A stretch of DNA of 64,000 bases from Candidatus Zambryskiibacteriota bacterium (GTDB taxonomy: Bacteria > Patescibacteriota > Minisyncoccia > Phycocordibacterales > WO2-35-19): NCBI GenBank assembly GCA_048499675.1, contig JASNZL010000004.1, positions 28,463-92,462 on the forward strand, in the 5' to 3' direction. The notes under the pieces were generated by a model, which saw only the letters and a list, made by a program, of their open reading frames with translations, was not told the DNA's origin and made no database searches. Below, piece by piece: positions 1-64,000 of this stretch (within the stretch, counting starts at the first letter, position 1; each line of letters starts with the position of its first letter). The translations under genes and the position numbers were made by a program.

Positions 1-1317
1 AACTTTAGCCATGGTGATTTTGAGGAGCACGGAAATAGAGTTATAAATCTAAAAAAAGCTGTAGAAAAAACAGGCAAAACAGCAGGAATTTTACAAGATT
101 TAGCGGGGCCAAAAATAAGAATAGGTAATTTTAAAGAAGAAAAAATTGTTCTCAAGGAAGGAAATACTTTTACTTTAACCATTGATGATATAGAAGGTGA
201 TGAAGAAAGAGTCCATATAAATTATAAACATCTACCCGAGGAAGTTAAGGAAGGGCATATCATATATCTCCACGATGGCAAGAAAAAACTTCAAGTTTTG
301 GAGGTAAATGGTAATGATGTGGTTTGTAAAATATTGGTGGGAGGTGAGATAAAAGGAAGAAGAGGGGTGAATCTTCCCGACTCTGATATTTCTATAAGTT
401 GCCTCACAGAAAAAGATAAAAAAGATCTTGAATTTGGGATCAAAAATGATGTCGATTTTATAGCATTCTCTTTTGTAAGAAAACCAGAGGATATTCTTGA
501 GCTCCGAGACATCTTAAACAACGCAAAATCAAATGCAAAAATAATTGCAAAAATAGAAACACCTCAGGCAGTAAAAAATATTGACGAAATTATAGAAAAG
601 GCAGATGGAATAATGGTTGCAAGAGGAGATTTGGCAATAGAAATACCAGCCGAAAAAGTTCCTTTTGTTCAGAAAGAGATTATAAGAAAGTGTAATAACG
701 CAGGCAAACCAGTTATCACAGCAACCCAAATGCTTGAATCTATGATTCACAGCCACGTTCCTACTCGAGCAGAAGTTTCGGATGTTGCTAATGCAATCTT
801 GGATGGAACAGATGCTATAATGCTTTCTGAAGAAACCACTCTTGGCGGTTATCCAGTAGAATCTGTAGAAGTTATGGCACGCGTTGCAAGTGAAATTGAA
901 GGAAGTTATCCAGAAAGACAAATAGTTCACGCGCCCAAAAATGGCAAGACAGAAGTGACAGACTCAATAACTGGTTCTGTGGTCAAAACTGCCCATGACG
1001 TAGGCGCCAAGGCCATTGTAGCGCTAACGCACACAGGTTTTACAGCTAGGATGGTATCTAGACACAAACCACTTGTTCCTATTTTCGCACTTTCTTCAAA
1101 TCAAAAAACTATAAATCAAATAAATCTGTCATATGGATGTATTCCAATTAATATTGAAGATTGGAAAACAGTAGCTGAGGCTTTTCAAGTTGTAAGAGAA
1201 ATATGTTTAGAAAACAAAATTGCCGAGAAAGGGGATAGAGTAGTTATTTCCGCTGGAGCACCGACAATGGAGCCTCAATCAAAAGAAACGAATATGATAC
1301 TGGTGGAGACGATATAA
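1..1317 (+). CDS. pyk: Pyruvate kinase, 5'-partial. The ORF is open from the first base of the window.
   Basis: Frame 1 from position 1 reads NFSHGDFEEHG..., the PK N-terminal region. It continues into the 339 aa ORF with MVARGDLAIEIP and a C-terminal regulatory domain. Confidence 0.9.
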   Translation, partial: NFSHGDFEEHGNRVINLKKAVEKTGKTAGILQDLAGPKIRIGNFKEEKIVLKEGNTFTLTIDDIEGDEERVHINYKHLPEEVKEGHIIYLHDGKKKLQVLEVNGNDVVCKILVGGEIKGRRGVNLPDSDISISCLTEKDKKDLEFGIKNDVDFIAFSFVRKPEDILELRDILNNAKSNAKIIAKIETPQAVKNIDEIIEKADGIMVARGDLAIEIPAEKVPFVQKEIIRKCNNAGKPVITATQMLESMIHSHVPTRAEVSDVANAILDGTDAIMLSEETTLGGYPVESVEVMARVASEIEGSYPERQIVHAPKNGKTEVTDSITGSVVKTAHDVGAKAIVALTHTGFTARMVSRHKPLVPIFALSSNQKTINQINLSYGCIPINIEDWKTVAEAFQVVREICLENKIAEKGDRVVISAGAPTMEPQSKETNMILVETI

Positions 1318-1334
1318 AAACGACACGAATTAGG

Positions 1335-1440
1335 AAACGAGTTACGAAGTACGAGGTACGACAAAAACTTAAATACGAAATTCTAAATCCAAAATCCGAA
1401 ACAAACCATAAATTCAAAATACAAATGTTCAAAACCCTGA
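1335..1440. repeat. Mosaic intergenic repeat block (motif A aaacgagttacgaagtacgaggtacgac plus motif B aattctaaatcc...ataaattcaaaatacaaatgttcaaaa)
   Basis: Near-identical blocks recur at 54492-54575, 55861-55895 and 46640-46703. Confidence 0.7.
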
Positions 1441-1728
1441 AAAATAAAACTATGAAGTAATTTTATTAAGGTTTGAAAGTTTATAAAGTGTAAAAACACA
1501 AAATACAGAAACCAAATTACAAATAAACCACAATAAATAAATTTCAAATAAAAAAATTTAAGTTTTGATATCTTATTTGTTTTATTTATTCCTTATTTGA
1601 ATTTGGTACTTGGGATTTGGAATTTGTTTAGAATAATTAGGCACGCCCTGTAATTTATTATACTACTGGGATCAATTAGAAATTAGAAATTTACTATAAC
1701 CTCTCACCCCCAACCTCTAAGCTTTTTT

Positions 1729-2730
1729 CTAAGGGACTTTGTTAACTACTTCTCCTTTTGAGAAAGAGGAGATATTTTCTGCTGTAGTGTCGAGAATTCT
1801 TTTTACTGCTTCATCTGTATCAAATGCGATATGAGGTGTAATTATAACTTTGGGATGATCTATTAGATAATGATTTGAAAGGGTGATTTTTAGAGCTTCT
1901 AATTCTGGGTGAGGTTGTGTAAGAAGTTTTAATTCATCTGCCTGGTAACCCTCTTCTTCAAGCACATCAAGTCCAGCTCCAGAAAGAATTCCTTCTTCAA
2001 GAGCTTTTACTAGAGCGCTTGTTTTTACTAACCCACCACGGGCTGTATTTATAAGAACGGCACCCTTTTTAATATGATAAATGCTTTCCTCGTTTATCAT
2101 ATGGCGTGTGCTGTCATTTAGAAGTGCATGAATTGTGATAATATCAGAATTACCTAAGAGTTCTTCAAATCCTACATACCGAAATCCGAGCTCTTCGGCA
2201 AGTCCATCTTTGGGAAATGGGTCATAAGCAATCACATTCATACCAAAACCTTTTGCCATTCTTATTGAATTTGTGCCAATCTTGCCCGTGCCAATCACTC
2301 CGATTGTTTTTCCTTTCAAGTCAAAACCTCTGAAATTAGTCTGTGAGAATGAACCAGTCTCTGTCACTTGCTCATGCGCCTCTGGAATCTTCCTAGCAAG
2401 AGCGAGAAGTAGAGCAAAAGCAAATTCTGCTACAGTGTTATCGCCATAAGCGGGGACATAGACAACTTCTATATTTCTCTGCCTTGCTTCCGCAACATCA
2501 ACATGATCAAAGCCAGTTGAACGAGTAGCAATCAGTTTCAAATTTGGCATATTATCCAAATCCTCTTTTTTTATTGGGTGACTTACGAAAACCGATATAA
2601 CCTCAATTTCTTTTAGTATTTCTTCTGGAGTATTTTCTATACTATCTCTAAACTCTAAATTATCACTTCCAAGCTTTTCGCTTATATAAGCCTTCTCCCA
2701 CTCCTCAGTAAATAAATATAATGTTTTCAT
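1729..2730 (-). CDS. D-isomer-specific 2-hydroxyacid dehydrogenase, NAD-binding (D-lactate or glycerate dehydrogenase-like)
   Basis: GVIGTGKIGTNSIRMAKGFGMNVIAYDP Rossmann motif and the catalytic region HIAFDTDEA are typical of the D-2-HDH family. Confidence 0.8.
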   Translation of the reverse strand: MKTLYLFTEEWEKAYISEKLGSDNLEFRDSIENTPEEILKEIEVISVFVSHPIKKEDLDNMPNLKLIATRSTGFDHVDVAEARQRNIEVVYVPAYGDNTVAEFAFALLLALARKIPEAHEQVTETGSFSQTNFRGFDLKGKTIGVIGTGKIGTNSIRMAKGFGMNVIAYDPFPKDGLAEELGFRYVGFEELLGNSDIITIHALLNDSTRHMINEESIYHIKKGAVLINTARGGLVKTSALVKALEEGILSGAGLDVLEEEGYQADELKLLTQPHPELEALKITLSNHYLIDHPKVIITPHIAFDTDEAVKRILDTTAENISSFSKGEVVNKVP

Positions 2731-2785
2731 GCCTTAAGTATAAGTAGCTGGAACATATAGTGCAAGTTAATTATAAACATATTAC

Positions 2786-2803
2786 GTCTCGATGCATCGA
2801 GAC
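2786..2803. promoter_or_regulatory. Perfect 18 bp palindrome gtctcgatgcatcgagac, immediately upstream of the -10 of the TrpR-like gene. Candidate operator.
   Basis: It is its own reverse complement. A tataat-like hexamer follows at 2812-2817 and the gene starts at 2823. A related copy lies at 3268-3285. Confidence 0.5.
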
Positions 2804-2822
2804 ATTTTGATATAATATATAG

Positions 2823-3257
2823 ATGTCCCATATTTCGAAAAGGAAAATAAAAAAGAAAGATTTTGACAATATTTATAATAAGCTTATAGAAATACTTCTT
2901 AAAAATAAGTCAAAAGACGATTTTAGAAAATTTCTAAAAGAATTCTTTTATACAACCGAGAAAATAATGCTAACCAAAAGATTAGCAATAATTTTTATGA
3001 TTATTGAAAAGATTCCTGATAGAAAAATAGAAAAATTGCTTTTAGTAAGTAGGTCTACAATAAATAGAATAAGAAAAAAATGTGAAGGAAGGGAATATGA
3101 TTACATTCATTCTTTAATACTTAGAAATAGAAAAAGTATGTGGGATATTTTAGGTGTTTTACTTTTTGCTACATTTAATCCACCGGCTAGGGTAGGAATG
3201 GCGAGATATAGATGGTTTGAAGATGCTGAAAAAAAATATGCTTCATTCAAAAAATAG
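2823..3257 (+). CDS. TrpR/YerC-like small DNA-binding protein
   Basis: A 144 aa basic helical protein. The motif LLVSRSTINRIRKK resembles the HTH of the TrpR-related YerC/YecD family. It is flanked by two copies of a palindromic motif. Confidence 0.5.
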   Translation: MSHISKRKIKKKDFDNIYNKLIEILLKNKSKDDFRKFLKEFFYTTEKIMLTKRLAIIFMIIEKIPDRKIEKLLLVSRSTINRIRKKCEGREYDYIHSLILRNRKSMWDILGVLLFATFNPPARVGMARYRWFEDAEKKYASFKK

Positions 3258-3267
3258 TTAACGATTT

Positions 3268-3285
3268 GTCTCTATACATCGAGAC
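3268..3285. promoter_or_regulatory. Second copy of the gtctc-N8-gagac motif (gtctctatacatcgagac), between the convergent TrpR-like and ppsA genes
   Basis: It shares catcgagaca(a/t)tttg with the 2786-2803 site. Confidence 0.35.
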
Positions 3286-3360
3286 AATTTGGGTATATGA
3301 ATAATAGTTTAGATATAAAGACACCAAATTATCTTGGTGTCTTTATATATATCATTGTAC

Positions 3361-5763
3361 CTATCGCGCTTCCTCCTCTGCAATTGCAGTAAGCATAGGG
3401 ATTACAGAATCAGGGTTTAGGGAGATTGCTTCGATGTTATTTTGAATTAGGAATCTTGTGAAATCAGGATAATCACTTGGAGCTTGTCCGCAGAAACCAA
3501 TGTATTTGCCTCTTTCTCTACATTTTTGAATTGCCATAGCGACGAGAGTTTTGACGGCTGGATCATTTTCATTTGAAATCGGAGCAACTATCGCAGAGTC
3601 TCTATCAAGTCCGAGAGTAAGTTGAGCTAGGTCATTGCTACCAATTGAGAATCCATCAAAAATGTCTAAGAATTCGTCTGCTCTCAAAACATTGGTTGGA
3701 ATCTCACACATCACGTAAACTTTAAGGCCGTCTTCACCGCGTCTCAAACCTTCTTCAGCCATAATTTCCAAAACTCTTCTGCCTTCGTCCGGTGTCCTGC
3801 AAAATGGAACCATTGGTACAATGTTTTTGATACCAAATTCATCTCTTATTTTTTTGATTGCTTGACACTCCAATCTAAAAGCATCTACGAAATTTGGGTG
3901 AGCGTATCTAGAAGCCCCTCGCCAACCAATCATAGGATTTTCTTCGTCTGGTTCATAATCTTTACCACCAAGAAGGGTAGCGTATTCGTTTGTTTTGAAG
4001 TCACTAAACCTTACAATCACATCACTTGGCCAAAATGCAGAACCAATTTGAGCGATACCTTCTGCCAGTTTATCTACATAAAAGGCGACTTTGTCTTCAT
4101 ACCCCAGAGTTGCTTGTTCAATCTTTTTTTTCAATGTCTCACTCTTTAAGTTATTGAAATCAAGTAATGCTTTTGGATGAACTTTGATGGTAGAGGCAAT
4201 GATAAATTCTTCACGAGCAAGACCGACGCCCTTGTTTGGAATAAAAGAATACATGAAAGCGCTTTCTGGTGAACCAACATTTAGACAAACTTTGGTCCTT
4301 GTCTCAGGTATAGAAGTGATGTCGTGAACGGTCTCTTTCCATTCTAGTTTTCCTTCATAAATCTTACCCGTCGTTCCACTTGATGTGTCTATGGTCAAAA
4401 CATCGCCAGTTTTTATTTTTGATAGAGCATTTCCAGTGCCAATCACAGCAGGAATACCAAGCTCTCGTGAGACAATTGCGGCATGACTCGTCCTACCGCC
4501 TTTTTCTGTAATAATCGCACTAGCAATTTTCATAATTGGTTCCCAGTCAGGATCTGTAATCTCAGTAACCAAAATTTCACCCTTCTCAAATTCGTGGAGT
4601 TTTTTTACATCCGTAATAACACGCGCTTTGCCACTTGCAATCTTTGTACCAACAGCGATACCTGTATCAACAAGTTTACCTTCTGAAACGAGTGCATACT
4701 CTGTGATAGTGAGACGATTCTTTTCTGATTGAACAGTTTCTGGTCTGGCTTGAACAATAAAAAGTTCACCCGTAATACCATCTTTGGCCCATTCAATATC
4801 CATTGGCATATGCTTGCCGGCGTTTTCACTATAATGAGCTTCAATATCCATACCCCAGCGAGCCAAAGTAAGAATTTCATCATTAGTAAGCACATAAACT
4901 TCTCTGTCTTTTTTTAGAACCGGCACTTCTTTTACCGGATTTGTCTTTGTCCCGCTGTAAATCATTTTTGTTTCTTTGCTTCCAATGTCTTTTTTTATGA
5001 TAGGGGAGAAACCATCTTTGAAAGTTTTTTTGAAAACCAAATATGAATCTGGAGTAACCTTACCTTGGACCACCATCTCTCCCAACCCCCACGACGCATC
5101 AATTTCAACCACATCCTTAAAACCACTCTCGGTATCAAGAGTAAACATAACACCAGAAGAACCTTCGTCACTTCTTACCATTTTTTGGACACCTACCGAA
5201 AGAGCCACATCAAAGTGATTGAACCCTTTGTCTACTCTATAAGAAATAGCTCTGTCATTCCAAAGGGAGGCCATCGCTTCTTTGGTAGCTTTCAAAACAT
5301 TTTTGCCACCCACAACATTAAGATATGTTTCGTGCTCTCCTGCAAAACTTGCTCCGGGCAAATCTTCGGCCGTAGCACTACTTCTAACTGCTGTATCAGC
5401 TTCTTTCATGTTATAAGCATTTGATAAGTCGATATAAGCTTTTAGAATTTCTTCTTCTAAATCTTTTGGTAAATCAGAATCTATTATTTTTTCTCTGATT
5501 GCTTTACCAACTTTTTGAAGTTGCTTCACATCATGAGTGTCTAAACCTTCCAAATTCTTTTCTATAAAAGAAGTGAGGCCTTCCTTCTCAATAAAATATC
5601 TATAGGCATATGCCGTGACAGCAAAACCGTTTGGTACCCTAATACCTTTTGGTACAAGAGTTGTATACATTTCGCCGAGAGAGGCATTTTTGCCACCAAC
5701 AAGGGAGACATCCTCTATGTGAAGTTGATCAAACCAGAGTATAAATTTCTTTTCTTTATCCAT
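3361..5763 (-). CDS. ppsA: Phosphoenolpyruvate synthase (pyruvate, water dikinase)
   Basis: 800 aa. It has an N-terminal PPDK_N domain (GGKNASLGEM), a swivel domain GGRTSHAAIVSRELGIPAV, and a C-terminal PEP-utilizers TIM-barrel. Confidence 0.9.
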   Translation of the reverse strand: MDKEKKFILWFDQLHIEDVSLVGGKNASLGEMYTTLVPKGIRVPNGFAVTAYAYRYFIEKEGLTSFIEKNLEGLDTHDVKQLQKVGKAIREKIIDSDLPKDLEEEILKAYIDLSNAYNMKEADTAVRSSATAEDLPGASFAGEHETYLNVVGGKNVLKATKEAMASLWNDRAISYRVDKGFNHFDVALSVGVQKMVRSDEGSSGVMFTLDTESGFKDVVEIDASWGLGEMVVQGKVTPDSYLVFKKTFKDGFSPIIKKDIGSKETKMIYSGTKTNPVKEVPVLKKDREVYVLTNDEILTLARWGMDIEAHYSENAGKHMPMDIEWAKDGITGELFIVQARPETVQSEKNRLTITEYALVSEGKLVDTGIAVGTKIASGKARVITDVKKLHEFEKGEILVTEITDPDWEPIMKIASAIITEKGGRTSHAAIVSRELGIPAVIGTGNALSKIKTGDVLTIDTSSGTTGKIYEGKLEWKETVHDITSIPETRTKVCLNVGSPESAFMYSFIPNKGVGLAREEFIIASTIKVHPKALLDFNNLKSETLKKKIEQATLGYEDKVAFYVDKLAEGIAQIGSAFWPSDVIVRFSDFKTNEYATLLGGKDYEPDEENPMIGWRGASRYAHPNFVDAFRLECQAIKKIRDEFGIKNIVPMVPFCRTPDEGRRVLEIMAEEGLRRGEDGLKVYVMCEIPTNVLRADEFLDIFDGFSIGSNDLAQLTLGLDRDSAIVAPISNENDPAVKTLVAMAIQKCRERGKYIGFCGQAPSDYPDFTRFLIQNNIEAISLNPDSVIPMLTAIAEEEAR

Positions 5764-5951
5764 AATAATTAAAAGTTATAAAATTAAATTTAAAAATACA
5801 AAAATTGCATACTTAAATTTAACTACCACTAATTTATTATATATTTTACACTTTTTATAAATAGAAATGTAAAAAAAGTGTGGGTAAGTAAAATATTTTT
5901 ACAAGAATAATTTGAGAGTAAAAAATTTACTTATAAAAAAGGTTGGAATAT

Positions 5952-7232
5952 TTAATCTCGCAGTAAAATAAACAAATCAGAAACGTTTACACCAAGTCGT
6001 CCAGTAATAATTTGTCCACCAACTTTTTTATAGAAATTATAACTATCATTTTTTTCCAAAAATTCTTGTAGATTTAGGTTTAATTCAAATGATTTATTCA
6101 AAATGTCTTTGTCAGCAATTGCACCAGCATATTCAGTATTATCCCAACCATCAGAAGCCGAAGAAATCAGAACATGTCCTTCTTTGATAAAAGGTAGGGC
6201 AGAGAGCGCCACTTCCTGATTCCTGCCTCCAAAACCTCCACCTTTTATTATTACTGTAGTTTCACCACCAAAAAGAAGACAGGTTTTGTGTTCTAATTCT
6301 TTCTTTGCAAGTTCTATTCCAACTTCTGTCGCATTCCCAGAAAGGGTTCTTGATTCTATGTCTGTGTTATAACCCAAACCTAATGCTTTTTCTTTCATTG
6401 CCAAAAGAGCATCTTCGTTAGTTGCCACTAAAATATTTCTGACTTTTTCGAAGTATTTTTCTTCTTTTGGTGTTTCCATCAAACTACAATCAGGTGGGAT
6501 ACAGAGACCCAAGATTCCATATTTTGATAATATATTTGATGCATCTTCTACTGTAGTTCTGTCAAGCACGGTTGGACCAGAGGCCACAACTCCAATATCA
6601 TCTCCCAAAACATCCGAAAAGATTAGGGACACAACTTCTGCCGGATAGCACATTTTTGCAAGTTGTCCCCCTTGTATCCCAGAAAGATGTTTTCTCACAG
6701 TGTTTAGTTCAAAAATATCTGCTCCATTTTTTGTTAGAGTTCTTGTAACTTCAATCAATGTTTGATAATTTATGCCGTGCGGGAGACAGAGAAGAGATGA
6801 TCCTCCACCAGATATCAAAACCAAAACCAAATCTTTTTCAGTTACACCCTTAATCATTTCTACAATCTTTTTGGTAACGGAAACATTGGTCTCTGAAGGA
6901 TATGGATGTGTACCCTCAAATGATTTTATTTTTTTAAGTTCACCATATTTAACATCAAGAACTATACCATCGGTCAAACTATCTCCAAGCATTTCTTCAA
7001 TTATTTTTGCACCATCAAATGCACACTTTCCTATACCAATAAAAAAAATTCTTTCATATAAAGAGCATTTATAATTTTTGTCATTTATACAAAGAGTTCC
7101 ATCTTTGAATGAAATTTTTTTTCTAAGTATCTTTTCAGTATTAATAGCACTAAATCCAGCCTCTAATATGTCTAGAGCATCTCCTCTAAGTTTGTTAGTT
7201 TTTAAATCCTCTTTGTTTAATATTATTGACAT
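5952..7232 (-). CDS. Glycerate 2-kinase, MOFRL family
   Basis: GGETTVIIKGGGFGGRNQEVALSA and the ISGGGSSLL motifs are typical of GckA/TtuD MOFRL kinases. Confidence 0.8.
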   Translation of the reverse strand: MSIILNKEDLKTNKLRGDALDILEAGFSAINTEKILRKKISFKDGTLCINDKNYKCSLYERIFFIGIGKCAFDGAKIIEEMLGDSLTDGIVLDVKYGELKKIKSFEGTHPYPSETNVSVTKKIVEMIKGVTEKDLVLVLISGGGSSLLCLPHGINYQTLIEVTRTLTKNGADIFELNTVRKHLSGIQGGQLAKMCYPAEVVSLIFSDVLGDDIGVVASGPTVLDRTTVEDASNILSKYGILGLCIPPDCSLMETPKEEKYFEKVRNILVATNEDALLAMKEKALGLGYNTDIESRTLSGNATEVGIELAKKELEHKTCLLFGGETTVIIKGGGFGGRNQEVALSALPFIKEGHVLISSASDGWDNTEYAGAIADKDILNKSFELNLNLQEFLEKNDSYNFYKKVGGQIITGRLGVNVSDLFILLRD

Positions 7233-7244
7233 ATAACAATATTA

Positions 7245-7724
7245 TCACCTAGAGAAATTGTTTGGGGGAAGTTCCTGTTGATACATTTTTTTATTCATCA
7301 TACCCCTACCAAAACCTTTTTTGCTTAAAATTTGGGTTAGACCTATGTAATCAATAACAAAACCTGAGATTAAGATTGATGCTATAAATGCAAGTATTAT
7401 ATATTTAAAATCTAATTTATATGAAAAATTATATCTTTTTACCAAAAATAACCCCACAAAAACAAAAGCTAGGGATAGAATAAAGGCGGACCACGGAAAA
7501 TTATCAATTAATGTTTGAATTTTCATGAGTCTGCCGTATCCAACTGATCTGGTACTCATAAATACAAGGCTTGCAAGATATATCGAGGCGACAAGAGAAA
7601 AAATAATACCCAAAAAAGAAATTAAGGAACCTAGAATGAAGTATATTTTTGGCTTCATTTTAATTTTACCTTCTTTTATTTGACTCATTACGACGTCGTT
7701 TATATTTTTTTGTTCATCATGCAT
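7245..7724 (-). CDS. Membrane protein co-transcribed with the ECF sigma factor; putative anti-sigma factor
   Basis: 159 aa with three or four TM helices. It overlaps the 3' end of the sigma gene by 25 nt and ends with a TGA stop. Confidence 0.4.
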   Translation of the reverse strand: MHDEQKNINDVVMSQIKEGKIKMKPKIYFILGSLISFLGIIFSLVASIYLASLVFMSTRSVGYGRLMKIQTLIDNFPWSAFILSLAFVFVGLFLVKRYNFSYKLDFKYIILAFIASILISGFVIDYIGLTQILSKKGFGRGMMNKKMYQQELPPNNFSR

Positions 7725-8248
7725 ATTTTTTTTAATATCTTTTTTGCTCTATTAATTCTTGTTGCGACCGTACCCATGGGTATTCTTAGAATATCACTTA
7801 TTTCCTCATAACTATTTTGTCCAATATAAAAAAGAAAAAGTGGTTCTCGATACAAAATCGAAATTTGGTCTAGGCAATTATTAATTTCCTCTAGTAATTC
7901 CTTCTTAAAATAATCTTCTTCAATGTCGAGGTCGCTTTCAATATCAAAATCTTCTGGAATATTGGATGTGTTTTTATTTTTTTTAATTAAATTTAAGGCT
8001 TCGTTGTGTACAATTCTATATATCCAGCTTGAAAATTTTCTTTTTATATCAAAACCATTTAGGTTGGTATAGGCTTTAATAAATGACTCCTGTACGATAT
8101 CTATTGATTGATTTTCATCGCGAACTATACTCTTTGCATAACGAATTAGTTTGTTTTGATATCTACTTATAATATAAGAATAGTAATCACTATTTAGAGT
8201 TCGAGTTTTTAGAACTATTTCTTCGTCAGTTAAATTACTTAATTCCAT
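7700..8248 (-). CDS. RNA polymerase sigma factor, ECF (sigma-70 family group 4)
   Basis: Region 2 (VQESFIKAY...YRIVHNEALN) and region 4 (EISDILRIPMGTVATRINRAKKIL) are recognisable. Confidence 0.8.
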   Translation of the reverse strand: MELSNLTDEEIVLKTRTLNSDYYSYIISRYQNKLIRYAKSIVRDENQSIDIVQESFIKAYTNLNGFDIKRKFSSWIYRIVHNEALNLIKKNKNTSNIPEDFDIESDLDIEEDYFKKELLEEINNCLDQISILYREPLFLFYIGQNSYEEISDILRIPMGTVATRINRAKKILKKICMMNKKI

Positions 8249-8282
8249 ATTATAAATTTACAACAAGATTTATAAATACACC

Positions 8283-8310
8283 AAACCCCGTCATGATCGG
8301 GGTTTTTGTG
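8283..8310. terminator. Hairpin aaaccccg-tcatgat-cggggttttt with a T-run, between the 8324 gene and the sigma gene
   Basis: 8 bp GC-rich stem plus a U-tract on the + strand. It may be bidirectional. Confidence 0.5.
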
Positions 8311-8323
8311 TATAATTTTATAA

Positions 8324-8689
8324 TTATTTATTTCTCCATCCCATACCTTTTTGACCCATTTTGGTACCAACATCTAGACCAAGTTCACTTCTTATTTGCT
8401 TAGCCTCTTCTAATCTTCCTTGTTTTGCCAAATTATGTGCTTCTGCAAATCTAGAAAAATTGTTTTCGTTTATAACTGACACAACTCTTCCACCATTTGT
8501 CATCAAGGCCTTCCAAGCATAGTAGTCATTATTTAGAAATGCTCTTGTCATTGCTTCATGTCTATCTGCACTATAATTCGGACCCAAAACGCTAGGGTCT
8601 CCTCTATAAGCAGATGCACCGTTTACAACAAGCAGAATAGCACCCAGAGTCAAACCACCTAAACCAAACATAAATTTTTTGTTTTTCAT
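8324..8689 (-). CDS. Secreted hypothetical protein with a signal peptide
   Basis: N-terminal MKNKKFMFGLGGLTLGAILLVVNGASA signal, with no recognisable domain. Confidence 0.4.
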   Translation of the reverse strand: MKNKKFMFGLGGLTLGAILLVVNGASAYRGDPSVLGPNYSADRHEAMTRAFLNNDYYAWKALMTNGGRVVSVINENNFSRFAEAHNLAKQGRLEEAKQIRSELGLDVGTKMGQKGMGWRNK

Positions 8690-8774
8690 ATTTTATGATG
8701 TTATTAGTAATTCATATCGACCCTACACTTCTTATACAATCGAGGGGTATGATTTCTTTCATATCTAAAAACGA

Positions 8775-8812
8775 AAAGCTCGCCCACAGAGGGCGAGCTC
8801 GATCGTTAGTCA
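8775..8812 (-). terminator. Intrinsic terminator after the L,D-transpeptidase gene
   Basis: On the + strand the hairpin is agctcgccc-acagag-ggcgagct. On the - strand it is followed by ttttcgttttt. Confidence 0.55.
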
Positions 8813-8813
8813 C

Positions 8814-9302
8814 TCATTCAAACAGAACAGTGGCTTGCCGATCTTTTATGACTTCTTTGAGTTGGAGGAAGTCTTCGTTTCGGAGTCTGATACAACCCCT
8901 TGTAACCCTTTCCCCAATTGAGGCAGGGTCATTTGTCCCATGTATCATTATAAGGGGATTGATTCTGCTCTCCCAATTGATGTGCATCTTCCCGATGCCG
9001 ATTGCGTTTAGCTTGTGACCAGGAGGAATTACACTTGGCAATTCTTCTCCTGTTCTCTTTAGGTAGGCCTCTCTGGTAGCTTTTGTGGGATACCAGTGAG
9101 CGTTAATCTCTACCTTTTTCACTGTGCCAACAGCCGGCAATTTGTGTTTGATTCTAGGTAAGGCCACAGGAAGATTGAGGATTGGGATTCCTTCCTCGAG
9201 GACTAAGAGAGTCGCATCCTCAAAATCTACCCTTATTGTGAGTTCTGATTCATTGGCTAAACAAATCAGGGAGAAAAACACAAAGAATAAGCAAGTCTTC
9301 AT
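8814..9302 (-). CDS. L,D-transpeptidase (YkuD domain)
   Basis: IMIHGTNDPASIGERVTRGCIRL is the catalytic His/Cys motif. A signal peptide is present. Confidence 0.75.
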   Translation of the reverse strand: MKTCLFFVFFSLICLANESELTIRVDFEDATLLVLEEGIPILNLPVALPRIKHKLPAVGTVKKVEINAHWYPTKATREAYLKRTGEELPSVIPPGHKLNAIGIGKMHINWESRINPLIMIHGTNDPASIGERVTRGCIRLRNEDFLQLKEVIKDRQATVLFE

Positions 9303-9434
9303 AACCTCCTCCTTCTATATTTCCTATATATATTATACACCCAAAATGACAAACGCTGTAAAATTTTTTGTGAGAATTTTGTTGAAATTTTGTATCACTG
9401 GTATAATTATATTTATTAAAATTAATTTACAAAT

Positions 9435-9710
9435 ATGGGATTTGGACTTGAAAGATTACTTAATTTTGGCTCGAATAAAGATAGTGCTGACCAAGACAAG
9501 GATAAAAAAAATGCTGGTGGTAATTTTATTTCTATACCCGAAAATCCCAGTGACGGACTAGGGGATGATGAATATGCAAAGGAAGACATAAACCAACAAA
9601 AGAAAGAGTTAGAAAAAGGTATACAAGAGGAAGAAAATAGTTCTAACCCAGATATGGGTAGATTAGAACACCTTAGAAAGAAGCTTGATATTTTAAATGA
9701 GACCCAATAA
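9435..9710 (+). CDS. Hypothetical acidic protein
   Basis: 91 aa ORF with no homology recognised. Confidence 0.3.
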   Translation: MGFGLERLLNFGSNKDSADQDKDKKNAGGNFISIPENPSDGLGDDEYAKEDINQQKKELEKGIQEEENSSNPDMGRLEHLRKKLDILNETQ

Positions 9711-9772
9711 ATATGTTATAGATACTCAAAATAATTGACTTTTTTTGGGATTTTGATAATATATCCTTCTAT

Positions 9773-10273
9773 ATGTTAATGGTAAGACTTCAAAGAGTTG
9801 GAAGAAAGCACGAGCCTGTTTTTAGGCTTGTTTTGACTGACTCAAAAAATAGCCCGAAAAGTGGTAAATTCCTAGAAATTCTAGGTAATTTTGATGCAAG
9901 AAGGGGAGACAAATCAGAATTTAAAGCTGACAGAATAAAGCACTGGATTTCAAACGGTGCACAAGTTTCTGACACAGTTCACAATTTACTGATTGATAAA
10001 AAAATTATAGAAGGTAAAAAAATAAATAAACTACCAAAAAAGCAAGCAATTGTGAAAGAAAAAACTGAGACTGATTCACCTAAAACATCGTCACCTAGCG
10101 AAGAAGCTACAGCTGGAGAAACAGTCGAGTCAAAAGAAGAAAATGTAGATGCTACAGAATCTAAAACAGAAGAAGTTGTAACTACAGATAAATCGGAAGA
10201 AGCAATTACCGAATCAGAAGTATCTGAAGAAAAAACCCCTGTTCTTGAAGGTGAGTCAGAAAAGACAGCTTAA
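9773..10273 (+). CDS. rpsP: 30S ribosomal protein S16 with a long acidic, S/T/E-rich C-terminal extension
   Basis: MVRLQRVGRKHEPVFRLVLTDSKNSPKSGKFLEILGNFD is S16. The protein is 166 aa against about 85 aa typical. Confidence 0.9.
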   Translation: MLMVRLQRVGRKHEPVFRLVLTDSKNSPKSGKFLEILGNFDARRGDKSEFKADRIKHWISNGAQVSDTVHNLLIDKKIIEGKKINKLPKKQAIVKEKTETDSPKTSSPSEEATAGETVESKEENVDATESKTEEVVTTDKSEEAITESEVSEEKTPVLEGESEKTA

Positions 10274-10398
10274 TTGTTATAACAAAATCATATTAAGCAA
10301 TCCACATCTTTTGCTTTTTATTTGGAATATTATATACTTATTCAATAGGGACTGGCAGAGATATGCCAATTTCCGGATTATTAATTTATTAAACAGAA

Positions 10399-10716
10399 AT
10401 GGAACAAGACGCACAATTTTTAGATTTTGTGGTAAAAGGATTGGTAGACCATCCTGAGGCGGTAAAAATTACAAGAACAGTTGACGAGATGGGAGTACTT
10501 TTAAATCTAGATGTACACCCAGATGATATGGGTAAAATAATCGGTAGAAGTGGTAACACTGCAAAAGCGATAAGAATTTTACTTAGAGTTGTTGGAATGA
10601 AAAACAACGCTAGGGTAAACCTAAAAATCAACGAACCAGAAGGAGGTAGAAGGAGAGAATCTTCTGAGTCACAAATGAAATCAGTTGACGATGTAATGGA
10701 AGATTTGAAACTATAA
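10399..10716 (+). CDS. KH-domain RNA-binding protein (YlqC/KhpA-like)
   Basis: IGRSGNTAKAIRILLRV contains the GxxG KH motif, in the conserved position between rpsP and trmD. Confidence 0.8.
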   Translation: MEQDAQFLDFVVKGLVDHPEAVKITRTVDEMGVLLNLDVHPDDMGKIIGRSGNTAKAIRILLRVVGMKNNARVNLKINEPEGGRRRESSESQMKSVDDVMEDLKL

Positions 10717-10832
10717 ATCGAGTTGCGAAGTACGAGATACGTGTAACAAAAAACAAAAAAGTCCTTAGTGGACTTTTTTGTTTTATTGTGTTATCTTTAA
10801 TATAAGCTTTAAGCCCTTATCTCTAAGTTTTT

Positions 10833-11480
10833 ATGAATTTTCATATTATTACACTGTTTCCGGAATCATTTGATTCGTATGTAAAATCATCCATTATTGG
10901 ACGAGCCATTTTTGATAAAAAAATAAAAATTAAATATTATAATCCTAGAGATTTTTCAGACAACAAATTTAAACACATTGACCAGAAACCATATAGTGGT
11001 GGTCCCGGAATGGTGATACAAGCGTTACCAGTAATTAAAGCGATTGAGAAGGCTTCTAAAAATAAAACCCCTCTGATTATTTGGCTTAGTCCATCAGGTA
11101 AACAATTTAATACCGAGTATGCCAAAAAAACTGCTAAAAAATATAAAGATATAATAATTATTTGCGGTAGATACGAGGGAATTGACGAGAGAGTAAGAAA
11201 AATATTTAAAACAGAATCCTTGTCAATTGGACCATATGTTTTGACTGGTGGTGAATTGCCAGCAATGGTAATTATGGACTCAATCTCTCGCCAAATAGAA
11301 GGAGTTCTTGGTAATTTCAAATCATTAGAGGAGTCTAGAGTATCGTCCCCAGAAACCTATACTCGTCCAGAGGTTTTGGAATATAAAGGCAAAAAATATA
11401 AAGTACCGAAGGTATTACTATCTGGTAATCATAAAAAAATAGAAGAGTGGCGAGATAAAAAAAGATCTAAAAATAATTAA
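10833..11480 (+). CDS. trmD: tRNA (guanine37-N1)-methyltransferase
   Basis: MNFHIITLFPESF..., GRYEGIDERV and GGELPAMV are TrmD signatures. Confidence 0.9.
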   Translation: MNFHIITLFPESFDSYVKSSIIGRAIFDKKIKIKYYNPRDFSDNKFKHIDQKPYSGGPGMVIQALPVIKAIEKASKNKTPLIIWLSPSGKQFNTEYAKKTAKKYKDIIIICGRYEGIDERVRKIFKTESLSIGPYVLTGGELPAMVIMDSISRQIEGVLGNFKSLEESRVSSPETYTRPEVLEYKGKKYKVPKVLLSGNHKKIEEWRDKKRSKNN

Positions 11481-11504
11481 TTCTATCTGTCTAATATTAT
11501 AAAC

Positions 11505-11546
11505 AACCCAGCCCTAATTCGTTTGAATTAGGGCTGGGTTTCTCAA
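11505..11546 (+). terminator. Intrinsic terminator after trmD
   Basis: A 16 bp perfect stem (aacccagccctaattc / gaattagggctgggtt) with a 4 nt loop and a following T-rich tract. Confidence 0.65.
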
Positions 11547-11817
11547 CATATGGCGCAAAAAATACGCGTAATTTCCGCGCATAAACGTTAAGCCAAAAGA
11601 GAAATGCATTGTTTCTTTATACAAGAAAGCGGTGGACTTCTCTCTTGGTTTATAAATAACTAGTCCTTGAATATATTAACACAAGAAAATTAATATAAAA
11701 GTGCAAAACTACTTAAACAAAAGATTTAGATAGTTTTCAAGTCTCTACATCCAAAGATATATACAGATAATCCACCATATAGAGTGTAATAAATAATTAA
11801 TTGTTTATAATATAAAT

Positions 11818-12234
11818 ATGCAATGGATAATATATGCAATCGCTTCGGCAGTTTTTGCTTCTCTGGTAGCAATATTTGGCAAAATTGGGCTAAAGGAGAT
11901 TGATTCAACACTTGCAACAACAGTGAGAGCTGTAGTGATGGCGCTATTTTTAGTTATAGTTGCCTTTTCATTAAACAAATTTGAAGCTATTGAAACAATT
12001 ACCGGCAAACCACTACTATTCATAATTTTATCTGGAGTTGCGGGCGCACTATCTTGGTTATTTTACTTTTTTGCTATCAAAACGGGCCCGGTTTCTGGAG
12101 TAGTTGCGATAGACAGGACTTCAGTAGTATTTGCCATAGTTCTTGCAGCGCTTTTTTTGGGAGAAACTTTGACAGTAAAAACGGTTCTGGGTGGCTTGCT
12201 TATTCTTGGTGGAGCTTTACTTGTAGCTTTGTAA
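11818..12234 (+). CDS. Small DMT-superfamily (single EamA domain) membrane transporter
   Basis: 138 aa with four TM helices and an EamA-like profile. Confidence 0.55.
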   Translation: MQWIIYAIASAVFASLVAIFGKIGLKEIDSTLATTVRAVVMALFLVIVAFSLNKFEAIETITGKPLLFIILSGVAGALSWLFYFFAIKTGPVSGVVAIDRTSVVFAIVLAALFLGETLTVKTVLGGLLILGGALLVAL

Positions 12235-12259
12235 AAAATTATTAGTTTAATTTATCAAA

Positions 12260-12415
12260 ATGGAGGGATTTAATAATGAACCACAACTAAGTAAGCTTGA
12301 ACAAGCAGAAAAAGCAATCTTTGATTATTTTGGAAACTTGCCAAATCTAGCAATAGAGCGAGTTATAGATAGTCCAAATTATAACAGTTTAAGCGAAAGA
12401 GTTGATTTTTAATTT
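12260..12415 (+). CDS. Small hypothetical protein (51 aa), not in the ORF track
   Basis: atg at 12260 is preceded by ggaggg. It reads MEGFNNEPQLSKLEQAEKAIFDYFGNLPNLAIERVIDSPNYNSLSERVDF and ends 5 nt before the next gene. Confidence 0.25.
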
Positions 12416-12420
12416 TTATA

Positions 12421-12717
12421 ATGAAAAATCCAATTAAAAACGAGCTTGACTTCCTTATAGCTCAAACTCAAAACGAAACGGACATAGCAAAGGAAATCGT
12501 GGAGAGCATAAGGAAGAAAAAAGATTACCACGAAGAAAAACTAGCATTAAAGATGCTTGAATTTTATAAGTGCGAGGAGAAACTCATATCCCTTTATGCA
12601 GAAGCAAAAAACACTTATCCTTTACTTGCTGAACTGATGGAAAACAAAAGACCATACCTTAAGGAAATGCTAGAAGAAGCAAAGAGGTTGTATGAGAAGA
12701 ATATTTTAGGAAAATAA
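12421..12717 (+). CDS. Hypothetical helical protein
   Basis: 98 aa ORF with no homology recognised. Confidence 0.3.
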   Translation: MKNPIKNELDFLIAQTQNETDIAKEIVESIRKKKDYHEEKLALKMLEFYKCEEKLISLYAEAKNTYPLLAELMENKRPYLKEMLEEAKRLYEKNILGK

Positions 12718-12826
12718 TTTTCAATTCATAATTTTGTAATTTTTTAATGAATTTTCATTGTATTAATTTTAAAATTACAAATTTATTCATTATTTAAAAA
12801 TTTTAAATTAAAAATTAAAAATTTTT

Positions 12827-13906
12827 ATGCACATAAATACCGATTTATTAGAAAAACATTTAAACAACATCCGAGAGCTACAGGCACCAACTGGTCTTTT
12901 TCTTGCCTCTCGCAGTGACGTTAGTACGGGATACAACAAAGCGTGGCTTCGGGATAATTTCTACACCTGTCTGGCTTTTGAGGAAATTAATGATATTGAA
13001 ACTGTAAAAAAAACATGGAAAGCAATACTGCAAATTTTTACAAAGCATAAAGATAAATTGAAGTGGGCTTCTGCAAACAAACCGTACGAAACTTTTCAAT
13101 ACATACATGCTCGCTACAATCCAGAAACATTTGAGGAATTTTGGGAAGAATGGGGGAATAAGCAAAATGATGCAGTTGGAGCCATTCTATTTAAGATTGG
13201 AGGTTTGGAGAAAAAGGATATAAAAATAATAGAGACCGAGGAAGAAAAAGAAGTAGTACAAGAACTAATTAATTATCTTGGATCTATAGAGTATTGGCAT
13301 GATCCAGATAATGGAGTATGGGAAGAATATGAGGAGGTTCATGCTTCTTCTGTTGGGGCTTGTATTGCCGGTCTCCGCACCATATCTAAACTTGGTATTT
13401 TTGATGTTCCCCTTGAGTGGATAGAAAAAGGAGAAGAATCATTAGAACAACTTTTACCAAGAGAATCCAGAACAAAATTCGTTGATTTGGCGCAACTTTC
13501 TCTTATTTATCCATTTAATGTAGTACCAGAAAAAATGGCGCGAGAAATAGTAAGACACTTAGAATACCACCTCGAAAAAGATAGGGGAGTAATAAGATAC
13601 AAAAACGACAGGTATTACAACAAGAATGCTGATGGATATAGTGAAGAGGCGGAATGGTGTTTTGGTTTTCCTTGGCTTTCTATTATTTATGATTACTGGG
13701 CAAATGATAAATTAAAGTTTGGCAATATTACTGATGAAGATGACGCTCGAAAAGCAAAAGAATATTTAGAGAAAAGTGTGAGAACGATACACAATGATAA
13801 AATTCCTGAACTCTATTACTCAGATTCAGAAGTACCAAATGATAATACTCCGCTAGGTTGGGCTGAGTCACTTTTTGTAGTAGCTCTATTAAAATCAGGA
13901 TTGTAA
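12827..13906 (+). CDS. Glycoside hydrolase family 15-like (glucoamylase/trehalase-like alpha/alpha barrel) protein
   Basis: NKAWLRDNFY and HDPDNGVWEEYEE resemble the GH15 catalytic-acid region (xWEE). Confidence 0.5.
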   Translation: MHINTDLLEKHLNNIRELQAPTGLFLASRSDVSTGYNKAWLRDNFYTCLAFEEINDIETVKKTWKAILQIFTKHKDKLKWASANKPYETFQYIHARYNPETFEEFWEEWGNKQNDAVGAILFKIGGLEKKDIKIIETEEEKEVVQELINYLGSIEYWHDPDNGVWEEYEEVHASSVGACIAGLRTISKLGIFDVPLEWIEKGEESLEQLLPRESRTKFVDLAQLSLIYPFNVVPEKMAREIVRHLEYHLEKDRGVIRYKNDRYYNKNADGYSEEAEWCFGFPWLSIIYDYWANDKLKFGNITDEDDARKAKEYLEKSVRTIHNDKIPELYYSDSEVPNDNTPLGWAESLFVVALLKSGL

Positions 13907-13991
13907 ATGTAAAGAATTTTCACTCTCCTTGTAAGAGTTTTAGTTTTGTAATTTTATATATATAAAAGTTAAATAAAAATTCACTATAGGT

Positions 13992-14075
13992 TTATCCACA
14001 CCATAGTAAATTTTGGAATTATTGTGCATTTATCCACAAAGGGAGACGTCAAAATCTACTCAAGGGTTATCCACA
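13992..14075 (+). promoter_or_regulatory. Three consensus DnaA boxes (TTATCCACA) in direct orientation, upstream of the rpoB promoter
   Basis: ttatccaca occurs at 13992-14000, 14030-14038 and 14067-14075. A fourth, one-mismatch box in reverse orientation (ttatcaaca) lies at about 14165-14173. Confidence 0.6.
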
Positions 14076-14082
14076 ATAGATA

Positions 14083-14125
14083 TTGACAATCCTTGACTTA
14101 TTTATCTATTTGTATATACTATAAT
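14083..14125 (+). promoter_or_regulatory. Candidate sigma-70 promoter for rpoBC
   Basis: ttgaca at 14083-14088, ttgact at 14093-14098, then tatact/tataat at 14115-14125. Confidence 0.4.
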
Positions 14126-14360
14126 TTAACTATTGAAGGATGAGTTGTGGCTTGTCAATGGTGGGTGTTGATAACCCGAAAAATGCCTTATTTTTCCGTC
14201 TAATTTAGCGGACTACCATAAGGTAATTACAAGCGAATTCTCTTAATTTTGATTCAACAATCAATATCAGTATAAATATGTAAATACAATGTTCCCCAAT
14301 TAATTGGGGTCAGTTTTGTTTGTGTAATTTTTAATAAATTGAATATTAATAAAATAAAAT

Positions 14361-17300
14361 ATGAGTAACACCAGAACAAAAGATAACCTGACAACCAAGA
14401 CACTGTTTCCCAAAAAATATTTTGGACACTTCAGGGAACCTCTAGCCCCTATGCCGAATCTTGTAGAAGATCAACTAAAATCTTTTAGTTGGCTGATCGA
14501 AAAGGGGATAAAGGAAGTTATGGATGAGTTTGCTGTGATAAACGACTTCACTGGTAAAAAATTTAAATTTGAATTTTTAGGTTTTGAACTTGAAAAACCT
14601 AAATACGATGAATACTATGCAAAAGACAAAAAGTTATCCTATGAAGCGCCACTCAAAGTAAGAGTAAAACTGACAAACAAAACTCTGAATATAGAGAAAG
14701 AACAAGAGTTGTATATCGCAGAATTTCCTATGATGACACCTCATGGCACATTTATAGTAAGCGGTATTGAGAGGGTGATTGTTCCGCAGTTGGCGCGCTC
14801 TTTTGGTGTTTTCTTTACAAATACAGAAATCAAAGGCAAATCTCTATTCGGGGCAAAAATAATACCTTCTAGAGGCGCATGGATTGAAATAGAGACAGAT
14901 GCTGATAAAACTATATATGTAAGAATTGATAGAAAAAGAAAATTTCCGGTTACATCTCTCTTAAGAGCATTTGGAGCTGAAACAGATTCAGAAATATTTG
15001 AACTATTCAAAGATAATCCAGATGCAAAAGAATATATAGAGAAGTCTCTCGCTAAGGATCACGCAAAAACAGCAGATGATTCCTTTGTAGAAATATACAG
15101 AAGACTTCGAGACGGTGACTTGGCAACAGCTGAAAATGCTAGAGAGTTTTTCAAAAACCTTTTTGAAGCAGAAAGATACGACTTACAAAAAGTTGGTAGA
15201 TTTAGATTTAACTCAAGATTTGGTTTACCTATAACAGGAAAAGAAGTAGAGCGAAAGACTCTAAACCTAAATGACATAAAACTTGTTGTTAACCAAATAA
15301 TAAACCTAAACATCACTCCAGGATCTATGGAAGATGACATAGATCACCTTGGAAGCAGAAGAGTGAGATATGTAGGTGAAATGTTACAGCAAAAGTTTAG
15401 AATGGGTATGGCTCAAATCAAGAGAAACATGCAAAACAGAATGTCTACTGTAGATACAGACATTACTCTTCCAGTTCAATTTTTAATGCCAAAACCACTA
15501 CAAGCAAGACTGAAAGAATTCTTCACAACAAACCAACTTTCTCAATTCATGAGTCAGGAAAACGCATTGTCCGAAATTGAGCACTTAAGACTGCTTTCTG
15601 CATTGGGTCCCGGTGGACTAAACAGAAGCCGTGCCGGATTTGAAGTTAGAGATGTGCATCATTCTCACTACGGCAGACTATGTCCAATCCACACTCCAGA
15701 AGGTCCAAACATTGGTCTTATTTTGCACTTGTCATTATATGCAAGAATAAATGAGTTTGGAATGATTGAGACTCCTTATGCAAAAGTTAAAAATGGAGTC
15801 GTAACAAAAGAAATAGAATATTTAAATGCTTTAGAAGAAGAGCGATTTGTTATTGCTCACGCTGCAGTTCCTAGAGATGATAGTGGTAAAATCACACCAG
15901 CAATGGTTGAAGCGAGAGTAAATGGTGAACCTGGATTGGTTGAAAAAAATAAAGTTGATTATATAGATGTTGCCACAAACCAAGCTTTCTCAATTGCAAC
16001 TTCTATGATTCCTTTCTTAAACCATGACGACGCAAACAGAGCACTCATGGGATCAAACATGCAGAAACAAGCAACCCCTTGTGTAGAACCAGAAGCACCT
16101 TTGGTTGCTACTGGAATAGAAAGTTTTGCAATGAGAGACACAGGTAGACTCATTATCGCAGAAAAAGACGGCGAGGTTACAAAAGTTGACGGTTCTACTA
16201 TAGAAACAACTGATTCAAAAGGTGAAAAAACTACTTATAAACTAATAAGTTTCTCAAAAACAAACAATTCGACATGTTTCCACCAGAGACCTATTGTAAA
16301 TATAAACCAAAAAGTAAAGAAAGGTGATGTGCTTGCAGACACACTAACAAGTGAACAAGGTGAGATGGCCTTGGGACAAAATATGCTTGTTGCATTCTTG
16401 TCATGGTCTGGAGCAAACTACGAAGACGCGATAATTATTTCAGAAAGAGTCATAAAAGAAAATAAATTTACTACAGTTCACATAGATGAAGTTGTTGTAA
16501 GTGTAAGAGATACAAAACTTGGACCAGAAGTCACAACTTGCGACATTCCAAACGTAGGTGAAGCAAAATTAAAAAACCTAGCAGAAGATGGAATAATAAG
16601 AATTGGAGCAGAAGTTCATCCTGGAGATATTTTAGTTGGTAAAATCACACCTAAAGGCGAGAGTCAACTTACCCCAGAAGAAAGATTACTTAGATCTCTT
16701 TTTGGAGAAAAAGCTAGAGACGTAAAAGATACTTCAAAGAGAGTTGAGGGTGGTAAAAAAGGAAGGATTATAAATGTCCAAGTTTTCTCAAGAGAAAATG
16801 GCGATAAACTTGAATCTGGAATTATAAAAAGAATCCACATTGAAATCGCTCAATTAAGAAACGTTTCAGTTGGAGACAAGTTGGCCGGAAGACACGGTAA
16901 CAAAGGAGTTATATCAAGAATTCTACCAGTTGAAGATATGCCATATTCTAAAGATGGAACTCCTGTGGATGTTATCTTAACACCACTTGGTGTGCCTTCA
17001 AGAATGAACCTGGGCCAGATTTTGGAATTACACTTGGGACTTGCCGCAAAGACATTGGGCTACCAAGCAATCGTCCCACCATTTGCTGGAGCAACAACAA
17101 AAGAAATTGAGGAAGAATTAAAAAAAGCGGGGCAAAACGAGAACGGAAAAATACAACTATTTGATGGAAGAACAGGTGAAGCGTTTATGCAAGAAACTGC
17201 TGTTGGTTATATGTATATCCTCAAACTTAACCATATGGTTGAAGATAAAATTCACATGCGATCAATCGGACCATATTCTCTCATCACTCAACAGCCACTT

Positions 17301-17588
17301 GGAGGAAAAGCCCAAGGAGGAGGTCAACGATTTGGAGAGATGGAAGTCTGGGCACTTTTGGGACATGGGGCATCACACACACTCCGAGAAATGTTAACGA
17401 TCAAATCAGATGACATATTGGGCAGAAGTGCAGCATTTGATGCAATAGTGAAGGGAGAAAGAATAAAAATAGATAACATCCCTGCCGCCTTTAATGTTTT
17501 GATTAGCAACCTAAGAGGATTATCGCTAAATGTTGAACTTGAAAACAAAAATGGTCAAAAATTAGAAGCAAACGAGAAAATTAATTAA
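14361..17588 (+). CDS. rpoB: DNA-directed RNA polymerase subunit beta
   Basis: 1075 aa carrying the canonical beta-subunit motifs. Confidence 0.97.
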   Translation: MSNTRTKDNLTTKTLFPKKYFGHFREPLAPMPNLVEDQLKSFSWLIEKGIKEVMDEFAVINDFTGKKFKFEFLGFELEKPKYDEYYAKDKKLSYEAPLKVRVKLTNKTLNIEKEQELYIAEFPMMTPHGTFIVSGIERVIVPQLARSFGVFFTNTEIKGKSLFGAKIIPSRGAWIEIETDADKTIYVRIDRKRKFPVTSLLRAFGAETDSEIFELFKDNPDAKEYIEKSLAKDHAKTADDSFVEIYRRLRDGDLATAENAREFFKNLFEAERYDLQKVGRFRFNSRFGLPITGKEVERKTLNLNDIKLVVNQIINLNITPGSMEDDIDHLGSRRVRYVGEMLQQKFRMGMAQIKRNMQNRMSTVDTDITLPVQFLMPKPLQARLKEFFTTNQLSQFMSQENALSEIEHLRLLSALGPGGLNRSRAGFEVRDVHHSHYGRLCPIHTPEGPNIGLILHLSLYARINEFGMIETPYAKVKNGVVTKEIEYLNALEEERFVIAHAAVPRDDSGKITPAMVEARVNGEPGLVEKNKVDYIDVATNQAFSIATSMIPFLNHDDANRALMGSNMQKQATPCVEPEAPLVATGIESFAMRDTGRLIIAEKDGEVTKVDGSTIETTDSKGEKTTYKLISFSKTNNSTCFHQRPIVNINQKVKKGDVLADTLTSEQGEMALGQNMLVAFLSWSGANYEDAIIISERVIKENKFTTVHIDEVVVSVRDTKLGPEVTTCDIPNVGEAKLKNLAEDGIIRIGAEVHPGDILVGKITPKGESQLTPEERLLRSLFGEKARDVKDTSKRVEGGKKGRIINVQVFSRENGDKLESGIIKRIHIEIAQLRNVSVGDKLAGRHGNKGVISRILPVEDMPYSKDGTPVDVILTPLGVPSRMNLGQILELHLGLAAKTLGYQAIVPPFAGATTKEIEEELKKAGQNENGKIQLFDGRTGEAFMQETAVGYMYILKLNHMVEDKIHMRSIGPYSLITQQPLGGKAQGGGQRFGEMEVWALLGHGASHTLREMLTIKSDDILGRSAAFDAIVKGERIKIDNIPAAFNVLISNLRGLSLNVELENKNGQKLEANEKIN

Positions 17589-17594
17589 AAAAAT

Positions 17595-20500
17595 ATGCAA
17601 AATAGAATTCAAAACATAAATGATTTCGACATAATGAAGCTCTCGTTAGCTTCTCCTGAAGCAATAAAAAATTGGTCTTTTGGCGAAATTACAAAACCAG
17701 AAACAATAAACTACAGAACACAAAGAAGTGAAAGAAACGGTCTATTTGATGAAAAAATATTTGGTCCAGACAAAGATTATGAGTGCTACTGTGGTAAATA
17801 CAAAGGCATAAGATATAAAGGAATTGTCTGTGAAAAATGCGGAGTAGAAATCACTAGATCAATTGTGAGGAGAGAAAGAATGGGTCACATCGATTTGGCG
17901 GCACCCGTGTCACACATCTGGTTTCTAAAGAGTATGCCATCAAGAATAGCTCTTTTGCTTGGTACAACCACTTCTGAGGTTGAAAAGGTAATATACTTTG
18001 CTGGATACATAATCACAAAAGTTTCAAACGAAGAGAAACAAACTATCCTAAAAGAACTAGACATTGAGTTCAAATCAAAAATAAAACTTTTAACTGATGA
18101 AAAACATAAGGAAGCCCTAAAAGAAAAATTAGTCGAAACAAAAAGAGAAATTGACGGTATAGTAGAAGGAAGAGTTATAGATGAGGTTGTTTATCATAAC
18201 TACTCAGTTAAATATGGTACTTTGTTTGAGGCAGAAATTGGAGCTGAAGCTATTTACAATATATTCAAGACAATTGACCTAAACAAACTTGAAGCAAACA
18301 TAAAAGCAGAACTTGAAAAATCAAAATCTGCAGACACAACAAAAATAGCAAAGAGACTTTCTGTTGTTCAAGCAATGATTAGATCAAACACTAGACCAGA
18401 GTGGATGTTTTTGACTAAGATTCCAGTTATTCCTCCAGCAATGAGACCAATGGTTCCACTAGACGGAGGAAGATACGCAACAAGCGATGTAAACGATCTT
18501 TATAGAAGAGTTATAAACAGAAATAACCGATTGAAAAAACTAAAAGAGATAAGCGCTCCAGATGTAATCCTCAGAAACGAAAAAAGAATTCTACAAGAAG
18601 CCGTAGACGCACTCATAGATAACTCAATCAGACACAGTAGTAACCAGCAACAAAATAGTCAAGCAAACAAAGCTAGAGACTTGAAATCCCTTGCTGATAA
18701 CCTAAAAGGTAAGCGAGGACTATTTAGACAAAACCTACTCGGAAAAAGAGTTGATTACTCTAGTAGGTCTGTTATTGTTGTTGGACCTAGTTTGAAACTA
18801 CACCAATGCGGTTTACCAAAACATATGGCACTTGAATTGTTTAAACCTTTTGTTGTATCAGAACTTTTGAAACAGGAACTTGCTTACAACGTAAGAGGAG
18901 CTAGCAGATTAATTGAAGACAAAATACCAGAAGTTTGGGCGATTCTTGAGGATATAATTAAGAAAAAATATGTATTACTAAACCGAGCACCAACTTTGCA
19001 CAGATTGGGCATACAAGCTTTTAAACCTATACTTATTGAAGGAAACGCTATTCAAGTACATCCCCTAGTTTGTAATGCGTTTAACGCTGACTTTGATGGT
19101 GACCAGATGGCTGTTCACGTACCACTTTCACCGGAGGCGCAACTTGAAGCTGAGATGATAATGTCATCTGACAAAAACATCTTAAAACCAGGTAGTGGTG
19201 ATTCTACAATATCTAACAAACCACTAGACATAATTCTTGGATGTTACTGGATGACCAAGGATGTATCAGGAGAAAAAGGTGAGGGCATGATATTTGAAAG
19301 TCCAAACAGTGCAATTACTGCACATGATTTTGACATTGTAGATTTCAGAGCAAAAATAAAGGTTTTGGGTACCGATTCTCCAAAATACGCAAAATTTGAA
19401 GGGCAAGTTTTTGAAACATCAGTAGGAAGATTATTGTTCAACTCAGTATTACCAAACGACTATCCATTTATTAACGGAGAAATAAACAAGAAAAAACTCT
19501 CTTCTATTATCGACGAATTAATCCAGCTCTATGGAATTGAATCAATTCCACCAATAATGGATAAAATTAAAGACTTCGGCTTCAAATACGCAACAGTATC
19601 AGGAACAACTTGGAGCATTGGCGATATTAACGTGCCAGAAAACAAAAAAGAAATCATTGAAGAAGCTAAAGAAAAAGTTTCTCTGATTCAGGAACAATAT
19701 GAATCAGGACTTCTATCACATAATGAGAAAAGAGCAAAAAATATAGAGAGATGGACACTTGTGAAAGATGAAATTCAAAAATCACTCCAAGATTCTATGG
19801 ACAAAAAAGGTTCGGTCTTTGATCTTGTAAAATCAGAAGCTAGAGGTTCAATGGGTCAGCTAACTCAAATGGCCGGAATGAAAGGTCTTATTGTTAACAC
19901 AGCAGGAGAAACTATTGATTTCCCAATTACTTCTTCATATAAAGAAGGGTTAAATCCGATTGAATACTTCATTACCACTCACGGCGCCAGAAAAGGTTTG
20001 TCAGATACAGCTCTTAATACAGCAAAAGCTGGTTACCTAACTAGAAAACTTTTTGATGTGGCACAAGATTGTATTATCCCCGAGGAAGATTGTGGTAGCA
20101 AGGAAGGTATATTACTAAGCAATGTTACATCTTCGGGTATCGAAGTTTCTATTGCTAAAATTTCAAAAGGAAGATTTCTTGCAGAAGATCTAAAAGATGA
20201 GCAGGGGAACGTACTCTTTAAGAGGAATCATTTTATCACTAGAGATGACGCGACTAAAATCGAGGAGAGTGGTATCAAGAGTTTAGTTGTCAGATCTCCT
20301 CTTACATGTAAAACCAACAATGGAGTTTGTGTACACTGTTATGGTTCAGACTTAGGAAAAAATAAAATCATCGAAGTTGGAGAAGCGGTGGGTACAGTTG
20401 CCGCCCAAGCCATTGGTGAACCGGGAACTCAGCTTACAATGAGAACCTTCCATGCCGGAGGAACAGCTTCAGTTGGCGGAGACATTACACAAGGTCTTCC

Positions 20501-21251
20501 GAGAGTTGAAGAAGTTTTTGAAAATAGATCACCAAAGAACCCAGCAGTAGTAGCTAGAGTCGACGGAATGGTAAGTGAGATAAAAATGGAAGGTAAAGAA
20601 AAAATAATAATCTTATTACCTGAACATGAGAATAAATCAAAAAATAATTCTGATACAGAATACAGTGTAAATTACAATCGTGTTGTCTTAGTTAAGAAAG
20701 GAGATAATGTTAAAAAAGGAGATATATTAACTGACGGTTCAGTAAATCTTGATGAATTGTTCAAATACGGTGGAAAAGAAAAAACACAGAATTATATAAT
20801 TCATGAAATTACCAAAATTTACGAGCTTCAAGGTGAACCTGTTTCTAGAAAACACATTGAAGTTATAATTAAACAAATGTTCTCTAGAATTAAAATACTT
20901 TCTCCAGGTGATACCAAATTCTCACAAGGAGACATAGTTCCATTAGCAGATATTATAGAAGAAAACGAAATAATGAAAGCAGAAGGAAAAGAAGAAGCAA
21001 AATCAGAGCCTCTACTTCTTGGAATTACAGAAGTGTCACTTTCAAGAACAAGCTTCCTGTCATCTGCTTCATTCCAACACACTACAAGAATGTTGATTCA
21101 AAACGCCCTACGAGGAACCGAAGATAATCTAAAAGGTCTAAAAGAAAATGTTATTATCGGTAGATTAATCCCAGCAGGATCTAACTTCAAAGGAAGTGGC
21201 AAGTATGAAATGCTGAACAAATTAAAAGAAGAGTTAGATAGAGCAAATTAA
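17595..21251 (+). CDS. rpoC: DNA-directed RNA polymerase subunit beta'
   Basis: 1218 aa. It has the Zn finger [20 protein letters not shown] and [12 protein letters not shown], the catalytic triad. Confidence 0.97.
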
Positions 21252-21334
21252 AAGATTTGGAATTACACCTTTACTGACGGAAGTCCTGCTCTAAAACTTA
21301 GCCCCTTGTTTTAATTTTAATCTCCTAACCATAT

Positions 21335-23011
21335 ATGACTTCTATTGTAGAACAAATAAAAGAAAGGTTAGACATAGTTGATGTAATTTCGTCATATATA
21401 AAAGTAGAAAAAGCTGGAATAAACTGGAAAGCAAAGTGCCCATTTCACAACGAAAAAACCCCTTCTTTCTTCATATCCCAAACAAGACAAAATTTCTTCT
21501 GCTTTGGGTGCCATGAAAAAGGAGATGTGATATCCTTTGTAGAAAAATATGAAGGGCTTGATTTCAAAGGTGCTCTTGAAAACCTAGCAAATAGAGCTGG
21601 AATAGAAATAAAAAAACAAGACTACAAAAAGACTATTGAAAACAGAGATAAGTTGTTTGAAGCAATGGAGCAAGCAACGATATCTTTTGAAAACAACCTA
21701 GAAAAAGAAGATAAAATAAAAAAGTATCTTTTAGATAGAGGACTAAATACTAAGACAATAAAAGAATGGCGACTCGGTTACGCTAAGGATGAGTGGAGAG
21801 CTCTACTTTCAAATTTAGAAGGTAAAGGATTTACAAAAAAAGAACTTCTAGATGTTGGGTTATTAAAAAAAGTACTAAATGAAGAGAAGTACTACGACAC
21901 ATTCAGAGGAAGAATAATGTTTCCAATGTTTGATAATGCAAACAGAGTGATTGCATTTTCAGGAAGAACCTTAAAGAAAGACGAAAAAACACCAAAATAC
22001 TTAAACTCACCCGAAACAAGTCTTTTTTATAAATCAGAAGTTTTGTATGGATTCAACATTGCCAAAAATTACATTAGAAAACTAGACTACACCGTCATTG
22101 TAGAAGGTCAAATGGACTTAATAATGTCCCATCAATCTGGAGTACATAACACAGTTGCTTCCTCAGGTACAGCATTAACAGAAATTCATTTAAAAAAATT
22201 ACAGAGATTATCCAATAGAATAATAATTGCTTATGATGCCGATAAAGCAGGAGAAAAAGCCGGAGAAAGTGCAGCCTTAATGGCTACGTCACTTGGGATG
22301 GAAGTAAAAATTGCACTACTAAAAGAAGGTGAGGATCCAGCCTCTCTAATACAAAAAAGTGCAGAGGATTGGAAAAAAGTATTAAGGGAATCAAATTTTT
22401 ACTCTGAATACATATTAGACAAAGCAACTTCTATGCAAAATGAGAACCTTACAATGAAATATGTTTTCAGTAATGTACTACCTTTTGCATCTAGAATCAA
22501 AAGCGATATTGAAAAAGAAAAATATATCAAAAAGATTGCATCTAGACTGCGAGTATCAGAAGATAACGTATGGAAAGATCTTCAAAAAATAATAAATAAC
22601 GAAGGAAATGAAGAAAAAGAATATGATATAAAAAAAGAAAATAATCAATCAAATCTAGAAAGAATTCTTGTTGGCATAATATTATTACAAGAATCAATTA
22701 ACAAAGATACCAGTAAATTAAGAACAGAACTTAAAAGAATTTTAGGGAACGATAAAGCAGAAGATATAATCTCAAAGTACGAAGATGAAAAAGATTTATT
22801 AATTTTTGAACTTGAAAAATATAATAATTCAAGAGATTTTGATGATATAGGAAAAGAGGTTATTCAAAGGTTAGAATTAAACTTTTTAAAAGATGAAACG
22901 AGAAGATATGCTGTAGAAATGGACAACAAGAATATTTCTAAAGAAGAGTATAAAAAAATTGAAAATGAGTTTAACAAAATCCAAAACAGGATAAGAGAAT
23001 TAAAAGATTAA
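21335..23011 (+). CDS. dnaG: DNA primase
   Basis: The CPFHNEKTPSF...CFGC Zn ribbon and the TOPRIM segment EGQMDLI are present. Confidence 0.9.
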   Translation: MTSIVEQIKERLDIVDVISSYIKVEKAGINWKAKCPFHNEKTPSFFISQTRQNFFCFGCHEKGDVISFVEKYEGLDFKGALENLANRAGIEIKKQDYKKTIENRDKLFEAMEQATISFENNLEKEDKIKKYLLDRGLNTKTIKEWRLGYAKDEWRALLSNLEGKGFTKKELLDVGLLKKVLNEEKYYDTFRGRIMFPMFDNANRVIAFSGRTLKKDEKTPKYLNSPETSLFYKSEVLYGFNIAKNYIRKLDYTVIVEGQMDLIMSHQSGVHNTVASSGTALTEIHLKKLQRLSNRIIIAYDADKAGEKAGESAALMATSLGMEVKIALLKEGEDPASLIQKSAEDWKKVLRESNFYSEYILDKATSMQNENLTMKYVFSNVLPFASRIKSDIEKEKYIKKIASRLRVSEDNVWKDLQKIINNEGNEEKEYDIKKENNQSNLERILVGIILLQESINKDTSKLRTELKRILGNDKAEDIISKYEDEKDLLIFELEKYNNSRDFDDIGKEVIQRLELNFLKDETRRYAVEMDNKNISKEEYKKIENEFNKIQNRIRELKD

Positions 23012-23042
23012 ATATAAATATTTTATTAGTATAATTTAACAC

Positions 23043-24263
23043 ATGGCAAACAAAACAAAAAAAGATAAATTCAAAAAAATCAAAAAAGAAAGACTAAAAA
23101 AAGTCAAAACTAAAGTTGTGCAAAAAAAGAAAGCTACAGATAAAAAAACAAAAAAAGATTTAAAACAAAAAAAGACTTCCAAGAGCACTACCAAAACACT
23201 GCCAGAAGAAGTAATAAAAAAAGACAAGTTGATTGCAAAAGGAAAAGATCGTGGGTTTATTACCTATGACGAAATAATGAAAGAGTTTCCCACAATCGAA
23301 GAAGACGTATTACTTTTAGAAAAAATATATGATGATTGTGCAACCTTGGGTATTGATATTCTTGAAGGAGGCAAATTATTAGAAGATACATTAACAGTAA
23401 AAGGTAAAGAGTATTTCAAAGAAGAAGCTTCTCATGATTCTATTCAGATGTACCTAAAAGAAATTGGTCAACATTCCTTAATTTCTGGCTCACAGGAAAA
23501 GGAACTGGCAAAAAGAATAGCAAATGACGATGCAGAAGCAAGAAACATCTTAGCAAAAGCAAACCTTAGACTAGTCGTTTCAATCGCAAAAAAATATGTA
23601 GGTAGAAGTTCAGACTTAACACTACTTGACCTTATACAGGAAGGTAATTTAGGCCTATTTAAAGCAGTAGATAAATTTGATCATACCAAAGGTTACAAGT
23701 TTTCAACTTATGCAACTTGGTGGATTAGACAAGCAATTACAAGAGCTCTTGCAGATCAATCGAGAACAATTAGAGTTCCAGTGCATATGGTTGAAACAAT
23801 TGCAAAATACAAACAAGTAGTAAGGAGACTCTCTCAAGATTTGGGTAGAGACCCTCTGCCAGAAGAAATCGCGGTAGAGATGGGTCTAGAACCAGATAAA
23901 ATATATATGATAGAAAAGATTGATCAGGGTACGGTTTCGCTCGAGACTCCAGTAGGTGATGATGATGATACCAAATCTACTTTAGGTGATTTCATTGCGG
24001 ATGATAAAATACTTTCTCCAGAGCAAGAATCAAACAGGAGAATAATAAGAGACCAACTATCAGAAATCCTAGAAGATTTACCACCAAAAGAAAGGAGAAT
24101 TATTGAGATGAGAAATGGTCTTCAAGATGGGGTCTACCACACACTAGAAGATGTCGGAAAAGAATTTGGAGTGACGAGAGAGCGTATTAGACAAATCGAA
24201 GCTAAAGCCCTAGAAAAAATGCGTCAACACGACAAAGCAAAAAGATTGCAACATTTTCTTTAA
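23043..24263 (+). CDS. rpoD: RNA polymerase sigma factor RpoD, with a Lys-rich low-complexity N-terminus
   Basis: Region 2.4 ([13 protein letters not shown]) and region 4 ([23 protein letters not shown]) are recognisable. The N-terminal 60 aa is K/T-rich. Confidence 0.95.
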
Positions 24264-24267
24264 AAAC

Positions 24268-24307
24268 ATAACGATAAAATCCGGTAGCCACAACGACTAT
24301 CGGATTT
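24268..24307. terminator. Hairpin aaaatccg...cggatttt after rpoD
   Basis: 8 bp stem with a large loop, immediately 3' of rpoD. Weak. Confidence 0.3.
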
Positions 24308-24529
24308 TTAGTTACGAACACTCCTTTGTCTTTCTTGAACACGCTCGTCAAGAGTGTAGTGTAAAGAAATAAATTCCATAGCACATTTCCGGATTCGAGC
24401 TCTTATTTCAACATCTTGTTCTTCTTCGATTGCGTCAAAAAGGCGCTCGATTTTGCTATCCAACAGATTCATTCTGAGCATATCCACTGCATTTAACACT
24501 CGTGTTACTAGGTATACAAAACACCTCAT
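24308..24529 (-). CDS. Hypothetical 73 aa ORF in a GC-richer patch next to the IS remnant
   Basis: Helical-looking translation with no homology. It may be cargo or a remnant. Confidence 0.2.
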   Translation of the reverse strand: MRCFVYLVTRVLNAVDMLRMNLLDSKIERLFDAIEEEQDVEIRARIRKCAMEFISLHYTLDERVQERQRSVRN

Positions 24530-24547
24530 AGAACCCCCCCAGATACC

Positions 24548-25540
24548 TTTGAAGTAGGACAGTTATAATTAATTTTTAGCAAAAATTAAATTTTAATTGT
24601 CATGAAAAAGAAATATTGTCATTTGTCGTTTGAAGAGAGATTTGCAATTGAAGTGATGTATCGAAAAGGCACGGAGATTCGCTCCATTGCAGAGTTTTTG
24701 GATCGTAGTCCAAATACAGTGAGCCGAGAGATACGGAAACATAGTGTTAATGGTGCATATGAGGCCAGGAAAGCTAAGCAAAAATCATTAGCAGAAAGAT
24801 GGAGAGCAAAAGCTCAATGTCTCAAAGTAGCAATGAACAGTTTCCTTTGCGTTTTCGTTGAAGAGAAACTTCAAAACAAGTGGTCACCAAAACAAATTAG
24901 TGGGTATTTGAAGAGAGAGTACGGCATCATTTGCTCTAGCAAAGCCATATACAAATTTGCTGAGAGCCGTGGATTAGATCACTTGCTTTTCTGGGGCTGG
25001 AACAACATGAAAGCTTGTCGCAAGAGATACAAATGGAAAACACCCAAAGATGGAAGGAAATATATTGGACAAAGACCAGAAAGAAAAGAAGTTGGTCATC
25101 TAGAGATGGACTTCATTGTCTCAAAAGAAAGTAGCGGGTTCTCTGATTGAATCGTTTTAACAAAAAAAACTTGGGTGGGAAACTACCCCAACAGAAAACA
25201 CTGACACTATTCGTCTTACTTGCTTTCCTCCTGTTCACTCGGATTTGTTTTTGAAGTCGATCACCACGGACAATGATCAGCATTCTATCTGGAAGGCAGA
25301 TTCTCTCAACACTGTCATATCTTTACACATCCATACCATTCTTGGGAAAAGGGATTAGTGGAGAATACTAACCGATGGATCAGATGTTTTGTACCTAAAA
25401 GGAGAAATATCGAGTCAGTGACTGAAGAAGAATTGAAAGGGATTCACACCTTCTTGAACGACCGACCGAGAGAATGTATTGGATTTAGATTACCAACAAG
25501 TTATTATTATGAGTTAACATCTGTCCTACTTGAGGGGTAG
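24548..25540 (+). mobile_element. Degraded IS30-family insertion sequence
   Basis: Imperfect terminal inverted repeats share the core aagtaggacag (24552-24562) and ctgtcctactt (25521-25531). They bracket a transposase frame with IS30 N-terminal HTH and C-terminal motifs. Local GC is higher than in the flanks. Confidence 0.65.
24602..25540 (+). pseudogene. IS30-family transposase interrupted by three in-frame TGA codons and shortened in its core
   Basis: The N-terminus MKKKYCHLSFEERFAIEVMYRKG...SPNTVSREIRKH is the IS30 HTH. GHLEMDF corresponds to GHWEGD. The C-terminus HPYHSWEKGLVENTNRWIRCFVPKR...LNDRPRECIGFRLP corresponds to the NENTNGLIRQYFPKG...LNNRPRK motif. It has the same frame throughout, with stop codons at 25148, 25202 and 25274. 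Confidence 0.7.
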
Positions 25541-25567
25541 CGGGAGGACCTCCTTTCTTGATAAAAT

Positions 25568-28528
25568 ATGCCACAACTTATTTTATCAATCAAATTACAT
25601 ATGTTGTATAATCTACATATGGAATACCAAAAATTCGATGAGGAATATTCAAAATTAAATAAAAGTCAAAAGGATGCTGTTGACTCTATAGATGGTCCTG
25701 TGATGGTAATAGCTGGACCCGGCACCGGCAAGACCACAATTCTCACTCTTCGTATAGCAAATATACTAAAACAAACAGACACTCCATCTTCAGGAATACT
25801 TGCCCTAACATTCACAGAGGCAGGCGTAAAAGCAATGCGAGATAAATTAAAATCCATAATCGGAGAACGGGCTTACGATATACCTATTCATACATTTCAC
25901 GGTTTTGCCTCATCAATCATAAATGAGTTTCCAGAACATTTTATTCATCTTAGAGGTTCTAAACAAATTACTGAAATAGAGTCAGAAGATTTATTAAGAG
26001 AAATACTTAAAAATAGTAAGTACAAAATTTTAAGACCCCTAGGAGACCCCGATTTTTATATAAATAAAATAATTGGTGCTATAAGTGACTCCAAACAAGA
26101 GGCATGGACTCCAGATATGATAATAGAATTTGCAAAATCAGAAATTATAAACATAAACGAAGATGAGAATAATTTATCAACAAGAGGCAAGACCAAGGGT
26201 CAGCTTAAAGGAGAAGCTCTTAAAAGAATTGAAAGATGTGAAAAAACAATAGTTTTTGGAGAAATTTATAGAGAATATGAATCAAGAAAAAAAACAGATA
26301 AAAAAATTGATTTTGATGATTTAATTTTTGAACTCCTATTGGCATTAAGAAATGATGAACTCCTTCTACAAATTATTCAAGAAAAATATTTGTATATTCT
26401 TGTAGATGAACATCAGGACACAAACGATGCTCAGAATTTAATTGTAAAAACCATAGCTGATTTTTTTGAAAATCCAAATCTATTTGTGGTAGGAGACGAA
26501 AAACAAGCTATATACAGATTCCAAGGAGCATCAGTTGATAACTTTTTGTCATTTCAAAAAACATGGAGTCAAATGAAAATAATTTCCCTAGTGGTAAATT
26601 ATAGATCTCACCAAGGAATTCTTGATTCTACTTTTAATATGATAGAGAAAAATTATTTAGATAATGAACACAAAAATCTCAGAATTAAATTGGAAGCTCA
26701 CAATAAGAACGGCGTTCAACCAATTGATATTATAAAATCCAAAGACATTAATAGTGAAGATAATTTTATAGTGGAAAAACTAAAAGATTTAATAAAGGAA
26801 GATAAAAGTAGTATTGCAATAATTGTAAGAAAAAATGCTCAGGTTGGTAGAATATTTTCTTTATTACAAAAAAACGGTATTGAATCTTCAGCCGAAAGGG
26901 GAGCCAACATATTTACTCATTATGTAGGCGAGATATTTTTTTCATTACTTGAATTTCTATACAATCCCTCCAACTCCGCCTCGCTTGCCGAAACTATTGC
27001 TGGGGGATTATGGAACCTAGATTTTAAAAATAGAACTGAAGCTATAAAACAACTTAGAAGCGGAAATGTAGAATTTATAGAAAAAAACATAAAAGGTGTA
27101 AAAGATTTATTAAACAACATAGATTTAAGTGGTGTTATTAACTATATAATTTTGGCAGGCAACGTATCTGGTCTTACAAAAATTGCTAGTAGTAATCCAT
27201 TAAGTATGGAGGTATGGCGGGGGATTATAACACTATCAGAAGAGATTGCTAGATCAAAAGAAATAGACAATCCCAGAACATTAATAAAAGAGCTTCTTTC
27301 ATACAAAAAAACTGCGGAGAGAAGGTCTATAAAAATAAATACTGGGCAAACTAACTCGCGAATTGTAATAATGACCGCACATTCCTCAAAAGGACTTGAG
27401 TTTGATTATGTATTCACCCCATACGCCACAGAAGAATCCTGGATTACAAAAAATCATGGTTCTTATTTTGTATTACCAAAAGAAAAAGAAGATGTAGACG
27501 ACATAAGAGATGAAAGGAGACTTTACTACGTAGCCCTTACAAGAGCAAAAAAACATATTTTTGTTAGCACCCATACCGAAAACAGCGCTGGGAAACCAAC
27601 GACAATTTTGAGATTTTTAGATGACTTACCTAAAGATTTAATAAAAGAAACGGAAATAGAAAAAACTGAGAAAATAGAAACAGAAAAGAGTATAAAAGAT
27701 ATAGACATAGAAAAAAATACTGAGCGTAACGAATACGCAAAAAGAATATTGCTTGAAAAAGGTTTGTCCGTAACTGCACTAAATCATTTTATGAAATGCC
27801 CTAAGGAATTTTATTATAAGAGTGTTTTAAAAGTTCCCGAAGCACCAAGCCCTAGTAGTGAAAAAGGAAATGCTATGCACGAAGCACTCTCTGAGGTTTG
27901 GAAAAACAAATTAACAAATTCAGAAGAAATAAGTGACACAATCCAAAGGACAGTCAAAAATTATATAAAAAAATCATTACTACCATTATACGAAAAAGAA
28001 CAAATAGAAGAAGAATTAATAAAAGACTCAATTAAGGTAGCGGGGTCACTCGAAAACCATTTCAACACACAAGGTGATATCAAAACAGAAAGCTGGGTAG
28101 AAAGTTTTATAACACATAAATTTAATAATGAAGGTATTGAAATAAAAATACATGGAAAATTGGATGTAATTATAAACACACAAGATAAAATCCATGTTTA
28201 TGACTACAAAACTCGCGAAGCTATGAGCGAGAAATCTATAAGAGGTGAGACAGAGAGTAGTGATGGTGGCTACTTTAGACAATTAGTTTTCTATAAAATC
28301 CTTTTAGATAAACTAAACAAAATAGAAAAGAAAAAAATAGAACCATCTCTTGTGTTTATCAAACCAAACAAAAAAGGAGAATGCTCAATCATATCTTTGG
28401 ATATAACCAAAGGAGATGAAGAACGTGTAATAGACGATATAAAAAGACTAATAGATGTGGTTTGGTCAGGAAAACTACTAGAGGAAAATTGTGATGACCC
28501 AGAATGCAGATTCTGTAAGATGTATTAA
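25568..28528 (+). CDS. UvrD/PcrA-type superfamily-1 helicase fused to a C-terminal PD-(D/E)XK Cas4/AddB-like nuclease domain with a Cys cluster
   Basis: It has Walker A AGPGTGKTT, helicase motifs (VDEHQDTN, VGDEKQAIYRFQGA, and YRSHQGI, which resembles the SF1 motif V region), then VYDYKT and FMKCP...CDDPECRFC, which is a four-Cys Fe-S-type arrangement. The true start may be the ATG at 25619, because TGnTATAAT sits at 25604-25612. Confidence 0.8.
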   Translation: MPQLILSIKLHMLYNLHMEYQKFDEEYSKLNKSQKDAVDSIDGPVMVIAGPGTGKTTILTLRIANILKQTDTPSSGILALTFTEAGVKAMRDKLKSIIGERAYDIPIHTFHGFASSIINEFPEHFIHLRGSKQITEIESEDLLREILKNSKYKILRPLGDPDFYINKIIGAISDSKQEAWTPDMIIEFAKSEIININEDENNLSTRGKTKGQLKGEALKRIERCEKTIVFGEIYREYESRKKTDKKIDFDDLIFELLLALRNDELLLQIIQEKYLYILVDEHQDTNDAQNLIVKTIADFFENPNLFVVGDEKQAIYRFQGASVDNFLSFQKTWSQMKIISLVVNYRSHQGILDSTFNMIEKNYLDNEHKNLRIKLEAHNKNGVQPIDIIKSKDINSEDNFIVEKLKDLIKEDKSSIAIIVRKNAQVGRIFSLLQKNGIESSAERGANIFTHYVGEIFFSLLEFLYNPSNSASLAETIAGGLWNLDFKNRTEAIKQLRSGNVEFIEKNIKGVKDLLNNIDLSGVINYIILAGNVSGLTKIASSNPLSMEVWRGIITLSEEIARSKEIDNPRTLIKELLSYKKTAERRSIKINTGQTNSRIVIMTAHSSKGLEFDYVFTPYATEESWITKNHGSYFVLPKEKEDVDDIRDERRLYYVALTRAKKHIFVSTHTENSAGKPTTILRFLDDLPKDLIKETEIEKTEKIETEKSIKDIDIEKNTERNEYAKRILLEKGLSVTALNHFMKCPKEFYYKSVLKVPEAPSPSSEKGNAMHEALSEVWKNKLTNSEEISDTIQRTVKNYIKKSLLPLYEKEQIEEELIKDSIKVAGSLENHFNTQGDIKTESWVESFITHKFNNEGIEIKIHGKLDVIINTQDKIHVYDYKTREAMSEKSIRGETESSDGGYFRQLVFYKILLDKLNKIEKKKIEPSLVFIKPNKKGECSIISLDITKGDEERVIDDIKRLIDVVWSGKLLEENCDDPECRFCKMY

Positions 28529-29236
28529 CTAGCTTTGCAAAATCATATCAATAACTTGTTTGAGTTGAGAATATGGATATGCTCCCTCTATTGGATATTT
28601 ATCACCTGTTTTGGTATCTAACAAAACACTATACGGAGTACCGATTGCCCCCAATTCTTTTGCATTATTGATATCGGCTTCAATCCTTGCGCGAAACTCT
28701 CCGCTATCTAGACATACTTTAAAATCAACTGATGATAGACCAACATCAACTGCTATTTTTTCTAATTCTAAAGGATCTAGCCCATCATTTGATGGTGTTA
28801 CTTCATAAAGCTTGTTTGTATATTCCCAAAATTTACTATTACCACCCAGAGCAGCTGCGCACTCCTGAGCTTCGGCTTCTCTCATTGATTTTTTGTGTAT
28901 CTCAGTAATAGGGAAATGTCTATAGACCCAAGCTACTCTCTCGTCGCTTCCATAATCTCTCATTATAGCAAGCATGGTTGTGTGGAATATTTTGCAAAAA
29001 GCACATTCTGTATCTGAATACTCAACCAAAATAATCCTTGCATTTGGACTACCTAATATATGATCATTCTGGTCCACTGGCCGCATTACGCCCGATATAC
29101 TCTTTGAAAGCTCTTGCTGTCTCTTTTCAAAAGTGCCCACTTCAGTATTTTTATTTTTATTACTTAGCAAAAAACCACTACCAATTAAAATACCAGCTAT
29201 AATTATAGAAACAGGGAGCAATAGTTTATCGTTCAT
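28529..29236 (-). CDS. DsbA-like thiol:disulfide oxidoreductase, membrane-anchored
   Basis: An N-terminal TM helix and the thioredoxin-fold CAFC active site are present. Confidence 0.75.
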   Translation of the reverse strand: MNDKLLLPVSIIIAGILIGSGFLLSNKNKNTEVGTFEKRQQELSKSISGVMRPVDQNDHILGSPNARIILVEYSDTECAFCKIFHTTMLAIMRDYGSDERVAWVYRHFPITEIHKKSMREAEAQECAAALGGNSKFWEYTNKLYEVTPSNDGLDPLELEKIAVDVGLSSVDFKVCLDSGEFRARIEADINNAKELGAIGTPYSVLLDTKTGDKYPIEGAYPYSQLKQVIDMILQS

Positions 29237-29290
29237 AATAGTGATATTATTTTTAATAATGTGTATTATAACACAATATATTAATATTTT

Positions 29291-30088
29291 TTGTATATGA
29301 GTATTATAGAGTCAATAATTTTAGGTCTAATACAAGGATTAACTGAATTCTTACCAGTTTCTTCATCTGGGCACCTGATAGCAATAAGACAGTTTATGAA
29401 TCTGTCTCTCGAAAATACGATGGCTTTTGATGTTGTGCTCCATATGGCAACCCTGGTGGCTATACTAATTTATTTTAAAGGGGATATTAAGAGAATTATT
29501 ACCGACTTTAAAACAGAAGGACCAAGCAATCGTTCAATTAAATTAGTTGGCGCAATAATAATTGGAACAATACCAGCCGGACTTATAGGTTTTTTTTATG
29601 GTGATGTAATAGAAGATATTTTTAGGAGCCCCACATTAGTCGCATATTCTCTTATTGCAGGTAGCTTACTTTTTTGGTTTGCAGATAGGTTTGCAAAACT
29701 AAAAGGAGGAATAAATATTTTCAAAGGATTCCTGATTGGAATTTTTCAATCTCTAGCGCTCATATCTGGTTTTTCAAGGTCTGGCTCAACAATTTCGGGA
29801 GGTTTGTTAGTCGGCCTTTCTAGAGAAGAGAGTATCAAATTCTCTTTCTTACTAGGTATCCCAATAATTGCAGGAGCAGGACTCAAAACTTTGTCAGAAA
29901 TTGGTTTAGAAGGAAGACTTGGGGAATTTTTAAACCTAGAAGTATTTATTGGATTTGTTGTCGCTCTATTATCTGGTTTATGGGCAGTCAGATTTTTAGT
30001 TAGATATCTATCAAACAATTCTTTTAATGTTTTTATTGTATACAGAATACTCCTCGCAATTCTAATACTTGTAGTTTCAAAATTCTAG
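29291..30088 (+). CDS. uppP: Undecaprenyl-diphosphatase
   Basis: GLIQGLTEFLPVSSSGHL and a polytopic membrane profile are BacA/UppP features. Confidence 0.9.
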   Translation: MYMSIIESIILGLIQGLTEFLPVSSSGHLIAIRQFMNLSLENTMAFDVVLHMATLVAILIYFKGDIKRIITDFKTEGPSNRSIKLVGAIIIGTIPAGLIGFFYGDVIEDIFRSPTLVAYSLIAGSLLFWFADRFAKLKGGINIFKGFLIGIFQSLALISGFSRSGSTISGGLLVGLSREESIKFSFLLGIPIIAGAGLKTLSEIGLEGRLGEFLNLEVFIGFVVALLSGLWAVRFLVRYLSNNSFNVFIVYRILLAILILVVSKF

Positions 30089-30094
30089 TTAACA

Positions 30095-30673
30095 CTAAAA
30101 AGGTAGAGTGTGGTTTAGTATGGAAGACGAAGGTACATTTTCCCAATCACTTGTGTCTAGTTTTACTTCATTCATATTCGGACCTTCCTTAAAAATTAAC
30201 TTACCATTTTTTAGCGCATACTCATAAACTTCTTTTGTAATTTTTACATCGTCCAAACAATATTTAATTATTTTGTCTATCTCTCCAGATTTCCACCACC
30301 TTATAGCATCAAGGCCGTGGCCACTTTTTTTGATACCAAGAGTACCTTCGGCTATTTGATCTAGTTTCATTCTTCTGCCAGCAGATTTTTGCATCTCTTT
30401 CAAAATATCGACGCTCTTTATTTTAAACAAGTCTCCAGCATAATATTTATTCAAAAGGGGAATATCAAAATGGTCTCCATTAAAAGTTATAAAGGTATCA
30501 GTATTTTCAATAACCCTCCACAATTCTCCAAAATCTTCCTCCAAATAAGCTTTGTAAGAATCAGTTTCGTAATCATAAATTCCAACCACAGAAATAGAAA
30601 GATCAACTGGGTTATTACTCCCAACATCTTGAAAAATATTTTTAGTTTCTATATCAAATACAATTTTTTTCAT
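30095..30673 (-). CDS. DEDD-family 3'-5' exonuclease-like protein (RNase H-like fold)
   Basis: FDIET (Exo I), NGDHFDIP (Exo II) and YCLDDV (Exo III) are present. Confidence 0.55.
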   Translation of the reverse strand: MKKIVFDIETKNIFQDVGSNNPVDLSISVVGIYDYETDSYKAYLEEDFGELWRVIENTDTFITFNGDHFDIPLLNKYYAGDLFKIKSVDILKEMQKSAGRRMKLDQIAEGTLGIKKSGHGLDAIRWWKSGEIDKIIKYCLDDVKITKEVYEYALKNGKLIFKEGPNMNEVKLDTSDWENVPSSSILNHTLPF

Positions 30674-30682
30674 TCTAGAAAA

Positions 30683-31984
30683 TTACTGGTTATTACCTTT
30701 TATAAAGTCCTTAATTTCTAGAACATTTCCAGAAAATTCTTCGCGAGTTTTTGTATTTCTAATTGTAAATTTACCACTTTCTAATTCACTAGATCCCACA
30801 GTAATAACAAAAGGAACATTCCTTTTATCTAAACTTTTTAGCTGATCAGCTAATTTTCTTCCCGATATGTCTACCATAACATTCAAATTTTGTTCTCTAA
30901 AACTAGAAGCTATTTTGTAAACTTCTTCGATATTTGTTTCAGGAACAGTACATATGTATAGGTCTGTTGTTGACCTTTTATTAGGTAACAAATTATGAGT
31001 TGTTAGGAAATCTTTTATGGTCACATCGCCCATACCAAAACCAATAGCAGGAACCGAGCGATTAGAAAACATCTCTATCAGGTTGTCGTATCTACCACCA
31101 CCAAATAATGATCTTGGATTTTCAGGATTTGTATCAAAAACCTCAAATACTATCCCGGTGTAATAATCAAAACCTCGAGTCAAAGTTCCACTAAAGACGA
31201 TATTCGAAATACCTCGGTCCCTTAGAGTTTGAATTACCTTACCTATGTACTTTGCAGACTCCAATCCTCCCAACATAGAAAATATACCCTCTCCGTAATA
31301 CAGATTTTCAAAAAGACTTGTTGTCTTATCCTCCCCAATCAAATCCTTAATAGAATTTCTAAACTTGTCTTCGGACATCTTTTCTTTCTTATCTATAAGT
31401 CTGAGTAATTCATTTTTGTTAGAATCAGCTATGCCAATTTTTTTGAATAAATCATCCATTAAGGAACGGCTATTTATCTTTATTTGAAAGTCCTCTGGTT
31501 TAGCGCCAAAATTTTTCATAATTTGACTTGCAACCTGTATCACTTCCACATCAGCAGTAAATTCGGATACACCAAAAATATCAACATTTAACTGCCAATG
31601 TTCTCGAAGTCTACCTCTTTGAGGTTTTTCGTATCTAAAAAGGTTTGGTATTGAATACCATCTAATAGGGAAGATAAGTTCCTGTATTTTTTGAGCAACC
31701 ATTCGCGCAACCGTTGGAGTCATTTCTGGCCGGAGTGCAACGCTTCTATCTCCTCTATCTTTAAAAGTATAGATTTGTTCATTTATTATTTCTTCGCTAG
31801 TTTTTGATTTATATAAATCTAGTGGTTCCAAAATAGAAGCATTGTATTCTTCATAACCCCAAGATTCAACTGTTTTCCTCATTATGCCAAAAATATAATT
31901 TTGAACTGATTGATCTTCTGGATAAAAATCTCTGACACCTTTGTAGCTTTCCGTTCCTATTTTGTTTTTGCCGAATCCAAACAT
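30683..31984 (-). CDS. hisS: Histidine--tRNA ligase
   Basis: Class II motifs YKGVRDFYP and ALRPEMT, plus the C-terminal anticodon-binding domain, are present. Confidence 0.9.
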   Translation of the reverse strand: MFGFGKNKIGTESYKGVRDFYPEDQSVQNYIFGIMRKTVESWGYEEYNASILEPLDLYKSKTSEEIINEQIYTFKDRGDRSVALRPEMTPTVARMVAQKIQELIFPIRWYSIPNLFRYEKPQRGRLREHWQLNVDIFGVSEFTADVEVIQVASQIMKNFGAKPEDFQIKINSRSLMDDLFKKIGIADSNKNELLRLIDKKEKMSEDKFRNSIKDLIGEDKTTSLFENLYYGEGIFSMLGGLESAKYIGKVIQTLRDRGISNIVFSGTLTRGFDYYTGIVFEVFDTNPENPRSLFGGGRYDNLIEMFSNRSVPAIGFGMGDVTIKDFLTTHNLLPNKRSTTDLYICTVPETNIEEVYKIASSFREQNLNVMVDISGRKLADQLKSLDKRNVPFVITVGSSELESGKFTIRNTKTREEFSGNVLEIKDFIKGNNQ

Positions 31985-32007
31985 ATGTTGTAAATTATAG
32001 AAGATTT

Positions 32008-33309
32008 ATGAACAAATCACAAGACACAAAAACAGACCAAAATTGGCCATATTTAGTAAACAAGAAAAACCTCTCAAAAATTCCACCCAAAGCTGGGGTT
32101 TATAAATTTTTAGGCAAAAATAATAAAATTCTTTATATTGGCAAAGCTACAAACCTCAAAAGTAGAGTGAGGAGCTATTTCTCTAAAGATCTGGAAGTAA
32201 AAAGAAGTCCGCTTATAAGTAAGATGGTTAATGAGGCAAAAAAGATAAAATATGAGGTTACAGAAACCGTATTAGAGTCTCTTATATTAGAAGCCCATCT
32301 AATAAAAAAATTCACACCGCCCTATAATACCGCAGACAAAGATCAAAAAAGTTTTTATTTTGTAGTCGTTACAAAAAAAAGTTTTCCAAGAATTCTTTTG
32401 GTAAGAGAAAGAGAAATTAAATCTGGAAAACTAAATTTTGAAATTGATGAATATTTTGGACCATACCCGCACGGAAGCGAATTAAAAGAAGCACTCAAAA
32501 TAATAAGGAAGATTTTTCCTTTTAGGGATAAGTGTAGTCCATATACAGAAGATTCAAAAAGCGACATAAAAAAGAAGCCGTGTTTTAATTTTCAAATTGG
32601 TCTATGTCCGGGAGTTTGTATTGGATTAATCAACGAAAAGGAATACGCAAAAACAATCAAAAATATAAAAACTTTTTTTAGAGGAAATAAAAAAAGTTTA
32701 ATAAAAGATCTTGAGAAAGAAATGAAATTGTTGGCTAAGAAAAAGGAATTTGAAAAAGCTTCTATAATAAAAAAGAAAATATTTGCTCTTAATCACATAA
32801 ATGACGTGTCCTTAATTCGCGCGAATAAGGAAGCGAGTATAAATAATTTTAGGATTGAAGCATATGACATCGCACATTTATCCGGCACAAATATGGTTGG
32901 TGTAATGACTGTAATAGAAAATGGGGAAATAAACAAAAAAGAATACAAAATGTTTAAAATAAAAGAGCAGAAGAACACAGACGACACAAAAGCTCTGAGC
33001 GAGATTTTGAGAAGGAGATTCAAACACAATGAATGGAATACACCAAACTTGATTGTTGTAGATGGTGGGGTTGCTCAGCTCAACACAGCAAAAAAAGTCT
33101 TAAAGGAAGCAGAAAAAAATCTTCCAATTGTTGCTGTCACAAAAGACGAGAGACACAAACCAAAAGAAATACTAGGAATTGAAGAATTAAAAAATATAAA
33201 GACTGAAACACTAAAAAACCAAATTCTCCTAGCAAATAGCGAAGCGCACCGATTTGCAATTAAGTATCATAGGAAAAGAAGAGGTAAATCAACTTTTATT
33301 GATGTTTAA
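32008..33309 (+). CDS. uvrC: UvrC-like excinuclease, short form (GIY-YIG, UVR and endonuclease regions) without the C-terminal HhH module
   Basis: GVYKFLGKNNKILYIGKATNLKSRVRSYF is the GIY-YIG motif. The UVR motif EKASIIKKKIFAL is present. The protein is 433 aa against about 600 aa typical. Confidence 0.75.
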   Translation: MNKSQDTKTDQNWPYLVNKKNLSKIPPKAGVYKFLGKNNKILYIGKATNLKSRVRSYFSKDLEVKRSPLISKMVNEAKKIKYEVTETVLESLILEAHLIKKFTPPYNTADKDQKSFYFVVVTKKSFPRILLVREREIKSGKLNFEIDEYFGPYPHGSELKEALKIIRKIFPFRDKCSPYTEDSKSDIKKKPCFNFQIGLCPGVCIGLINEKEYAKTIKNIKTFFRGNKKSLIKDLEKEMKLLAKKKEFEKASIIKKKIFALNHINDVSLIRANKEASINNFRIEAYDIAHLSGTNMVGVMTVIENGEINKKEYKMFKIKEQKNTDDTKALSEILRRRFKHNEWNTPNLIVVDGGVAQLNTAKKVLKEAEKNLPIVAVTKDERHKPKEILGIEELKNIKTETLKNQILLANSEAHRFAIKYHRKRRGKSTFIDV

Positions 33310-33336
33310 TAAATATATTTTGTTATAATAATCAAT

Positions 33337-33714
33337 ATGCATTTTGGCGAACACGTTACAATAGATGGATACGGAGGGAACAAAGATAGACTTAATAACA
33401 AAGAGTTTGTTTTGGAAACTTTAAATGAGCTTCCAGAAAAATTAGGTATGCATAAATTATCCTCACCCGAAATTTACTTCGCAAAAGGAAACGACATAAA
33501 GGACCCAGGTGGTTGGAGTGGTTTTGTTGTGATAGAAGAGAGCCATATAAGCATTCATACTTTTCCGGATAAAGGTTTTTTGAGCGCAGATGTTTACACC
33601 TGCAAAAACGGAATGGATACAGATTATATAATTCAATATTTCAAACAAAAGTTTCTACTTTCTGATATAGAAAGTAATTTTATAATAAGAGGAACAAAAT
33701 ACTCTAAAATCTAA
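33337..33714 (+). CDS. speH: S-adenosylmethionine decarboxylase proenzyme (SpeH-type)
   Basis: VVIEESHISIHTFPDKG contains the E-S self-cleavage site. It is about 125 aa, the class 1b size. Confidence 0.85.
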   Translation: MHFGEHVTIDGYGGNKDRLNNKEFVLETLNELPEKLGMHKLSSPEIYFAKGNDIKDPGGWSGFVVIEESHISIHTFPDKGFLSADVYTCKNGMDTDYIIQYFKQKFLLSDIESNFIIRGTKYSKI

Positions 33715-33722
33715 ACACAACA

Positions 33723-34634
33723 ATGAATTGGTTTTTTATTGCCATACTTGCACCTTTTTTATGGAGTATAAGCAACTTTGTAGATAAATACCTACTTTCA
33801 AGCTTTTTTAAAAATAAGGGAATCGGTGCTCTTTTGATTTTTTCTTCTCTAGTATCAATAATAATGATGCCTATTTTTTTTGTAATGGATAGAAATGTTT
33901 TAGAAATACCATTATCCAATATAATTATTCTTGTACTGGGAGGAATCATAAGTGTACTCGCGATACTATTTTATTTGTATGCAATAAACAAAGATGATGC
34001 ATCCACAGTTGTTCCATTTTTTCAACTAATACCAGTTTTTTTATATATTTTTGGTTATTTTCTTCTTGGCGAATCACTCCAAAAAAACGAGATTATCGCA
34101 GGAATTTTAATTATTATAGGCGCTGGGATACTATCACTAGAAATACAAGAAGATAAAAGTATAAAGATCAAGAAGAAATTAGTTTTCTTAATGATTTTAT
34201 CATCGATGTTGTATGCTTTATACGAGGTATTATTTAAATTTATTGCTATAGAAAATAGTTTTTGGGTTTCAAATTTCTGGCAGCACTTCGGTCTGTTACT
34301 ATCAGGGTTTGTATTTTTTATTTTTTTTAAAAAATTTAGAACAGATTTTATTTCATTGTTTAAAAATAGTAAATCTAAAATAATTAGCTTAAATATATTT
34401 AATGAAATAATTACAATTATAGGAAACTTATTTATGCTTTTTGCAATATTACTAGCACCTATCGCAGTTGTTGGTTTGGTAAATGCCTACCAACCTTTGA
34501 TGGTGTTTGTGATGGGTATACTTCTAACTAAGTTCATACCAAAACTATACAAAGAAAAAATTGATAGTAGAAATATTTACCAAAAAATATTTGCGATTGT
34601 TGTGATATTTATTGGAACTTATTTGCTTTATTAA
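33723..34634 (+). CDS. DMT-superfamily (EamA/RhaT-like) transporter
   Basis: 303 aa with ten TM helices and duplicated EamA domains. Confidence 0.7.
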   Translation: MNWFFIAILAPFLWSISNFVDKYLLSSFFKNKGIGALLIFSSLVSIIMMPIFFVMDRNVLEIPLSNIIILVLGGIISVLAILFYLYAINKDDASTVVPFFQLIPVFLYIFGYFLLGESLQKNEIIAGILIIIGAGILSLEIQEDKSIKIKKKLVFLMILSSMLYALYEVLFKFIAIENSFWVSNFWQHFGLLLSGFVFFIFFKKFRTDFISLFKNSKSKIISLNIFNEIITIIGNLFMLFAILLAPIAVVGLVNAYQPLMVFVMGILLTKFIPKLYKEKIDSRNIYQKIFAIVVIFIGTYLLY

Positions 34635-34637
34635 TAT

Positions 34638-35936
34638 CTAAAGATAACCCCATTTTTTTAGTTTAGATGCATTCTCGTTCACAAAATCTAAACCAATATC
34701 ATTTCTATACATCATTTTTGGTATAGATATTTTTTCAATTCGATTATAAACACTTTCTCTACATTTCTCTACCGTTTTTTCTACTCCCGTGACGTACATA
34801 ACATAGCCTCTATTATCGGATACATAATAATCATCGCTTTCTTTCCTTTTGGATACTTCCTCAAAGTGAATATGTGACATAAAATCTTCATCTTTTTTGT
34901 CAAAATAAATGTTCACATTCTTTAACAAATTTTCTTGCAATCTTGCAACGTAAGGAAATGGGGGTATAGCAACCAAAACAACAATCCCAAATCCTTTATT
35001 CCATTTTAAGTCGTAATCATTACCACTTGCCAGAGCATACAAAAATTCACCCCAAGGAGAAGTGTGTATTTCAGATTGTAGATGCACAATAGGGGAGCCA
35101 ACTCTCGCAGTACATTCTATGGCGGTAGCACCATTTTCGTTTACAATACAGTCAATCTCATAATCACCAACAAAACCTATCTCTCGCAAAAATGGTTCTA
35201 TTTTTTTCAGTGTATCAACATAGAGTTTTCCATTTAAGTTATCGTCATACCAACCCAATGTTCCCATCTCGCTTGTAAGTGGTCCTATATTTCCAGGAAA
35301 AAATCTCGGGTATTCTAGATTGTATTCAATCGGACCAACAAACTCTTTACCGTTGAAATATCTTCCGACCCCAATTTCTATACCAACCACTTTTTCTTGT
35401 AGGGTAATTTTCTCATTTCTAACCACTGGATTAGATAGATAATTTATAAGTAAACTTTTTGCATCTCTACCATCATCGTATTTTGGGACATAATTCAAAA
35501 CTTTTGAATAATGATGATTATTTTGTTTTATTACCCATGGTTTTTTGTTTTCATCTACGTAGTTTATAGCTTCTTTAATGTCATCAAAATCACGGAGTGG
35601 AGATGTTTTGATTTTATACTTGTTAAATATTTCATAACCAAATGATCTATCAAGCTCCACCTTGTCCCCCAACTTACTTCCTCCAAAAACTTTATATCCG
35701 TCTTTTCTTAATTCATCTTGATGGTGTCCGTAACCAACATCATCAAAAATAATCAGACCATCTTTCCCAACCCAATCTAGGCAATTTTTCCAATTATTGG
35801 TTTTTTTAACCATATTAGTAAAATTGCCCCGCCTCCTTTTATCGTCTATAAAGAGCTTTACATCGTGACCCTCCTTGGTCAGCAAATATGCAATATTACC
35901 CCCAATTAAATCATTTGATATAAAAAGTATTCGCAT
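34638..35936 (-). CDS. PurD-like ATP-grasp protein (phosphoribosylamine--glycine ligase homolog)
   Basis: Collinear similarity to PurD runs from the N-terminal Rossmann region (MRILFIS...) through the ATP-grasp and C-domains (EIDCIVNENGATAIECTARVGSP corresponds to IEFNCRFGDPE). Confidence 0.5.
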   Translation of the reverse strand: MRILFISNDLIGGNIAYLLTKEGHDVKLFIDDKRRRGNFTNMVKKTNNWKNCLDWVGKDGLIIFDDVGYGHHQDELRKDGYKVFGGSKLGDKVELDRSFGYEIFNKYKIKTSPLRDFDDIKEAINYVDENKKPWVIKQNNHHYSKVLNYVPKYDDGRDAKSLLINYLSNPVVRNEKITLQEKVVGIEIGVGRYFNGKEFVGPIEYNLEYPRFFPGNIGPLTSEMGTLGWYDDNLNGKLYVDTLKKIEPFLREIGFVGDYEIDCIVNENGATAIECTARVGSPIVHLQSEIHTSPWGEFLYALASGNDYDLKWNKGFGIVVLVAIPPFPYVARLQENLLKNVNIYFDKKDEDFMSHIHFEEVSKRKESDDYYVSDNRGYVMYVTGVEKTVEKCRESVYNRIEKISIPKMMYRNDIGLDFVNENASKLKKWGYL

Positions 35937-36094
35937 TATAATTAAATAAAATATGAAAAATAAAAGAATTGCAATTATTATTATAACATTATGTATATCA
36001 TTATCTTATACATTTTATCAAACTGTGGTCCTTCAAAAAACCGAGGTTGTAAATATGCCAGATAGAGAAATACCTGAGGATTATAATAATACAA

Positions 36095-37762
36095 ATGAAT
36101 AATTTTTTTAATAATTTGCCTTTATGTTTAGACGCTAACCCAGACATATGGGGGTTTTTTGATATAGATATAGCACCACCGCTTTTATTCTATTCATACA
36201 TGCCAATACTAATCATATCTGGCTTGTTGGGATTAATTATCTTTCATAAAAGGGAAGGTTCTCCACTAAATCGTGCATTTTTTGGAATTATGGTTTCTTT
36301 TATGATTTGGGTGGCGCTCATTCTAATCCAATGGACAGCCGTCCATCTTCACATTGTGCATTTTGCTTGGCAAGCATTAATATTTTTTGAGTTAGCTATA
36401 TATTTATTATCTATTTATTTCTGCTATTTCCTGATATACAAAAAGGATTTATCTACTTTTTTAAAAAATATACTATTCCTAATCAGCATGGTCGTAATAG
36501 TCCTTATACCAACAAAGTTAAATATTCAATCCTTTGATATAACTCACTGCGAAGGAGTGGTTGGTAAACTTTGGGACTTACAATATGTATTTGAAGCGAT
36601 AGCCATAATTACAATAGCATCAATGATAATTGATGGATTAATAAGTAGGAAGAATAAAATAAAATCTGAAGAAACAATCATATCGTTTGGAATTATGATT
36701 TTCTTGTTAGTTTTCTTCCTATCGAATTTGTTTGGTGAAATAACAAAATTCTACGACATAAACCTTGTCGGTCCAGTAGGAATGCTTTTCTTGTTTGCGC
36801 TTATGTCGTACGCAATTATTAAATACCAATCTTTAAATATAAAATTTTTTGGTACTCAGATTCTGGTAATAACACAGCTAATTTTTATATCCTCTTTATT
36901 CTTTATACAAAGTATTTACCACTTACAAATAATTGTTGGGGTTACTCTTTTAATAACAGTGCCGTTAGGATTTTTTGTCATCACTTCTGTCAAACGGGAA
37001 ATTGAACAAAGGGAAAAGATTGAAAGATTGGCGATTGATTTGGAAAAGGCAAACGAGAAACTTCAAGAACTTGATCAAATGAAGTCAGAATTCTTATCAC
37101 TTGCAACTCACCAAATCAGGGCACCGCTTACAGCCATAAAAGGTTATGCATCTATGCTTTATGACGGAGATTTTGGTGTACTTCCCGAAAAAGCAAAACA
37201 TTCTTCAGAAGTAATTATAAAATCTACCGAGACACTAATCACTATAGTTAACGATTTTTTGAATATTTCAAGAATAGAACAAGGTCGAATGGTTTATGAT
37301 AAAAGCACTTTCAAACTAAATGAGGTTCTCAAAGAAGTGGTCCTAGAAATTGAACCAAATATATCAAAAGCAAAACTTGAATTAAATTTAAATATAAAAG
37401 AAGGTCCGCAATACGAAGTAACAGCAGATAAGGCAAAAATAAAACAAATCATAGGAAACATAATTGATAATTCAATTAAATACACACAAAAAGGTTTTAT
37501 TCATATCAACTTATTTGAGGAAAAAGATATGTATAAAATTTCTATAAAAGACAGTGGTGTTGGTATAGATTCAAGTGAAATCAACAAACTCTTCACAAAA
37601 TTCTCAAGAACAAAAGATGCAAGTAAAGTAAATGTAATTGGTACTGGTCTTGGATTATATATAGCAAAGAAAATGATAACAGCCCAAGGTGGAGACATAG
37701 AAGTAAAATCAGAAGGACTAGGTAAGGGAACAGAATTCATAATTGACTTTCCAAAGAATTAA
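36095..37762 (+). CDS. Sensor histidine kinase with a multi-TM N-terminal domain (orphan)
   Basis: The HisKA H-box is LATHQIRAPLTAIKGY. The HATPase_c N, G1 and G2 boxes are NIIDNSIKYT, DSGVGI and GTGLGL. No response regulator is adjacent. Confidence 0.85.
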   Translation: MNNFFNNLPLCLDANPDIWGFFDIDIAPPLLFYSYMPILIISGLLGLIIFHKREGSPLNRAFFGIMVSFMIWVALILIQWTAVHLHIVHFAWQALIFFELAIYLLSIYFCYFLIYKKDLSTFLKNILFLISMVVIVLIPTKLNIQSFDITHCEGVVGKLWDLQYVFEAIAIITIASMIIDGLISRKNKIKSEETIISFGIMIFLLVFFLSNLFGEITKFYDINLVGPVGMLFLFALMSYAIIKYQSLNIKFFGTQILVITQLIFISSLFFIQSIYHLQIIVGVTLLITVPLGFFVITSVKREIEQREKIERLAIDLEKANEKLQELDQMKSEFLSLATHQIRAPLTAIKGYASMLYDGDFGVLPEKAKHSSEVIIKSTETLITIVNDFLNISRIEQGRMVYDKSTFKLNEVLKEVVLEIEPNISKAKLELNLNIKEGPQYEVTADKAKIKQIIGNIIDNSIKYTQKGFIHINLFEEKDMYKISIKDSGVGIDSSEINKLFTKFSRTKDASKVNVIGTGLGLYIAKKMITAQGGDIEVKSEGLGKGTEFIIDFPKN

Positions 37763-37809
37763 CTAAAAAGATTAAAGTTTATATTAAACTAAGAATTAAC
37801 ACACAAAAT

Positions 37810-38262
37810 ATGCAAGAAAACATAGATCCGAAATTTTGGGAACAAAAATTAAAAGATGAGGGTTTAGATATCCAAAGAGGGGAACCTGAGGAGGTGCCCA
37901 TAGAAGCAATAGAAGAAAATACTCTACTGAAACATATAGACGAAGAAACAATGAAATCTTTTTCCCTTTTAAGTACCAAGATGCAATCAAATATTATAGA
38001 TTATTTAAAAGAGCAGAAATCCCTAGGAATTGATACCCGAACCGCTTTGGATAAGTTGAAAGAAGTAGTAGAAAAAAGCCTTCTTCTAGAAGGTATGGAT
38101 TCTGAGGATTCAGATAAGAATCATAAACCAGAAAATAATTCCGAGGTAGAACCTGTGATAGAGGAACTAATTGAAGAAACTGTTGATGGTCTTATAAGAA
38201 GATTAGAAAAAATAAGACACAAAGAACCAAATACAGAGAGTGATAATAGGTGGGTAAACTAA
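37810..38262 (+). CDS. Hypothetical acidic protein
   Basis: 150 aa, Glu/Asp-rich, with no domain recognised. Confidence 0.3.
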   Translation: MQENIDPKFWEQKLKDEGLDIQRGEPEEVPIEAIEENTLLKHIDEETMKSFSLLSTKMQSNIIDYLKEQKSLGIDTRTALDKLKEVVEKSLLLEGMDSEDSDKNHKPENNSEVEPVIEELIEETVDGLIRRLEKIRHKEPNTESDNRWVN

Positions 38263-38317
38263 ACATAATTAATGGTTTTTCTACATTTTTGAGATTATAT
38301 TTGGTAGAATACCGTCT

Positions 38318-39955
38318 ATGACTCAAAAAGAGGCGCTGGATATATTGAAAACTGGTAGAAACGTATTCCTGACCGGACAGGCGGGAAGTGGAAAAACTTA
38401 CGTATTAAGGCAATATATAAATCATTTAAAAGAATTAAATGCTTCTTTTGGTGTTACAGCTTCAACGGGAATCGCAGCAACTCATATGGAGGGTATAACA
38501 ATCCACTCTTGGTCTGGAATGGGTATTCGGGATAGTTTGACCAAAAGCGACATTCTAGAAATTGCCGACAAAAGCCACGTAAGAAAAAAAATAAAAGACG
38601 CTAGTGTTTTGATAATAGACGAAGTATCAATGTTGCATCATTACCGAATCGACATTATTGATGCAATAGTGAGAGAAGTAAAAAGTAAAAATGAACCATT
38701 TGGTGGAATGCAGGTAGTTTTTTGTGGTGATTTTTTTCAACTCCCTCCAGTAAGCAGAAGTGGGGAGAGAGAAAGTTTTTTTGCCTATCATTCAGATTCT
38801 TGGAAAAACCTAAATCCAAAAGTTTGTTATCTATCCGAACAGCACAGGCAAAACGACTTAGAATACCTAGAAATTTTAAACTCCATAAGAGGAGCAAACT
38901 TGAGTGAAAAAACAAAAAAATCTTTGATGGATAGATTGGGAATCAAATCAGAATTTTCTCCAACAAGACTTTATACCCACAACATAGATGTAGACAAAGA
39001 AAATAATCTGGAATTAGGGAATATAAGTGGAAAAGTTTTTGAATATGAAATGAGAAGTAAAGGCAACAGAAATCTTGTAGAGTCACTAAAAAAAGGATGT
39101 CTAGCCCCAGAAATTTTAAAACTAAAAGTGGGTGCAAAAGTAATGTTTGTTAAAAATAATTTTGAGGAGGGTTATGTAAACGGAACGGTGGGAATAGTAG
39201 AGAAGTGTGATTACGAAGAGATACAAGTGAGAACAGTTTCTGGCAAACTAATTGATGCAAAAAGAGAATCTTGGGTTCTAGAAGAAGACGGCAAAATAAA
39301 AGCAGAAATAGACCAGTTTCCACTGCGTCTCGCTTGGGCAATTACAATACACAAAAGCCAAGGAATGTCCCTTGACTCTGCAGAAATTGATTTGGGAAAA
39401 GCTTTTGAAAAAGGGATGGGCTATGTGGCACTATCTCGAATTAGGACCCTTAATGGCCTATTTCTAAAAGGAATTAACGACAGGGCTCTGGAGGTAAATG
39501 ATGAGGTTTTGCGCCACGATAAAAAATTTAGGGAACTTTCAGAAAAAAACTCTTTTCATATTAGAACAATGGGAAAACCAAAAATAGAGGAGTTGCACAA
39601 AGAATTTAAAGAAAAAATCAAAAACTCACCAAAAAAAGAGAAAAAGTTAGATACCGTTTCCGAGACCAAAGCACTTCTAGATCAAGGTTTTGGAATAAAA
39701 GAAATAGCAAAAATGAGAAGCCTGAAAGCGGGAACAATATTGGACCATATAGAAGAAATTAAGGATGAAGACCCAAGATACAATATTTATAATTTGAGAA
39801 AAGAGATAGGAGCTACCAAATTTAAAAATATTTACAGTGCTTTCAAAAAAGTAGGCTTGAGTGAGGATGGCAAATTTAGACTAGCCCCCGTAAAAGATCT
39901 ACTTGGTAGCAAATATTCTTACGACGACATTCGCCTCGTCCGATTATTTTTGTAA
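38318..39955 (+). CDS. Pif1/RecD-like superfamily-1B DNA helicase with a C-terminal HTH-like extension
   Basis: Walker A GQAGSGKTY, Walker B LIIDEVSM, the Pif1 signature FCGDFFQLPPV and ITIHKSQG are present. Confidence 0.8.
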   Translation: MTQKEALDILKTGRNVFLTGQAGSGKTYVLRQYINHLKELNASFGVTASTGIAATHMEGITIHSWSGMGIRDSLTKSDILEIADKSHVRKKIKDASVLIIDEVSMLHHYRIDIIDAIVREVKSKNEPFGGMQVVFCGDFFQLPPVSRSGERESFFAYHSDSWKNLNPKVCYLSEQHRQNDLEYLEILNSIRGANLSEKTKKSLMDRLGIKSEFSPTRLYTHNIDVDKENNLELGNISGKVFEYEMRSKGNRNLVESLKKGCLAPEILKLKVGAKVMFVKNNFEEGYVNGTVGIVEKCDYEEIQVRTVSGKLIDAKRESWVLEEDGKIKAEIDQFPLRLAWAITIHKSQGMSLDSAEIDLGKAFEKGMGYVALSRIRTLNGLFLKGINDRALEVNDEVLRHDKKFRELSEKNSFHIRTMGKPKIEELHKEFKEKIKNSPKKEKKLDTVSETKALLDQGFGIKEIAKMRSLKAGTILDHIEEIKDEDPRYNIYNLRKEIGATKFKNIYSAFKKVGLSEDGKFRLAPVKDLLGSKYSYDDIRLVRLFL

Positions 39956-39977
39956 TTAAAAAAGGTATTCTATTCTT

Positions 39978-40838
39978 ATGAAAAATAATATAGAAATATG
40001 GACGGGGGAAATAGGGAGTTACAAACTGCTTGATAGTGGTGAAAGAGAGAAAATAGAAGAAATAGATGGTTTTAGAATTGTTAGACCTGAGCCGAGAGCT
40101 TGGTGGGGGAAAAGTGAAGCTAAGAGCTGGAATCTAGAAGCTAGAGAAAAACAAAAAAACGAATTTGAAACAGTAATTAATCTTGGAATAGGGGACATAA
40201 AAGCAAAAATAAAATACAAAAAAGGATCAAAACACATTGGCATCTTCCCCGAGCAGTTTCCACAATGGAAATGGGTTAAAGAACGAGTTACGAGGTACGA
40301 GGTACGAGGTACGAATAGAAAATTGAAAATTTTGAACCTATTCGGTTATACAGGTATTGCGAGTTTGGTTGCGGGAAGCGCGAGAGCTCTGGTCACTCAT
40401 GTTGACGCTTCAAAACAGAGTGTAGAGTGGGCAAAAGAAAATCAAAAATTATCAGGACTTGAAAACGCTCCCATTAGGTGGATCGTTGACGATGTCTTGA
40501 AATTTTTGAAAAGAGAACTAAGTCGGGGAGTTAAATACGACGCAATAATTATGGACCCCCCAAGTTACGGTAAAGGTCCAAAAGGAGAAGTTTGGAAGGT
40601 TGAGAGTAGTCTGACTCAACTACTTGATCTCTGCAAAAAACTCCTAAGCAATGACCCACAATTTATAATATTAAATATGTATTCAATAGAACTTTCTTCA
40701 ATATCCCTAAGAAATTTACTTGGTGATATTACAAAGGATTTGGGTGGGGAAATAATAAACGGCGAACTCACTCTAAAAGAAGAAGCGGGGGAGAGACTCC
40801 TTCCTTTATCCCTTTTTGCAATTTGGGATAAAAAATAG
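39978..40838 (+). CDS. Class I SAM-dependent RNA methyltransferase (RlmI/RlmK-like). It carries an in-frame copy of a dispersed repeat.
   Basis: The catalytic region AIIMDPPSYGKGPKGEVW and the SAM pocket GYTGIASLVAG are present. A triplicated gaggtac motif encoding RVTRYEVRGTNRK lies at 40282-40337. Confidence 0.7.
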   Translation: MKNNIEIWTGEIGSYKLLDSGEREKIEEIDGFRIVRPEPRAWWGKSEAKSWNLEAREKQKNEFETVINLGIGDIKAKIKYKKGSKHIGIFPEQFPQWKWVKERVTRYEVRGTNRKLKILNLFGYTGIASLVAGSARALVTHVDASKQSVEWAKENQKLSGLENAPIRWIVDDVLKFLKRELSRGVKYDAIIMDPPSYGKGPKGEVWKVESSLTQLLDLCKKLLSNDPQFIILNMYSIELSSISLRNLLGDITKDLGGEIINGELTLKEEAGERLLPLSLFAIWDKK

Positions 40839-40850
40839 TTTAATTAAAGT

Positions 40851-41804
40851 ATGAACAAAAGGATATTATCTGGGGTTAAACCCACAGGCAAACCGCATTT
40901 GGGAAATTACTTTGGTGCTATGCGCCAGTTTGTTGATTTACAAAATCAAAACGAGGGAGAGAATTTCTTTATGATTGCAAACTATCACGCTCTCAATTTT
41001 ATCCAAAATGGCGAAGAACTTAGAGAACTAACGGATAGTTTGATTATTGATTTCCTCGCAATAGGTTTGGACCCAAAGAAATCTAATATATTCAAACAAT
41101 CTGATGTTTCGGAGCACACAGAACTTGCTTGGATTTTTGATTCAATTACGACAGTCCCTTATTTGAAAAGAGCTCATGCTTACAAAGACGCACTAGCAAA
41201 GGGCGGGGAAGAGAGTGTGAGCGCTGGCACATTTACATATCCAATGCTTATGGCTTCTGACATTCTGCTCTACTCGCCGGACATTGTTCCTGTGGGCTAT
41301 GACCAAAAACAACACATTGAATTTGCAAGAGATACTGCAGAAAAATTTAATAGAATTTTCTCTGAAACTTTCAAAATGCCCGAGGATTATATTATTCCAA
41401 ATGTAGAAACAGTCCCCGGTATTGATGGTAAAAAAATGAGTAAGAGTTATGGAAATACAATAGGGCTTTTTGCAAACGATGAAGAAATTGAAGAAAAAGT
41501 GATGGCTATTGTTACAGATTCTAGTGGTGAAGTACCTACAAATGTTTATGCGATACATCGACTAATAAGAAATGAAGAGGAGATAAATAATATCTACGAA
41601 GATAATAAAGGTAAGTACAAAATACTAAAAGAAATTTTGATAGAAGATTTGAAAAATTTTATAAGACCTCTAAGAGAAAAAAGGCAAGAAATTGAATCAA
41701 ATAAAAACTATATTAGTGAAGCACTAAAAACAGGCACAGAAAGAGCCCGCGCGGTCGCGAGCTCAAAACTTGTTGAGGCCAAAGGAGCTATTGGTGCTCT
41801 TTAG
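40851..41804 (+). CDS. trpS: Tryptophan--tRNA ligase
   Basis: Class I HIGH-like GKPHLGNYFG and KMSKS (KKMSKS) are present. Confidence 0.9.
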   Translation: MNKRILSGVKPTGKPHLGNYFGAMRQFVDLQNQNEGENFFMIANYHALNFIQNGEELRELTDSLIIDFLAIGLDPKKSNIFKQSDVSEHTELAWIFDSITTVPYLKRAHAYKDALAKGGEESVSAGTFTYPMLMASDILLYSPDIVPVGYDQKQHIEFARDTAEKFNRIFSETFKMPEDYIIPNVETVPGIDGKKMSKSYGNTIGLFANDEEIEEKVMAIVTDSSGEVPTNVYAIHRLIRNEEEINNIYEDNKGKYKILKEILIEDLKNFIRPLREKRQEIESNKNYISEALKTGTERARAVASSKLVEAKGAIGAL

Positions 41805-41935
41805 GTTCATTTGGCAAACGACGGATGTCCTCATCCACATCCTTACCAAAAAACAATGCTCGGCCAAGTGCAAGAATTGCTACACCGACCATAATCTGGA
41901 ATAATTTTCCAAAAATGAAGTGTGCATCCTCCATT
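41789..41935 (-). CDS. Small single-TM protein (48 aa), not in the ORF track
   Basis: atg at 41935 has GGAGG five nt upstream on the - strand. It reads MEDAHFIFGKLFQIMVGVAILALGRALFFGKDVDEDIRRLPNEPKEHQ and overlaps the trpS 3' end by 16 nt. Confidence 0.3.
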
Positions 41936-41989
41936 TAAACCCTCCTTTTCCTTTGACAGGATAGTACAATTTTAATATAATGTCAACTT

Positions 41990-43771
41990 ATGCAAACTGA
42001 ACAATCAAATAACGTAGGTATGCTGGTAGTCTTAAAGTACCTATGGAAAGCAGTCAGTCCACAAAAATGGTCTGTTTACTTCACCATATCTGCTTTTTTG
42101 GTAACAAACATCATATCTATACTTATCCCTTTAATATACAAAAAATTCTTTGATATCTTGGCACAAGACGGAGATAAACTACTTTTGAGTCCTAGCCTCA
42201 TAAAATTAATTTTGTATATTTTCTTCCTCCACTGCGTAGTTTGGGTATTTTTCAGAACTGGAATGCTTGCATTAAATAAACTAGAGTCGAGAACCATGGC
42301 GAGAATAAGGCAGATGTCTTTTGACTACATGCTTAAACATTCTTATTCTTTTTACACAAACAACTTTACTGGTTCATTAGTTCAAAAAGTGAGCCGTTTT
42401 AGTAGATCTTTTGAAAGACTCTACGATATGCTTGTTTTCAATGTTATACCACTAGTCATACACGCGACTGGAGTAATAATTGTGGTTTATTTCCAAGAGC
42501 CTTTTATTTCCTACATCATACTTGCTTGGATAACAATTATTTTTATTTTTAATTACTTCTTCCAAAAGTGGAAATTAAAATATGATTTGCTCGCCACAAA
42601 AGCAGACTCCGCAACAAGCGGAGCTTTGGCCGATGCTCTCTCAAATCAAAACACAATCGTTTCTTTCAATGGTTTTTTGAAAGAGTCAGAAGACTTCAAA
42701 AAAATTACCCTAGACCAGTCTGACAAGCAAATACATACTTGGAATCTTTCGATTATAAAAGATTTGGTCCAGTCGGGGCTTATGATTATAGTCGAGCTTG
42801 TGATTTTCTATTACGCAATAAAATTCTGGGAAAGAGATTTGATAACGGTCGGTACTTTTGTATTAATCCAAGTTTATATTTTGGGATTATCAAATAGGTT
42901 GTGGGATTTTGGAAGAATAATCAGAAACATATATGAAAGCTTTGCCGACTCAAAGGAAATGGTTGAGATACTAGAGATGCCATATGAAATAAAAGATATC
43001 CCAACAGCAAAAGACTTAAACGTAACAAAAGGTGAGATAGAATTTAAAAATGTAAATTTTGCTTTCAATCAAACAAGAAATGTTTTGGATGATATTAATT
43101 TGAGAATAAACAATGGTGAAAAAGTTGCGCTTATCGGACCATCCGGAGCAGGCAAATCTACAATAGTTAAATTGCTTCTAAGGATGTATGACTTAACTTC
43201 AGGAACAATAGAGATTGACGGACAAAACATAAAAGAAGCAACTCAAAATAGTCTGAGACAAAACATAAGTTTGGTACCACAAGATCCAGTACTCTTCCAT
43301 AGAACACTTATGGACAATATTAGATACGGCCGAGAAAATGCAACTGATGAAGAAGTTATGGAAGCTTCAAAACTGGCACACTGCGATGAGTTTATACAAG
43401 AGCTACCGCTAAAATACGAAACCTTTGTAGGAGAAAGGGGAATAAAACTTTCTGGTGGAGAAAGACAGCGAGTCGCTATCGCAAGAGCCATCTTAAAAAA
43501 TGCTCCAATCCTTATTCTAGACGAAGCCACTTCGAGTTTAGACTCACATTCTGAAAGTCTTATCCAAGATGCGCTTGAAAAATTGATGCATGGCAAAACA
43601 AGTATCGTAATCGCTCACCGACTTTCAACAATAAGAAAGATGGACAAAGTTATAGTTATAAAAGATGGGAAAGTCGCAGAAGAAGGAAGTCACGAAGAAT
43701 TAACCAAAAAAGAAGAAGGTATATACAAAAACCTATGGGAACTCCAAGCAGGTGGATTTTTGCCTGAATAG
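41990..43771 (+). CDS. ABC exporter, fused permease and ATPase (MsbA/type I exporter-like)
   Basis: Six N-terminal TM helices. Walker A GPSGAGKST, the signature LSGGERQR and Walker B ILILDEATS are present. Confidence 0.9.
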   Translation: MQTEQSNNVGMLVVLKYLWKAVSPQKWSVYFTISAFLVTNIISILIPLIYKKFFDILAQDGDKLLLSPSLIKLILYIFFLHCVVWVFFRTGMLALNKLESRTMARIRQMSFDYMLKHSYSFYTNNFTGSLVQKVSRFSRSFERLYDMLVFNVIPLVIHATGVIIVVYFQEPFISYIILAWITIIFIFNYFFQKWKLKYDLLATKADSATSGALADALSNQNTIVSFNGFLKESEDFKKITLDQSDKQIHTWNLSIIKDLVQSGLMIIVELVIFYYAIKFWERDLITVGTFVLIQVYILGLSNRLWDFGRIIRNIYESFADSKEMVEILEMPYEIKDIPTAKDLNVTKGEIEFKNVNFAFNQTRNVLDDINLRINNGEKVALIGPSGAGKSTIVKLLLRMYDLTSGTIEIDGQNIKEATQNSLRQNISLVPQDPVLFHRTLMDNIRYGRENATDEEVMEASKLAHCDEFIQELPLKYETFVGERGIKLSGGERQRVAIARAILKNAPILILDEATSSLDSHSESLIQDALEKLMHGKTSIVIAHRLSTIRKMDKVIVIKDGKVAEEGSHEELTKKEEGIYKNLWELQAGGFLPE

Positions 43772-43789
43772 TATTTTTTATCGTATTGT

Positions 43790-44100
43790 GATATAATAAA
43801 AGAAAGCAATGAAGCTGGCTTGAGTGTAGTAGCTCAAGAAAACACAGCTGAGCTTGAGGAAGAAAGTTGCCCTAAAACATTACTTAGTAATGTTCGGGTA
43901 AACAAGTAGAACCTCACGGGTAAGCCCGTTATAGCGATAATGAGTAATTTGCGAGTACCAGAGAATTGACCCTAAACACCAATAAATTGGTGTCGGGTGA
44001 TCCGCTCTAGTATAAGTGAATCAAGTAAGGTGGCACCGCGTTTAGAGACGCCCTTACAAAATTTCAACTTGTTTGAAATTTTGTAAGGGCGTATTTAATT
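43790..44100 (+). promoter_or_regulatory. T-box riboswitch leader controlling aspS (promoter, Stem I region, T-box sequence, and intrinsic terminator)
   Basis: Extended -10 TGaTATAAT at 43789-43797. T-box consensus aaGUAaGGUGGcACCGCG at 44023-44040. A 20 bp perfect terminator stem at 44049-44068 / 44074-44093 is followed by atttaattt. The T-box overlaps the 5' side of the terminator, as in antiterminator/terminator switching. The UGGC bulge base C fits tRNA-Asp G73. Confidence 0.65.
44049..44100 (+). terminator. Intrinsic terminator of the aspS T-box leader
   Basis: acgcccttacaaaatttcaa / ttgaaattttgtaagggcgt stem with a 5 nt loop and a U-rich tail. Confidence 0.7.
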
Positions 44101-44134
44101 TAAATTATTCCAAAATTAACATTAACCAAAAATT

Positions 44135-45529
44135 ATGGAGAGAATATATATAAAAGACCTAAACAAAGAAATAGGCAAAGAAGTTGTTATCAAAGGATGG
44201 GTGGATGTTGTAAGAGACCAAGGCAAAATGGTATTTTTTGATTTTAGAGACATGACAGGCAAGGTACAAGGAGTTGTTCTTACCGGCAATCAAGAATTAA
44301 CAGACCTTGCAAAGACAATAAGGCCTGAATGGGTAGTTTCAATAAATGGAATAGTCAACAAAAGACCTACAAAAATGGTAAATGAAAAAGTTTTAAACGG
44401 AGATATAGAACTTGAAGTAAAAGAAATAGAAATTCTAAACAAAGCCGAAACACTACCTTTTGATATAACAGTAGATACAGGAAATATAGATGAAAATACA
44501 AGACTCAAATACAGATATCTAGATCTTAGAAGCGAGAGGATGCAAAAAAATATTCGCCTTAGAAGTGAATTTGTAAAAAGAGTAAGGGAGCATTTGTTCA
44601 AAAAAATGTTTACCGAAATTGAGACGCCACTTCTTACCGAATCCACACCAGAAGGTAGTAGAGACTTTGTGGTGCCAAGCAGATTAAACCCTGGAAAATT
44701 TTATGCACTTCCGCAATCACCACAACAATACAAGCAACTCCTAATGACAGCTGGATTTGAAAAATATTTTCAAATAGCGAGAGCAATCAGAGACGAGGAC
44801 TTGAGAGCGGACCGTGGATTTGAACACACTCAAGTCGACATTGAAATGTCTTTTGTAAATATGGAGGATGTAATGAACACTGTAGAAGAGATGATTACAG
44901 AAGTTGTAGAAAGTCTTGGATATACAATCAAACAAAAACCATTTCCAAGAATAAGTTATAAAGATGCTATGGAAAAATACGGTGCTGATAAATTTGATTT
45001 GAGAACTGAAGAGGAAAAAGAGAAAGGAATTTTGGCTTATGCTTGGGTAGTAAACTTTCCATTTTTTGAAAAGACAGACGATGGTAAATGGACATTTACA
45101 CATAACCCATTTTCAATGCCAATCCCTGAACACGTTGAGTGGCTCTTGGAAGGCAAAAACATTGAGAAAATACTTACAACCCAATACGACCTTGTTTGCA
45201 ACGGATACGAGTCAGGAGGTGGGTCTGTAAGAGCACATAAGCCCGAAATTCTTCGCGCAACGTACAAAGTTATGGAATATACCGATGAGCAAATAGAACA
45301 CAGTGTAGGGCATATGTTAGACGCATTCAAATACGGAACACCTCCACATGGCGGAATTGCTCTTGGAGTTGAGAGAAATATAATGAACCTGACAGGAGAA
45401 TCTTTTCTTCGTGAAGTTCAAACATTTCCAATGACAAGAGGAGGACAGACGGCAGTGATGAAAGCGCCGAGCGATTTAAGCGAGAAACAGTTGAAGGAGT
45501 TGGGGATAGAGGTGAAGAAAGGGAAGTAG
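44135..45529 (+). CDS. aspS: Aspartate--tRNA ligase, short bacterial-type without the GAD insertion domain
   Basis: N-terminal OB fold. Motif 2 is FQIARAIRDEDLRADRGFEHTQVDIEMSF (bacterial FRDEDLRADRQPEFTQID). QSPQQYKQLLM and the motif 3 region GGGSVRAH are present. The protein is 464 aa. Confidence 0.9.
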   Translation: MERIYIKDLNKEIGKEVVIKGWVDVVRDQGKMVFFDFRDMTGKVQGVVLTGNQELTDLAKTIRPEWVVSINGIVNKRPTKMVNEKVLNGDIELEVKEIEILNKAETLPFDITVDTGNIDENTRLKYRYLDLRSERMQKNIRLRSEFVKRVREHLFKKMFTEIETPLLTESTPEGSRDFVVPSRLNPGKFYALPQSPQQYKQLLMTAGFEKYFQIARAIRDEDLRADRGFEHTQVDIEMSFVNMEDVMNTVEEMITEVVESLGYTIKQKPFPRISYKDAMEKYGADKFDLRTEEEKEKGILAYAWVVNFPFFEKTDDGKWTFTHNPFSMPIPEHVEWLLEGKNIEKILTTQYDLVCNGYESGGGSVRAHKPEILRATYKVMEYTDEQIEHSVGHMLDAFKYGTPPHGGIALGVERNIMNLTGESFLREVQTFPMTRGGQTAVMKAPSDLSEKQLKELGIEVKKGK

Positions 45530-45716
45530 AATTATCCTAATTTACCTAATTTCTAATTATTCTAAAGAAATAAGAAAGAAATTTTAGAATTAAAACAAAT
45601 AATTGTAGTTTTTGACCCTCAGATTTTTAATTTTGGATTTGTTTCGGATTTAGAGCTTAGAATTTAGTATTTAATTGTAGGTTACTTTATAAACCTTCTA
45701 ACTTCCCAACCTCCTC

Positions 45717-45755
45717 ATTCGTGTCATTCGCGCTAATTCGCGTATTGGTGTCGTG
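45717..45755. repeat. Motif F copy (attcgtgtcattcgc...gtattggtgtcg) upstream of scpA
   Basis: A second copy at 63447-63535 carries a 50 bp GC-rich internal insertion. Confidence 0.55.
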
Positions 45756-45804
45756 TTATTGACTTTCAAACTTTTTAACTAATTTTTATGCTAAAATATC
45801 CTTA

Positions 45805-46599
45805 ATGTTTGAAGATTTTAAGGTAAAGACAGAAGATTTTGAAGGACCCTTAGAGGTTCTTTTGGAACTAATCGAAAAAAGGAAACTGCACATAAGCACA
45901 GTGTCGCTATCAAAAGTGGCAGACGATTTTATAGAATTTACTAATTCTTTAGAAGAGAAAGATGGGAATTATATATCCAATCTAAGCGATTTTATTTTGG
46001 TTGCCTCAACACTTTTACTCATAAAATCAAAATCACTTTTGCCAACACTTGATTTATCCGAGGAAGAAGAAGAGAACATAGACGACCTAGAAAAAAGACT
46101 CCTTGAATACAAAAAGTTTAAGGAACTTTCTTTGGAGATAAGCAAAATGTTTGGTAATTTTCTATATTTCCCCCAAGAAAGAAAGAAAATAAATGTTGTA
46201 TTTGCTCCAACAAAGGAGATAAATTTGATTACACTAAAAGAAGCCTTGCAAAATGCATTGAACAATATTCCAGTCAAAGAGACAAAGCTCGCAGAAATCA
46301 CAGTCAAAAAAATAGTGAGTTTGGAAGATATGATAGATAAATTATCCGAGCGAATTCAAACAAGCATGAAAACTAGTTTTAAGAACTTCGCTAAAGCTAC
46401 GACAGGAGAGAATGATTTCTCAAAAGTAGGCAAAGGTGGACTTTATGAAATCCCAAAAGAAGAAAGGATAAATGTAATTGTTAGTTTCCTTGCTATGCTA
46501 GAACTAGTAAAACAAGGTATTATAAGAGTAAACCAAGAAAGCGAGTTTGATGATATAGAGATGGAGAATGATAGGGCAGGGGTACCGACATATAGTTAG
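45805..46599 (+). CDS. scpA: Segregation and condensation protein A
   Basis: FEGPLEVLLELIEKRKLHISTVSLSKVADDF is the ScpA N-terminus. Confidence 0.85.
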   Translation: MFEDFKVKTEDFEGPLEVLLELIEKRKLHISTVSLSKVADDFIEFTNSLEEKDGNYISNLSDFILVASTLLLIKSKSLLPTLDLSEEEEENIDDLEKRLLEYKKFKELSLEISKMFGNFLYFPQERKKINVVFAPTKEINLITLKEALQNALNNIPVKETKLAEITVKKIVSLEDMIDKLSERIQTSMKTSFKNFAKATTGENDFSKVGKGGLYEIPKEERINVIVSFLAMLELVKQGIIRVNQESEFDDIEMENDRAGVPTYS

Positions 46600-46792
46600 A
46601 AAGTTCATAAAGGCGCAAGTTATAAAGTAACCCGCAATTAAATACGAAATCCTAAATCCGAAATTCTAAACAAATTCTAAATCCGAAATTATAAATTCAA
46701 AACTTATGAGTAATTAGTGACTAAAAGTTTAAAATTAAATCATTGAAAATTTATTGAAAATTCTAAATTGAAAATTAAAAATTTTAAAAACC
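46600..46792. repeat. Repeat block (motifs B and C) separating scpA from scpB
   Basis: aatacgaaatcctaaatccgaaattctaaa... and tcattgaaaatttattgaaaattctaaattgaaaatt are shared with 54655-54700 and 57640-57695. Confidence 0.65.
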
Positions 46793-47338
46793 ATGAATCT
46801 CGAGTCAAAAATTGAAGCAATACTTTTTTATAAGAACGAGCCATTAAAGATAAAAAAATTATCAGAGATTTTGGGTGAATCAGAAAGCGCGATAAAAGAT
46901 TCTATAAAAAACTTATCCTCTTCACTCGAAGGAAGAGGAATATGTGTTGTGCAAACAGACGATGAAGTCTCTCTCGTGGTCTCCCTAGCACACAAAGAAC
47001 TAATAGATAAAATATCCCTAGACGAGATGAGTAAAGACATAGGCAAAGCTGGACTTGAGACTCTAGCAATCGTCCTATACAAAGGACCAATATCAAGAAG
47101 AGAAGTTGACCACATAAGAGGAGTTAATTCTACTTTTATCCTCCGAAACCTAACAATAAGAGGTTTGGTAGAAAAGGCCGAAAATACCGAAAACCAACGA
47201 GTACCAAAATACAAAGCAAGTATAAACCTACTTTCGCACTTGGGTATAAGAAACATTGAGGAATTGCCTGAATTTGCTATTTTAAATAGTAAGGCAAGTG
47301 AGGTAATACAAGAAGCAGAAACAGCACAAGAAGAATAA
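46793..47338 (+). CDS. scpB: Segregation and condensation protein B
   Basis: IEAILFYKNEPLKIKKLSEIL and a tandem winged-helix profile are present. Confidence 0.85.
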   Translation: MNLESKIEAILFYKNEPLKIKKLSEILGESESAIKDSIKNLSSSLEGRGICVVQTDDEVSLVVSLAHKELIDKISLDEMSKDIGKAGLETLAIVLYKGPISRREVDHIRGVNSTFILRNLTIRGLVEKAENTENQRVPKYKASINLLSHLGIRNIEELPEFAILNSKASEVIQEAETAQEE

Positions 47339-47342
47339 ATTT

Positions 47343-48290
47343 ATGAACAAACTAAAAGAATTTTTTAATATAGAAAACAGAACCAAATACTTTTTTCACG
47401 TACTTGTTTTTCTCTCTGTTCTGTCTATAATTTTTTTCTACTTACTGCTAATTGGTGAGAGGGCGCTCTATCGAAATGAACAGGTTGTCACTGCCGAAAA
47501 AATAAACCCTTTTGATGAAATAAGCTTAGAAGCCAAGAGTGCTTTTGTGTGGGATGTTATAAATCAAAGAGAATTATTTTCCAAAAATAGCGATCTACCG
47601 CTACCTCTTGCTTCACTGACAAAAGTAATGACAGCAATCACTGCGGATATTTACTTACCAGAAAATGCAAAAATAATTATTATAGATGAATATTTAAAAC
47701 CAGAAGGAGACTCAGGTCTTCTTGTGGGTGATATTTGGGATGCAAAAGATTTGCGAGATTTTATGCTAATGACATCTTCAAATGACGGCGCATACGCACT
47801 TGCTTCTGTCGCCCAAGCAATAAAAAGAAACGAACTCGACCCCCAAGCAGAGTTTATAAAAAAAATGAATGAAATAGCTTTGGATATTGGGCTAACAAAT
47901 AGCAAGTATATAAATGAACACGGACTTGATGAAAGTTTGGACAGGGGAGGAGCTTATGGAACAGCACGAGATAGTGCAATTCTGTTTGAATACGCCCTAA
48001 CAAATCACGGAGATATAATGGAAGCAACGAGATACAAAAACTTGAATTTCCAAAGTGGAGCACAAGCGTATAATGCAATCAACACCAACGGCTCAATTGA
48101 CGAAATACCGGGTCTTATTGCCTCAAAAACGGGCTTTACTGACCTCGCAGGGGGTAATTTGGTAATAGCGTTTGATGCCGGCCTCGGAAGGCCTATTATA
48201 GTCTCTATCCTTGGTTCCAGCCGAGAAGGCAGGTTTGTAGATACAAAGAAGTTGGTAGATGCAACGCTACAATACCTTTGGGAAGAATAG
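47343..48290 (+). CDS. D-alanyl-D-alanine carboxypeptidase (peptidase S11, PBP5/6-like)
   Basis: PLASLTKVMTA (SxxK), SSND (SxN) and KTGFT (KTG) are present. There is an N-terminal TM anchor. Confidence 0.8.
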   Translation: MNKLKEFFNIENRTKYFFHVLVFLSVLSIIFFYLLLIGERALYRNEQVVTAEKINPFDEISLEAKSAFVWDVINQRELFSKNSDLPLPLASLTKVMTAITADIYLPENAKIIIIDEYLKPEGDSGLLVGDIWDAKDLRDFMLMTSSNDGAYALASVAQAIKRNELDPQAEFIKKMNEIALDIGLTNSKYINEHGLDESLDRGGAYGTARDSAILFEYALTNHGDIMEATRYKNLNFQSGAQAYNAINTNGSIDEIPGLIASKTGFTDLAGGNLVIAFDAGLGRPIIVSILGSSREGRFVDTKKLVDATLQYLWEE

Positions 48291-48527
48291 ATATAAGAGA
48301 TAAGATATAAGAGATATGAGGATGATGGTTTGAAAGTTTATAAAGTTGGAAAGTTCATAAAGTTACCCACTAATCCGCGAATGCACACTAATCATACGAA
48401 TAAAAACCGGAAATTTAAAGATTGAATAATTGAAAATTTAAACAATATTTAAAAATTAAAAATTACAAAATTAAAAATTGATTAGTAATTAGTTATTCAT
48501 AACTCGTACTTCGTTACTTCGTATATC
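48291..48527. repeat. Repeat block (motifs D, C, E and a reverse-complement copy of A) preceding direct repeat 1
   Basis: gttacccactaatccgcgaatgcacactaatcatacgaataaaa matches 55937-55985. cataactcgtacttcgttacttcgtat is the reverse complement of motif A. Confidence 0.65.
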
Positions 48528-48557
48528 ATGATCGACATCGTAAAAGTATTTTTGCCG
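48528..48557 (+). repeat. Direct repeat 1: exact 30 bp copy of the 5' end of mraY (atgatcgacatcgtaaaagtatttttgccg)
   Basis: It is identical to 54775-54804. The match extends to 34 bp with one mismatch (tat[c/t]atg...). It lies in the intergenic region upstream of the dikinase operon. Confidence 0.85.
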
Positions 48558-48633
48558 CTAATTTACAATTGGAATTTGGAATTTATTTAAAATAATTAGG
48601 ATAATTAGAATAATTGTATTTAAACTTCGTATC

Positions 48634-51015
48634 ATGATTTATACAAAACATTTTAAAGAATTAAATAAGAACGATGCTAATATTGCTGGGGGCAAGGGAG
48701 CATCATTGGGGGAGATGACTCAGTCCGGCATACCGGTGCCCGAGGGCTTTGTTGTCTTATCAACTACATTTGACCATTTCCTCAAAGAAACTGATCTTGT
48801 TCAAGAAATTGATGCGATTTTAAAAACTGTGGACCACAAAGCAATTCACACTGTAGATTCTGCTTCTGAAAAAATAAGGGGACTCATTGAAAGCAGAGAA
48901 GTGCCGGACGATATAGCAAAAGAAATAATGAGCGACTTTGAAAAGCTCGGTGCCGAATTTGTGGCGGTGAGATCATCGGCCACAGCCGAAGATGGTGCTG
49001 AACACGCTTGGGCAGGTCAGCTTGAAAGTTTTCTTAATACTGACAAAAATTCACTGTTGGACCATGTTCGCAAATGTTGGGGTTCACTATTCACTCCTCG
49101 CGCTATTTTTTACCGATTTGAAAAAGATTTGAGCGGGACAGAAATCTCTGTCGCTGTTGTTGTCCAAAAAATGATTCAATCTGAAGTTTCGGGTATTGCC
49201 TTCTCAGTTCACCCTATTACCGAAGACTACAATCAACTCATAATTGAAGCGGGGTATGGCTTGGGCGAAGCGATTGTCTCTGGCTCAATTACTCCTGACT
49301 CTTATGTGGTAGAAAAGGGGCCGTTGCAAATCATTGACCAAAATATTGCGGAGCAGAAGAAAGCTTTAGTAAAAGAAGGAGCGAGCAACAATTGGGTGAT
49401 GGTAGAAAAAGAAAAAAGAGAACAACAAAAGCTCTCGGGAAAAGAAATTACAGAGCTCTCAAAAATTATTATACAAATAGAAAAACATTATGGTTTCCCT
49501 TGTGACATAGAATGGGCTTTAGAGGGTGGCAAATTTTATATTGTCCAAAGTAGACCCATCACTACACTTGCTCCGAAAAAAGAATTAAAAACTTTAATAA
49601 ATACTGAAGACTATCATTTTTTTGGTCTATGGAAATGCAACCTTTTCTCTGATTGGTACTGGTCTAAATGGCTTGTTCCTGAATATGCTAAAAGAATTGG
49701 TCTCGATCTAAATGATAGCGGTATTTTTGTAATAAACGGAGGATATTTCTTCACAAAAAAATCTGTTATAGAAACAATCCGCGAGTACGCAAAAAATATT
49801 ATTGAGAGTAAGGATAAGGAAAAATTGGCTCTCCTTAGGAAACTAACAAATGAAATTTATGACACTTCTCTTGCTGTTTCAGAAAAAATAAGCGAGGCAG
49901 AGCCGAATGAAATAAATGTTAGAGAAATGGCTGAGTCGGGTCAGCAAATAATGTTTCCATGGTGTTTCGGGTATATTCTTTCTGAAGTTTTTGATGAATT
50001 TCTTATTCCTGCTGCAGACAAAGCTGGAATTAATAGAGAAGATATTTCTGCTCTTATTCCACCATTTAAAACTCCTCTTATTGAAGCCCAAGATAATTTA
50101 CGCTTAATAAAAAAAGTTTTGGAAGATAAGGGTCATTGGAATCTACTTCTTGAAGATTCCACCAAAGCTATTAATGAAATTCAGAAAGATGAGCAGGTGT
50201 CCAAATTGATTCAAGAGCATTCATTTAAATATGGATGGACTAATATTATGAACCTTGTAGGTGAGGACCCAAATATTGAGCAAGTTATTGATCAGATAAC
50301 CCACATTCCATCTCAACAAACTCATATCACAAACTCTGTAGCGGACGAAGATTTTGAATTTCTAATTCAATGTGCTTCAACCACCGCATATCTCCGTCAA
50401 ACTGGTGTTGAATATTTCTCTATATACTCACGATACGCACAAAAACTTTTAGGATTAGCAGCAAATAAAATTGGTATTACTTACCGAGAACTTCTTGATC
50501 TCAATCTCAACGAAATTATTGATGGAGTTAATGGAAAAGATGTTAAAGAAATTGTAAAAAGACGAGCAAATGATAACTGGGCTATCTATTCAATGCTTAA
50601 CAACGAAGAGCCAGTTGTGTTTGATGACCCTGAAGTAATAAAACAGCTTGTTTCTGTAATGGTGCCAAAAGCCGAGGCTTCAGAAGATGGAACTATCAAG
50701 GGACAGATTGGTAATAAAGGATCAGGGAAAGGAAAAGTAAAAATTATTCTTTCTCTGGATGATTTTCACAAAATGGAACCTGGAGCCGTATTGGTTACTA
50801 CAATGACTACGCCAGATTACGTTCCGTTAATGCAAAAAGCTTCTGCAATTATTACTGATATTGGAGGTTTGCTTTGTCATGCGGCAATCATTTCCCGCGA
50901 GTTAAATATTCCTTGTGTGATTGGTACAAAATTTGCAACTCAACTCCTAAAAGATGATATGGAAGTGGAAGTGGATGCGGATAATGGAGTAGTTAAGATA
51001 TTAGCTAAAAATTAA
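48634..51015 (+). CDS. PEP synthase / rifampin-phosphotransferase-like dikinase (PPDK_N ATP-binding domain, central domain, and C-terminal phosphohistidine swivel domain), with no PEP-utilizers TIM-barrel
   Basis: The N-terminus NDANIAGGKGASLGEM...VAVRSSATAEDG is PPDK_N. The C-terminus AVLVTTMTTPDYVPLMQKASAIITDIGGLLCHAAIISRELNIPCVIGT is the swivel domain with the His. Confidence 0.75.
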   Translation: MIYTKHFKELNKNDANIAGGKGASLGEMTQSGIPVPEGFVVLSTTFDHFLKETDLVQEIDAILKTVDHKAIHTVDSASEKIRGLIESREVPDDIAKEIMSDFEKLGAEFVAVRSSATAEDGAEHAWAGQLESFLNTDKNSLLDHVRKCWGSLFTPRAIFYRFEKDLSGTEISVAVVVQKMIQSEVSGIAFSVHPITEDYNQLIIEAGYGLGEAIVSGSITPDSYVVEKGPLQIIDQNIAEQKKALVKEGASNNWVMVEKEKREQQKLSGKEITELSKIIIQIEKHYGFPCDIEWALEGGKFYIVQSRPITTLAPKKELKTLINTEDYHFFGLWKCNLFSDWYWSKWLVPEYAKRIGLDLNDSGIFVINGGYFFTKKSVIETIREYAKNIIESKDKEKLALLRKLTNEIYDTSLAVSEKISEAEPNEINVREMAESGQQIMFPWCFGYILSEVFDEFLIPAADKAGINREDISALIPPFKTPLIEAQDNLRLIKKVLEDKGHWNLLLEDSTKAINEIQKDEQVSKLIQEHSFKYGWTNIMNLVGEDPNIEQVIDQITHIPSQQTHITNSVADEDFEFLIQCASTTAYLRQTGVEYFSIYSRYAQKLLGLAANKIGITYRELLDLNLNEIIDGVNGKDVKEIVKRRANDNWAIYSMLNNEEPVVFDDPEVIKQLVSVMVPKAEASEDGTIKGQIGNKGSGKGKVKIILSLDDFHKMEPGAVLVTTMTTPDYVPLMQKASAIITDIGGLLCHAAIISRELNIPCVIGTKFATQLLKDDMEVEVDADNGVVKILAKN

Positions 51016-51017
51016 TT

Positions 51018-51815
51018 ATGGAAGGGTTAAATCAGGAAAATCAAGAGAGTAGAGAAAACGGTAAAAATGTTCATATTAAAACCCAATTTCTTAGACACGG
51101 AGAAAAAAGCTCATTTTATGGGGATTTGAGTGAAAAAGGAATTGAAGATGCTAAAAAGTATGGGAGAGAATTTCCGTCTTCAGAGGGTGGTGTAAAAGGA
51201 TTTCATAGTCATATAAAAAGGTCAAAAGATACATTAGAAAATATTATCCAGGAAGTAGAATCAGAGAAGAAATATAAATCCAGACCACGTAATGAACTGC
51301 TACTTAACGACCCAGGTGAAATATCTTGGTCGGAAGAATCAATAAAAAAATACAGAGAACTAACAGAAAGCCATAAAGGCGATGAGAATGCTGCTTTAGA
51401 CTGGTATTTATCTTATGGCGATAAAAGGCCTGATCAAGATACTATCTCGCCGAAAGAAGCGGCTACGAGAATAGCTCGCTTAATTGAGAAGTATACGCGC
51501 ATGGTTGCTCGCCTAAAAAGCAATTCATCTGTTGATTTTATACACGTATCACATTCTGGAACAATGGAACCATTCCTTCAACAAATTATAGGTGATGAAA
51601 TTGAAGAAAACCCCATAAACCCAGCTGGAAAAACTTTTCTTGAAAAACTTGGTGGAGTAATAAATTTTTTGGAAGGATTCCAGATTGATGTAAAAAGTGA
51701 TGAAAATGATAATATTATGGCCGAACTTACTTTTAGAGGGCGTAAATTCTCCATAGACCTAAAAAAATTGGAGGAAATAACATTCTACGATCGGGATGTT
51801 AATAATGATGAATGA
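51018..51815 (+). CDS. Histidine-phosphatase superfamily protein (PGM/SixA branch)
   Basis: FLRHGEKS is the RHG catalytic motif and VSHSGT is the second His. It overlaps the next gene by 4 nt (ATGA). Confidence 0.55.
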   Translation: MEGLNQENQESRENGKNVHIKTQFLRHGEKSSFYGDLSEKGIEDAKKYGREFPSSEGGVKGFHSHIKRSKDTLENIIQEVESEKKYKSRPRNELLLNDPGEISWSEESIKKYRELTESHKGDENAALDWYLSYGDKRPDQDTISPKEAATRIARLIEKYTRMVARLKSNSSVDFIHVSHSGTMEPFLQQIIGDEIEENPINPAGKTFLEKLGGVINFLEGFQIDVKSDENDNIMAELTFRGRKFSIDLKKLEEITFYDRDVNNDE

Positions 51816-52945
51816 CTATGAAAATTGAGGATATCAAAAAAGAAAATTGGCAGTATCTGGCAAGTAGAGAAATCCCAATTCTGTTTGGTTCATTGGTCAC
51901 TCAAAGTTATAAAGAAACTTTTCCCAAAACCGGAATAATTGGGATAGAGGCGGCACTAGGAACCGATATTATTAATTGTGGAAAATATTTAGTCTTTAGG
52001 TCATACAGAAAAGTATCTGCCCTCAATAAATCTACAGAATTTTTTGTAAAAACTTTTAAACACAATCCAGAAAGAGTTGATAATATCTTTAAATTAGCAG
52101 CGGCGGCAACGGATAGTGCAAATCATAATATTTCTAAATTATCCAAAATATCAGATTATTTAACAAAAAAAGACTTAAAGAGTTTTTACTTCTTATTTAG
52201 AGAAGCTTTCATATCATTTTTCCCATTGCAAGTATTTCCATTCTCGTTAGAGCAAGTATTAAATGGGGCAGGAGAAGTAGATTTAGTGAATCAATACAAG
52301 GATATTTTGGTTAAATGGAGAAGTGAAGTGCATGATACCGAAATAAAACTAGAAGATTTCTTGGGAATATTTTTAAATAAAGCAAAAGAACTCTTAAATA
52401 TAGATTTTAGATACTGGTCCGATAAAGAAGTGTTAGATTATTTCAATACTTCTGCTGTTGTCCCCGATACCACAATCAAAAACAGGAAAGAATACTCTGT
52501 GCTTGTTTTTGATACCAATTTGACACCTCCTTACCAAGTTATTGATGGTACAGATGCAGAAGAAATTTGTACTTTTATGGACGAACCAGTTAAAGAAAAA
52601 GTATTTGGAACAGAATTTAAAGGAAGGCCTGTATATCCCGGCCATGTTAAAGCAAACGTTTTTTTAATAAATAAAAAAGAAGATTTTAAAAATATCCCTG
52701 AAGAATCTGTAGTGGTCGCCCGCGTTATTGAAATGGACGATATCAGATGGATTAAATTAAAAAAAATTGCAGCAGCCATAACGGAGGAAGGTGGGCTTAC
52801 AACTCATATAGCAATTATGGGACGTGAACTTAAAATACCGACGATAGTAGGAGTTAAGGGTATCGTTGAATCAGTAAGAACAAATGATACATTGGATGTG
52901 GATTCTGAAAATGGGCTAATTAAAATTATCAATAAATTACAATAA
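51812..52945 (+). CDS. PEP-utilizing-enzyme swivel (phosphohistidine) domain protein with an uncharacterised N-terminal domain. Paralog of the C-terminal part of 48634-51015.
   Basis: The C-terminus SVVVARVIEMDDIRWIKLKKIAAAITEEGGLTTHIAIMGRELKIPTIVGV is a swivel domain. There is no ATP-binding domain. Confidence 0.6.
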   Translation: MTMKIEDIKKENWQYLASREIPILFGSLVTQSYKETFPKTGIIGIEAALGTDIINCGKYLVFRSYRKVSALNKSTEFFVKTFKHNPERVDNIFKLAAAATDSANHNISKLSKISDYLTKKDLKSFYFLFREAFISFFPLQVFPFSLEQVLNGAGEVDLVNQYKDILVKWRSEVHDTEIKLEDFLGIFLNKAKELLNIDFRYWSDKEVLDYFNTSAVVPDTTIKNRKEYSVLVFDTNLTPPYQVIDGTDAEEICTFMDEPVKEKVFGTEFKGRPVYPGHVKANVFLINKKEDFKNIPEESVVVARVIEMDDIRWIKLKKIAAAITEEGGLTTHIAIMGRELKIPTIVGVKGIVESVRTNDTLDVDSENGLIKIINKLQ

Positions 52946-52954
52946 TTTAAAATC

Positions 52955-53962
52955 ATGCAAACATATAAACAAGTTTATACAAGAGAAGTTTGTTTAATCG
53001 CCCTTGAAATTTGGGAGGAGCATCAGTTGCACCTTCTTAAAGAAGTTTTCGGAGATGTGCCACCACTTTCAATTTTTGACGTCTATGGAGGTGTAGGTAA
53101 AGTTTATTACCAAGAGGACACACAGGATATATGGTCCAATATTATCGCTAACAAAGCTAATAAAGATTTATCTTTTGTGCCTGAGCAGATGGAATTACTT
53201 GGCAAGAATGTAGATAGGCTTGAAAAAATTTGGCACCAAAAGAAGCTTTCTTCCAGAGAAGAAGTCGTCGATTTGTTTTCACTAGCCGCTTGGACTTGGG
53301 TTGGTGTTTCCGTCTCATATTTCCTGCCAGACATAAAAGATGTATCTCAAAAAGACCAGGATTTGGGCATGGCTTTACGAAATCGCACCTTAGACTTCCT
53401 TGAATTCACCGACCATGTTTTACAGGACACACTTAAAGATCTTTACCCTAATCTTGGCGATTTGGTCAAATATATATCAATTGATGAATTGAAGAGAAAT
53501 GAGATCCCAAATGAAGAAGTTTTGAAAGAAAGAGAGAAACATTACATTTATTACGATTTTAAGATTCACACTAACATAAGCATAGCTGAATTTTTGAAGG
53601 ATAATAATATTGAAATTAAAGAAGATGCTATTCCAGAAAATCTAAAAGAAATAAAAGGGCAAACCGCTATGGGCGGTAAAGTCACGGGTCCTGTTAGGAT
53701 TCTGCATAAAAAATCAGAGATTCCAGAATTACTAGATGGTGAAGTTTTGGTTGCTACAATGACTACTCCCGACTATCTACCGGCCATGAATAAAGCCATA
53801 GCCTTTGTAACTGACGAAGGAGGTGTAACTTGTCATGCTGCTATCGTGGCTAGAGAAATTGGTAAACCTTGTGTTATAGGAACAAAAATAGCAACAAAAG
53901 CACTCAAAACCGGTGATATAATAGAAATTGACGCTGATGCCGGTCTTATCAAAATTTTGTAG
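52955..53962 (+). CDS. PEP-utilizing-enzyme swivel (phosphohistidine) domain protein with an uncharacterised N-terminal domain. Second paralog.
   Basis: The C-terminus EVLVATMTTPDYLPAMNKAIAFVTDEGGVTCHAAIVAREIGKPCVIGT is a swivel domain. Confidence 0.6.
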   Translation: MQTYKQVYTREVCLIALEIWEEHQLHLLKEVFGDVPPLSIFDVYGGVGKVYYQEDTQDIWSNIIANKANKDLSFVPEQMELLGKNVDRLEKIWHQKKLSSREEVVDLFSLAAWTWVGVSVSYFLPDIKDVSQKDQDLGMALRNRTLDFLEFTDHVLQDTLKDLYPNLGDLVKYISIDELKRNEIPNEEVLKEREKHYIYYDFKIHTNISIAEFLKDNNIEIKEDAIPENLKEIKGQTAMGGKVTGPVRILHKKSEIPELLDGEVLVATMTTPDYLPAMNKAIAFVTDEGGVTCHAAIVAREIGKPCVIGTKIATKALKTGDIIEIDADAGLIKIL

Positions 53963-54183
53963 ACAAAAGACCGCTCCGAAGAGCAGTCTGTTTCTCACCT
54001 CCTTTCTGGTGAATTAAGCCTCTTGATTTACGACCGTGGCTTAGTTTGGGTCGGTTCTTTTTCATTGTCCTTGTTGTTGGGTTGCTCTGTCCGCGTTTGC
54101 GAAACAGGTTTTTGTTGGGGCCGATCCTTACGGATAACCCCCACAAATCGCAAGCCACCACGCGATCCGAATCCGGCCATGTT

Positions 54184-54381
54184 CTACCCCTTTCTTTTCT
54201 GTTCTGCTTGTCTCACCACTTCCTCGAGCGAGATGTCATTCGGAGTCCCTCCGGAAATCGAAACGAGGAATACGATGAAAATAGCAGCACCGACCCCCCA
54301 GTGGATGAAATAGCTAGCAGCCAAACAGGCAACAACCATCATCAGAGAAACGAGAAGGATAGATTTGTCTTTGGGTGTCAT
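54184..54381 (-). CDS. Small two-TM membrane protein in a GC-rich segment
   Basis: The 65 aa reads SILLVSLMMVVACLAASYFIHWGVGAAIFIVFLVSISGG. The overlapping + strand ORFs look non-protein-like. There is no clear RBS. Confidence 0.25.
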   Translation of the reverse strand: MTPKDKSILLVSLMMVVACLAASYFIHWGVGAAIFIVFLVSISGGTPNDISLEEVVRQAEQKRKG

Positions 54382-54419
54382 ATCTAAATACTATTATACA
54401 CAAAACTACCATTCTGTCA

Positions 54420-54774
54420 ATAGTAAAAAATTAATAAATTTATATAGTTTATCTCTGAAATTTAGGGTATTATGAGAGATACGGGTTCAAAAAACGAGAT
54501 ACGAAGTACGAGATAAGATAAAATTCTAAATACGAAACAAATTATAAATTCAAAATACAAATGTTCAAAAATAGATAATTTAACATGGAATTTGTGTTTT
54601 AAATAATAAGATTGGTAAACATTAGTAATTAATGAGTTAGAATTAAAAATTAAATCATTGAAAATTTATTGAAAATTCTAAATTGGAAATTGAAAATTTA
54701 TTAGCGAAATTAGCGTGCATTAGTGGATTGGTGGGTAGTGATTTTACACTTTGATATTTAAATTTTAAATTATT
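54420..54774. repeat. Repeat block (A, B, C, E, and D in reverse complement) preceding mraY
   Basis: aaacgagatacgaagtacgagataag, attctaaatacgaaacaaattataaattcaaaatacaaatgttcaaaa and the attgaaaatttattgaaaattctaaattggaaattgaaaattt motifs are present. Confidence 0.65.
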
Positions 54775-54804
54775 ATGATCGACATCGTAAAAGTATTTTT
54801 GCCG
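54775..54804 (+). repeat. Direct repeat 2: the first 30 nt of the mraY CDS, identical to 48528-48557
   Basis: Exact 30/30 match with copy 1. Confidence 0.85.
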
Positions 54805-55836
54805 GCAGTAGGGGCGTTTGCGCTCGGTGTTTTGATTACACCATTTCTCACAAACTTTTTATACAAACATAAATGCTGGAAAAAGAAGTCTGGCAAAACC
54901 GCACTAGATGGCAACGAAGCAAAAATATTTAATGAACTTCACAAAGAAAAAGAAGTAAACACTCCAAGAATGGGGGGCATTGTCATTTGGGCAAGCGCTT
55001 TTATTGTAATCGCTCTGGTCTGGATTATTTCTAACGTTTTCCCAACAGAGATAACTACCAAGCTTGATTTCCTATCAAGAAACCAAACGTGGATTCCTCT
55101 TGCGACACTTCTTTTTGGTTCAATTGTAGGACTAGTAGATGACTATTTGGAAGTCAGGGGACTTGAAAAAGGAGGACTTTCGCTCAAAAAAAGATTAGTT
55201 GCCGTAAGCTTGGTTACTCTTTCGGTTGCGTTTTGGTTTTACTTCAAACTTGATATAGACAGTATTGGGCTTCCATTTAAAGAAGAAGGTTTTTATTTGG
55301 GACCACTCTTTATAATTTTATTTTTGCTTACAGCACTATTTATTTACGCAGGAGGAGTAATAGATGGGATAGACGGTCTCGCTGGTGGAGTCTTTGCCAC
55401 AATGTTTGCTGCCTATGCTGGAATCGCATTTTATCAACAACAAATAGACCTCGCAGCTTTTTCGGCTACAGTCTCTGGTGGAATTTTGGCTTTTCTTTGG
55501 TTCAACATACCTCCGGCCAGATTTTATATGTCAGAAACTGGCTCAATGGGACTTACAATCACTCTTACAGTAGTAGCTTTTATGACAGACTCGCTTGGTA
55601 AGGGTTATGGATTTTTGGTCCTACCAATTATTGCTCTCCCACTTGTCATAACAGTTCTATCAAACATAATTCAAGTCTTATCAAAAAAAATAAGAGGCAA
55701 AAAAGTTTTTTTGGTGGCACCACTTCATCACCATTTTGAGGCAATTGGCTGGCCAGCATATAAAGTTACAATGAGATACTGGGTGTTCTCGACCATTTGT
55801 GCAATACTCGGCATATCGCTAGCACTTATTGGATAA
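54775..55836 (+). CDS. mraY: Phospho-N-acetylmuramoyl-pentapeptide transferase
   Basis: NTPRMGG and the GLVDDY (DD) motif are present, with a ten-TM profile. Confidence 0.9.
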   Translation: MIDIVKVFLPAVGAFALGVLITPFLTNFLYKHKCWKKKSGKTALDGNEAKIFNELHKEKEVNTPRMGGIVIWASAFIVIALVWIISNVFPTEITTKLDFLSRNQTWIPLATLLFGSIVGLVDDYLEVRGLEKGGLSLKKRLVAVSLVTLSVAFWFYFKLDIDSIGLPFKEEGFYLGPLFIILFLLTALFIYAGGVIDGIDGLAGGVFATMFAAYAGIAFYQQQIDLAAFSATVSGGILAFLWFNIPPARFYMSETGSMGLTITLTVVAFMTDSLGKGYGFLVLPIIALPLVITVLSNIIQVLSKKIRGKKVFLVAPLHHHFEAIGWPAYKVTMRYWVFSTICAILGISLALIG

Positions 55837-55860
55837 CGCGACACAAATAAACGATTATGG

Positions 55861-56030
55861 AAACGAGTTACGAAGTACGAGATACGAGTAACGATATATT
55901 TGAAATTAAAAATTGAAAGATTGAAAATTAAAATAAAAAACAAAAGTAACCCACCAATCACACGAATTTACACGAATCATAACGAATAAATATTAGTAAG
56001 ATTAGTATGCATTAGTAATTGGTGTGTTGT
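55861..56030. repeat. Repeat block (A, C, D, E) between mraY and ftsW
   Basis: aaacgagttacgaagtacgagatacgagtaacgat and gtaacccaccaatcacacgaatttacacgaatcataacgaataaa are present. Confidence 0.65.
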
Positions 56031-56044
56031 GGTAGAATAATAAA

Positions 56045-57151
56045 ATGAAAAAAACTGGAAAAATAAGTAGGCCTTTTTTGTTTTGGACAATTGTACTTGT
56101 TGTTTTTGGTTTTTTTATTTTTAGTTCAGCATCACTTGGAGTACTTGCAAGAAACGAAATAAAATTTGCAAACGTCGCCTTTAATCAAATATTTTTTGGA
56201 CTTTTTTTGGGCTCAATTGCTTGTATAATCTTTGCTCGCATTGATTACAAAATTTGGAAAAAATATGCATTTTATATTTTTATTGGCTCAATTGTTTTAA
56301 CCTTACTGGTATTTATTGACGCCCTAAGTCTCACACACGGCGGAGCAAGACGCTGGATAAATTTGAAATTTATATCTTTCCAACCATCTGAATTTTTAAA
56401 GATTGGATTTATTGCATATTTTTCTGCTTGGCTTAGTAGCATAAAAACAAAAGTAGAAACAATAAAATGGGGACTTTTTCCTTTCCTTTTATTTATGGGA
56501 ATTGTTGGTGGGATTCTGCTTGCTCAACCCGATACGGACACATTTGCTGTGATTATTTTTGCGTCCCTTGCAATATATATATCGGCTGGGGCTAGATGGA
56601 AACATATAGCGTCTATTGTTTTAATTGGTATTGCAATTATTACAATTTTGGCATTCACGAGACCTTATATTATGCAGAGAATACAAACAATGATTGATCC
56701 AAGCGCCAATGTTCAAACTACTGGATATCAATTGAGACAATCTCTTATTGCTGTTGGCTCTGGACAGATGTGGGGTAGGGGATTTGGTCAAAGTATTCAA
56801 AAATTTGAATATTTACCAGAGCCAATTGGTGATTCAGTTTTTGCTGTAGCAGCTGAGGAATTTGGTTTTGTGGGAGCAGTCACACTTATGTTCGTATTCG
56901 TAATGTTTGCACTTGAGGGAATAAAGATTGCAAACAGAGCACCTGATGATTTTGGGAAATATTTAACGCTCGGAATTATTGTAATGATAGTGTCGCAGGC
57001 TTTTTTGAATATCGGAGGTATGATAGGTGTTTTGCCACTAACGGGTATACCTCTGCCTTTTATAAGTCACGGTGGGACCGCTTTGTTTATAACCCTTATT
57101 GAAGTAGGTGTTATAATGAATGTGTCTAGGTCTGGAGGCACAAGAGGATAG
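56045..57151 (+). CDS. ftsW: SEDS-family peptidoglycan polymerase (FtsW/RodA)
   Basis: Ten TM helices. The conserved C-terminus PLTGIPLPFISHGGTALF is present. It lies between mraY and murG. Confidence 0.85.
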   Translation: MKKTGKISRPFLFWTIVLVVFGFFIFSSASLGVLARNEIKFANVAFNQIFFGLFLGSIACIIFARIDYKIWKKYAFYIFIGSIVLTLLVFIDALSLTHGGARRWINLKFISFQPSEFLKIGFIAYFSAWLSSIKTKVETIKWGLFPFLLFMGIVGGILLAQPDTDTFAVIIFASLAIYISAGARWKHIASIVLIGIAIITILAFTRPYIMQRIQTMIDPSANVQTTGYQLRQSLIAVGSGQMWGRGFGQSIQKFEYLPEPIGDSVFAVAAEEFGFVGAVTLMFVFVMFALEGIKIANRAPDDFGKYLTLGIIVMIVSQAFLNIGGMIGVLPLTGIPLPFISHGGTALFITLIEVGVIMNVSRSGGTRG

Positions 57152-57202
57152 CAGAATTTCCAATTTTCAATTTAAAATTTTCAATAAATTTTTAATTTAA
57201 AA

Positions 57203-57577
57203 ATGACTCAAACGGAGAAAAAATACGACTTGGAAGAAAGAACAGCTGTTTTTGGAGAATCAATTATAAAACTTTGTAGAAGTATAAAACAAGATAATAT
57301 AACTGCTCCAATAATAAACCAGCTCATCCGCTCTGGTACGAGCATCGGGGCAAATTATATGGAAGCAAATGGTGCAAGTTCAAAAAGGGATTTTGTAAAT
57401 AAGATTTTTATTTGTAAAAAAGAATCTCAAGAAACCAAACATTGGCTCCGTATGCTTTCTCTGAGTGTTACAGAGAACATTAAAGATGAATTAGAAAAAA
57501 TATCAAAAGAATGTCAGGAACTCGTGTTTATATTTCAGAAAATTGCTAGCACATCAAGAAACAATGAAAAAATATAG
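57203..57577 (+). CDS. Four-helix-bundle protein (TIGR02436, the family found in 23S rRNA intervening sequences)
   Basis: IGANYMEANGASSKRDF...ICKKESQETKHWLRML is the hallmark pattern of this family. It is inserted between ftsW and murG. Confidence 0.7.
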   Translation: MTQTEKKYDLEERTAVFGESIIKLCRSIKQDNITAPIINQLIRSGTSIGANYMEANGASSKRDFVNKIFICKKESQETKHWLRMLSLSVTENIKDELEKISKECQELVFIFQKIASTSRNNEKI

Positions 57578-57695
57578 CGAAAGAAGTTTTACAGGAATGT
57601 TATTAATTATGTTAAAATTTGGGTAATTAATTGAAAATTGAAACATTGTAAATTTAATGAAAATTCTAAATTATAAATTGAAAATTTAAAATAAT

Positions 57696-58835
57696 ATGAA
57701 AATTGTATTTACGGGTGGAGGAAGTGGGGGACACTTTTATCCAATAATAGCCATTGCAGAATCCATAAAAAAAATATCTAAAGAAAAGAAATTTCTATCA
57801 CCAGAGATGTATTTTTTTGGTCCAACCCCATATAACCCCGGACTTCTTTTTGATCATGGAATTATTTATAAAAAAGTTACAGCCGGAAAATTAAGGAGAT
57901 ACTTCTCGATAAAAAATTTTTTTGATTTATTTAAAACCGCTTGGGGCACTCTAAAAGCACTATTTGATATTTTTGGAATTTATCCAGACGTTGTTTTTAG
58001 CAAAGGGGGTTATGGTAGTTTCCCCGTTGTCCTTGCGGCAAGAATTTTAAGAATCCCAGTTTTTGTACATGAATCTGACTCAGCTCCAGGTAGAGCCAAT
58101 AAGTGGGCAGGAAAATTCGCAACAAGAATTGCTCTTTCTTACCGAGAAGCTTCTGAATATTTTAAAAGAAAAGATGCAATCGCTTATACCGGACAACCAA
58201 TAATAGAAGAAAAATTAACTCCAATTACAAACGGCGCCTTTGAATTTTTTAATTTTGATGAAAGCATCCCTGTAATATTTATTATCGGAGGTTCACAAGG
58301 AGCAAACATAATCAATAATATTATTCTTGACTCACTTCCTTTGCTCATAAAGGAGTATCAAATTATTCACCAAACAGGTGCGGGTAATATAGATGTAATC
58401 AAAGAATCTGCTGATGCCATTTTGCTCGATAACCCAAACAGAAAAAGATATAAAGCGTTTGGATATATGAATAATCTTGAAATGAGGATGGCCTCTGGTG
58501 CCTGTAGTCTTGTGATAAGTAGAGGTGGCTCTACTATATTTGAAATTGCATCATGGCACAAACCATCGATCATTATCCCGATTACAGAATCAAACGAAAA
58601 CCACCAAGTAAAAAATGCTTTTGCATATGCAAGGAGTGGCGCCTGCTCTGTTATCCAAGAAGAAAATTTAAAAGTAAATATAATTCTTTCTGAAATAAGA
58701 AGAATTTTGGAGAACGAAGAACTAAAAAACAAAATGACCCTTGGAGCAGAAAACTTTTTTAAAGTCGGTGCATCAGATGAGATAGCAAAAGAAATACTAA
58801 AAATTGCTCTGTCTCACGAAGGATTGGAAGAGTAA
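57696..58835 (+). CDS. murG: Undecaprenyldiphospho-muramoylpentapeptide beta-N-acetylglucosaminyltransferase
   Basis: MKIVFTGGGSGGHFYP and the C-terminal GT-B UDP-GlcNAc-binding domain are present. Confidence 0.9.
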   Translation: MKIVFTGGGSGGHFYPIIAIAESIKKISKEKKFLSPEMYFFGPTPYNPGLLFDHGIIYKKVTAGKLRRYFSIKNFFDLFKTAWGTLKALFDIFGIYPDVVFSKGGYGSFPVVLAARILRIPVFVHESDSAPGRANKWAGKFATRIALSYREASEYFKRKDAIAYTGQPIIEEKLTPITNGAFEFFNFDESIPVIFIIGGSQGANIINNIILDSLPLLIKEYQIIHQTGAGNIDVIKESADAILLDNPNRKRYKAFGYMNNLEMRMASGACSLVISRGGSTIFEIASWHKPSIIIPITESNENHQVKNAFAYARSGACSVIQEENLKVNIILSEIRRILENEELKNKMTLGAENFFKVGASDEIAKEILKIALSHEGLEE

Positions 58836-58879
58836 GAAAAAAGCTTAGAGGTTTTAGGTATAAGGTATAAGGGGTGCCG

Positions 58880-59030
58880 AAACTCTAAACAATAAAAACA
58901 TAAAAAAATTCAAATCTCAAAATTTTTTTAATTTTTAATTTTTAATTTAGAATTTTAAATAAATTTTCAATGGATTTAATTTAAAATTTAATCCTTACTC
59001 GTAACTCGTGTTTCGTAACTCGTCTCTTTT
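58880..59030. repeat. Repeat block (motif C plus a reverse-complement motif A) upstream of gltX
   Basis: ccttactcgtaactcgtgtttcgtaactcgtctc is the reverse complement of motif A. It is followed by TGTGCTATAAT, an extended -10, at about 59027-59038. Confidence 0.55.
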
Positions 59031-59046
59031 GTGCTATAATGAATAA

Positions 59047-60399
59047 ATGGCTCTAAATAATGATATTATAGTTAGATTTCCACCTTCACCTACCGGTTTT
59101 TTGCATATAGGTAATGCTCGTACCTTTCTTTTTAATTATCTTTTTGCCAAGAAAAACAGTGGTAAAATCGTTTTTAGACTTGAAGATACTGACAAAGAAA
59201 GATCAAAAAAGGAGTACGAGGACGACATAATAGAAAATTTAAAATGGCTCGGAATAGAACCTGATTTTTCGACACAAATAAGACAATCAGAGAGGGGTCA
59301 TATCTACAAAAAATATATAGAAGAAATGATAGCAAAAGGCAAAGCCTATATCTCAAAAGAGGAGAAAACTGAAGAAGGCCAGAGGGACGAGGTAATAAGA
59401 TTTAGAAATCCAAACAAAGAGATTATATTTAGTGATTTAATTAGGGGTGATATAAAATTCGACACAACTGAACTTGGAGATTTTGTAATAGCAAAAAGCC
59501 TTGAAGAGCCAGTTTACCACCTAGCAGTTGTTATTGATGATTTCCTTATGGGAGTAAATCATATAATAAGAGGGGACGATGGTATATCAAATACCCCAAG
59601 ACAAATTCTTATCCAAGAAGCCATCGGAGCGAATAGACCAACCTATGCTCACTTGCCTTTAATGCTAGCACCCGACAAAACAAAGCTTTCAAAAAGAAAG
59701 CACGGCGAGACCGTTTCGGTTAAATATTATAGAGAAAAAGGCTATATAAAAGAAGCTGTCGTTAACTACCTAGCTCTTGTTGGTTGGAATCCAGGGGTTA
59801 ATCAGGAACTTTTTAGTCTAGACGAATTAATTAATTTTTTTGATATAAAAAAGGTCCAAAAAAAGGGCGCCATTTTTGATTTAGAAAAATTAAACTGGGT
59901 CAACAGACAATATTTATTGCAGACTCCACACAACCTCCAAATAGAAGAACTTAAAAATCAAATAAATAAAACTGAACTTGCAAATCACAAAAAAATGGAT
60001 GATTCCGTTTTTGTAACAAACTTTTTGATTATATTGATGGAGAGAATAAATGTTTGGAGTGATATTAAAATGAGTATAGAAGAAGGGGAGTATGATTACC
60101 TTTTTGAAGAACCAGAGATAGACCCCAACCTTATAAAATGGAAATATACGGATAATCCAACCACACTTAAACACTTAATATTCCTTAAACAATTAATAGA
60201 AAATTCAAAAGAGAAAGAATTAATTACTGAAGAAATAAAATCTTACGCAGAAAAAGAGGGGAAGGGAGATGTATTGTGGCCACTTCGCTATTCCCTATCG
60301 GGAAGAGAAAAATCACCAGACCCATTTACCTTGGTTAATATTTTAGAAATTGAAGAATCTATAAATCGATTATCAAAAGCTATCAGTTTATTGTCATAA
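59047..60399 (+). CDS. gltX: Glutamate--tRNA ligase
   Basis: RFPPSPTGFLHIGNART is the class I HIGH motif. KLSKRK is the KMSKS-like motif. Confidence 0.9.
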   Translation: MALNNDIIVRFPPSPTGFLHIGNARTFLFNYLFAKKNSGKIVFRLEDTDKERSKKEYEDDIIENLKWLGIEPDFSTQIRQSERGHIYKKYIEEMIAKGKAYISKEEKTEEGQRDEVIRFRNPNKEIIFSDLIRGDIKFDTTELGDFVIAKSLEEPVYHLAVVIDDFLMGVNHIIRGDDGISNTPRQILIQEAIGANRPTYAHLPLMLAPDKTKLSKRKHGETVSVKYYREKGYIKEAVVNYLALVGWNPGVNQELFSLDELINFFDIKKVQKKGAIFDLEKLNWVNRQYLLQTPHNLQIEELKNQINKTELANHKKMDDSVFVTNFLIILMERINVWSDIKMSIEEGEYDYLFEEPEIDPNLIKWKYTDNPTTLKHLIFLKQLIENSKEKELITEEIKSYAEKEGKGDVLWPLRYSLSGREKSPDPFTLVNILEIEESINRLSKAISLLS

Positions 60400-60418
60400 T
60401 TTATTCCCTAAAAAATAA

Positions 60419-60595
60419 ATGCTATTAAATTTATTCAAAAAATTAAAAAATTATAGGAAAGATCAAAAAAATATTTTTTTTACTATTCTTCTAATTCCTA
60501 TTATTGGTATATTTTTGTCATTTACCAACACTTCTTATTCGCAATCCATAGACGTAATTAAGACAAACATAGACTCCCTCATGGTGACAAAATAA
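60419..60595 (+). pseudogene. N-terminal signal-anchor fragment (58 codons), apparently separated from the M23 peptidase by a +1 frameshift in an A-run
   Basis: It reads MLLNLFKKLKNYRKDQKNIFFTILLIPIIGIFLSFTNTSYSQ... in frame 2, with stop taa at 60593. Skipping one base at acaaaa|t|aag joins it to the frame-0 ORF that continues into the peptidase. Confidence 0.45.
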
Positions 60596-60671
60596 GGCAA
60601 CTAGAAGAAGAAGAAATCAGATAAAAAAGACCGAAACTAATATCCAAAAAACAAACGAAACCATAAGTAGT

Positions 60672-61637
60672 TTGGGTCTTCAAATTGGTGACACTGAAGT
60701 AAAGATAAGCGCTAATTCAGATGCCATAGCAAAAGCCCTAAACAGTATGCGCCAGCGAGACGATGTTTCTATGATCGAAACCCTTTTGACTAATAAAAGC
60801 ATTTCTGAATTTTTGAATGAATACGAATCAGTAAGTCAATTTCAACAAAAAGTTAGAGAACAATCCAAAGAGCTTTCTTATTATAAAGAGGAACTGGGAA
60901 CCAAAAAAACTGATACAGAAAAAGAAAAGAGCAAATTAATTGCACTGAAGAGTCAATTGAGTGACCAAAATAAAATACTTGAAATAAGCCGAAAAGAACA
61001 AGCAGATTTACTCAAAGCTACACAAAACAAAGAATCAGAGTACCGAAACTTGCTTGCGAGCAAACAAGCAGAAAAAGAAAGGTTTGAGAAAGAACTTTTT
61101 GAATTTGAATCTGCGCTCAAAAGAGCGGTTGACCCCGGAAGCTATCCTTCGCCAAGAAAAGGTATTTTGTCATGGCCATTAGACAATATATTTATTACCC
61201 AACCTTTTGGGAAAACAGTTGACTCCAAGAGACTCTACGTATCAGGAACGCACAATGGAGTCGATTTTAGAGCAAGTAGAGGTACAAGAGTTATGTCAGT
61301 CTTGGATGGTATTGTAGAAGGTACCGGAAATACTGATGAACAAATAGGGTGTTACTCGTATGGTAAATGGGTCCTAATAAAGCACCCGAACGGCCTCACA
61401 AGTTTATACGCTCACCTCGACCTAATAAAAGTAAGTGCTGGAGAGAGGGTTTCGACTGGAGATATCATAGGATATAGTGGTCAGACCGGTTATTCCACTG
61501 GACCACACCTACACTTGACATTGCTTGCAAGTCAGGGTGTAGAGATACAAAGATATTCCTCCAGCAGAAACTGTAAAAATGTGAGTATTCCAATTGCAGA
61601 TACTAAATCATATTTAGATCCTATGCTATACTTCTAA
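60672..61637 (+). CDS. M23 (LytM-domain) metallopeptidase with an N-terminal coiled coil. The annotated start is a TTG; the frame is open from 60588.
   Basis: HNGVDFRASRGTRVMSVLDGIV and GYSGQTGYSTGPHLHL carry the HxxxD and HxH motifs. The coiled coil spans about residues 20-160. Confidence 0.8.
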   Translation: MGLQIGDTEVKISANSDAIAKALNSMRQRDDVSMIETLLTNKSISEFLNEYESVSQFQQKVREQSKELSYYKEELGTKKTDTEKEKSKLIALKSQLSDQNKILEISRKEQADLLKATQNKESEYRNLLASKQAEKERFEKELFEFESALKRAVDPGSYPSPRKGILSWPLDNIFITQPFGKTVDSKRLYVSGTHNGVDFRASRGTRVMSVLDGIVEGTGNTDEQIGCYSYGKWVLIKHPNGLTSLYAHLDLIKVSAGERVSTGDIIGYSGQTGYSTGPHLHLTLLASQGVEIQRYSSSRNCKNVSIPIADTKSYLDPMLYF

Positions 61638-61672
61638 TTTGCAAAATTTTTAAATAAATTATAATTATTTAT

Positions 61673-61951
61673 ATGCCATTCAAAAAAAGTAAATTTAGAA
61701 GGGGAGCCGGTTTTATCCAAATTACTCTCATAATCGTGGGAGCTCTGGTTATATTGAAGTATGCCTATGATATAGATATCGTCGGATACTTAACCACAGG
61801 CAAATTTAGAGAGTATCTTGATAAGTTTTACTTTTTAGGATTGAAGGGCTGGAACAACTACAGCGACACAATAATCAATGTATGGAACATGACAGTCGAT
61901 TTTGTGAAAAATCTACTATCAAAGAGAACGGGAGAGAGTGTGGAAATATAA
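61673..61951 (+). CDS. Small membrane protein, hypothetical
   Basis: 92 aa with one TM helix (GFIQITLIIVGALVIL). Confidence 0.35.
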   Translation: MPFKKSKFRRGAGFIQITLIIVGALVILKYAYDIDIVGYLTTGKFREYLDKFYFLGLKGWNNYSDTIINVWNMTVDFVKNLLSKRTGESVEI

Positions 61952-62105
61952 ACCAATATATAAATATAATTAGTGCCTAAAACAAAAAAATATTAAGAGG
62001 GAAGAGTTATAGGTTTGTGCTAAAGGTTTATTTAAGCCTTATTTTTATATGATTTAATGTGACAAAAGATATATTGTGGGACATTACTAATCTTTCTACA
62101 TAGAG

Positions 62106-62114
62106 TTATCCACA
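62106..62114 (+). promoter_or_regulatory. Isolated consensus DnaA box TTATCCACA
   Basis: Exact 9-mer in the 460 bp intergenic region between 61951 and 62411. Confidence 0.3.
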
Positions 62115-62377
62115 GGTACATAAAATGGATTGAATAATTTTTAATTAACCACTTCCCTCGGACTAAGTCTTCCTCAAAATATTTTAGTGATTATTTTTAT
62201 TTTATTTATTAAATCAGAATTAAATTTTGGAGAGAGTAGGGCTCCACGAAGAAAGTCTCTGAGATTATAAGAATCTCAAATATCTAAACTAGAATTTTGT
62301 TTCTTATTACTTCCCCACTCGAGCGTACTCTCAATTGATTGGCATACTTGAAAGTAATAGTATTTTTTGCAAACAAA

Positions 62378-62408
62378 AATTCCGCAGTAAGGCGGAATTT
62401 TTGTTAAG
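62378..62408. terminator. Bidirectional intrinsic terminator (aaaaattccgc-agtaag-gcggaatttttg)
   Basis: An 8-9 bp stem flanked by A- and T-runs, immediately 3' of the minus-strand gene that ends at 62411. Confidence 0.6.
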
Positions 62409-62410
62409 TA

Positions 62411-63016
62411 TTATTTCATTGCTAATTCTTTGTATTCAGAATAAGCAACTGATTTTGACCAACATGGTGAAGATGATATCCAAGGCTGTACTCCTGATTT
62501 CTCATAGATGTACCTTGCATAAGCTGTATTGCCTTCGATAGTTAATATGTCATAACCAAGTTTTTTTGAGTCTTCCAAATGGTAGAACTCATTTACCTGC
62601 ATAACACCTCTATCAAGACTATTTACTTCTCCTCTTAAGACTTCGCCATTTTCGTCGTGCTGACGAAATCTAGATTCACACCAAGCAATCTCAACCATTA
62701 TAGGTATGTCTGAAAAATAATTTCTAACATACTCCTCAACTGTAATACTTCTTTCTACCTGTGTTTTCTTATCTTCTTTAGGTAGTGTTTCTTTTACTTC
62801 TATTCTTTCCGGCTGAATTAAGGGAACAACATTATTCTTTGTTCCAAATCCGGTAAAGCTAGATGCTATCATTAGCATCCCCACAGCAGTAGTTTGAAAA
62901 ATAAGCCAATTGTTTAATTTTAATCTCGGTATAATAACTATTTTTATCTCCCCTATTTTATTAGTAGAAGAATAGTTATAACCAAGGAATCCGAAGTGAA
63001 AGTAATTCATAAACAC
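62411..63016 (-). CDS. Membrane-anchored lysozyme-like / lytic transglycosylase (GH23-like) domain protein
   Basis: IAWCESRFRQHD...RGVMQVNEFYH matches the E-S...G-x-MQ(I/V) pattern of SLT/GH23 domains. There is an N-terminal TM helix. The start codon is uncertain. Confidence 0.45.
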   Translation of the reverse strand: MFMNYFHFGFLGYNYSSTNKIGEIKIVIIPRLKLNNWLIFQTTAVGMLMIASSFTGFGTKNNVVPLIQPERIEVKETLPKEDKKTQVERSITVEEYVRNYFSDIPIMVEIAWCESRFRQHDENGEVLRGEVNSLDRGVMQVNEFYHLEDSKKLGYDILTIEGNTAYARYIYEKSGVQPWISSSPCWSKSVAYSEYKELAMK

Positions 63017-63411
63017 GAACCTAAGTTTTTAGTTTATGCTTTACACTCTAGACTCTAGGTTTTAGGCCATATAATGACCTATCCCCTTTTAAACGCAAAA
63101 TCCAGCTATATACTGGACTCTTATACAAGTATAGCATACTTTAGACTTGCCGTCAAGCCCAAAATATGGTCAAATAATAACGGCCATTGATACGAAAGAC
63201 ATACGAAATAATACGAAAAGCTACGAAAATTGATATAAATAAAAAAGTTATACAGTACCCATAAATTACTAATTTATAAATACCAAATTACAGTATCCAA
63301 ACTACAAACAATAAACAAATAACAAAATACAAATCCTAAAATGTTTTTTGTGCTTTATTTACTGTGCTTTTTTGTGTTCTGTTTACTGTGTTGTGTATAT
63401 TTATTGTTTTA

Positions 63412-63536
63412 ATTTTCAATCTTTCAACCTTCAATCTATCGTACCTCGTTTCCCCAATTCGTGTCATTCGCCCGCCTGCAACGCCTGAAGCGTAGCACTG
63501 GCGGGCAGGCATACATTCGTGTATTGGTGTCGCATA
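63412..63536. repeat. Motif A/C (reverse complement) plus a motif F copy with a GC-rich internal insertion
   Basis: aattcgtgtcattcgc[ccgcctgcaacgcctgaagcgtagcactggcgggcaggcatacattcgt]gtattggtgtcg. Upstream is ggggaaacgaggtacgatagattgaaggttgaaagattgaaaatt in reverse complement. Confidence 0.5.
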
Positions 63537-64000
63537 CTAGAACTCCTTATAATTAGGATCTATAGCAAAGTTTGCAATGATAGTTGTATTTCCATTTATT
63601 GTTGTTGAACACGTCCCCCTTCCGGTACATCCTCCCCCACTCCATCCAGTAAATATTCTTCCTGTCCCTGGTTCGGCAGTCAAATCTACAGATGTACCTT
63701 CATCATACGAAATAGTACAAACAGAACCGCAATTAATATTTGTCTGAGCTGGATTTGAAGAACTGGTCACCGTTCCCTGTCCTGATTTAATAACAGTCAA
63801 ACTGTATGTTGGAGTCACAGCACTATTTACAGTCACCACGGCCTGACTGGATTCATTAGGTACTCCGGACTTAGAACAAGTGATTGTGTAGGTATAGGTT
63901 CCGGCGGTTAGGCCTGTTCTAGATTCAGTACCACCAGTTGCTGACTTTGTGCCAGACCAACTACCAGAGGCAGTACATGATGTTGGACTACCAGTTGTTG
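63537..64000 (-). CDS. 3'-terminal part of a large secreted protein made of divergent InlB B-repeat (Flg_new_2-like) domains. The gene continues beyond the window.
   Basis: The frame stays open to the window edge. Repeats of the form TCSKSGVPNESSQAVVTVN... and LTVIKSGQGTVTSS...NCGSVCTISYDEGTSVDLTAEPGTGRIFTGWSGGGCTGRGTCSTTINGNTTIIANF match the B-repeat consensus (GWSG..C.G...C). Confidence 0.6.
   Translation of the reverse strand, partial: TTGSPTSCTASGSWSGTKSATGGTESRTGLTAGTYTYTITCSKSGVPNESSQAVVTVNSAVTPTYSLTVIKSGQGTVTSSSNPAQTNINCGSVCTISYDEGTSVDLTAEPGTGRIFTGWSGGGCTGRGTCSTTINGNTTIIANFAIDPNYKEF

Follow-up and report, generated by a model that had tools for sequence, protein, structure and literature searches.

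A T-box leader with a truncated Stem I and an asparagine codon in its specifier position upstream of aspS in a Patescibacteria/CPR genome

The aspS locus and its leader

The DNA analysed here is a single 64-kb stretch, which we call the window, and we have focused on the region in front of its aspartyl-tRNA synthetase gene. The synthetase genes considered in the window are:

44135-45529, + strand: aspS, encoding a 464-aa bacterial-type AspRS without the GAD insertion domain
30683-31984, minus strand: hisS, with a 23-nt gap; no T-box in the RF00230 and R1 scans
40851-41804: trpS, with a 12-nt gap; no T-box in the RF00230 and R1 scans
59047-60399: gltX; no T-box in the RF00230 and R1 scans

The product of aspS exceeds the cutoffs of NF001750 (587 versus 443 bits) and TIGR00459 (512 versus 374 bits), with two matched stretches for each model, and the asnS models stay under their cutoffs. 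Pfam finds only the tRNA-synt_2 domain and the anticodon-binding OB fold in this protein. Its 80 closest AspRS relatives all come from Patescibacteria/CPR assemblies. Downstream of aspS lie scpA and scpB, and ORFs of matching sizes 3' of aspS in four related loci (L002, L003, L004 and L078) were taken as the same synteny. No second aspS is found among the annotated ORFs of the window.

Upstream of aspS the following elements are located:

43789-43797, + strand: extended -10 element TGATATAAT, read from the sequence
43805-43854, + strand: Stem I of the truncated ('intermediate') type, from the RF00230 and R1 alignments, a fold of -14.6 kcal/mol and covarying helices
43819-43838, + strand: inserted hairpin CUUGAG-UGUAGUAG-CUCAAG, 5' of the specifier; lineage-specific and absent from ultrashort relatives
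43841-43844, + strand: specifier AAC (Asn codon, 43841-43843) and conserved purine A43844, from alignment with homologous leaders
43856-43915, + strand: Stem II (fold -16.3 kcal/mol), with a long apical hairpin and covarying lower and upper helices
43916-43931, + strand: Stem IIA hairpin ACGGG-UAAG-CCCGU with the F-box-like CCGUUA, from the RF00230 alignment and the fold
43947-44021, + strand: long hairpin resembling Stem III, 3' of Stem IIA and 5' of the T-box sequence, from the fold of 43916-44025 and the alignment
44026-44056, + strand: antiterminator, from an unconstrained fold (-6.4 kcal/mol) and the RF00230 alignment
44048-44109, + strand: intrinsic terminator; its hairpin (44048-44092, -28.2 kcal/mol) has 20 perfect base pairs and precedes a U-rich tail

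A preliminary description of this DNA had proposed a T-box leader on aspS in a CPR genome and none on hisS, trpS and gltX, and both proposals are borne out by two scans. With the Rfam model RF00230 in an E-value search, the aspS leader (43805-44092) is matched over the full length of the model with 52.2 bits (E 1.2e-10), and this is the sole match when the whole window is scanned. While the E-value is clearly significant, the score lies under the RF00230 gathering score of 93 bits, and at that threshold there are no matches anywhere in the 64-kb window. The reason for the low score is the truncation of Stem I, a trait that the functional actinobacterial class of T-boxes has as well. With the same model, related aspS leaders reach 45.5 bits, 31.2 bits or less. 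We have also used a model, termed R1, that was built from nine related aspS leaders with the window sequence excluded and that ends at the T-box core. R1 identifies one site in 64 kb, at 43805-44040 (56.7 bits, E 2.6e-13), and again it is the aspS leader. A single copy of the T-box core AGGTGGNACCGCG is present in the window, where 0.03 occurrences are expected by chance.

The structure of the leader is supported by folding and by covariation. The fold of the complete leader is much more stable than those of its shuffled versions (z = -7.8). In a model-fitted alignment 91.9% of the cells pair, compared to 71.6% in shuffles, with 0 of 500 shuffles reaching the observed value, and both sides change in 14 of the 20 pairs. 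In a MAFFT alignment, which is not fitted to any structure, pairing is 84.5% versus 71.5%, slid controls give 31-47%, and both sides change in 20 of 33 pairs. We conclude that 43805-44092 is a real T-box leader upstream of aspS.

The domains between Stem I and the T-box sequence are recognizable as well. The S-turn of Stem II is formed by the strands AAGAAAG (43860-43866) and AAGUAGAA (43904-43911). In the relatives the Stem IIA/B loop covaries with the 3' tail (AGGC/GCCU, UGCG/CGCA, UGAGC/GCUCA, AGUUC/GAAUU and CAUGU/ACAUG). No convincing partner for the IIB pseudoknot was found in the window, where the best candidate is GUAAG/UUUGC, which contains G-U pairs and lies 18 nt away. Most relatives have only a short linker in the position of the Stem III-like hairpin. 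The T-box 18-mer is preceded, at a distance of 234 nt, by the extended -10 element TGATATAAT, in good agreement with the roughly 230 nt given before, and a -10-like hexamer 6-9 nt before the base of Stem I is also present in relatives. Transcription would probably start near 43804, just ahead of Stem I, from the extended -10 promoter.

Stem I, the specifier codon and the AspRS

Stem I can be folded (-14.6 kcal/mol) into a base helix (AGC/GCU), a K-turn made by AAUGA (43808-43812) with GA (43850-43851), and a specifier helix (AGCUG/CAGCU). Its loop consists of the inserted 6-bp hairpin followed by AAAACA, and this hairpin of 20 nt is all that lies above the specifier. In the alignments, Stem I has 6 nt where RF00230 has 48 model positions, and the R1 alignment of the window shows a 27-nt insert in the Stem I loop. 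In the RF00230 alignment the window lacks the distal platform, that is, the AG bulge and distal loop that stack on the tRNA elbow, and the related aspS leaders have no upper Stem I at all. Judged by sequence, the Stem I in the window is of the intermediate/ultrashort type, which until now has been known only from translational ileS T-boxes of Actinobacteria, and appears to be elbow-independent. The arrangement had been called classical in the preliminary description; this holds for the mutually exclusive antiterminator and terminator, but not for a Stem I without the distal elbow-binding platform.

The specifier is AAC, followed by the purine A43844, and AAC-A immediately precedes the 3' strand of the specifier helix. 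The preliminary description had asked for a Stem I that can be folded, which is found, but the expected GAC or GAU codon is absent from Stem I (43805-43854), and the Asp specificity that was implied finds no support. In all 11 aspS leaders the slot reads R-A-C-A; the A-C-A columns do not vary, and A or G occupies the first position. The ten related aspS leaders are split evenly, five having AAC and five GAC in the slot, with specifier loops that read CCAACA, CAAACA or AUAACA and CUGACA, CAGACA or UUGACA, respectively. The same slot is CCAUCA (AUC) in actinobacterial ileS leaders, and it is this homology with the ten aspS leaders and the actinobacterial ileS leaders that fixes its position. Codon and gene agree at the slot in AUC-ileS, AAC-asnS and GAC-aspS leaders, and a control leader (L140) has an AUC specifier ahead of ileS. 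A reading of the loop AAAACA as two overlapping codons (AAA, ACA) was rejected, since only AAC-A is conserved and the loops of the relatives start with CC, CA or AU.

These data suggest that tRNA-Asn is the ligand of the leader in the window. An Asp-responsive T-box, in which uncharged tRNA-Asp (GUC) would be bound in spite of an A-C mismatch at specifier position 1 or would read a codon elsewhere in the leader, seems unlikely to us. Such a ligand would suit the regulated gene, aspS, and GAC does occupy this slot in five related aspS leaders. However, Stem I has neither GAC nor GAU, the AAC is shared by the window and five relatives and is therefore conserved rather than a one-off mutation, and the slot follows the codon-gene agreement seen in the other leaders. 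An additional argument for tRNA-Asp was the variable base of the bulge, which indeed reads UGGC and matches G73 of tRNA-Asp (PMC9976931). However, tRNA-Asp and tRNA-Asn have the discriminator determinant in common and differ at C36/U36 (PMC9976931), and hence the pairing of UGGC with G73 cannot tell the two tRNAs apart and gives no preference for tRNA-Asp.

AAC and GAC leaders precede the same type of AspRS. The enzymes downstream of an AAC leader (L021) and a GAC leader (L014) share 82% identity and are nested within the AAC clade, and the specifier has flipped at least twice. It is most likely that the GAD-less AspRS is non-discriminating and would charge tRNA-Asn as well. The indirect route to Asn-tRNA is used by most bacteria (PMC8762117). 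The non-discriminating signature of the AspRS itself is ambiguous. Gln29 occupies a site that is Leu in T. thermophilus and E. coli, the solved discriminating enzymes included in the alignment, and His in the solved non-discriminating enzyme of P. aeruginosa, and the AspRS clade has Gln or His here, never Leu, whereas the L1 loop has Lys80, as does the discriminating enzyme of E. coli. The AAC-leader and GAC-leader groups do not differ in the non-discriminating signature residues. Neither asnS nor gatCAB is present among the annotated window ORFs of at least 150 aa or beside aspS in the leader-bearing loci. The 64-kb window contains no tRNA genes, and genes for tRNA-Asn and tRNA-Asp are likewise absent from 85 CPR and related loci, in which only tRNA-Tyr and one tRNA-Gln were found.

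Antiterminator, terminator and the expression platform

A near-consensus T-box sequence had been noted before, and we find the 18-mer AAGUAAGGUGGCACCGCG at 44023-44040. Within it, AAGGUGGCACCGCG (44027-44040) differs from the conserved AGGGUGGNACCGCG by one change (G to A) that is compensated in helix A1. The antiterminator is composed of helix A1 (UAAGG/CCUUA), a 7-nt bulge (UGGCACC) and helix A2 (GCGUU/GACGC), and both helices are conserved or covary across the family. The UGGC of the bulge (44031-44034) is complementary to the 3'-GCCA end of the tRNA. The terminator hairpin has a loop of 5 nt and is followed by the U-rich tail AUUUAAUUUAAAUUAUU (44093-44109). Its 20 perfect base pairs had been described correctly, but A residues break up the U-tract in the window. 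The relatives have clean U-runs, and a hairpin with a clean U-tract occurs in all 11 related low-GC leaders.

Antiterminator (-6.4 kcal/mol) and terminator (-28.2 kcal/mol) have 9 nt in common (44048-44056) and are mutually exclusive, as the preliminary description had it. The overlap is nevertheless not where it had been placed: the T-box sequence itself lies outside the terminator, and it is the 3' strand of the antiterminator (44047-44056), the pairing partner of the T-box sequence, that overlaps with the 5' strand of the terminator.

We have considered that the leader might be a decaying or non-functional T-box relic with a hairpin that is a constitutive attenuator or inert. The RF00230 score under the gathering threshold, the lack of an evident IIB pseudoknot partner, the interrupted U-tract and the absent elbow platform could all be read in this way. 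The T-box leader is present in six of the 80 close AspRS relatives and lost or absent in 74, and thus it is dispensable in the clade. Relatives with long gaps upstream of aspS have no T-box core and no match to R1; a core-like match in L017 was spurious, since it carries a single mismatch, further T-box elements are lacking and R1 finds no site there. A relic is nonetheless improbable, since the K-turn, the codon with its purine, both S-turn strands and CCGUUA are intact, as are the T-box core with its one compensated change, the 7-nt bulge and the exact overlap of antiterminator and terminator. The low Rfam score is accounted for by the truncated Stem I, and, aspS being the kind of gene that is essential and single-copy, a constitutive terminator of -28 kcal/mol before the only one in the window would be under strong counter-selection.

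The expression platform is predicted to be a terminator, despite the short Stem I. A translational T-box, whose hairpin would govern ribosome access instead of transcription, would agree with the short-Stem-I T-boxes described so far, which are translational (PMC7583486; bioRxiv 10.1101/2023.02.28.530422), but is very improbable here, as 42 nt separate the end of the hairpin from the ATG of aspS, the hairpin contains no SD-like sequence and is followed by a U-rich tail, no SD is visible ahead of the ATG, and clean U-tracts are present in 11 of 11 relatives. The actinobacterial ileS set, in contrast, has no U-tract (mean of 1.2 T in 9 nt) and a GGAG/GAGG SD adjoining the start codon. As a counterpoint to a terminator-type T-box, the elbow platform that is missing here is generally required in transcriptional T-boxes (PMC7583486).

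Proposed function and relation to known T-boxes

We propose that the leader is a transcription-attenuating T-box riboswitch on aspS that uses an AAC specifier to read tRNA-Asn independently of the tRNA elbow, and we estimate the probability of this reading at about 0.7. The truncated Stem I, the Stem II S-turn and Stem IIA would together form the decoding pocket in which AAC is offered to the GUU anticodon of tRNA-Asn. The elbow of the tRNA would stay uncontacted because Stem I has no distal platform, and Stem II might make up for this, by analogy with the actinobacterial ileS T-boxes. When the tRNA is uncharged, its 3'-GCCA end would pair with the UGGC bulge and stabilize the weak antiterminator; the 20-bp terminator would then be blocked and RNA polymerase could continue into aspS. 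Readthrough of this kind would be expected in vivo. A charged tRNA could not stabilize the antiterminator, and therefore termination would be the default. Most likely, the AspRS places Asp on tRNA-Asn too, and GatCAB would amidate it later. If the AspRS is indeed non-discriminating, uncharged tRNA-Asn would be a valid readout of insufficient AspRS activity.

Compared to the canonical transcriptional T-boxes of Firmicutes (RF00230; for instance B. subtilis tyrS and glyQS), the element in the window is likewise the 5' leader of an aminoacyl-tRNA synthetase gene. It shares with them the K-turn, a specifier followed by a purine, the Stem II S-turn, a Stem IIA with CCGUUA, Stem III, the T-box sequence, the 7-nt bulge and the competition of antiterminator and terminator. 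Unlike these T-boxes, it lacks the distal half of Stem I, whose AG bulge and distal loop build a platform of interdigitated T-loops for stacking on the elbow.

In this respect the aspS leaders are similar to the actinobacterial ileS T-boxes (M. tuberculosis, M. smegmatis; 'class II' in TBDB), which also have a K-turn, a short specifier helix and no elbow platform. Both groups have the Stem II S-turn, Stem IIA/B (Stem IIA in the window itself), the T-box core and the UGGN bulge. In both, the codon occupies loop positions 3-5 and is followed by A, giving CCAUCA in the actinobacterial ileS leaders and CCAACA or CUGACA in aspS leaders, and the specifier loop frame is that of CCAUCA in 40-plus actinobacterial leaders. 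Two actinobacterial ileS leaders of the intermediate type (L113, L123) carry a small hairpin 5' of the codon, which is the same layout as in the window. The CPR-derived model R1 scores actinobacterial ileS leaders with 45-75 bits, a range that includes the window. In contrast to the actinobacterial class, the aspS leaders have AAC or GAC instead of AUC and precede aspS instead of ileS, they end in a terminator and U-tract and not in an SD sequestrator, and they come from low-GC Patescibacteria/CPR.

A T-box over tRNA-dependent amidation has a published precedent in Clostridium acetobutylicum, in the account that PMC4206432 gives of Saad 2012. Going by that account, the C. acetobutylicum T-box places an AspRS under an asparagine-related signal and ties it to the indirect Asn-tRNA-Asn pathway, and the leader in the window would do likewise. 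The window matches this type in the Asn (AAC) specifier before an AspRS gene. Unlike in C. acetobutylicum, gatCAB is not co-transcribed with aspS in the window, where scpA and scpB follow; the AspRS is no redundant additional copy but the only one found in the window; the leader has a truncated Stem I and belongs to another phylum. The C. acetobutylicum element reportedly responds to tRNA-Asn.

To our knowledge, almost nothing is known about gene regulation in CPR bacteria. In the searchable literature we found no report of T-box riboswitches in Patescibacteria/CPR. It is possible, though in our view a little short of an even chance, that the leaders make up an undescribed Patescibacteria/CPR class of terminator-type, elbow-independent aspS T-boxes, in which the specifier would flip repeatedly between GAC and AAC because a single GAD-less AspRS charges both tRNAs. 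With 31-52 bits, the aspS leaders score far below the RF00230 gathering score of 93 and are therefore missed by standard pipelines; counts of T-box regulation in CPR bacteria are probably too low.

Ultrashort T-boxes have all been stated to regulate ileS, to respond to tRNA-Ile and to act translationally (bioRxiv 10.1101/2023.02.28.530422). If functional, the aspS leaders would contradict this generalization, as well as the need for a Stem I platform for fast tRNA capture in co-transcriptional sensing, and would extend T-box regulation to CPR. A conserved, covarying family that combines a platform-less Stem I with a clean intrinsic terminator would be a natural test of the platform requirement, and a transcriptional tRNA sensor of only about 120 nt, very compact for its kind, might be of use for engineering. 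An Asn codon before aspS that alternates with an Asp codon in sister lineages would be an unusually direct genomic sign of one AspRS for both tRNAs, with either uncharged tRNA able to serve as the feedback signal.

A T-box leader on aspS

The leader upstream of aspS is functionally a T-box, and this element is real and more unusual than the preliminary description supposed. The 18-mer T-box sequence AAGUAAGGUGGCACCGCG was found where it had been read, at 44023-44040, and its core AGGTGGNACCGCG occurs once in the 64 kb, with 0.03 copies expected by chance. The 345-nt leader folds far more stably than its shuffles (z = -7.8). At gathering thresholds the whole window has no match to any Rfam family. 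With E-value reporting, the Rfam T-box family RF00230 aligns at full length (model positions 1-219) to 43800-44058 with 52.2 bits, and this is its sole match in the window at E <= 0.01. The match is significant by E-value (1.2e-10 in a 501-nt search, 1.6e-8 in the whole window), but it lies under the gathering score, which is 93 in the Rfam copy used. The score falls short because the distal half of Stem I is missing, with 6 aligned nucleotides in the window against 48 model positions. Every other module aligns. In Stem I these are the K-turn (AAUGA...GA) and the specifier loop on its 3' side; then come Stem II, in which the two strands of the S-turn (GAA...AGUA) align, the CCGUUA-bearing Stem IIA hairpin, and finally the T-box sequence with its antiterminator. 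The leader and its gene comprise the following features.

43789-43797, extended -10 element TGATATAAT, from sequence reading
43819-43838, inserted 20-nt hairpin 5' of the codon, not present in ultrashort relatives
43947-44021, long Stem III-like hairpin, distinguishing the window from ultrashort relatives
44026-44056, antiterminator; folded alone, 5-bp A1, 7-nt UGGCACC bulge and 5-bp A2, -6.4 kcal/mol
44048-44092, terminator hairpin, perfect 20 bp with a 5-nt loop, -28.2 kcal/mol
44135-45529, aspS ORF, 464 aa, bacterial-type aspartyl-tRNA synthetase (NF001750, TIGR00459)

The proposal of a T-box before aspS is upheld by this match together with a covariance model, R1, that was built from nine aspS leaders with the window left out and spans Stem I to the T-box core (122 positions, 20 pairs). 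R1 finds one site in the window, 43805-44040, at full length with 56.7 bits (E = 2.6e-13), and places a 27-nt insertion within the Stem I loop. Among the 80 closest AspRS relatives it finds only the six leaders already known there, and it gives actinobacterial ileS leaders 45-75 bits. The genes hisS, trpS and gltX are all in the window and, as had been stated, carry no T-box in whole-window scans with RF00230 and R1.

In a model-fitted alignment of 12 low-GC leaders, the window included, 91.9% of cells are paired versus 71.6 +/- 2.1% after shuffling; none of 500 shuffles attains this value, slid controls give 31-51%, and both sides change in 14 of 20 pairs. A MAFFT alignment, which is fitted to no structure and adds the antiterminator and the IIA/B pseudoknot, has 84.5% of cells paired versus 71.5 +/- 1.5% shuffled (slid controls 31-47%), both sides changing in 20 of 33 pairs. 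The IIA/B pseudoknot covaries in the relatives (AGGC/GCCU, UGCG/CGCA, UGAGC/GCUCA, AGUUC/GAAUU, CAUGU/ACAUG). No convincing candidate for the IIA-loop pseudoknot partner was found in the window leader, which is a weak point of the T-box case.

Stem I and the specifier codon

The aspS product scores 587 bits with NF001750 (cutoff 443) and 512 bits with TIGR00459 (cutoff 374), while asnS models give 129-136 bits, under their cutoffs. The AspRS profiles match in two stretches and Pfam detects just the catalytic core and the OB fold that binds the anticodon, which indicates that the GAD insertion is absent and accounts for the protein's size of 464 aa. In the genome collection, the enzyme's 80 closest relatives (each about 460 aa, at 62-84% identity) belong without exception to Patescibacteria/CPR assemblies (Parcubacteria, Nomurabacteria, Kaiserbacteria, Paceibacteria), and these enzymes too are bacterial-type without the GAD domain, a domain regarded as a hallmark of bacterial-type AspRS (PMC4206432).

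A T-box core precedes aspS in six of these 80 relatives, whose Stem I retains no more than a K-turn and a helix of 4-5 bp capped by a 6-nt loop. The family is thus small and patchy, and standard Rfam annotation is blind to it. The loop is CCAACA, CAAACA or AUAACA in five of the six and CUGACAA in L014. A metagenome scan without specifier constraint (Stem II S-turn strand, gap, T-box core) added four aspS leaders with loops CAGACA, CUGACA, CUGACA and UUGACA; among its other hits were over 40 high-GC leaders from Actinobacteria whose loop is CCAUCA, the well-known ultrashort ileS class. In every leader compared, the codon fills positions 3-5 of the loop and an A comes next. Codon and gene agree for AUC before ileS (L140, 816 bits), for GAC before aspS (L091, L097) and for GAA-A-AAC-A in a canonical long Stem I before asnS (L104, 641 bits).

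The Asp specifier that had been predicted is not there: Stem I (43805-43854) holds neither GAC nor GAU. The RF00230 alignment has GAA-AAC-A in the specifier slot, and alignment with the homologues puts the Asn codon AAC at 43841-43843, followed by A43844. Across the aspS leaders the specifier alignment varies in one column alone, that of the first codon base (A or G), exactly the difference between Asn and Asp. The window Stem I, AGCUG-G[CUUGAG-UGUAGUAG-CUCAAG]AAAACA-CAGCU, has through its inserted hairpin the same "intermediate" layout as two actinobacterial ileS leaders (L113 and L123, UCCGG[CUAC-AUCA-GUAG]GAAUCA-CCGGG). Both this form and the ultrashort one lack the distal platform for stacking on the tRNA elbow. 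We read the window element, from its sequence, as a putative elbow-independent, terminator-type T-box with an Asn specifier on aspS of a CPR bacterium.

The L014 leader (2821-2985), with its 7-nt loop, lacks Stem II and IIA/B and has an extra hairpin (CCCGCC...GGCGGG) inside Stem I, while its T-box core and terminator are nearly identical to those of the aspS leader L021; it may be a further-reduced variant. The leader at L097 (3856-4100, contig GC 0.50), terminator-type with an ultrashort Stem I and a GAC specifier, precedes a full-length AspRS of 606 aa in which the GAD domain is retained, hence the leader class is not confined to GAD-less CPR enzymes.

Terminator, antiterminator and known T-box classes

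The extended -10 element noted earlier was found at 43789-43797. The 20-bp hairpin was likewise confirmed, but its tail, although U-rich, is broken up (AUUUAAUUUAAAUUAUU). The antiterminator folds in exactly the canonical form and has nine nucleotides in common with the terminator. The two structures compete, as proposed, but what coincides with the terminator's 5' strand is the antiterminator's 3' strand (44047-44056) and not the T-box sequence. Given their folding energies, termination would be the default state. All 12 low-GC leaders end with a GC-rich hairpin and, immediately behind it, a U-tract (e.g. UUUUUGCUU, UUUUUUGAU, UUUUCGUUU), the window's being the poorest. The actinobacterial leaders lack a U-tract (on average 1.2 T in 9 nt) and have GGAG/GAGG adjoining the start codon. 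The window hairpin ends 42 nt from the ATG and contains no SD-like sequence. These features argue that the low-GC aspS-leader family is transcriptional, unlike the structurally similar actinobacterial ileS class.

In structure, the window's decoding half belongs with the ultrashort/intermediate ileS T-boxes of Actinobacteria; its expression half goes with canonical transcriptional T-boxes. In TBDB the short-Stem-I model was searched in Actinobacteria only (PMC7778990). Our literature search found no report tying T-box riboswitches to CPR/Patescibacteria, and an earlier description may exist. A low-GC (0.34) leader on contig Ga0255345_1002319 (L151, 88-224, minus strand), known from the leader alone, carries the loop CUAUCA (codon AUC, for Ile) on an ultrashort Stem I, then an S-turn in Stem II, a T-box core and a hairpin with UUUUUU behind it; it resembles an ultrashort Ile T-box of the terminator type from a CPR-like organism. 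At L089 a 116-aa ORF (about 2160-2510) separates the leader terminator from aspS, which would place a two-gene unit under that T-box. In the window, a small hairpin resembling a terminator (CAGGTGGATTTTTGCCTG, then AATAGTATTT; 43749-43766) overlaps the final codons of the upstream ABC-exporter gene just 5' of the aspS promoter, and could shield the leader from read-in transcription.

An Asn codon before aspS

The UGGC bulge had been taken to match G73 of tRNA-Asp. It does, but it suits tRNA-Asn equally, since the two tRNAs are alike in their identity sets, discriminator base included, and are told apart by C36 versus U36 (PMC9976931). The bulge is UGGU in L002, L097 and L121, with AAC and GAC groups both represented, which implies, for those organisms, either U-G wobble pairing to G73 or A73 as the discriminator. 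Organisms without AsnRS rely on a non-discriminating AspRS for charging both tRNAs and on GatCAB for amidating Asp-tRNA-Asn, an indirect route reported for most bacteria (PMC8762117; PMC4206432). AspRS alone would then aminoacylate tRNA-Asn, and uncharged tRNA-Asn would be a logical feedback signal for aspS.

The same enzyme type stands behind AAC and GAC leaders. Among aspS leaders the specifier has changed at least twice: L021 (AAC) and L014 (GAC) are mutual closest relatives with 82% AspRS identity and a common 3' domain, both are nested in the AAC clade, and the distant outgroups are all GAC. The clade's AspRS has Gln or His, never Leu, at a position that is Leu in the solved discriminating enzymes (T. 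thermophilus, E. coli) and His in the solved non-discriminating P. aeruginosa AspRS. In the L1 loop the residue is Lys, which the E. coli enzyme also has. AAC and GAC groups do not differ at these positions. The shared enzyme, the specifier switches and the Gln/His residue each fit a non-discriminating AspRS, and we infer that the window's enzyme is probably of this kind. Neither asnS, gatCAB nor tRNA-Asn was found on the window or any other sequence within reach. The closest precedent for this regulatory logic, compared by citation only, is the T-box of Saad 2012, which reportedly controls tRNA-dependent amidation in C. acetobutylicum.

ARAGORN found no tRNA gene in the 64-kb window, and no Rfam family matches there at gathering score, despite its dense housekeeping genes (rpoD, dnaG, hisS, trpS, aspS, gltX, murG, mraY, ftsW). 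The pyruvate kinase ORF (298-1317) covers profile positions of about 135-476 only, and the 433-aa UvrC ORF (32008-33309) matches its 574-aa profile in two stretches; the proteins are either shortened, as is typical in reduced genomes, or encoded by split genes.

Follow-up and report, generated by a model that had tools for sequence, protein, structure and literature searches.

A dikinase gene cassette inserted between dacA and mraY in a Candidatus Zambryskiibacteriota bacterium, and the duplicated mraY start beside it

Described islands and the present locus

Elements of the SXT/R391 type, found in the prfC 5' end, resemble the dusA-associated integrative islands. In the latter, tyrosine integrases target the 5' end of dusA, the integrase is the sole universal feature, and excised circles are detectable (PMC4482086). 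The microcin H47 island of E. coli is reported to be small, to lack a site-specific recombinase of its own and to have short recombinable direct repeats, and its mobility was shown experimentally (PMC3191183, PMC5426353). Flanking target duplications are also left by recombination with truncated homology (PMC3240628).

Here we analyzed 64,000 nt of a Candidatus Zambryskiibacteriota genome (the window; positions are counted from its first nucleotide), in which a dikinase gene cassette lies between dacA and mraY. As in the dusA islands, the insertion adjoins or enters a conserved housekeeping gene at its 5' end, a direct repeat derives from that end, the target is intact and the cargo varies. 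Unlike in those islands, we found no integrase, the repeats lie off the boundaries of the indel, and the host's own upstream region adjoins the intact copy. The locus resembles the microcin H47 island in being small, recombinase-less and bounded by short direct repeats, but cargo and host are unrelated. With the truncated-homology events it would share one homologous and one non-homologous joint, or a short homology, together with a flanking partial duplication of the target and no dedicated recombinase. In that E. coli conjugation study the duplications measured 109-950 bp, compared with 30-34 nt here.

The insertion site and the cassette genes

In 145 of 160 relatives mraY follows dacA directly: the median gap is 36 nt, and no dikinase genes intervene. 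The site is also empty in two close relatives, L171 and L172 (MraY 95-96% identical to that of the window, DNA about 85%), where dacA and mraY are neighbors separated by 215 and 151 nt, respectively, and each genome has a single mraY head. The segment is therefore a genuine lineage-specific insertion into the conserved order scpA-scpB-dacA, mraY-ftsW-murG, and the initial annotation was right that this order is interrupted here.

L163, a relative that is not a sister lineage, has a larger homologous cassette in the dacA-mraY interval, and its dikinase is 72% identical to that of the window. No duplicate of its own mraY start was found at the cassette site. The initial annotation had held that relatives with these genes at this site and no flanking duplication would speak against its island, and L163 is such a relative. 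Of 100 bootstraps of a neighbor-joining tree built on six flanking genes, 77 grouped the window with L003 and none grouped it with L163; the site is empty in 8 of the 10 genomes of the clade. We therefore rejected a single ancestral insertion common to both. In other genomes the cassette is found at differing loci, often beside cell-wall genes, which indicates that it moves.

Features of the dacA-mraY interval and its flanking genes (window coordinates).
Feature	Position	Strand	Description
dacA, left flanking gene	47343-48290	+	S11 D-Ala-D-Ala carboxypeptidase, Pfam PF00768
Left spacer	48291-48523		AT-rich mosaic of dispersed 'word' modules
Left copy of mraY 5' end	48524-48557	+	TATC plus CDS nt 1-30; ectopic
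Spacer before dikinase operon	48558-48633	+	promoter-like sites
Dikinase, 793 aa	48634-51015	+	Pfam: PPDK_N ATP-grasp and C-terminal phosphohistidine swivel domain
Histidine-phosphatase superfamily protein, 265 aa	51018-51815	+	PF00300 (His_Phos_1), E = 1.8e-6
Swivel-only protein, 377 aa	51812-52945	+	C-terminal swivel domain only; histidine retained
Swivel-only protein, 335 aa	52955-53962	+	C-terminal swivel domain only; CHAAI motif kept
GC-rich tail	53968-54420	-	discrete unit: promoter, ORF, terminator
Distal right spacer	54421-54718		dispersed modules
Resident mraY-proximal upstream region	54719-54774	+	orthologous to L171 empty-site upstream region
Right copy, authentic mraY start	54771-54804	+	mraY CDS 54775-55836

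The gene content agrees with the initial annotation: a dikinase/swivel operon, a GC-rich tail and repeat-rich spacers. The dikinase has no PEP/pyruvate-binding domain and is similar to PEP synthase and to rifampin phosphotransferase; 8a8e and 5fbs are among its PDB matches. Its NCBIfam matches all fell far below the curated cut-offs, and its middle ~380 residues matched no solved structure by sequence. The swivel domain of the 335-aa protein is 52% identical to that of the dikinase. The cargo thus has the PPDK_N ATP-grasp and phosphohistidine swivel of the PEP synthase, rifampin phosphotransferase and PigC-RedH dikinase family, but unlike these it has one to five swivel-only paralogs and a phosphatase alongside. 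We know of no described function for this arrangement.

The four cargo genes are compositionally native. Their tetranucleotide distance was 0.0119 compared with a window mean of 0.0123, a rank in the middle of the distribution, and their GC3 was 0.25-0.31 compared with 0.25-0.32 in the flanks. Comparison of k-mer composition and GC, which had been suggested as a check on the island, gave a single outlier, the tail, whose GC of 0.477 exceeds that of any other 438-nt stretch in the window. Pfam gave no integrase, transposase or resolvase domain in any of the four cargo proteins, in the ORF of the tail (65 aa) or in the six-frame translation of 53940-54480. Nor did a recombinase domain turn up in 39 further large ORFs, which are all but three of those in the remainder of the window; of the spacer sequence, the tail was covered. 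The absence of an integrase noted in the initial annotation is thus borne out in the ORFs of the segment and in all frames of the tail. An origin by transposon or IS was rejected because no transposase was found in these ORFs and frames and a duplication of 30-34 nt exceeds the usual target-site duplications, which are far shorter. A plasmid or phage origin was also rejected: blastn of the tail against plasmids returned nothing, PADLOC gave no hits, and PHROGs gave just a generic 'kinase' family. Viral contigs contained distant relatives only, 32-50% identical and most over much shorter stretches; neither viruses nor plasmids yielded a close relative.

The tail reads as a small gene on the minus strand. 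A promoter with a 12/12 match to the consensus (TTGACA-16-TATAAT) is predicted at 54420-54393 (-), followed by an orphan ORF of 65 aa at 54381-54184 (-) with two hydrophobic segments; its in-frame TAG is followed by 50 further sense codons. A terminator hairpin is predicted at 53989-53968 (-). The tail had been proposed as a place to look for integrase remnants, and the six-frame Pfam search described above, with E up to 10, returned nothing relevant. Neither the window at gathering thresholds nor 53800-54900 with E up to 1 gave an Rfam match, so we rejected a noncoding RNA in the tail or spacers; no tRNA or tmRNA was found, and the fold z-score of -2.4 is unremarkable. The possibility that the tail is a decayed form of the GC-rich His_Phos gene of L163 and L164 was also rejected, as tblastn, blastn and tblastx detected no similarity.

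The duplicated mraY start and its surroundings

We found that 48528-48557 is identical to 54775-54804 (ATGATCGACATCGTAAAAGTATTTTTGCCG) at 30 of 30 positions, the source being nt 1-30 of mraY. Adding the 4 nt upstream (TATC on the left, TATT on the right) gives a 34-nt repeat with one mismatch. Re-reading the sequence thereby confirmed the duplication as first annotated. The 30-mer occurs exactly twice in the 64 kb of the window, with both strands searched and up to three mismatches allowed, and did not occur in 100 dinucleotide-preserving shuffles of the window. Membership in a dispersed-repeat family, which the initial annotation had asked about, was rejected, as the 30-mer is absent from 161 other loci; among the 162 loci tested, the window alone has a second mraY head. 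The M(I)IDIVKVFLP start is conserved among relatives, which identifies the right copy as the authentic start of mraY, and the CDS matches Pfam Glycos_transf_4 and TIGR00445 mraY. Both copies have a synonymous C at mraY nt 6 and nt 12, where L171 and L172 have A. This suggests either that the donor and recipient heads were identical or that the copies were later homogenized.

The left copy lies 76 nt upstream of the start of the dikinase operon and opens an ORF of only 20 codons (48528-48590). We considered whether it is kept as a 5' regulatory or translation-initiation element, or as a leader peptide coupling the dikinase operon to mraY. Its position, its short ORF and the perfect conservation of 30 nt would fit such a role. 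However, the copy is unique to this genome, being missing from L163 and all other cassette-bearing loci, it has no promoter upstream, and perfect identity is equally expected from recency; we regard this role as very unlikely. The two repeats could mediate precise loss of the cassette, a putative function.

Collinearity with L171 breaks off at 48268 and is restored at 54719, and the last ~22 nt of dacA have already diverged from L171 and L172. Nothing in the empty-site spacers of these relatives corresponds to the left spacer, which opens with a tandem duplication of 14 nt (48291-48318) and whose modules are 30-80 nt long and recur in other spacers in both orientations. The left copy sits about 220-255 nt inside this non-orthologous sequence, nothing beside it is orthologous to the empty-site upstream region, and no consensus-like promoter is predicted upstream of it. 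Neither repeat marks a boundary of the indel. Dispersed modules are also found on the other side of the left copy, where 48569-48600 is about 91% identical to 1610-1641 and to a spacer of L172, and in the distal right spacer, where 54492-54570 is about 87% identical to 1335-1434 and 54621-54699 is 89% identical to 46706-46784. By eye, inverted modules of ~42 nt, about 74% alike, lie at 48362-48405 and 54697-54740, and part of the latter is also seen in the L171 empty site.

The sequence next to the right copy has another character. Within the 43-56 nt adjoining it, the mraY-proximal 43 nt are single-copy and 93% identical to L171, and 54719-54774 contains a promoter-like site (TTTACA-17-TAAATT) with a predicted transcript start close to the mraY start codon. 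Together with mraY nt 1-236 this region is 95% identical to L171, compared with 85% for the rest of mraY; substitutions private to the window number 5 in nt 1-236 and 85 in nt 237-1062. This marks the right-hand DNA as an ordinary chromosomal mraY 5' haplotype and not an element-specific arm. Both outer sides, the 3' end of dacA and mraY past about nt 237, are rich in window-private differences. Identity per 100 nt among the window, L171 and L172 swings from 58% to 99%; these lineages exchange DNA by homologous recombination and their genomes are mosaic. About 18% of the 200-nt windows compared with L171 reach at least 96% identity. Since such patches are common in the neighborhood, co-import of the L171-like patch with the cassette is suggestive and was not counted as proof.

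Because the window comes from a metagenome-type assembly and a 30-nt repeat equals k-1 at k = 31, a chimeric join could in principle have made the left copy. Two Logan contigs from another public assembly (SRR21762701; not necessarily other reads) match the window at 100% identity. L170 (6299 nt), the longer-reaching of the two across the cassette, extends unbroken from 48377 to 54675 and includes the left copy with both flanks, then continues across the whole cassette into the right spacer; it is linear with ends that do not overlap, and L169 overlaps it from the dacA side. The left junction thus recurs in a second assembly, and we consider an artifact extremely improbable.

Origin of the insertion

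We tentatively favor, with a probability of about 0.4, a recombinase-less dikinase cassette of a type native to Paceibacteria that was recently placed in the dacA-mraY spacer, the repeat being a recombination scar and not attL/attR. The most likely source of the scar would be a homology-anchored plus an illegitimate join, or template switching, in lineages that often recombine. The incoming DNA may have been a chromosomal fragment of a related bacterium in which the cassette, the promoter-proximal region of mraY and the mraY 5' end were already present. It would have recombined homologously within mraY at its right end, and at its left end an illegitimate join would have attached it behind nt 30 of the recipient mraY. 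Such an event would amount to homology-facilitated illegitimate recombination, which is equivalent to a Campbell-type event with truncated homology. It would leave a dead 30-nt mraY head before the cassette and, after it, a complete mraY that keeps its usual upstream region. The insert next to the intact copy does carry natural mraY flank sequence, as a Campbell-type insertion requires. A cassette directly upstream of mraY is known in the more distant L163, and no close donor with an L171-type upstream region was found. Against such an import, no mraY promoter can be recognized in the left spacer, where one would be expected if that spacer had originally preceded the recipient mraY. The synonymous C's that both copies share at mraY nt 6 and 12 also count against it.

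An alternative that is about as parsimonious would have the cassette inserted in situ ahead of the promoter region of the resident mraY, with the 34-nt left copy as a separate or junctional patch templated from the nearby mraY start. Template switching, repair filler synthesis or a short gene-conversion tract could each have brought such a patch into the patchwork spacer. The orthology of the right copy and its 56 upstream nt to the empty site, the lack of a promoter before the left copy and the recurrence of spacer modules in both orientations are all consistent with this, and a left copy 100% identical to its source, with window-specific synonymous variants, is what recent intragenomic copying predicts. 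However, neither the direct orientation nor the position exactly between dacA and the cassette is predicted, no microhomology other than TAT is visible at the ends of the left copy, and the other dispersed modules are AT-rich spacer, none of them coding sequence. We consider this possible but doubtful. The initial annotation proposed integration at an att site. On that reading the repeat would be the attL/attR core of an islet that targets and restores the mraY 5' end, its integrase lost or acting in trans. A direct repeat from the 5' end of an essential gene that stays intact is the classic footprint of such events, as in the dusA islands (PMC4482086), and the empty sites in L171 and L172, the homologous cassettes in the same spacer of two non-sister lineages and the cassette's other loci are in keeping with it. 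Yet no recombinase gene or remnant was found, the composition is native, viruses and plasmids gave no close relatives, the L163 cassette lacks a flanking repeat, and among the 162 loci the second head is confined to the window. In addition, the neighbor of the would-be attR is orthologous to the empty site and that of attL is not, the reverse of what is predicted for integration into mraY nt 1-30. With the repeats also off the indel boundaries, the att-site claim does not hold up well and we judge it unlikely; recombination, which the same annotation offered as its alternative, is closer to the data. Quite unlikely, in our view, is that the dacA-mraY junction with its 30-nt mraY core is a recurrent targeted landing site in Paceibacteria for this integrase-less cassette, mobilized by a trans recombinase or a competence-linked route. 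If that were true, the two independent gains in the window and L163 would reflect targeting and not chance.

Read as an att-site island, the locus is less convincing than at first sight. It is a recent gain of a cassette within the otherwise rigid order of cell-division and cell-wall genes of an uncultured member of the Patescibacteria (CPR), with empty sites and a junction scar both at hand. The cargo, a full dikinase with several swivel-only paralogs and a phosphatase, recurrent at different loci, may be of more interest than the insertion. Small CPR genomes apparently gain genes by recombination among related lineages and not by classical mobile elements.

Gene order between dacA and mraY

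The window comes from a Patescibacteria (Paceibacteria/Parcubacteria) chromosome, a placement taken from record titles of the MraY-scan matches. The initial annotation proposed that a 6.2 kb segment interrupts the order dacA-mraY as a candidate inserted island, possibly integrated at an att site. We collected 160 MraY loci from scans of species-representative genomes and metagenome contigs. In 145, mraY directly follows dacA, with a median gap of 36 nt (maximum 850 nt) and no dikinase gene in any of these 145 gaps. Two close relatives, L171 (ENA ERZ16299706; MraY 95% identical) and L172 (JGI Ga0643540_0003995; 96%), were reached through the cluster that contains the window's MraY at 90% identity. 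The variants nearest to this MraY are P0127 (one residue apart), P0128 (98%) and P0125 (96%). L171 and L172 both have an empty site, with dacA-mraY gaps of 215 nt and 151 nt respectively, and their DNA, ~85% identical to that of the window, is collinear with it left and right of the site. The proposed insertion is thus borne out. The empty, collinear sites suggest that the cassette was gained after the window split from L171 and L172; two losses would be less parsimonious.

A tblastn search of 172 related loci with the 124-aa protein encoded between ftsW and murG gave no match, and the ftsW-murG distance of 26 nt in L172 leaves no room for it. Its gene is thus another insertion specific to the window, the second in this cluster.

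The 30-nt repeat that had been reported around the segment is exact. ATGATCGACATCGTAAAAGTATTTTTGCCG is found at both 48528-48557 and 54775-54804, and with TATC/TATT in front the match lengthens to 34 nt, with a single mismatch. These are the only two copies in the window (≤3 mismatches, both strands), and 100 shuffles gave none of the 30-mer. It is at the right copy that mraY itself begins (Pfam, TIGR00445), and the M(I)IDIVKVFLP encoded there is kept in relatives. The left copy runs into unrelated sequence past codon 10 and its ORF closes after 20 codons. Among 162 loci tested (≤6 mismatches), a second mraY head was found in the window alone. Both heads have synonymous C's at nt 6 and 12, where L171 and L172 have A. 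Two Logan contigs (SRR21762701) match the window at 100% identity: L169 over 46756-48392 and L170 unbroken over 48377-54675. Since L170, from a second public assembly, holds the left copy with both flanks, an assembler-specific artefact is unlikely. We conclude that the insertion is real and recent and that the repeat is real.

Coordinates of features in the window and in related loci (L-numbers)
Feature	Locus	Coordinates	Strand	Remark
asnS/aspS-type synthetase	window	44135-45529
scpA	window	45805-46599
scpB	window	46793-47338
dacA	window	47343-48290
Dikinase	window	48634-51015		PPDK_N+swivel, 793 aa
His_Phos_1 protein	window	51018-51815
Swivel-only protein	window	51812-52945		swivel domain C-terminal
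Swivel-only protein	window	52955-53962		swivel domain C-terminal
Terminator hairpin	window	53989-53968	minus	predicted to close converging swivel gene too
65-aa orphan ORF	window	54381-54184	minus	two hydrophobic segments (membrane-like); ATG 11 nt past promoter
Promoter	window	54420-54393	minus	TTGACA-16-TATAAT, 12/12 consensus
mraY	window	54775-55836
ftsW	window	56045-57151
124-aa protein	window	57203-57577		four-helix bundle ('23S rRNA intervening sequence'), between ftsW and murG
murG, gltX, M23 peptidase	window			downstream of 124-aa protein
scpA..gltX spacers	window	45530-45804; 46600-46792; 48291-48633; 54421-54774; 55837-56044; 57578-57695; 58836-59046		118-354 nt
Cassette	window	48634-53962
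Cassette	L163	10001-19389
Cassette	L164	820-6161
Cassette	L165	10001-15048
Cassette	L029	16047-20588
Cassette	L162	4582-7949
GC-rich last unit	window	53963-54420	minus
GC-rich last unit	L162	7975-8199
GC-rich last unit	L163	18829-19389
GC-rich last unit	L164	5586-6161

Boundaries of the insertion and origin of the repeat

Integration into mraY nt 1-30 predicts that the host upstream region lies beside the left copy. We found the opposite. The 43 nt abutting the right copy (54731-54773) occur once and share 93% identity with the mraY upstream region of the empty-site L171. Among the fetched loci, only L170, the window's own duplicate contig, has a match to the 58 nt that precede the left copy. 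Collinear homology with L171 ends at 48268 and picks up again at 54719. The repeats do not bracket the indel, and the left copy lies ~220-255 nt inside a non-orthologous spacer. Since orthologous upstream sequence lies at the right copy alone, this copy and the promoter-proximal region are resident, and the left copy is an ectopic duplicate.

No recombinase was found in the products of the four cargo genes, the 65-aa ORF of the tail, all six frames of 53940-54480 or 39 other window ORFs; the scan covered the large ORFs other than 14361-17588, 17595-21251 and 39978-40838 and, of the spacers, only the tail. The GC-rich tail, which had been singled out as a place for integrase remnants, held none in those six frames. 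The sole mobile-element-like item among the scanned ORFs is a 182-aa HTH_38/HTH_32 protein (24602-25150) without a catalytic domain, possibly a domesticated or truncated remnant; this domain pair is typical of the IS30-type transposase N-terminus. In composition the four cargo genes are indistinguishable from their neighbours. At dacA|mraY in a relative, L163 (GCA_964455485.1), there is a homologous, larger cassette (dikinase 72% identical, five swivel-only genes, phosphatase), and a duplicate of its own mraY start is absent; the initial annotation had taken such a cassette to count against its reading. Thus, the att-site island is only partly supported: the repeat and the insertion stand, and the missing integrase, the ordinary composition, the boundaries and the L163 flanks speak against att sites.

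The segment reads as a dead 30-nt mraY head, the cassette, a normal mraY upstream region and an intact mraY. Exactly this order would result from import of a relative's chromosomal fragment in which the cassette already lay beside mraY, by one homologous crossover within mraY and one illegitimate joint past nt 30 of the recipient's mraY. Truncated-homology recombination is known to leave target duplications around the insert (PMC3240628). We regard the repeat as most likely a scar of recombination. About as parsimonious would be the main rival, entry of the cassette upstream of the resident promoter region, with the 34-nt copy a short templated patch; the left spacer is itself a patchwork of copied modules. 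The C's common to both heads agree with a recent intragenomic copy and also with a donor whose head was identical. Less probably, the segment was integrated site-specifically by a trans-acting recombinase, a reading that has the repeat in its favour and nothing further, and that the boundaries contradict.

The footprint of the insertion is similar to that of SXT in prfC. It also resembles that of genomic islands integrating into the dusA 5' end (PMC4482086). However, those islands carry a defining integrase, and because none was found at the window locus and the boundary test fails there, we do not file the insertion with them. Closer to it is the MccH47 island, which is reported to be a recombinase-less islet with short bounding repeats (PMC3191183, PMC5426353); products of homology-facilitated illegitimate recombination are also close to the structure seen here.

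The recurring cassette and its GC-rich tail

Cassettes of this kind recur in Paceibacteria. Each comprises a single PPDK_N+swivel dikinase (~790-800 aa) that lacks a PEP-binding domain, 1-5 swivel-only proteins with a C-terminal phosphohistidine swivel domain on unrelated N-terminal parts, and a His_Phos_1 or LMWPc phosphatase. The loci differ among genomes and often fall within or next to the cell-wall/division gene cluster. The cassette with the closest dikinase (L162, 83%) lies beside ArdC-N-like and phage-family genes, and that of L164 upstream of a helicase-like gene (by eye, from a 28-residue N-terminal fragment). In L165, L166 and L029 the cassette is found at the same cluster's downstream end, past the M23 peptidase. 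L168 has a lone dikinase at another locus. Thus, the cassette moves.

The dikinase belongs to the PEP synthase/rifampin phosphotransferase dikinase superfamily and falls below every curated subfamily cut-off. With its single ATP-grasp domain it may phosphorylate the swivel-only proteins in trans. Elsewhere in the window lie genes for a canonical three-domain PEP synthase/PPDK (PPDK_N, swivel, PEP-utilizers_C; 3361-5763, minus strand) and a pyruvate kinase (298-1317), and the cassette dikinase is therefore an extra paralogue and not the housekeeping enzyme. Window 49428-51311 is matched at 100% identity by a 1884-nt contig in an Ignavibacteriaceae-labelled bin (L161; GCA_023382555.1, JAHDVY010000383.1); this contig almost certainly belongs to Patescibacteria and was mis-binned.

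The tail (53963-54400) is the highest-GC 438-nt stretch in the 64 kb (0.477 vs 0.342 for the window). It appears to be a compact minus-strand unit of promoter, ORF and terminator, with an in-frame TAG and 50 further sense codons behind it. The 65-aa ORF found no homologue but itself among 5.8 billion proteins and no match in Pfam, PADLOC or PHROGs; the tail region had no Rfam match. The last convergent cassette unit is GC-rich in the window, L162, L163 and L164 (48-60% vs 34-39% for the locus; in the latter three alone, 52-60% vs 37-39%), and L163 and L164 have a His_Phos_1 gene in this position. We found no sequence similarity between the window tail and the last genes of L162, L163 and L164.

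Probable repeated gain, and recombination among relatives

By neighbour joining on six flanking genes, the window grouped with L003 in 77/100 bootstraps and with the cassette-bearing L163 in 0/100, and the site is empty in 8 of the 10 genomes of the window's clade. Because of this, two separate gains in the same spacer, in the window and in L163, would be more parsimonious than one gain and 4-5 losses. The dacA|mraY spacer is permissive in other genomes too: that of L010 (5355-5978) holds two small ORFs, HicB/HicA toxin-antitoxin-like by eye, and that of L003 (9335-10000) is ~650 nt with no convincing ORF.

We compared window 45805-48290 and 54775-55836 with L171 and L172. Identity per 100 nt among the three runs from 58% to 99%, and the nearest relative differs gene by gene. 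The window's scpA is 93% identical to L172 vs 83% to L171 and the middle of its dacA 85-89% vs 58-73%; scpB is 97% identical between L171 and L172 and 79% to that of the window, and mraY nt 1-200 is 97% identical to L171. Such swings and the switching nearest relative point to frequent homologous exchange between these uncultured lineages. Identity to L171 is 95% over the promoter-proximal region with mraY nt 1-236 and 85% over the remaining mraY, with 5 window-private mraY substitutions in nt 1-236 and 85 in nt 237-1062. This L171-like patch by the cassette is suggestive rather than conclusive, because such patches make up ~18% of the neighbourhood.

The scpA..gltX spacers (45530-59046) and 1318-1728 are built from dispersed AT-rich 'word' modules in both orientations, such as ACGAGTTACGAAGTACGAG, TTGAAAATTTATTGAAAATTCTAAATTG and ATTAGT/CACGAAT arrays. 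The same spacers in L171 and L172 contain a ~60-nt GC-rich hairpin repeat instead, and in more distant relatives (such as L001) the spacers are a few to ~20 nt, as estimated from tblastn match ends. Directly past the dacA stop codon is a 14-nt tandem duplication (48291-48318; ATATAAGAGATAAG/ATATAAGAGATATG); since its 13-mer encodes the DacA C-terminus (…YIRDN-stop) in L171 and L172, the window's dacA 3' end differs. Spacers turn over much faster than the genes diverge. Both the unusually dynamic spacers of this genome and the recurring dikinase cassette are worth separate study.

Follow-up and report, generated by a model that had tools for sequence, protein, structure and literature searches.

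In the two-component small-molecule dikinases HpeHI, CreHI and PpsAB (the last a phenylphosphate synthase), the ATP-grasp (I or PpsB) and the substrate-binding domain with its His-swivel (H or PpsA) are separate polypeptides, encoded side by side and homologous to RPH (PMC12167813). The H component of HpeHI consists of a RIF-binding-like domain and a swivel whose His is essential (PMC12167813). We compared with these systems a four-gene operon (g1 to g4) located in the window, by which we mean the whole 64,000-nt stretch of DNA analysed here, and conclude that its most probable product is a small-molecule dikinase with a hub-and-spoke organization, of the RPH or two-component (HpeHI, CreHI, PpsAB) kind. 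Several features nevertheless set it apart from HpeHI, CreHI and PpsAB: one grasp is present for three modules (1-13 in relatives) instead of 1 I for 1 H, one of the H components is joined to the grasp in a single protein (g1), g4 and g3 measure 335-377 aa against ~600 aa for H, and the partner genes are phosphatases rather than carboxylases. The described systems act on phenolics and belong to catabolic clusters of free-living bacteria, whereas this one is found in CPR and DPANN hosts.

CPR bacteria, the host group of the operon, are ultra-small. The four genes all lie on the plus strand, as do their features listed below: g1 at 48634-51015 (793 aa), g2 at 51018-51815 (265 aa), g3 at 51812-52945 (377 aa) and g4 at 52955-53962 (335 aa). 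The initial annotation had described four co-directional genes, and its coordinates and spacings proved exact: g1 and g2 are 2 bp apart, g2 and g3 overlap by 4 bp, and 9 bp separate g3 from g4, a spacing that suggests translational coupling.

Using Pfam, we detected PPDK_N at residues 16-318 of g1 (E 4.5e-97) and PEP-utilizers at 715-785 (E 8.6e-25) but no PEP-utilizers_C (TIM barrel), in agreement with the architecture first proposed for this protein. The ATP-grasp (aa 1-319, nt 48634-49590) carries the nucleotide-site motifs GGKGAS (K21), VRSSATAED (R113), DIEW (E293) and VQSRP (Q305, R307); after it come a central RIF-binding-like domain (roughly aa 320-685) and, at roughly aa 686-793, the His-swivel with the catalytic H749 (nt 50878-50880, motif LLCHAAI). 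A class-0 profile including g1 aa 319-793 aligned to RPH residues 453-866 (E 6e-31), and the central domain is a homolog of the RIF-binding domain. This domain order (ATP-grasp, RIF-binding-like, swivel) is shared with RPH-Lm (PDB 5HV1, 5FBS). However, g1 scored 354.8 bits against the NCBIfam RPH equivalog (cut-off 999) and is thus not an RPH ortholog; RPH is moreover a stand-alone single enzyme not known to charge other proteins, unlike the role proposed for g1. The closest PDB sequence match of g1 was a PEP synthase (8a8e). PEP synthase and PPDK have in common with the operon a PPDK_N ATP-grasp and a PEP-utilizers swivel with its catalytic His, but no PEP/pyruvate TIM barrel was found by Pfam in g1, g3 or g4, and all NCBIfam cut-offs were missed. 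The window does contain, as previously annotated, a canonical ppsA with all three domains (3361-5763, minus strand).

In related loci, grasps that stand alone or are part of fusions share 60-78% identity with that of g1, whereas the window's ppsA shares 33%. In bit scores, the g1 grasp reached 530, 518 and 423 with the separate PPDK_N proteins of loci L008, L007 and L009, respectively, but 143 with ppsA. It is therefore orthologous to stand-alone grasp subunits, and the grasps of these systems form a distinct and highly conserved clade, only 33% identical to ppsA. Since these stand-alone orthologs measure about 315 aa and reach such identities, g1 is an I+H fusion, the derived form within the two-component dikinase architecture.

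The two shorter H proteins each carry a PEP-utilizers domain (Pfam; g3 295-368, E 5.8e-18; g4 261-330, E 7.5e-26). In g3, the first 262 or so residues form a helical N-domain ahead of a divergent His-swivel with catalytic H332 (nt 52805-52807, motif LTTHIAI), and g4 is a short "core" H component whose helical N-domain, roughly its first 230 residues, is followed by a His-swivel with catalytic H294 (nt 53834-53836, motif VTCHAAI); the swivel similarity to g1 and the catalytic His (THIAI, CHAAI) reported at the outset are thus upheld. The g4 swivel was 52% identical to that of g1 over 103 aa. For g3, identity to g1 was 28% over 202 aa and the swivel scored 47 bits against the g1 swivel, below the 70 bits of ppsA; given this unusual divergence, g3 may fail to dock on the g1 grasp. 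The g3 family comprises five proteins, always found with a g2-like gene, in which GGLTTH is conserved and VIEMDDIRW takes the place of the usual MTTPDY motif.

In g3 and g4, PRK08296-type models matched the swivel region and nothing else. For g3 the AF2 model was too poor to use (pLDDT 50.9); its helical core spans residues 68-225. RPH was the best full-length structural match of the g4 model, which aligned to it about 100 residues beyond the swivel, and the N-domains of g3 and g4, short and helical, had no structural matches outside RPH other than generic helical bundles. With 230-262 aa, these N-domains reach about half the length of the RIF-binding domain, and in g4 only some 100 residues superpose on it. 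Residues of the g4 N-domain were invariant across 12 orthologs, indicating purifying selection, and orthologs with these residues occur across phyla. The initial annotation had considered the N-domains unrelated: BLAST indeed gave no match between those of g3 and g4, but an iterated profile seeded with the g3 N-domain reached both g1-central-type and g4-type modules. Nor is "truncated paralogs" the right description: stand-alone grasps occur beside g4-like or g2-like plus g3-like genes, so both g3 and g4 are true H components, matching the H role of HpeHI, CreHI and PpsAB.

To describe this organization, we sampled 85 non-redundant loci as best matches to g4, with plain ORFs as gene calls; the statistics accordingly describe g4-containing clusters only. 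No locus had more than one grasp. Exactly one was present in 52/85, with 1-13 swivel modules (median 3), for totals of 52 grasps and 282 swivel modules. In the other 33 loci, some of them on truncated contigs, there was no grasp within 10 kb of the g4-like gene, so that this adjacency is not universal. GGxxxH was kept by 279/283 swivels, and 3 of the remaining 4 had the His in a variant motif. At least two modules were fused in a single ORF in 17 loci, up to one grasp with 9 modules; the fusion ORFs of L040 (3,761 aa), L046 (3,111 aa) and L066 (4,201 aa, the longest) were independently confirmed. At the other extreme, minimal operons consist of a grasp-only gene with a g4-like gene (L008, L009) or with a g2-like and a g3-like gene (L011, L013). 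These four have a stand-alone I, as in HpeHI, CreHI and PpsAB, and, their grasp protein having no swivel, no phospho-acceptor other than the H swivel is possible. In L015 the same grasp-H fusion (796 aa) is directly followed by a g4-like gene, which makes the g2-g3 pair look like an inserted cassette. This one-to-many layout is found repeatedly in CPR bacteria and in DPANN archaea and is apparently new to the literature, the two-component dikinase architecture itself being known.

Pfam assigned g2 to His_Phos_1 (28.2 bits, cut-off 21.7), and the RHGE motif noted initially is present (R26-H27-G28-E29). The protein has the RHG catalytic His (H27, nt 51096-51098), two Arg and the distal His (H179, nt 51552-51554) of the histidine phosphatase superfamily (branch 1), to which SixA- and dPGM-type enzymes belong, and R26, H27, E29, R68 (nt 51219-51221), E83, R89, R91 and H179 are invariant in its family; the enzyme is catalytically intact. 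The SixA-like label did not hold, as no SixA match was found in PDB or NCBIfam searches and the best PDB matches, all weak, were dPGM, TIGAR and PhoE. The g2 family profile matched dPGM (E 7.8e-5), but g2 is far under the NCBIfam dPGM cut-off (12.7 bits against 316) and the position of the dPGM catalytic Glu is not conserved across the family. About 110 residues, a long insert, separate R68 from H179, and at 265 aa g2 has the size of capped small-molecule enzymes; SixA is ~160 aa long. The g2-g3 pair recurs in L011, L012 and L013, and in L091 a grasp is followed by a g2-like gene where the contig ends; g2 thus appears to be translationally coupled to g3 and inherited together with it. Accessory genes enriched in or next to the clusters included 23 His_Phos_1, 5 LMWPc and 6 Fic genes. 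His_Phos_1 was strongly enriched, at 25/199 nearby genes against 2/733 elsewhere in the same loci, a comparison subject to ascertainment bias. As a rough split, there is about an even chance that g2 hydrolyses a phosphomonoester of the same pathway (either what g3 produces or an intermediate further downstream); that it is a phosphatase for swivel His~P seems rather doubtful, and a role as phospho-acceptor more doubtful still.

In the proposed mechanism, the g1 grasp would bind ATP and phosphorylate the catalytic His of a swivel domain, charging its own H749 in cis and H332 of g3 and H294 of g4 in trans. Each charged swivel would then swing back to the helical RIF-binding-like domain of its own polypeptide and hand the phosphoryl group to a different putative small-molecule acceptor, the overall reaction being ATP + X + H2O -> AMP + X-P + Pi. 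One grasp with three swivel-bearing modules would thereby provide three substrate specificities from a single nucleotide-binding domain. The experimentally characterised two-component homolog HpeHI works exactly as proposed here for the grasp and H components (PMC12167813), and the idea that one ATP-loading domain charges several swivels, already put forward in the initial annotation, fits the grasp-only orthologs, the limit of one grasp per locus and the fusions.

We consider it unlikely that the system instead performs regulatory phosphotransfer to protein targets, as VadK or the PTS do, with the His_Phos_1, LMWPc and Fic neighbours reversing or modulating it. The precedent is VadK (Rv1127c), a regulatory kinase derived from PPDK, which undergoes autophosphorylation on His and interacts with metabolic enzymes (PMC13400623); compared by description rather than by sequence, it shares an ATP-grasp and swivel without PEP/pyruvate function but consists of one protein and lacks an array of detached swivel modules. 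The accessory families include protein phosphatases and modifiers, as compatible with a protein substrate as with a small molecule, and the generic helical-bundle matches of the g3 and g4 N-domains, RPH aside, also agree with such targets. Against this, all characterised enzymes with a RIF-binding-like domain and a swivel (RPH, HpeHI, CreHI, PpsAB, PigC/HapC) use small molecules, the g1-type domain is homologous in sequence to the RIF-binding domain, and no recurring conserved candidate target protein, HPr-like or other, was found in the clusters. It is also improbable that g3 and g4 are independent of g1, receiving phosphate from another donor (PpsA at 3361-5763 or a grasp elsewhere) or acting as reverse carriers from X-P to an acceptor. 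HpeH alone does transfer phosphate between two phenolic substrates (PMC12167813), the g3 swivel is about equally distant from those of g1 and ppsA, and 33/85 loci have no grasp within 10 kb of their g4-like gene; yet a PPDK_N gene or domain was present in the cluster of the g4 ortholog in 10/10 distinct loci fetched via g4 homologs, and the gene spacing, the conservation of the grasp clade away from ppsA and the natural fusions uniting grasp and modules in one chain also speak against it.

A literal relay, in which the phosphohistidine of the g1 swivel would pass its phosphate to the corresponding His in g3 and in g4 and a SixA-like g2 would reset the carriers, as initially suggested, has very little probability. 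The His_Phos_1 enrichment, with its bias, and the membership of SixA in the superfamily of g2 speak for it, but the swivel-less grasp proteins of L008, L009, L011 and L013 must charge H swivels directly, so that the first His of a relay is dispensable, and g2, which is longer than SixA, had no SixA match, its best matches being dPGM-type enzymes. The initial annotation had named a degraded duplication of ppsA as what would refute its reading. Decaying, functionless ppsA duplicates would share domains with ppsA, as the operon does, and nothing more; blastn between the operon and ppsA found no similarity beyond 98 nt of the swivel motif (69%), and together with the intact ORFs, the conserved catalytic residues and the orthologs across phyla this rules out a degraded copy for practical purposes.

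At the borders of the operon, weak and tentative sigma-70-like promoter matches (48569..48614, plus strand) in the 343-bp gap upstream of g1 agreed at only 9/12 positions and did not exceed what shuffling of the region would give. Downstream, a GC-rich, terminator-like hairpin (53968..53989, 9 pairs, TTCG loop) starts 6 bp past the g4 stop codon; it was scored as the terminator of a convergent minus-strand small gene and likely marks the operon end.

The four open reading frames of the operon, g1 to g4, lie on the forward strand with the coordinates and spacing placed by the initial annotation: g1 (48634-51015, 793 aa) is separated by 2 bp from g2 (51018-51815, 265 aa), which overlaps g3 (51812-52945, 377 aa) by 4 bp, and g4 (52955-53962, 335 aa) starts 9 bp further on. 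Using Pfam, we assigned to g1 an ATP-grasp domain (PPDK_N, PF01326, residues 16-318, E-value 4.5e-97), with nucleotide-site motifs present around K21, R113, E293, Q305 and R307, and a phosphohistidine swivel (PEP-utilizers, PF00391, residues 715-785). For g3 and g4 only the C-terminal PEP-utilizers domain was returned, and for g2 a weak, above-threshold match to His_Phos_1 (PF00300, 28.2 bits) including R26-H27-G28-E29. The TIM barrel (PEP-utilizers_C, PF02896) was absent by Pfam from g1, g3 and g4, in agreement with the description of g1 as an ATP-grasp plus C-terminal His-swivel without a PEP/pyruvate TIM barrel. None of the four proteins matched a defence system in a PADLOC scan.

The catalytic His is H749 in g1, H332 in g3 and H294 in g4, each in the T/SxxGGxxxH context (TDIGGLLCH, TEEGGLTTH and TDEGGVTCH, respectively). 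The swivel of g4 is 52% identical to that of g1, and g3 matches g1 at 28% identity over 202 residues, a span that takes the similarity upstream of the swivel. Within the g3 swivel (window 52697-52740, aa about 296-310), VIEMDDIRW stands in place of the near-universal MTTPDY(L/V)P while GGLTTH is kept; this substitution is found in 5/5 members of the g3 family and may alter the choice of docking partner for the swivel.

No Pfam model exists for the N-domains of g3 and g4 or for the central domain of g1, the putative substrate domains. A profile of the long N-domain class (A4, including g1 residues 319-793) aligned over positions 107-486 to residues 453-866 of rifampin phosphotransferase (RPH) with an E-value of 6e-31, a stretch that takes in the swivel and the greater part of the RIF-binding domain, and makes the central domain of g1 a homolog of the latter. 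In length, the N-domains of g3 and g4 reach about half of their HpeH or RPH counterparts. A structure model of g4 aligned with RPH over 202 residues, corresponding to the swivel and about 100 more, and the prediction for g3 from a 5-sequence alignment gave an unusable model (pLDDT 50.9). Iterating a profile from the g3 N-domain picked up modules of the g1 and g4 types, yet the N-domains of g3 and g4 gave no significant match when they were aligned directly by hhalign without their swivels (E-value 0.03), so that shared ancestry is likely for these N-domains, if less certain for g3. The full-length g3/g4 hhalign match is driven by the swivel, to which the matches of the g1 central domain with g4 or g3 profiles are likewise confined.

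The canonical PEP synthase gene, ppsA, is present at 3361-5763 on the minus strand with all three of its domains. We looked for a degraded duplication by comparing the operon with ppsA using blastn, and the sole match was 98 nt at 69% identity in the swivel motif; at the protein level the two grasps share 33% identity (143 bits). The operon is therefore not a recent or decaying ppsA duplication, and we rejected the decayed copy as an origin. We also rejected g1, g3 and g4 as PEP synthases, as they carry no PF02896 and g1 scores 456 bits against the PEP synthase equivalog NF005057, below its cut-off of 598.

To follow the gene neighbourhood across CPR bacteria, we searched CPR metagenomes with the g4 N-domain, which retrieved a small family; in 10/10 distinct loci fetched through g4 homologs (related loci carry handles of the form L001), the g4 ortholog shared its cluster with a PPDK_N gene or domain. 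The minimal form, found in L008 and L009, is a two-gene operon that pairs a g4-like protein with a grasp-only one of 314-320 aa; in L007 there is also another swivel protein and an LMWPc phosphatase. Larger forms comprise a grasp-only protein with five swivel proteins (L005) and a Moranbacteria locus with one grasp and seven swivel modules (L001-L004). The g2 and g3 families, both tiny, go together: in L011 and L013 a grasp-only gene (about 316 aa) precedes a g2-like and then a g3-like gene, which overlap by 4 bp just as g2 and g3 do. L012 keeps the g2-g3 pair with a g3 relative 39% identical, and L091 runs from grasp to g2-like before the contig ends. The grasp is thus a stand-alone protein of 314-320 aa in L007, L008, L009, L011, L013 and L091, adjoining either g4-like or g2- and g3-like genes. 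The window operon holds it fused to an H module (substrate N-domain plus swivel) in g1, with no separate gene for the I component (the grasp), so that the separate I component expected of two-component dikinases is missing here and present in the family.

The grasp of g1 scores 530 bits against the stand-alone grasp of L008, 518 against that of L007 and 423 against that of L009, and is 60-78% identical to the grasps of related systems, DPANN archaea included. An H protein that stands alone in L001 is homologous to the g1 central domain, and L015 carries the same fusion of grasp and long-class H module with a g4-like gene directly after. From the stand-alone grasps, these identities, the L001 homolog and the L015 fusion, we conclude that g1 is an I component fused with one H module and that g3 and g4 would be H components in their own right; g2 and g3 together resemble a cassette that was inserted between g1 and g4. 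The initial description of g3 and g4 as truncated paralogs does not fit the relatives, where g4-like or g3-like proteins accompany stand-alone grasps. Split grasp or H genes occur in several MAGs (L048 6542-10228, L043 4179-5200, L069 8483-9488 and L023 1-1815; for example G499+S204, or a 194-aa N-domain plus S162) and are either frameshift pseudogenes or assembly errors.

To assess the extent of the family, we scanned one-genome-per-species contigs with the g4 alignment and obtained at least 597 confirmed relatives among the 600 matches listed, which are not all g4 orthologs since the patterns were taken from the conserved swivel. The best 77 of these at least 597 relatives are spread over numerous CPR lineages as well as Woesearchaeota, Micrarchaeota and Nanoarchaeia, and a few of the 77 loci bear unconfirmed MAG labels (e.g., Gammaproteobacteria, Methanosarcinales). 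Locus statistics were computed on 85 non-redundant loci picked as best g4 matches, with plain ORFs as gene calls. No locus had more than one grasp domain (0/85); 52 had exactly one, with 1-13 swivel modules each (median 3), together 52 grasps against 282 swivels, and 33 had no grasp within 10 kb. The GGxxxH motif is kept in 279 of 283 swivels; of the other four, one is truncated and three have a variant motif that retains the His.

Two or more modules share one ORF in 17 loci, up to giant single ORFs of 3,111-4,201 aa that comprise one ATP-grasp and 8-9 N-domain/His-swivel modules, three of which we confirmed independently (L046, 3,111 aa; L040, 3,761 aa; L066, 4,201 aa). Giant ORFs lie at L040 8336-19621, L046 1646-10981, L053 81-9626 and L066 6029-18634, the last with its grasp at the C-terminus; all belong to MAGs of Woesearchaeota, Parcubacteria and Saccharibacteria. 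With the g4 N-domain as a single-sequence HMMER query, 1.84 billion representatives yielded 163 proteins (E-value ≤ 1e-3), themselves cluster representatives at 50% identity; most are stand-alone (about 335-350 aa), others being fusions of grasp, N-domain and swivel (about 660 aa) or polyproteins. N-domains fall into one long class (about 381 aa) and several short ones (about 236-280 aa). The long class 0, which includes the g1 central domain, accounts for 103 modules of about 381 aa in 36 loci, short class 1, that of g4, for 91 modules of about 236 aa in 71 loci, and short class 7 (H7), that of g3, for 4 modules of about 266 aa in 4 loci. The ATP-grasp (window 48634-49590) is 63-66% identical to those of the Woesearchaeota loci L034, L037 and L041, far above the substrate modules, which suggests inter-domain transfer together with strong constraint on the shared component.

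In the two-component dikinase HpeHI, HpeI is the ATP-grasp and HpeH combines a RIF-binding-like domain with a swivel that shuttles between two sites and whose His is essential (PMC12167813). By analogy with HpeHI, and given the operon anatomy, the grasp of g1 would charge its own H749 in cis and H332 of g3 and H294 of g4 in trans, and each charged swivel would then phosphorylate an acceptor X held by its own N-domain, releasing AMP + Pi + X-P. The initial annotation had offered a His~P relay as one explanation; grasp-only orthologs make a first His unnecessary, and direct charging of several carriers fits instead. We consider it moderately probable that the operon acts as a hub-and-spoke small-molecule dikinase with putative acceptors and a candidate phosphatase partner. 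The main rival, in which the modules act on proteins rather than on small-molecule acceptors, would suit the LMWPc, Fic and His_Phos_1 genes that accompany the arrays and has a precedent in VadK, but all characterised relatives act on small molecules, and we regard it as unlikely. Features of PTS Enzyme I are absent, with no PEP-utilizers_C in the operon and, in a scan of 197 in-cluster and flanking genes, neither an HPr-like protein nor any other small acceptor that recurs. Nothing beyond phosphatases, Fic and TrmB recurs in the same 197 genes, and none of their recurrent families is a metabolic neighbour naming the substrate.

Returning to the hub-and-spoke reading and its candidate phosphatase partner, residues R26, H27, E29, R68, E83, R89, R91 and H179 are invariant in the g2 family, so that the catalytic core of the superfamily is intact. 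SixA is a minimal, uncapped enzyme of about 160 aa; g2 has 265 aa, with about 110 residues from R68 to H179. The best solved relatives of the g2 family profile in the PDB are E. coli cofactor-dependent phosphoglycerate mutase (dPGM, E-value 7.8e-5), TIGAR and PhoE, and SixA was absent from the g2 matches at E-value ≤ 0.1 in NCBIfam and ≤ 1 in the PDB profile search. Of the proposal that g2 is SixA-like, the His_Phos_1 fold with the RHG His therefore stands, and the SixA affinity in sequence and size does not. As a dPGM itself g2 was rejected: its only NCBIfam match is sub-threshold (PRK01295, 12.7 bits against a cut-off of 316), and at the alignment position of the dPGM catalytic Glu, which is not conserved, members of the g2 family carry P, Q, T or L. 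Overall, the observation in the initial annotation was confirmed and its interpretation borne out in part, with charging by one grasp moderately probable and the relay and SixA points not supported.

Among 67 genes embedded in clusters, His_Phos_1 was by far the commonest Pfam family (14, followed by Fic with 3, LMWPc with 2 and HD with 2), and it also came first among 130 flanking genes (9, then TrmB, HAD, LMWPc and Fic). By homology, 25 of 199 nearby genes were His_Phos_1-like compared with 2 of 733 in the remainder of these loci (odds ratio 52, p 1e-15), a contrast inflated because the search seeds were phosphatases found near clusters. The association of His_Phos_1 with the clusters is real and involves at least three subfamilies; pairing with an H class is specific only for g2-like genes with the g3 class, a subfamily of roughly 300 aa being found after several different H classes. 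Other genes recurrent in or next to clusters, across about 83 loci, encode Fic/DOC (6), LMWPc (5), HAD (4), TrmB-type regulators (4) and HD (2), for example Fic at L031 9381-9998, LMWPc at L001 3837-4424 and L007 7299-7733, HAD at L001 11972-12607 and a weak HD at L001 4494-5081.

Compared with known systems, g1 resembles RPH, the fused equivalent of HpeHI, in combining PPDK_N, a RIF-binding-like domain and a swivel, but scores far below the RPH ortholog models (NF041857, 354.8 bits for a cut-off of 999; NF000283, 249.5 for 1700). As in HpeHI, CreHI and PpsAB, the catalytic His of the g3 and g4 swivels lies in a conserved GGxxxH context; neither protein has a grasp. The operon encodes no RPH ortholog, PEP synthase, SixA or dPGM, because the cut-offs or defining features tested for these were not reached; the system appears to work like a two-component small-molecule dikinase and belongs to the RPH superfamily. 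To our knowledge, split dikinases have so far been 1:1 pairs acting on phenolic compounds in free-living degraders. What appears new is the use of one grasp for many modules, H modules as short as 335-377 aa, concatenated megaproteins, the tight link to His_Phos_1 and a CPR/DPANN distribution with a grasp 60-78% identical across two domains of life. In the open-access literature, we found descriptions of two-component dikinases, RPH and VadK and none of multi-module arrays in CPR/DPANN, an absence that, given this scope, is not proof.

A broader reading, which we put forward tentatively and as a whole, is that the operon is a small case of a large, apparently undescribed CPR/DPANN organisation in which one conserved ATP-grasp charges many interchangeable modules, 1-13 per locus, as separate genes or assembly-line-like proteins of 2,000-4,200 aa, and dedicated His_Phos_1 partners go with the modules. 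Such a system could be a general, ATP-economical platform by which ultra-small symbionts phosphorylate xenobiotics or metabolites that they salvage, with g2-g3 as a new unit in which a PGM-fold enzyme might be fed by, or drain, the swivel His~P. If true, one grasp for many carriers would mean that kinase families can be built in a new way, and at a genome size of about 1 Mb it is a plausible saving to keep the costly nucleotide-binding part single-copy while cheap substrate modules diversify. Found in CPR as well as DPANN, two groups with largely unexplained metabolism, the arrangement is widespread. For biochemists, g1, g2, g3 and g4 offer a defined set of small soluble proteins for trans-charging tests and acceptor finding, and in the megaproteins it is puzzling how a single ATP site would serve 8-9 swivels.

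A hairpin at 53968-53989 follows the g4 stop and is also, as 53989-53968, the predicted terminator of a minus-strand 65-aa ORF (54381-54184). This ORF, also found in L010, is hydrophobic, looks membrane-spanning, has no Pfam match and is preceded by a perfect TTGACA-16-TATAAT promoter (54420-54393, minus strand); about 190 nt between its stop and the hairpin are unaccounted for, and the region 53990-54420 has 46-55% GC against a background of about 35%. No RNA genes were detected in the window with Rfam at the gathering threshold or a tRNA scan. The operon is flanked upstream by a Peptidase_S11 D-Ala-D-Ala carboxypeptidase (47343-48290) and downstream by MraY, FtsW and MurG (54775-58835), with a 124-aa 23S_rRNA_IVP (four-helix-bundle) gene at 57203-57577 between the FtsW and MurG genes. 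Orthologous operons adjoin MraZ-RsmH-FtsI in L007 (7975-11341) and L008 (44-3246), an LD-carboxypeptidase lies nearby in L011 and a PBP and Ddl-like ATP-grasps in L009; DPANN relatives are without division or cell-wall neighbours, and this neighbourhood may reflect synteny within the lineage or hint at function. In two loci, and not as a general pattern, flavin genes (riboflavin kinase/flavokinase, FAD synthetase, riboflavin synthesis) flank the arrays (L001 14952-16964 and L005 10506-11296); the g4 orthologs there share only 48-52% identity with the g4 of the window.
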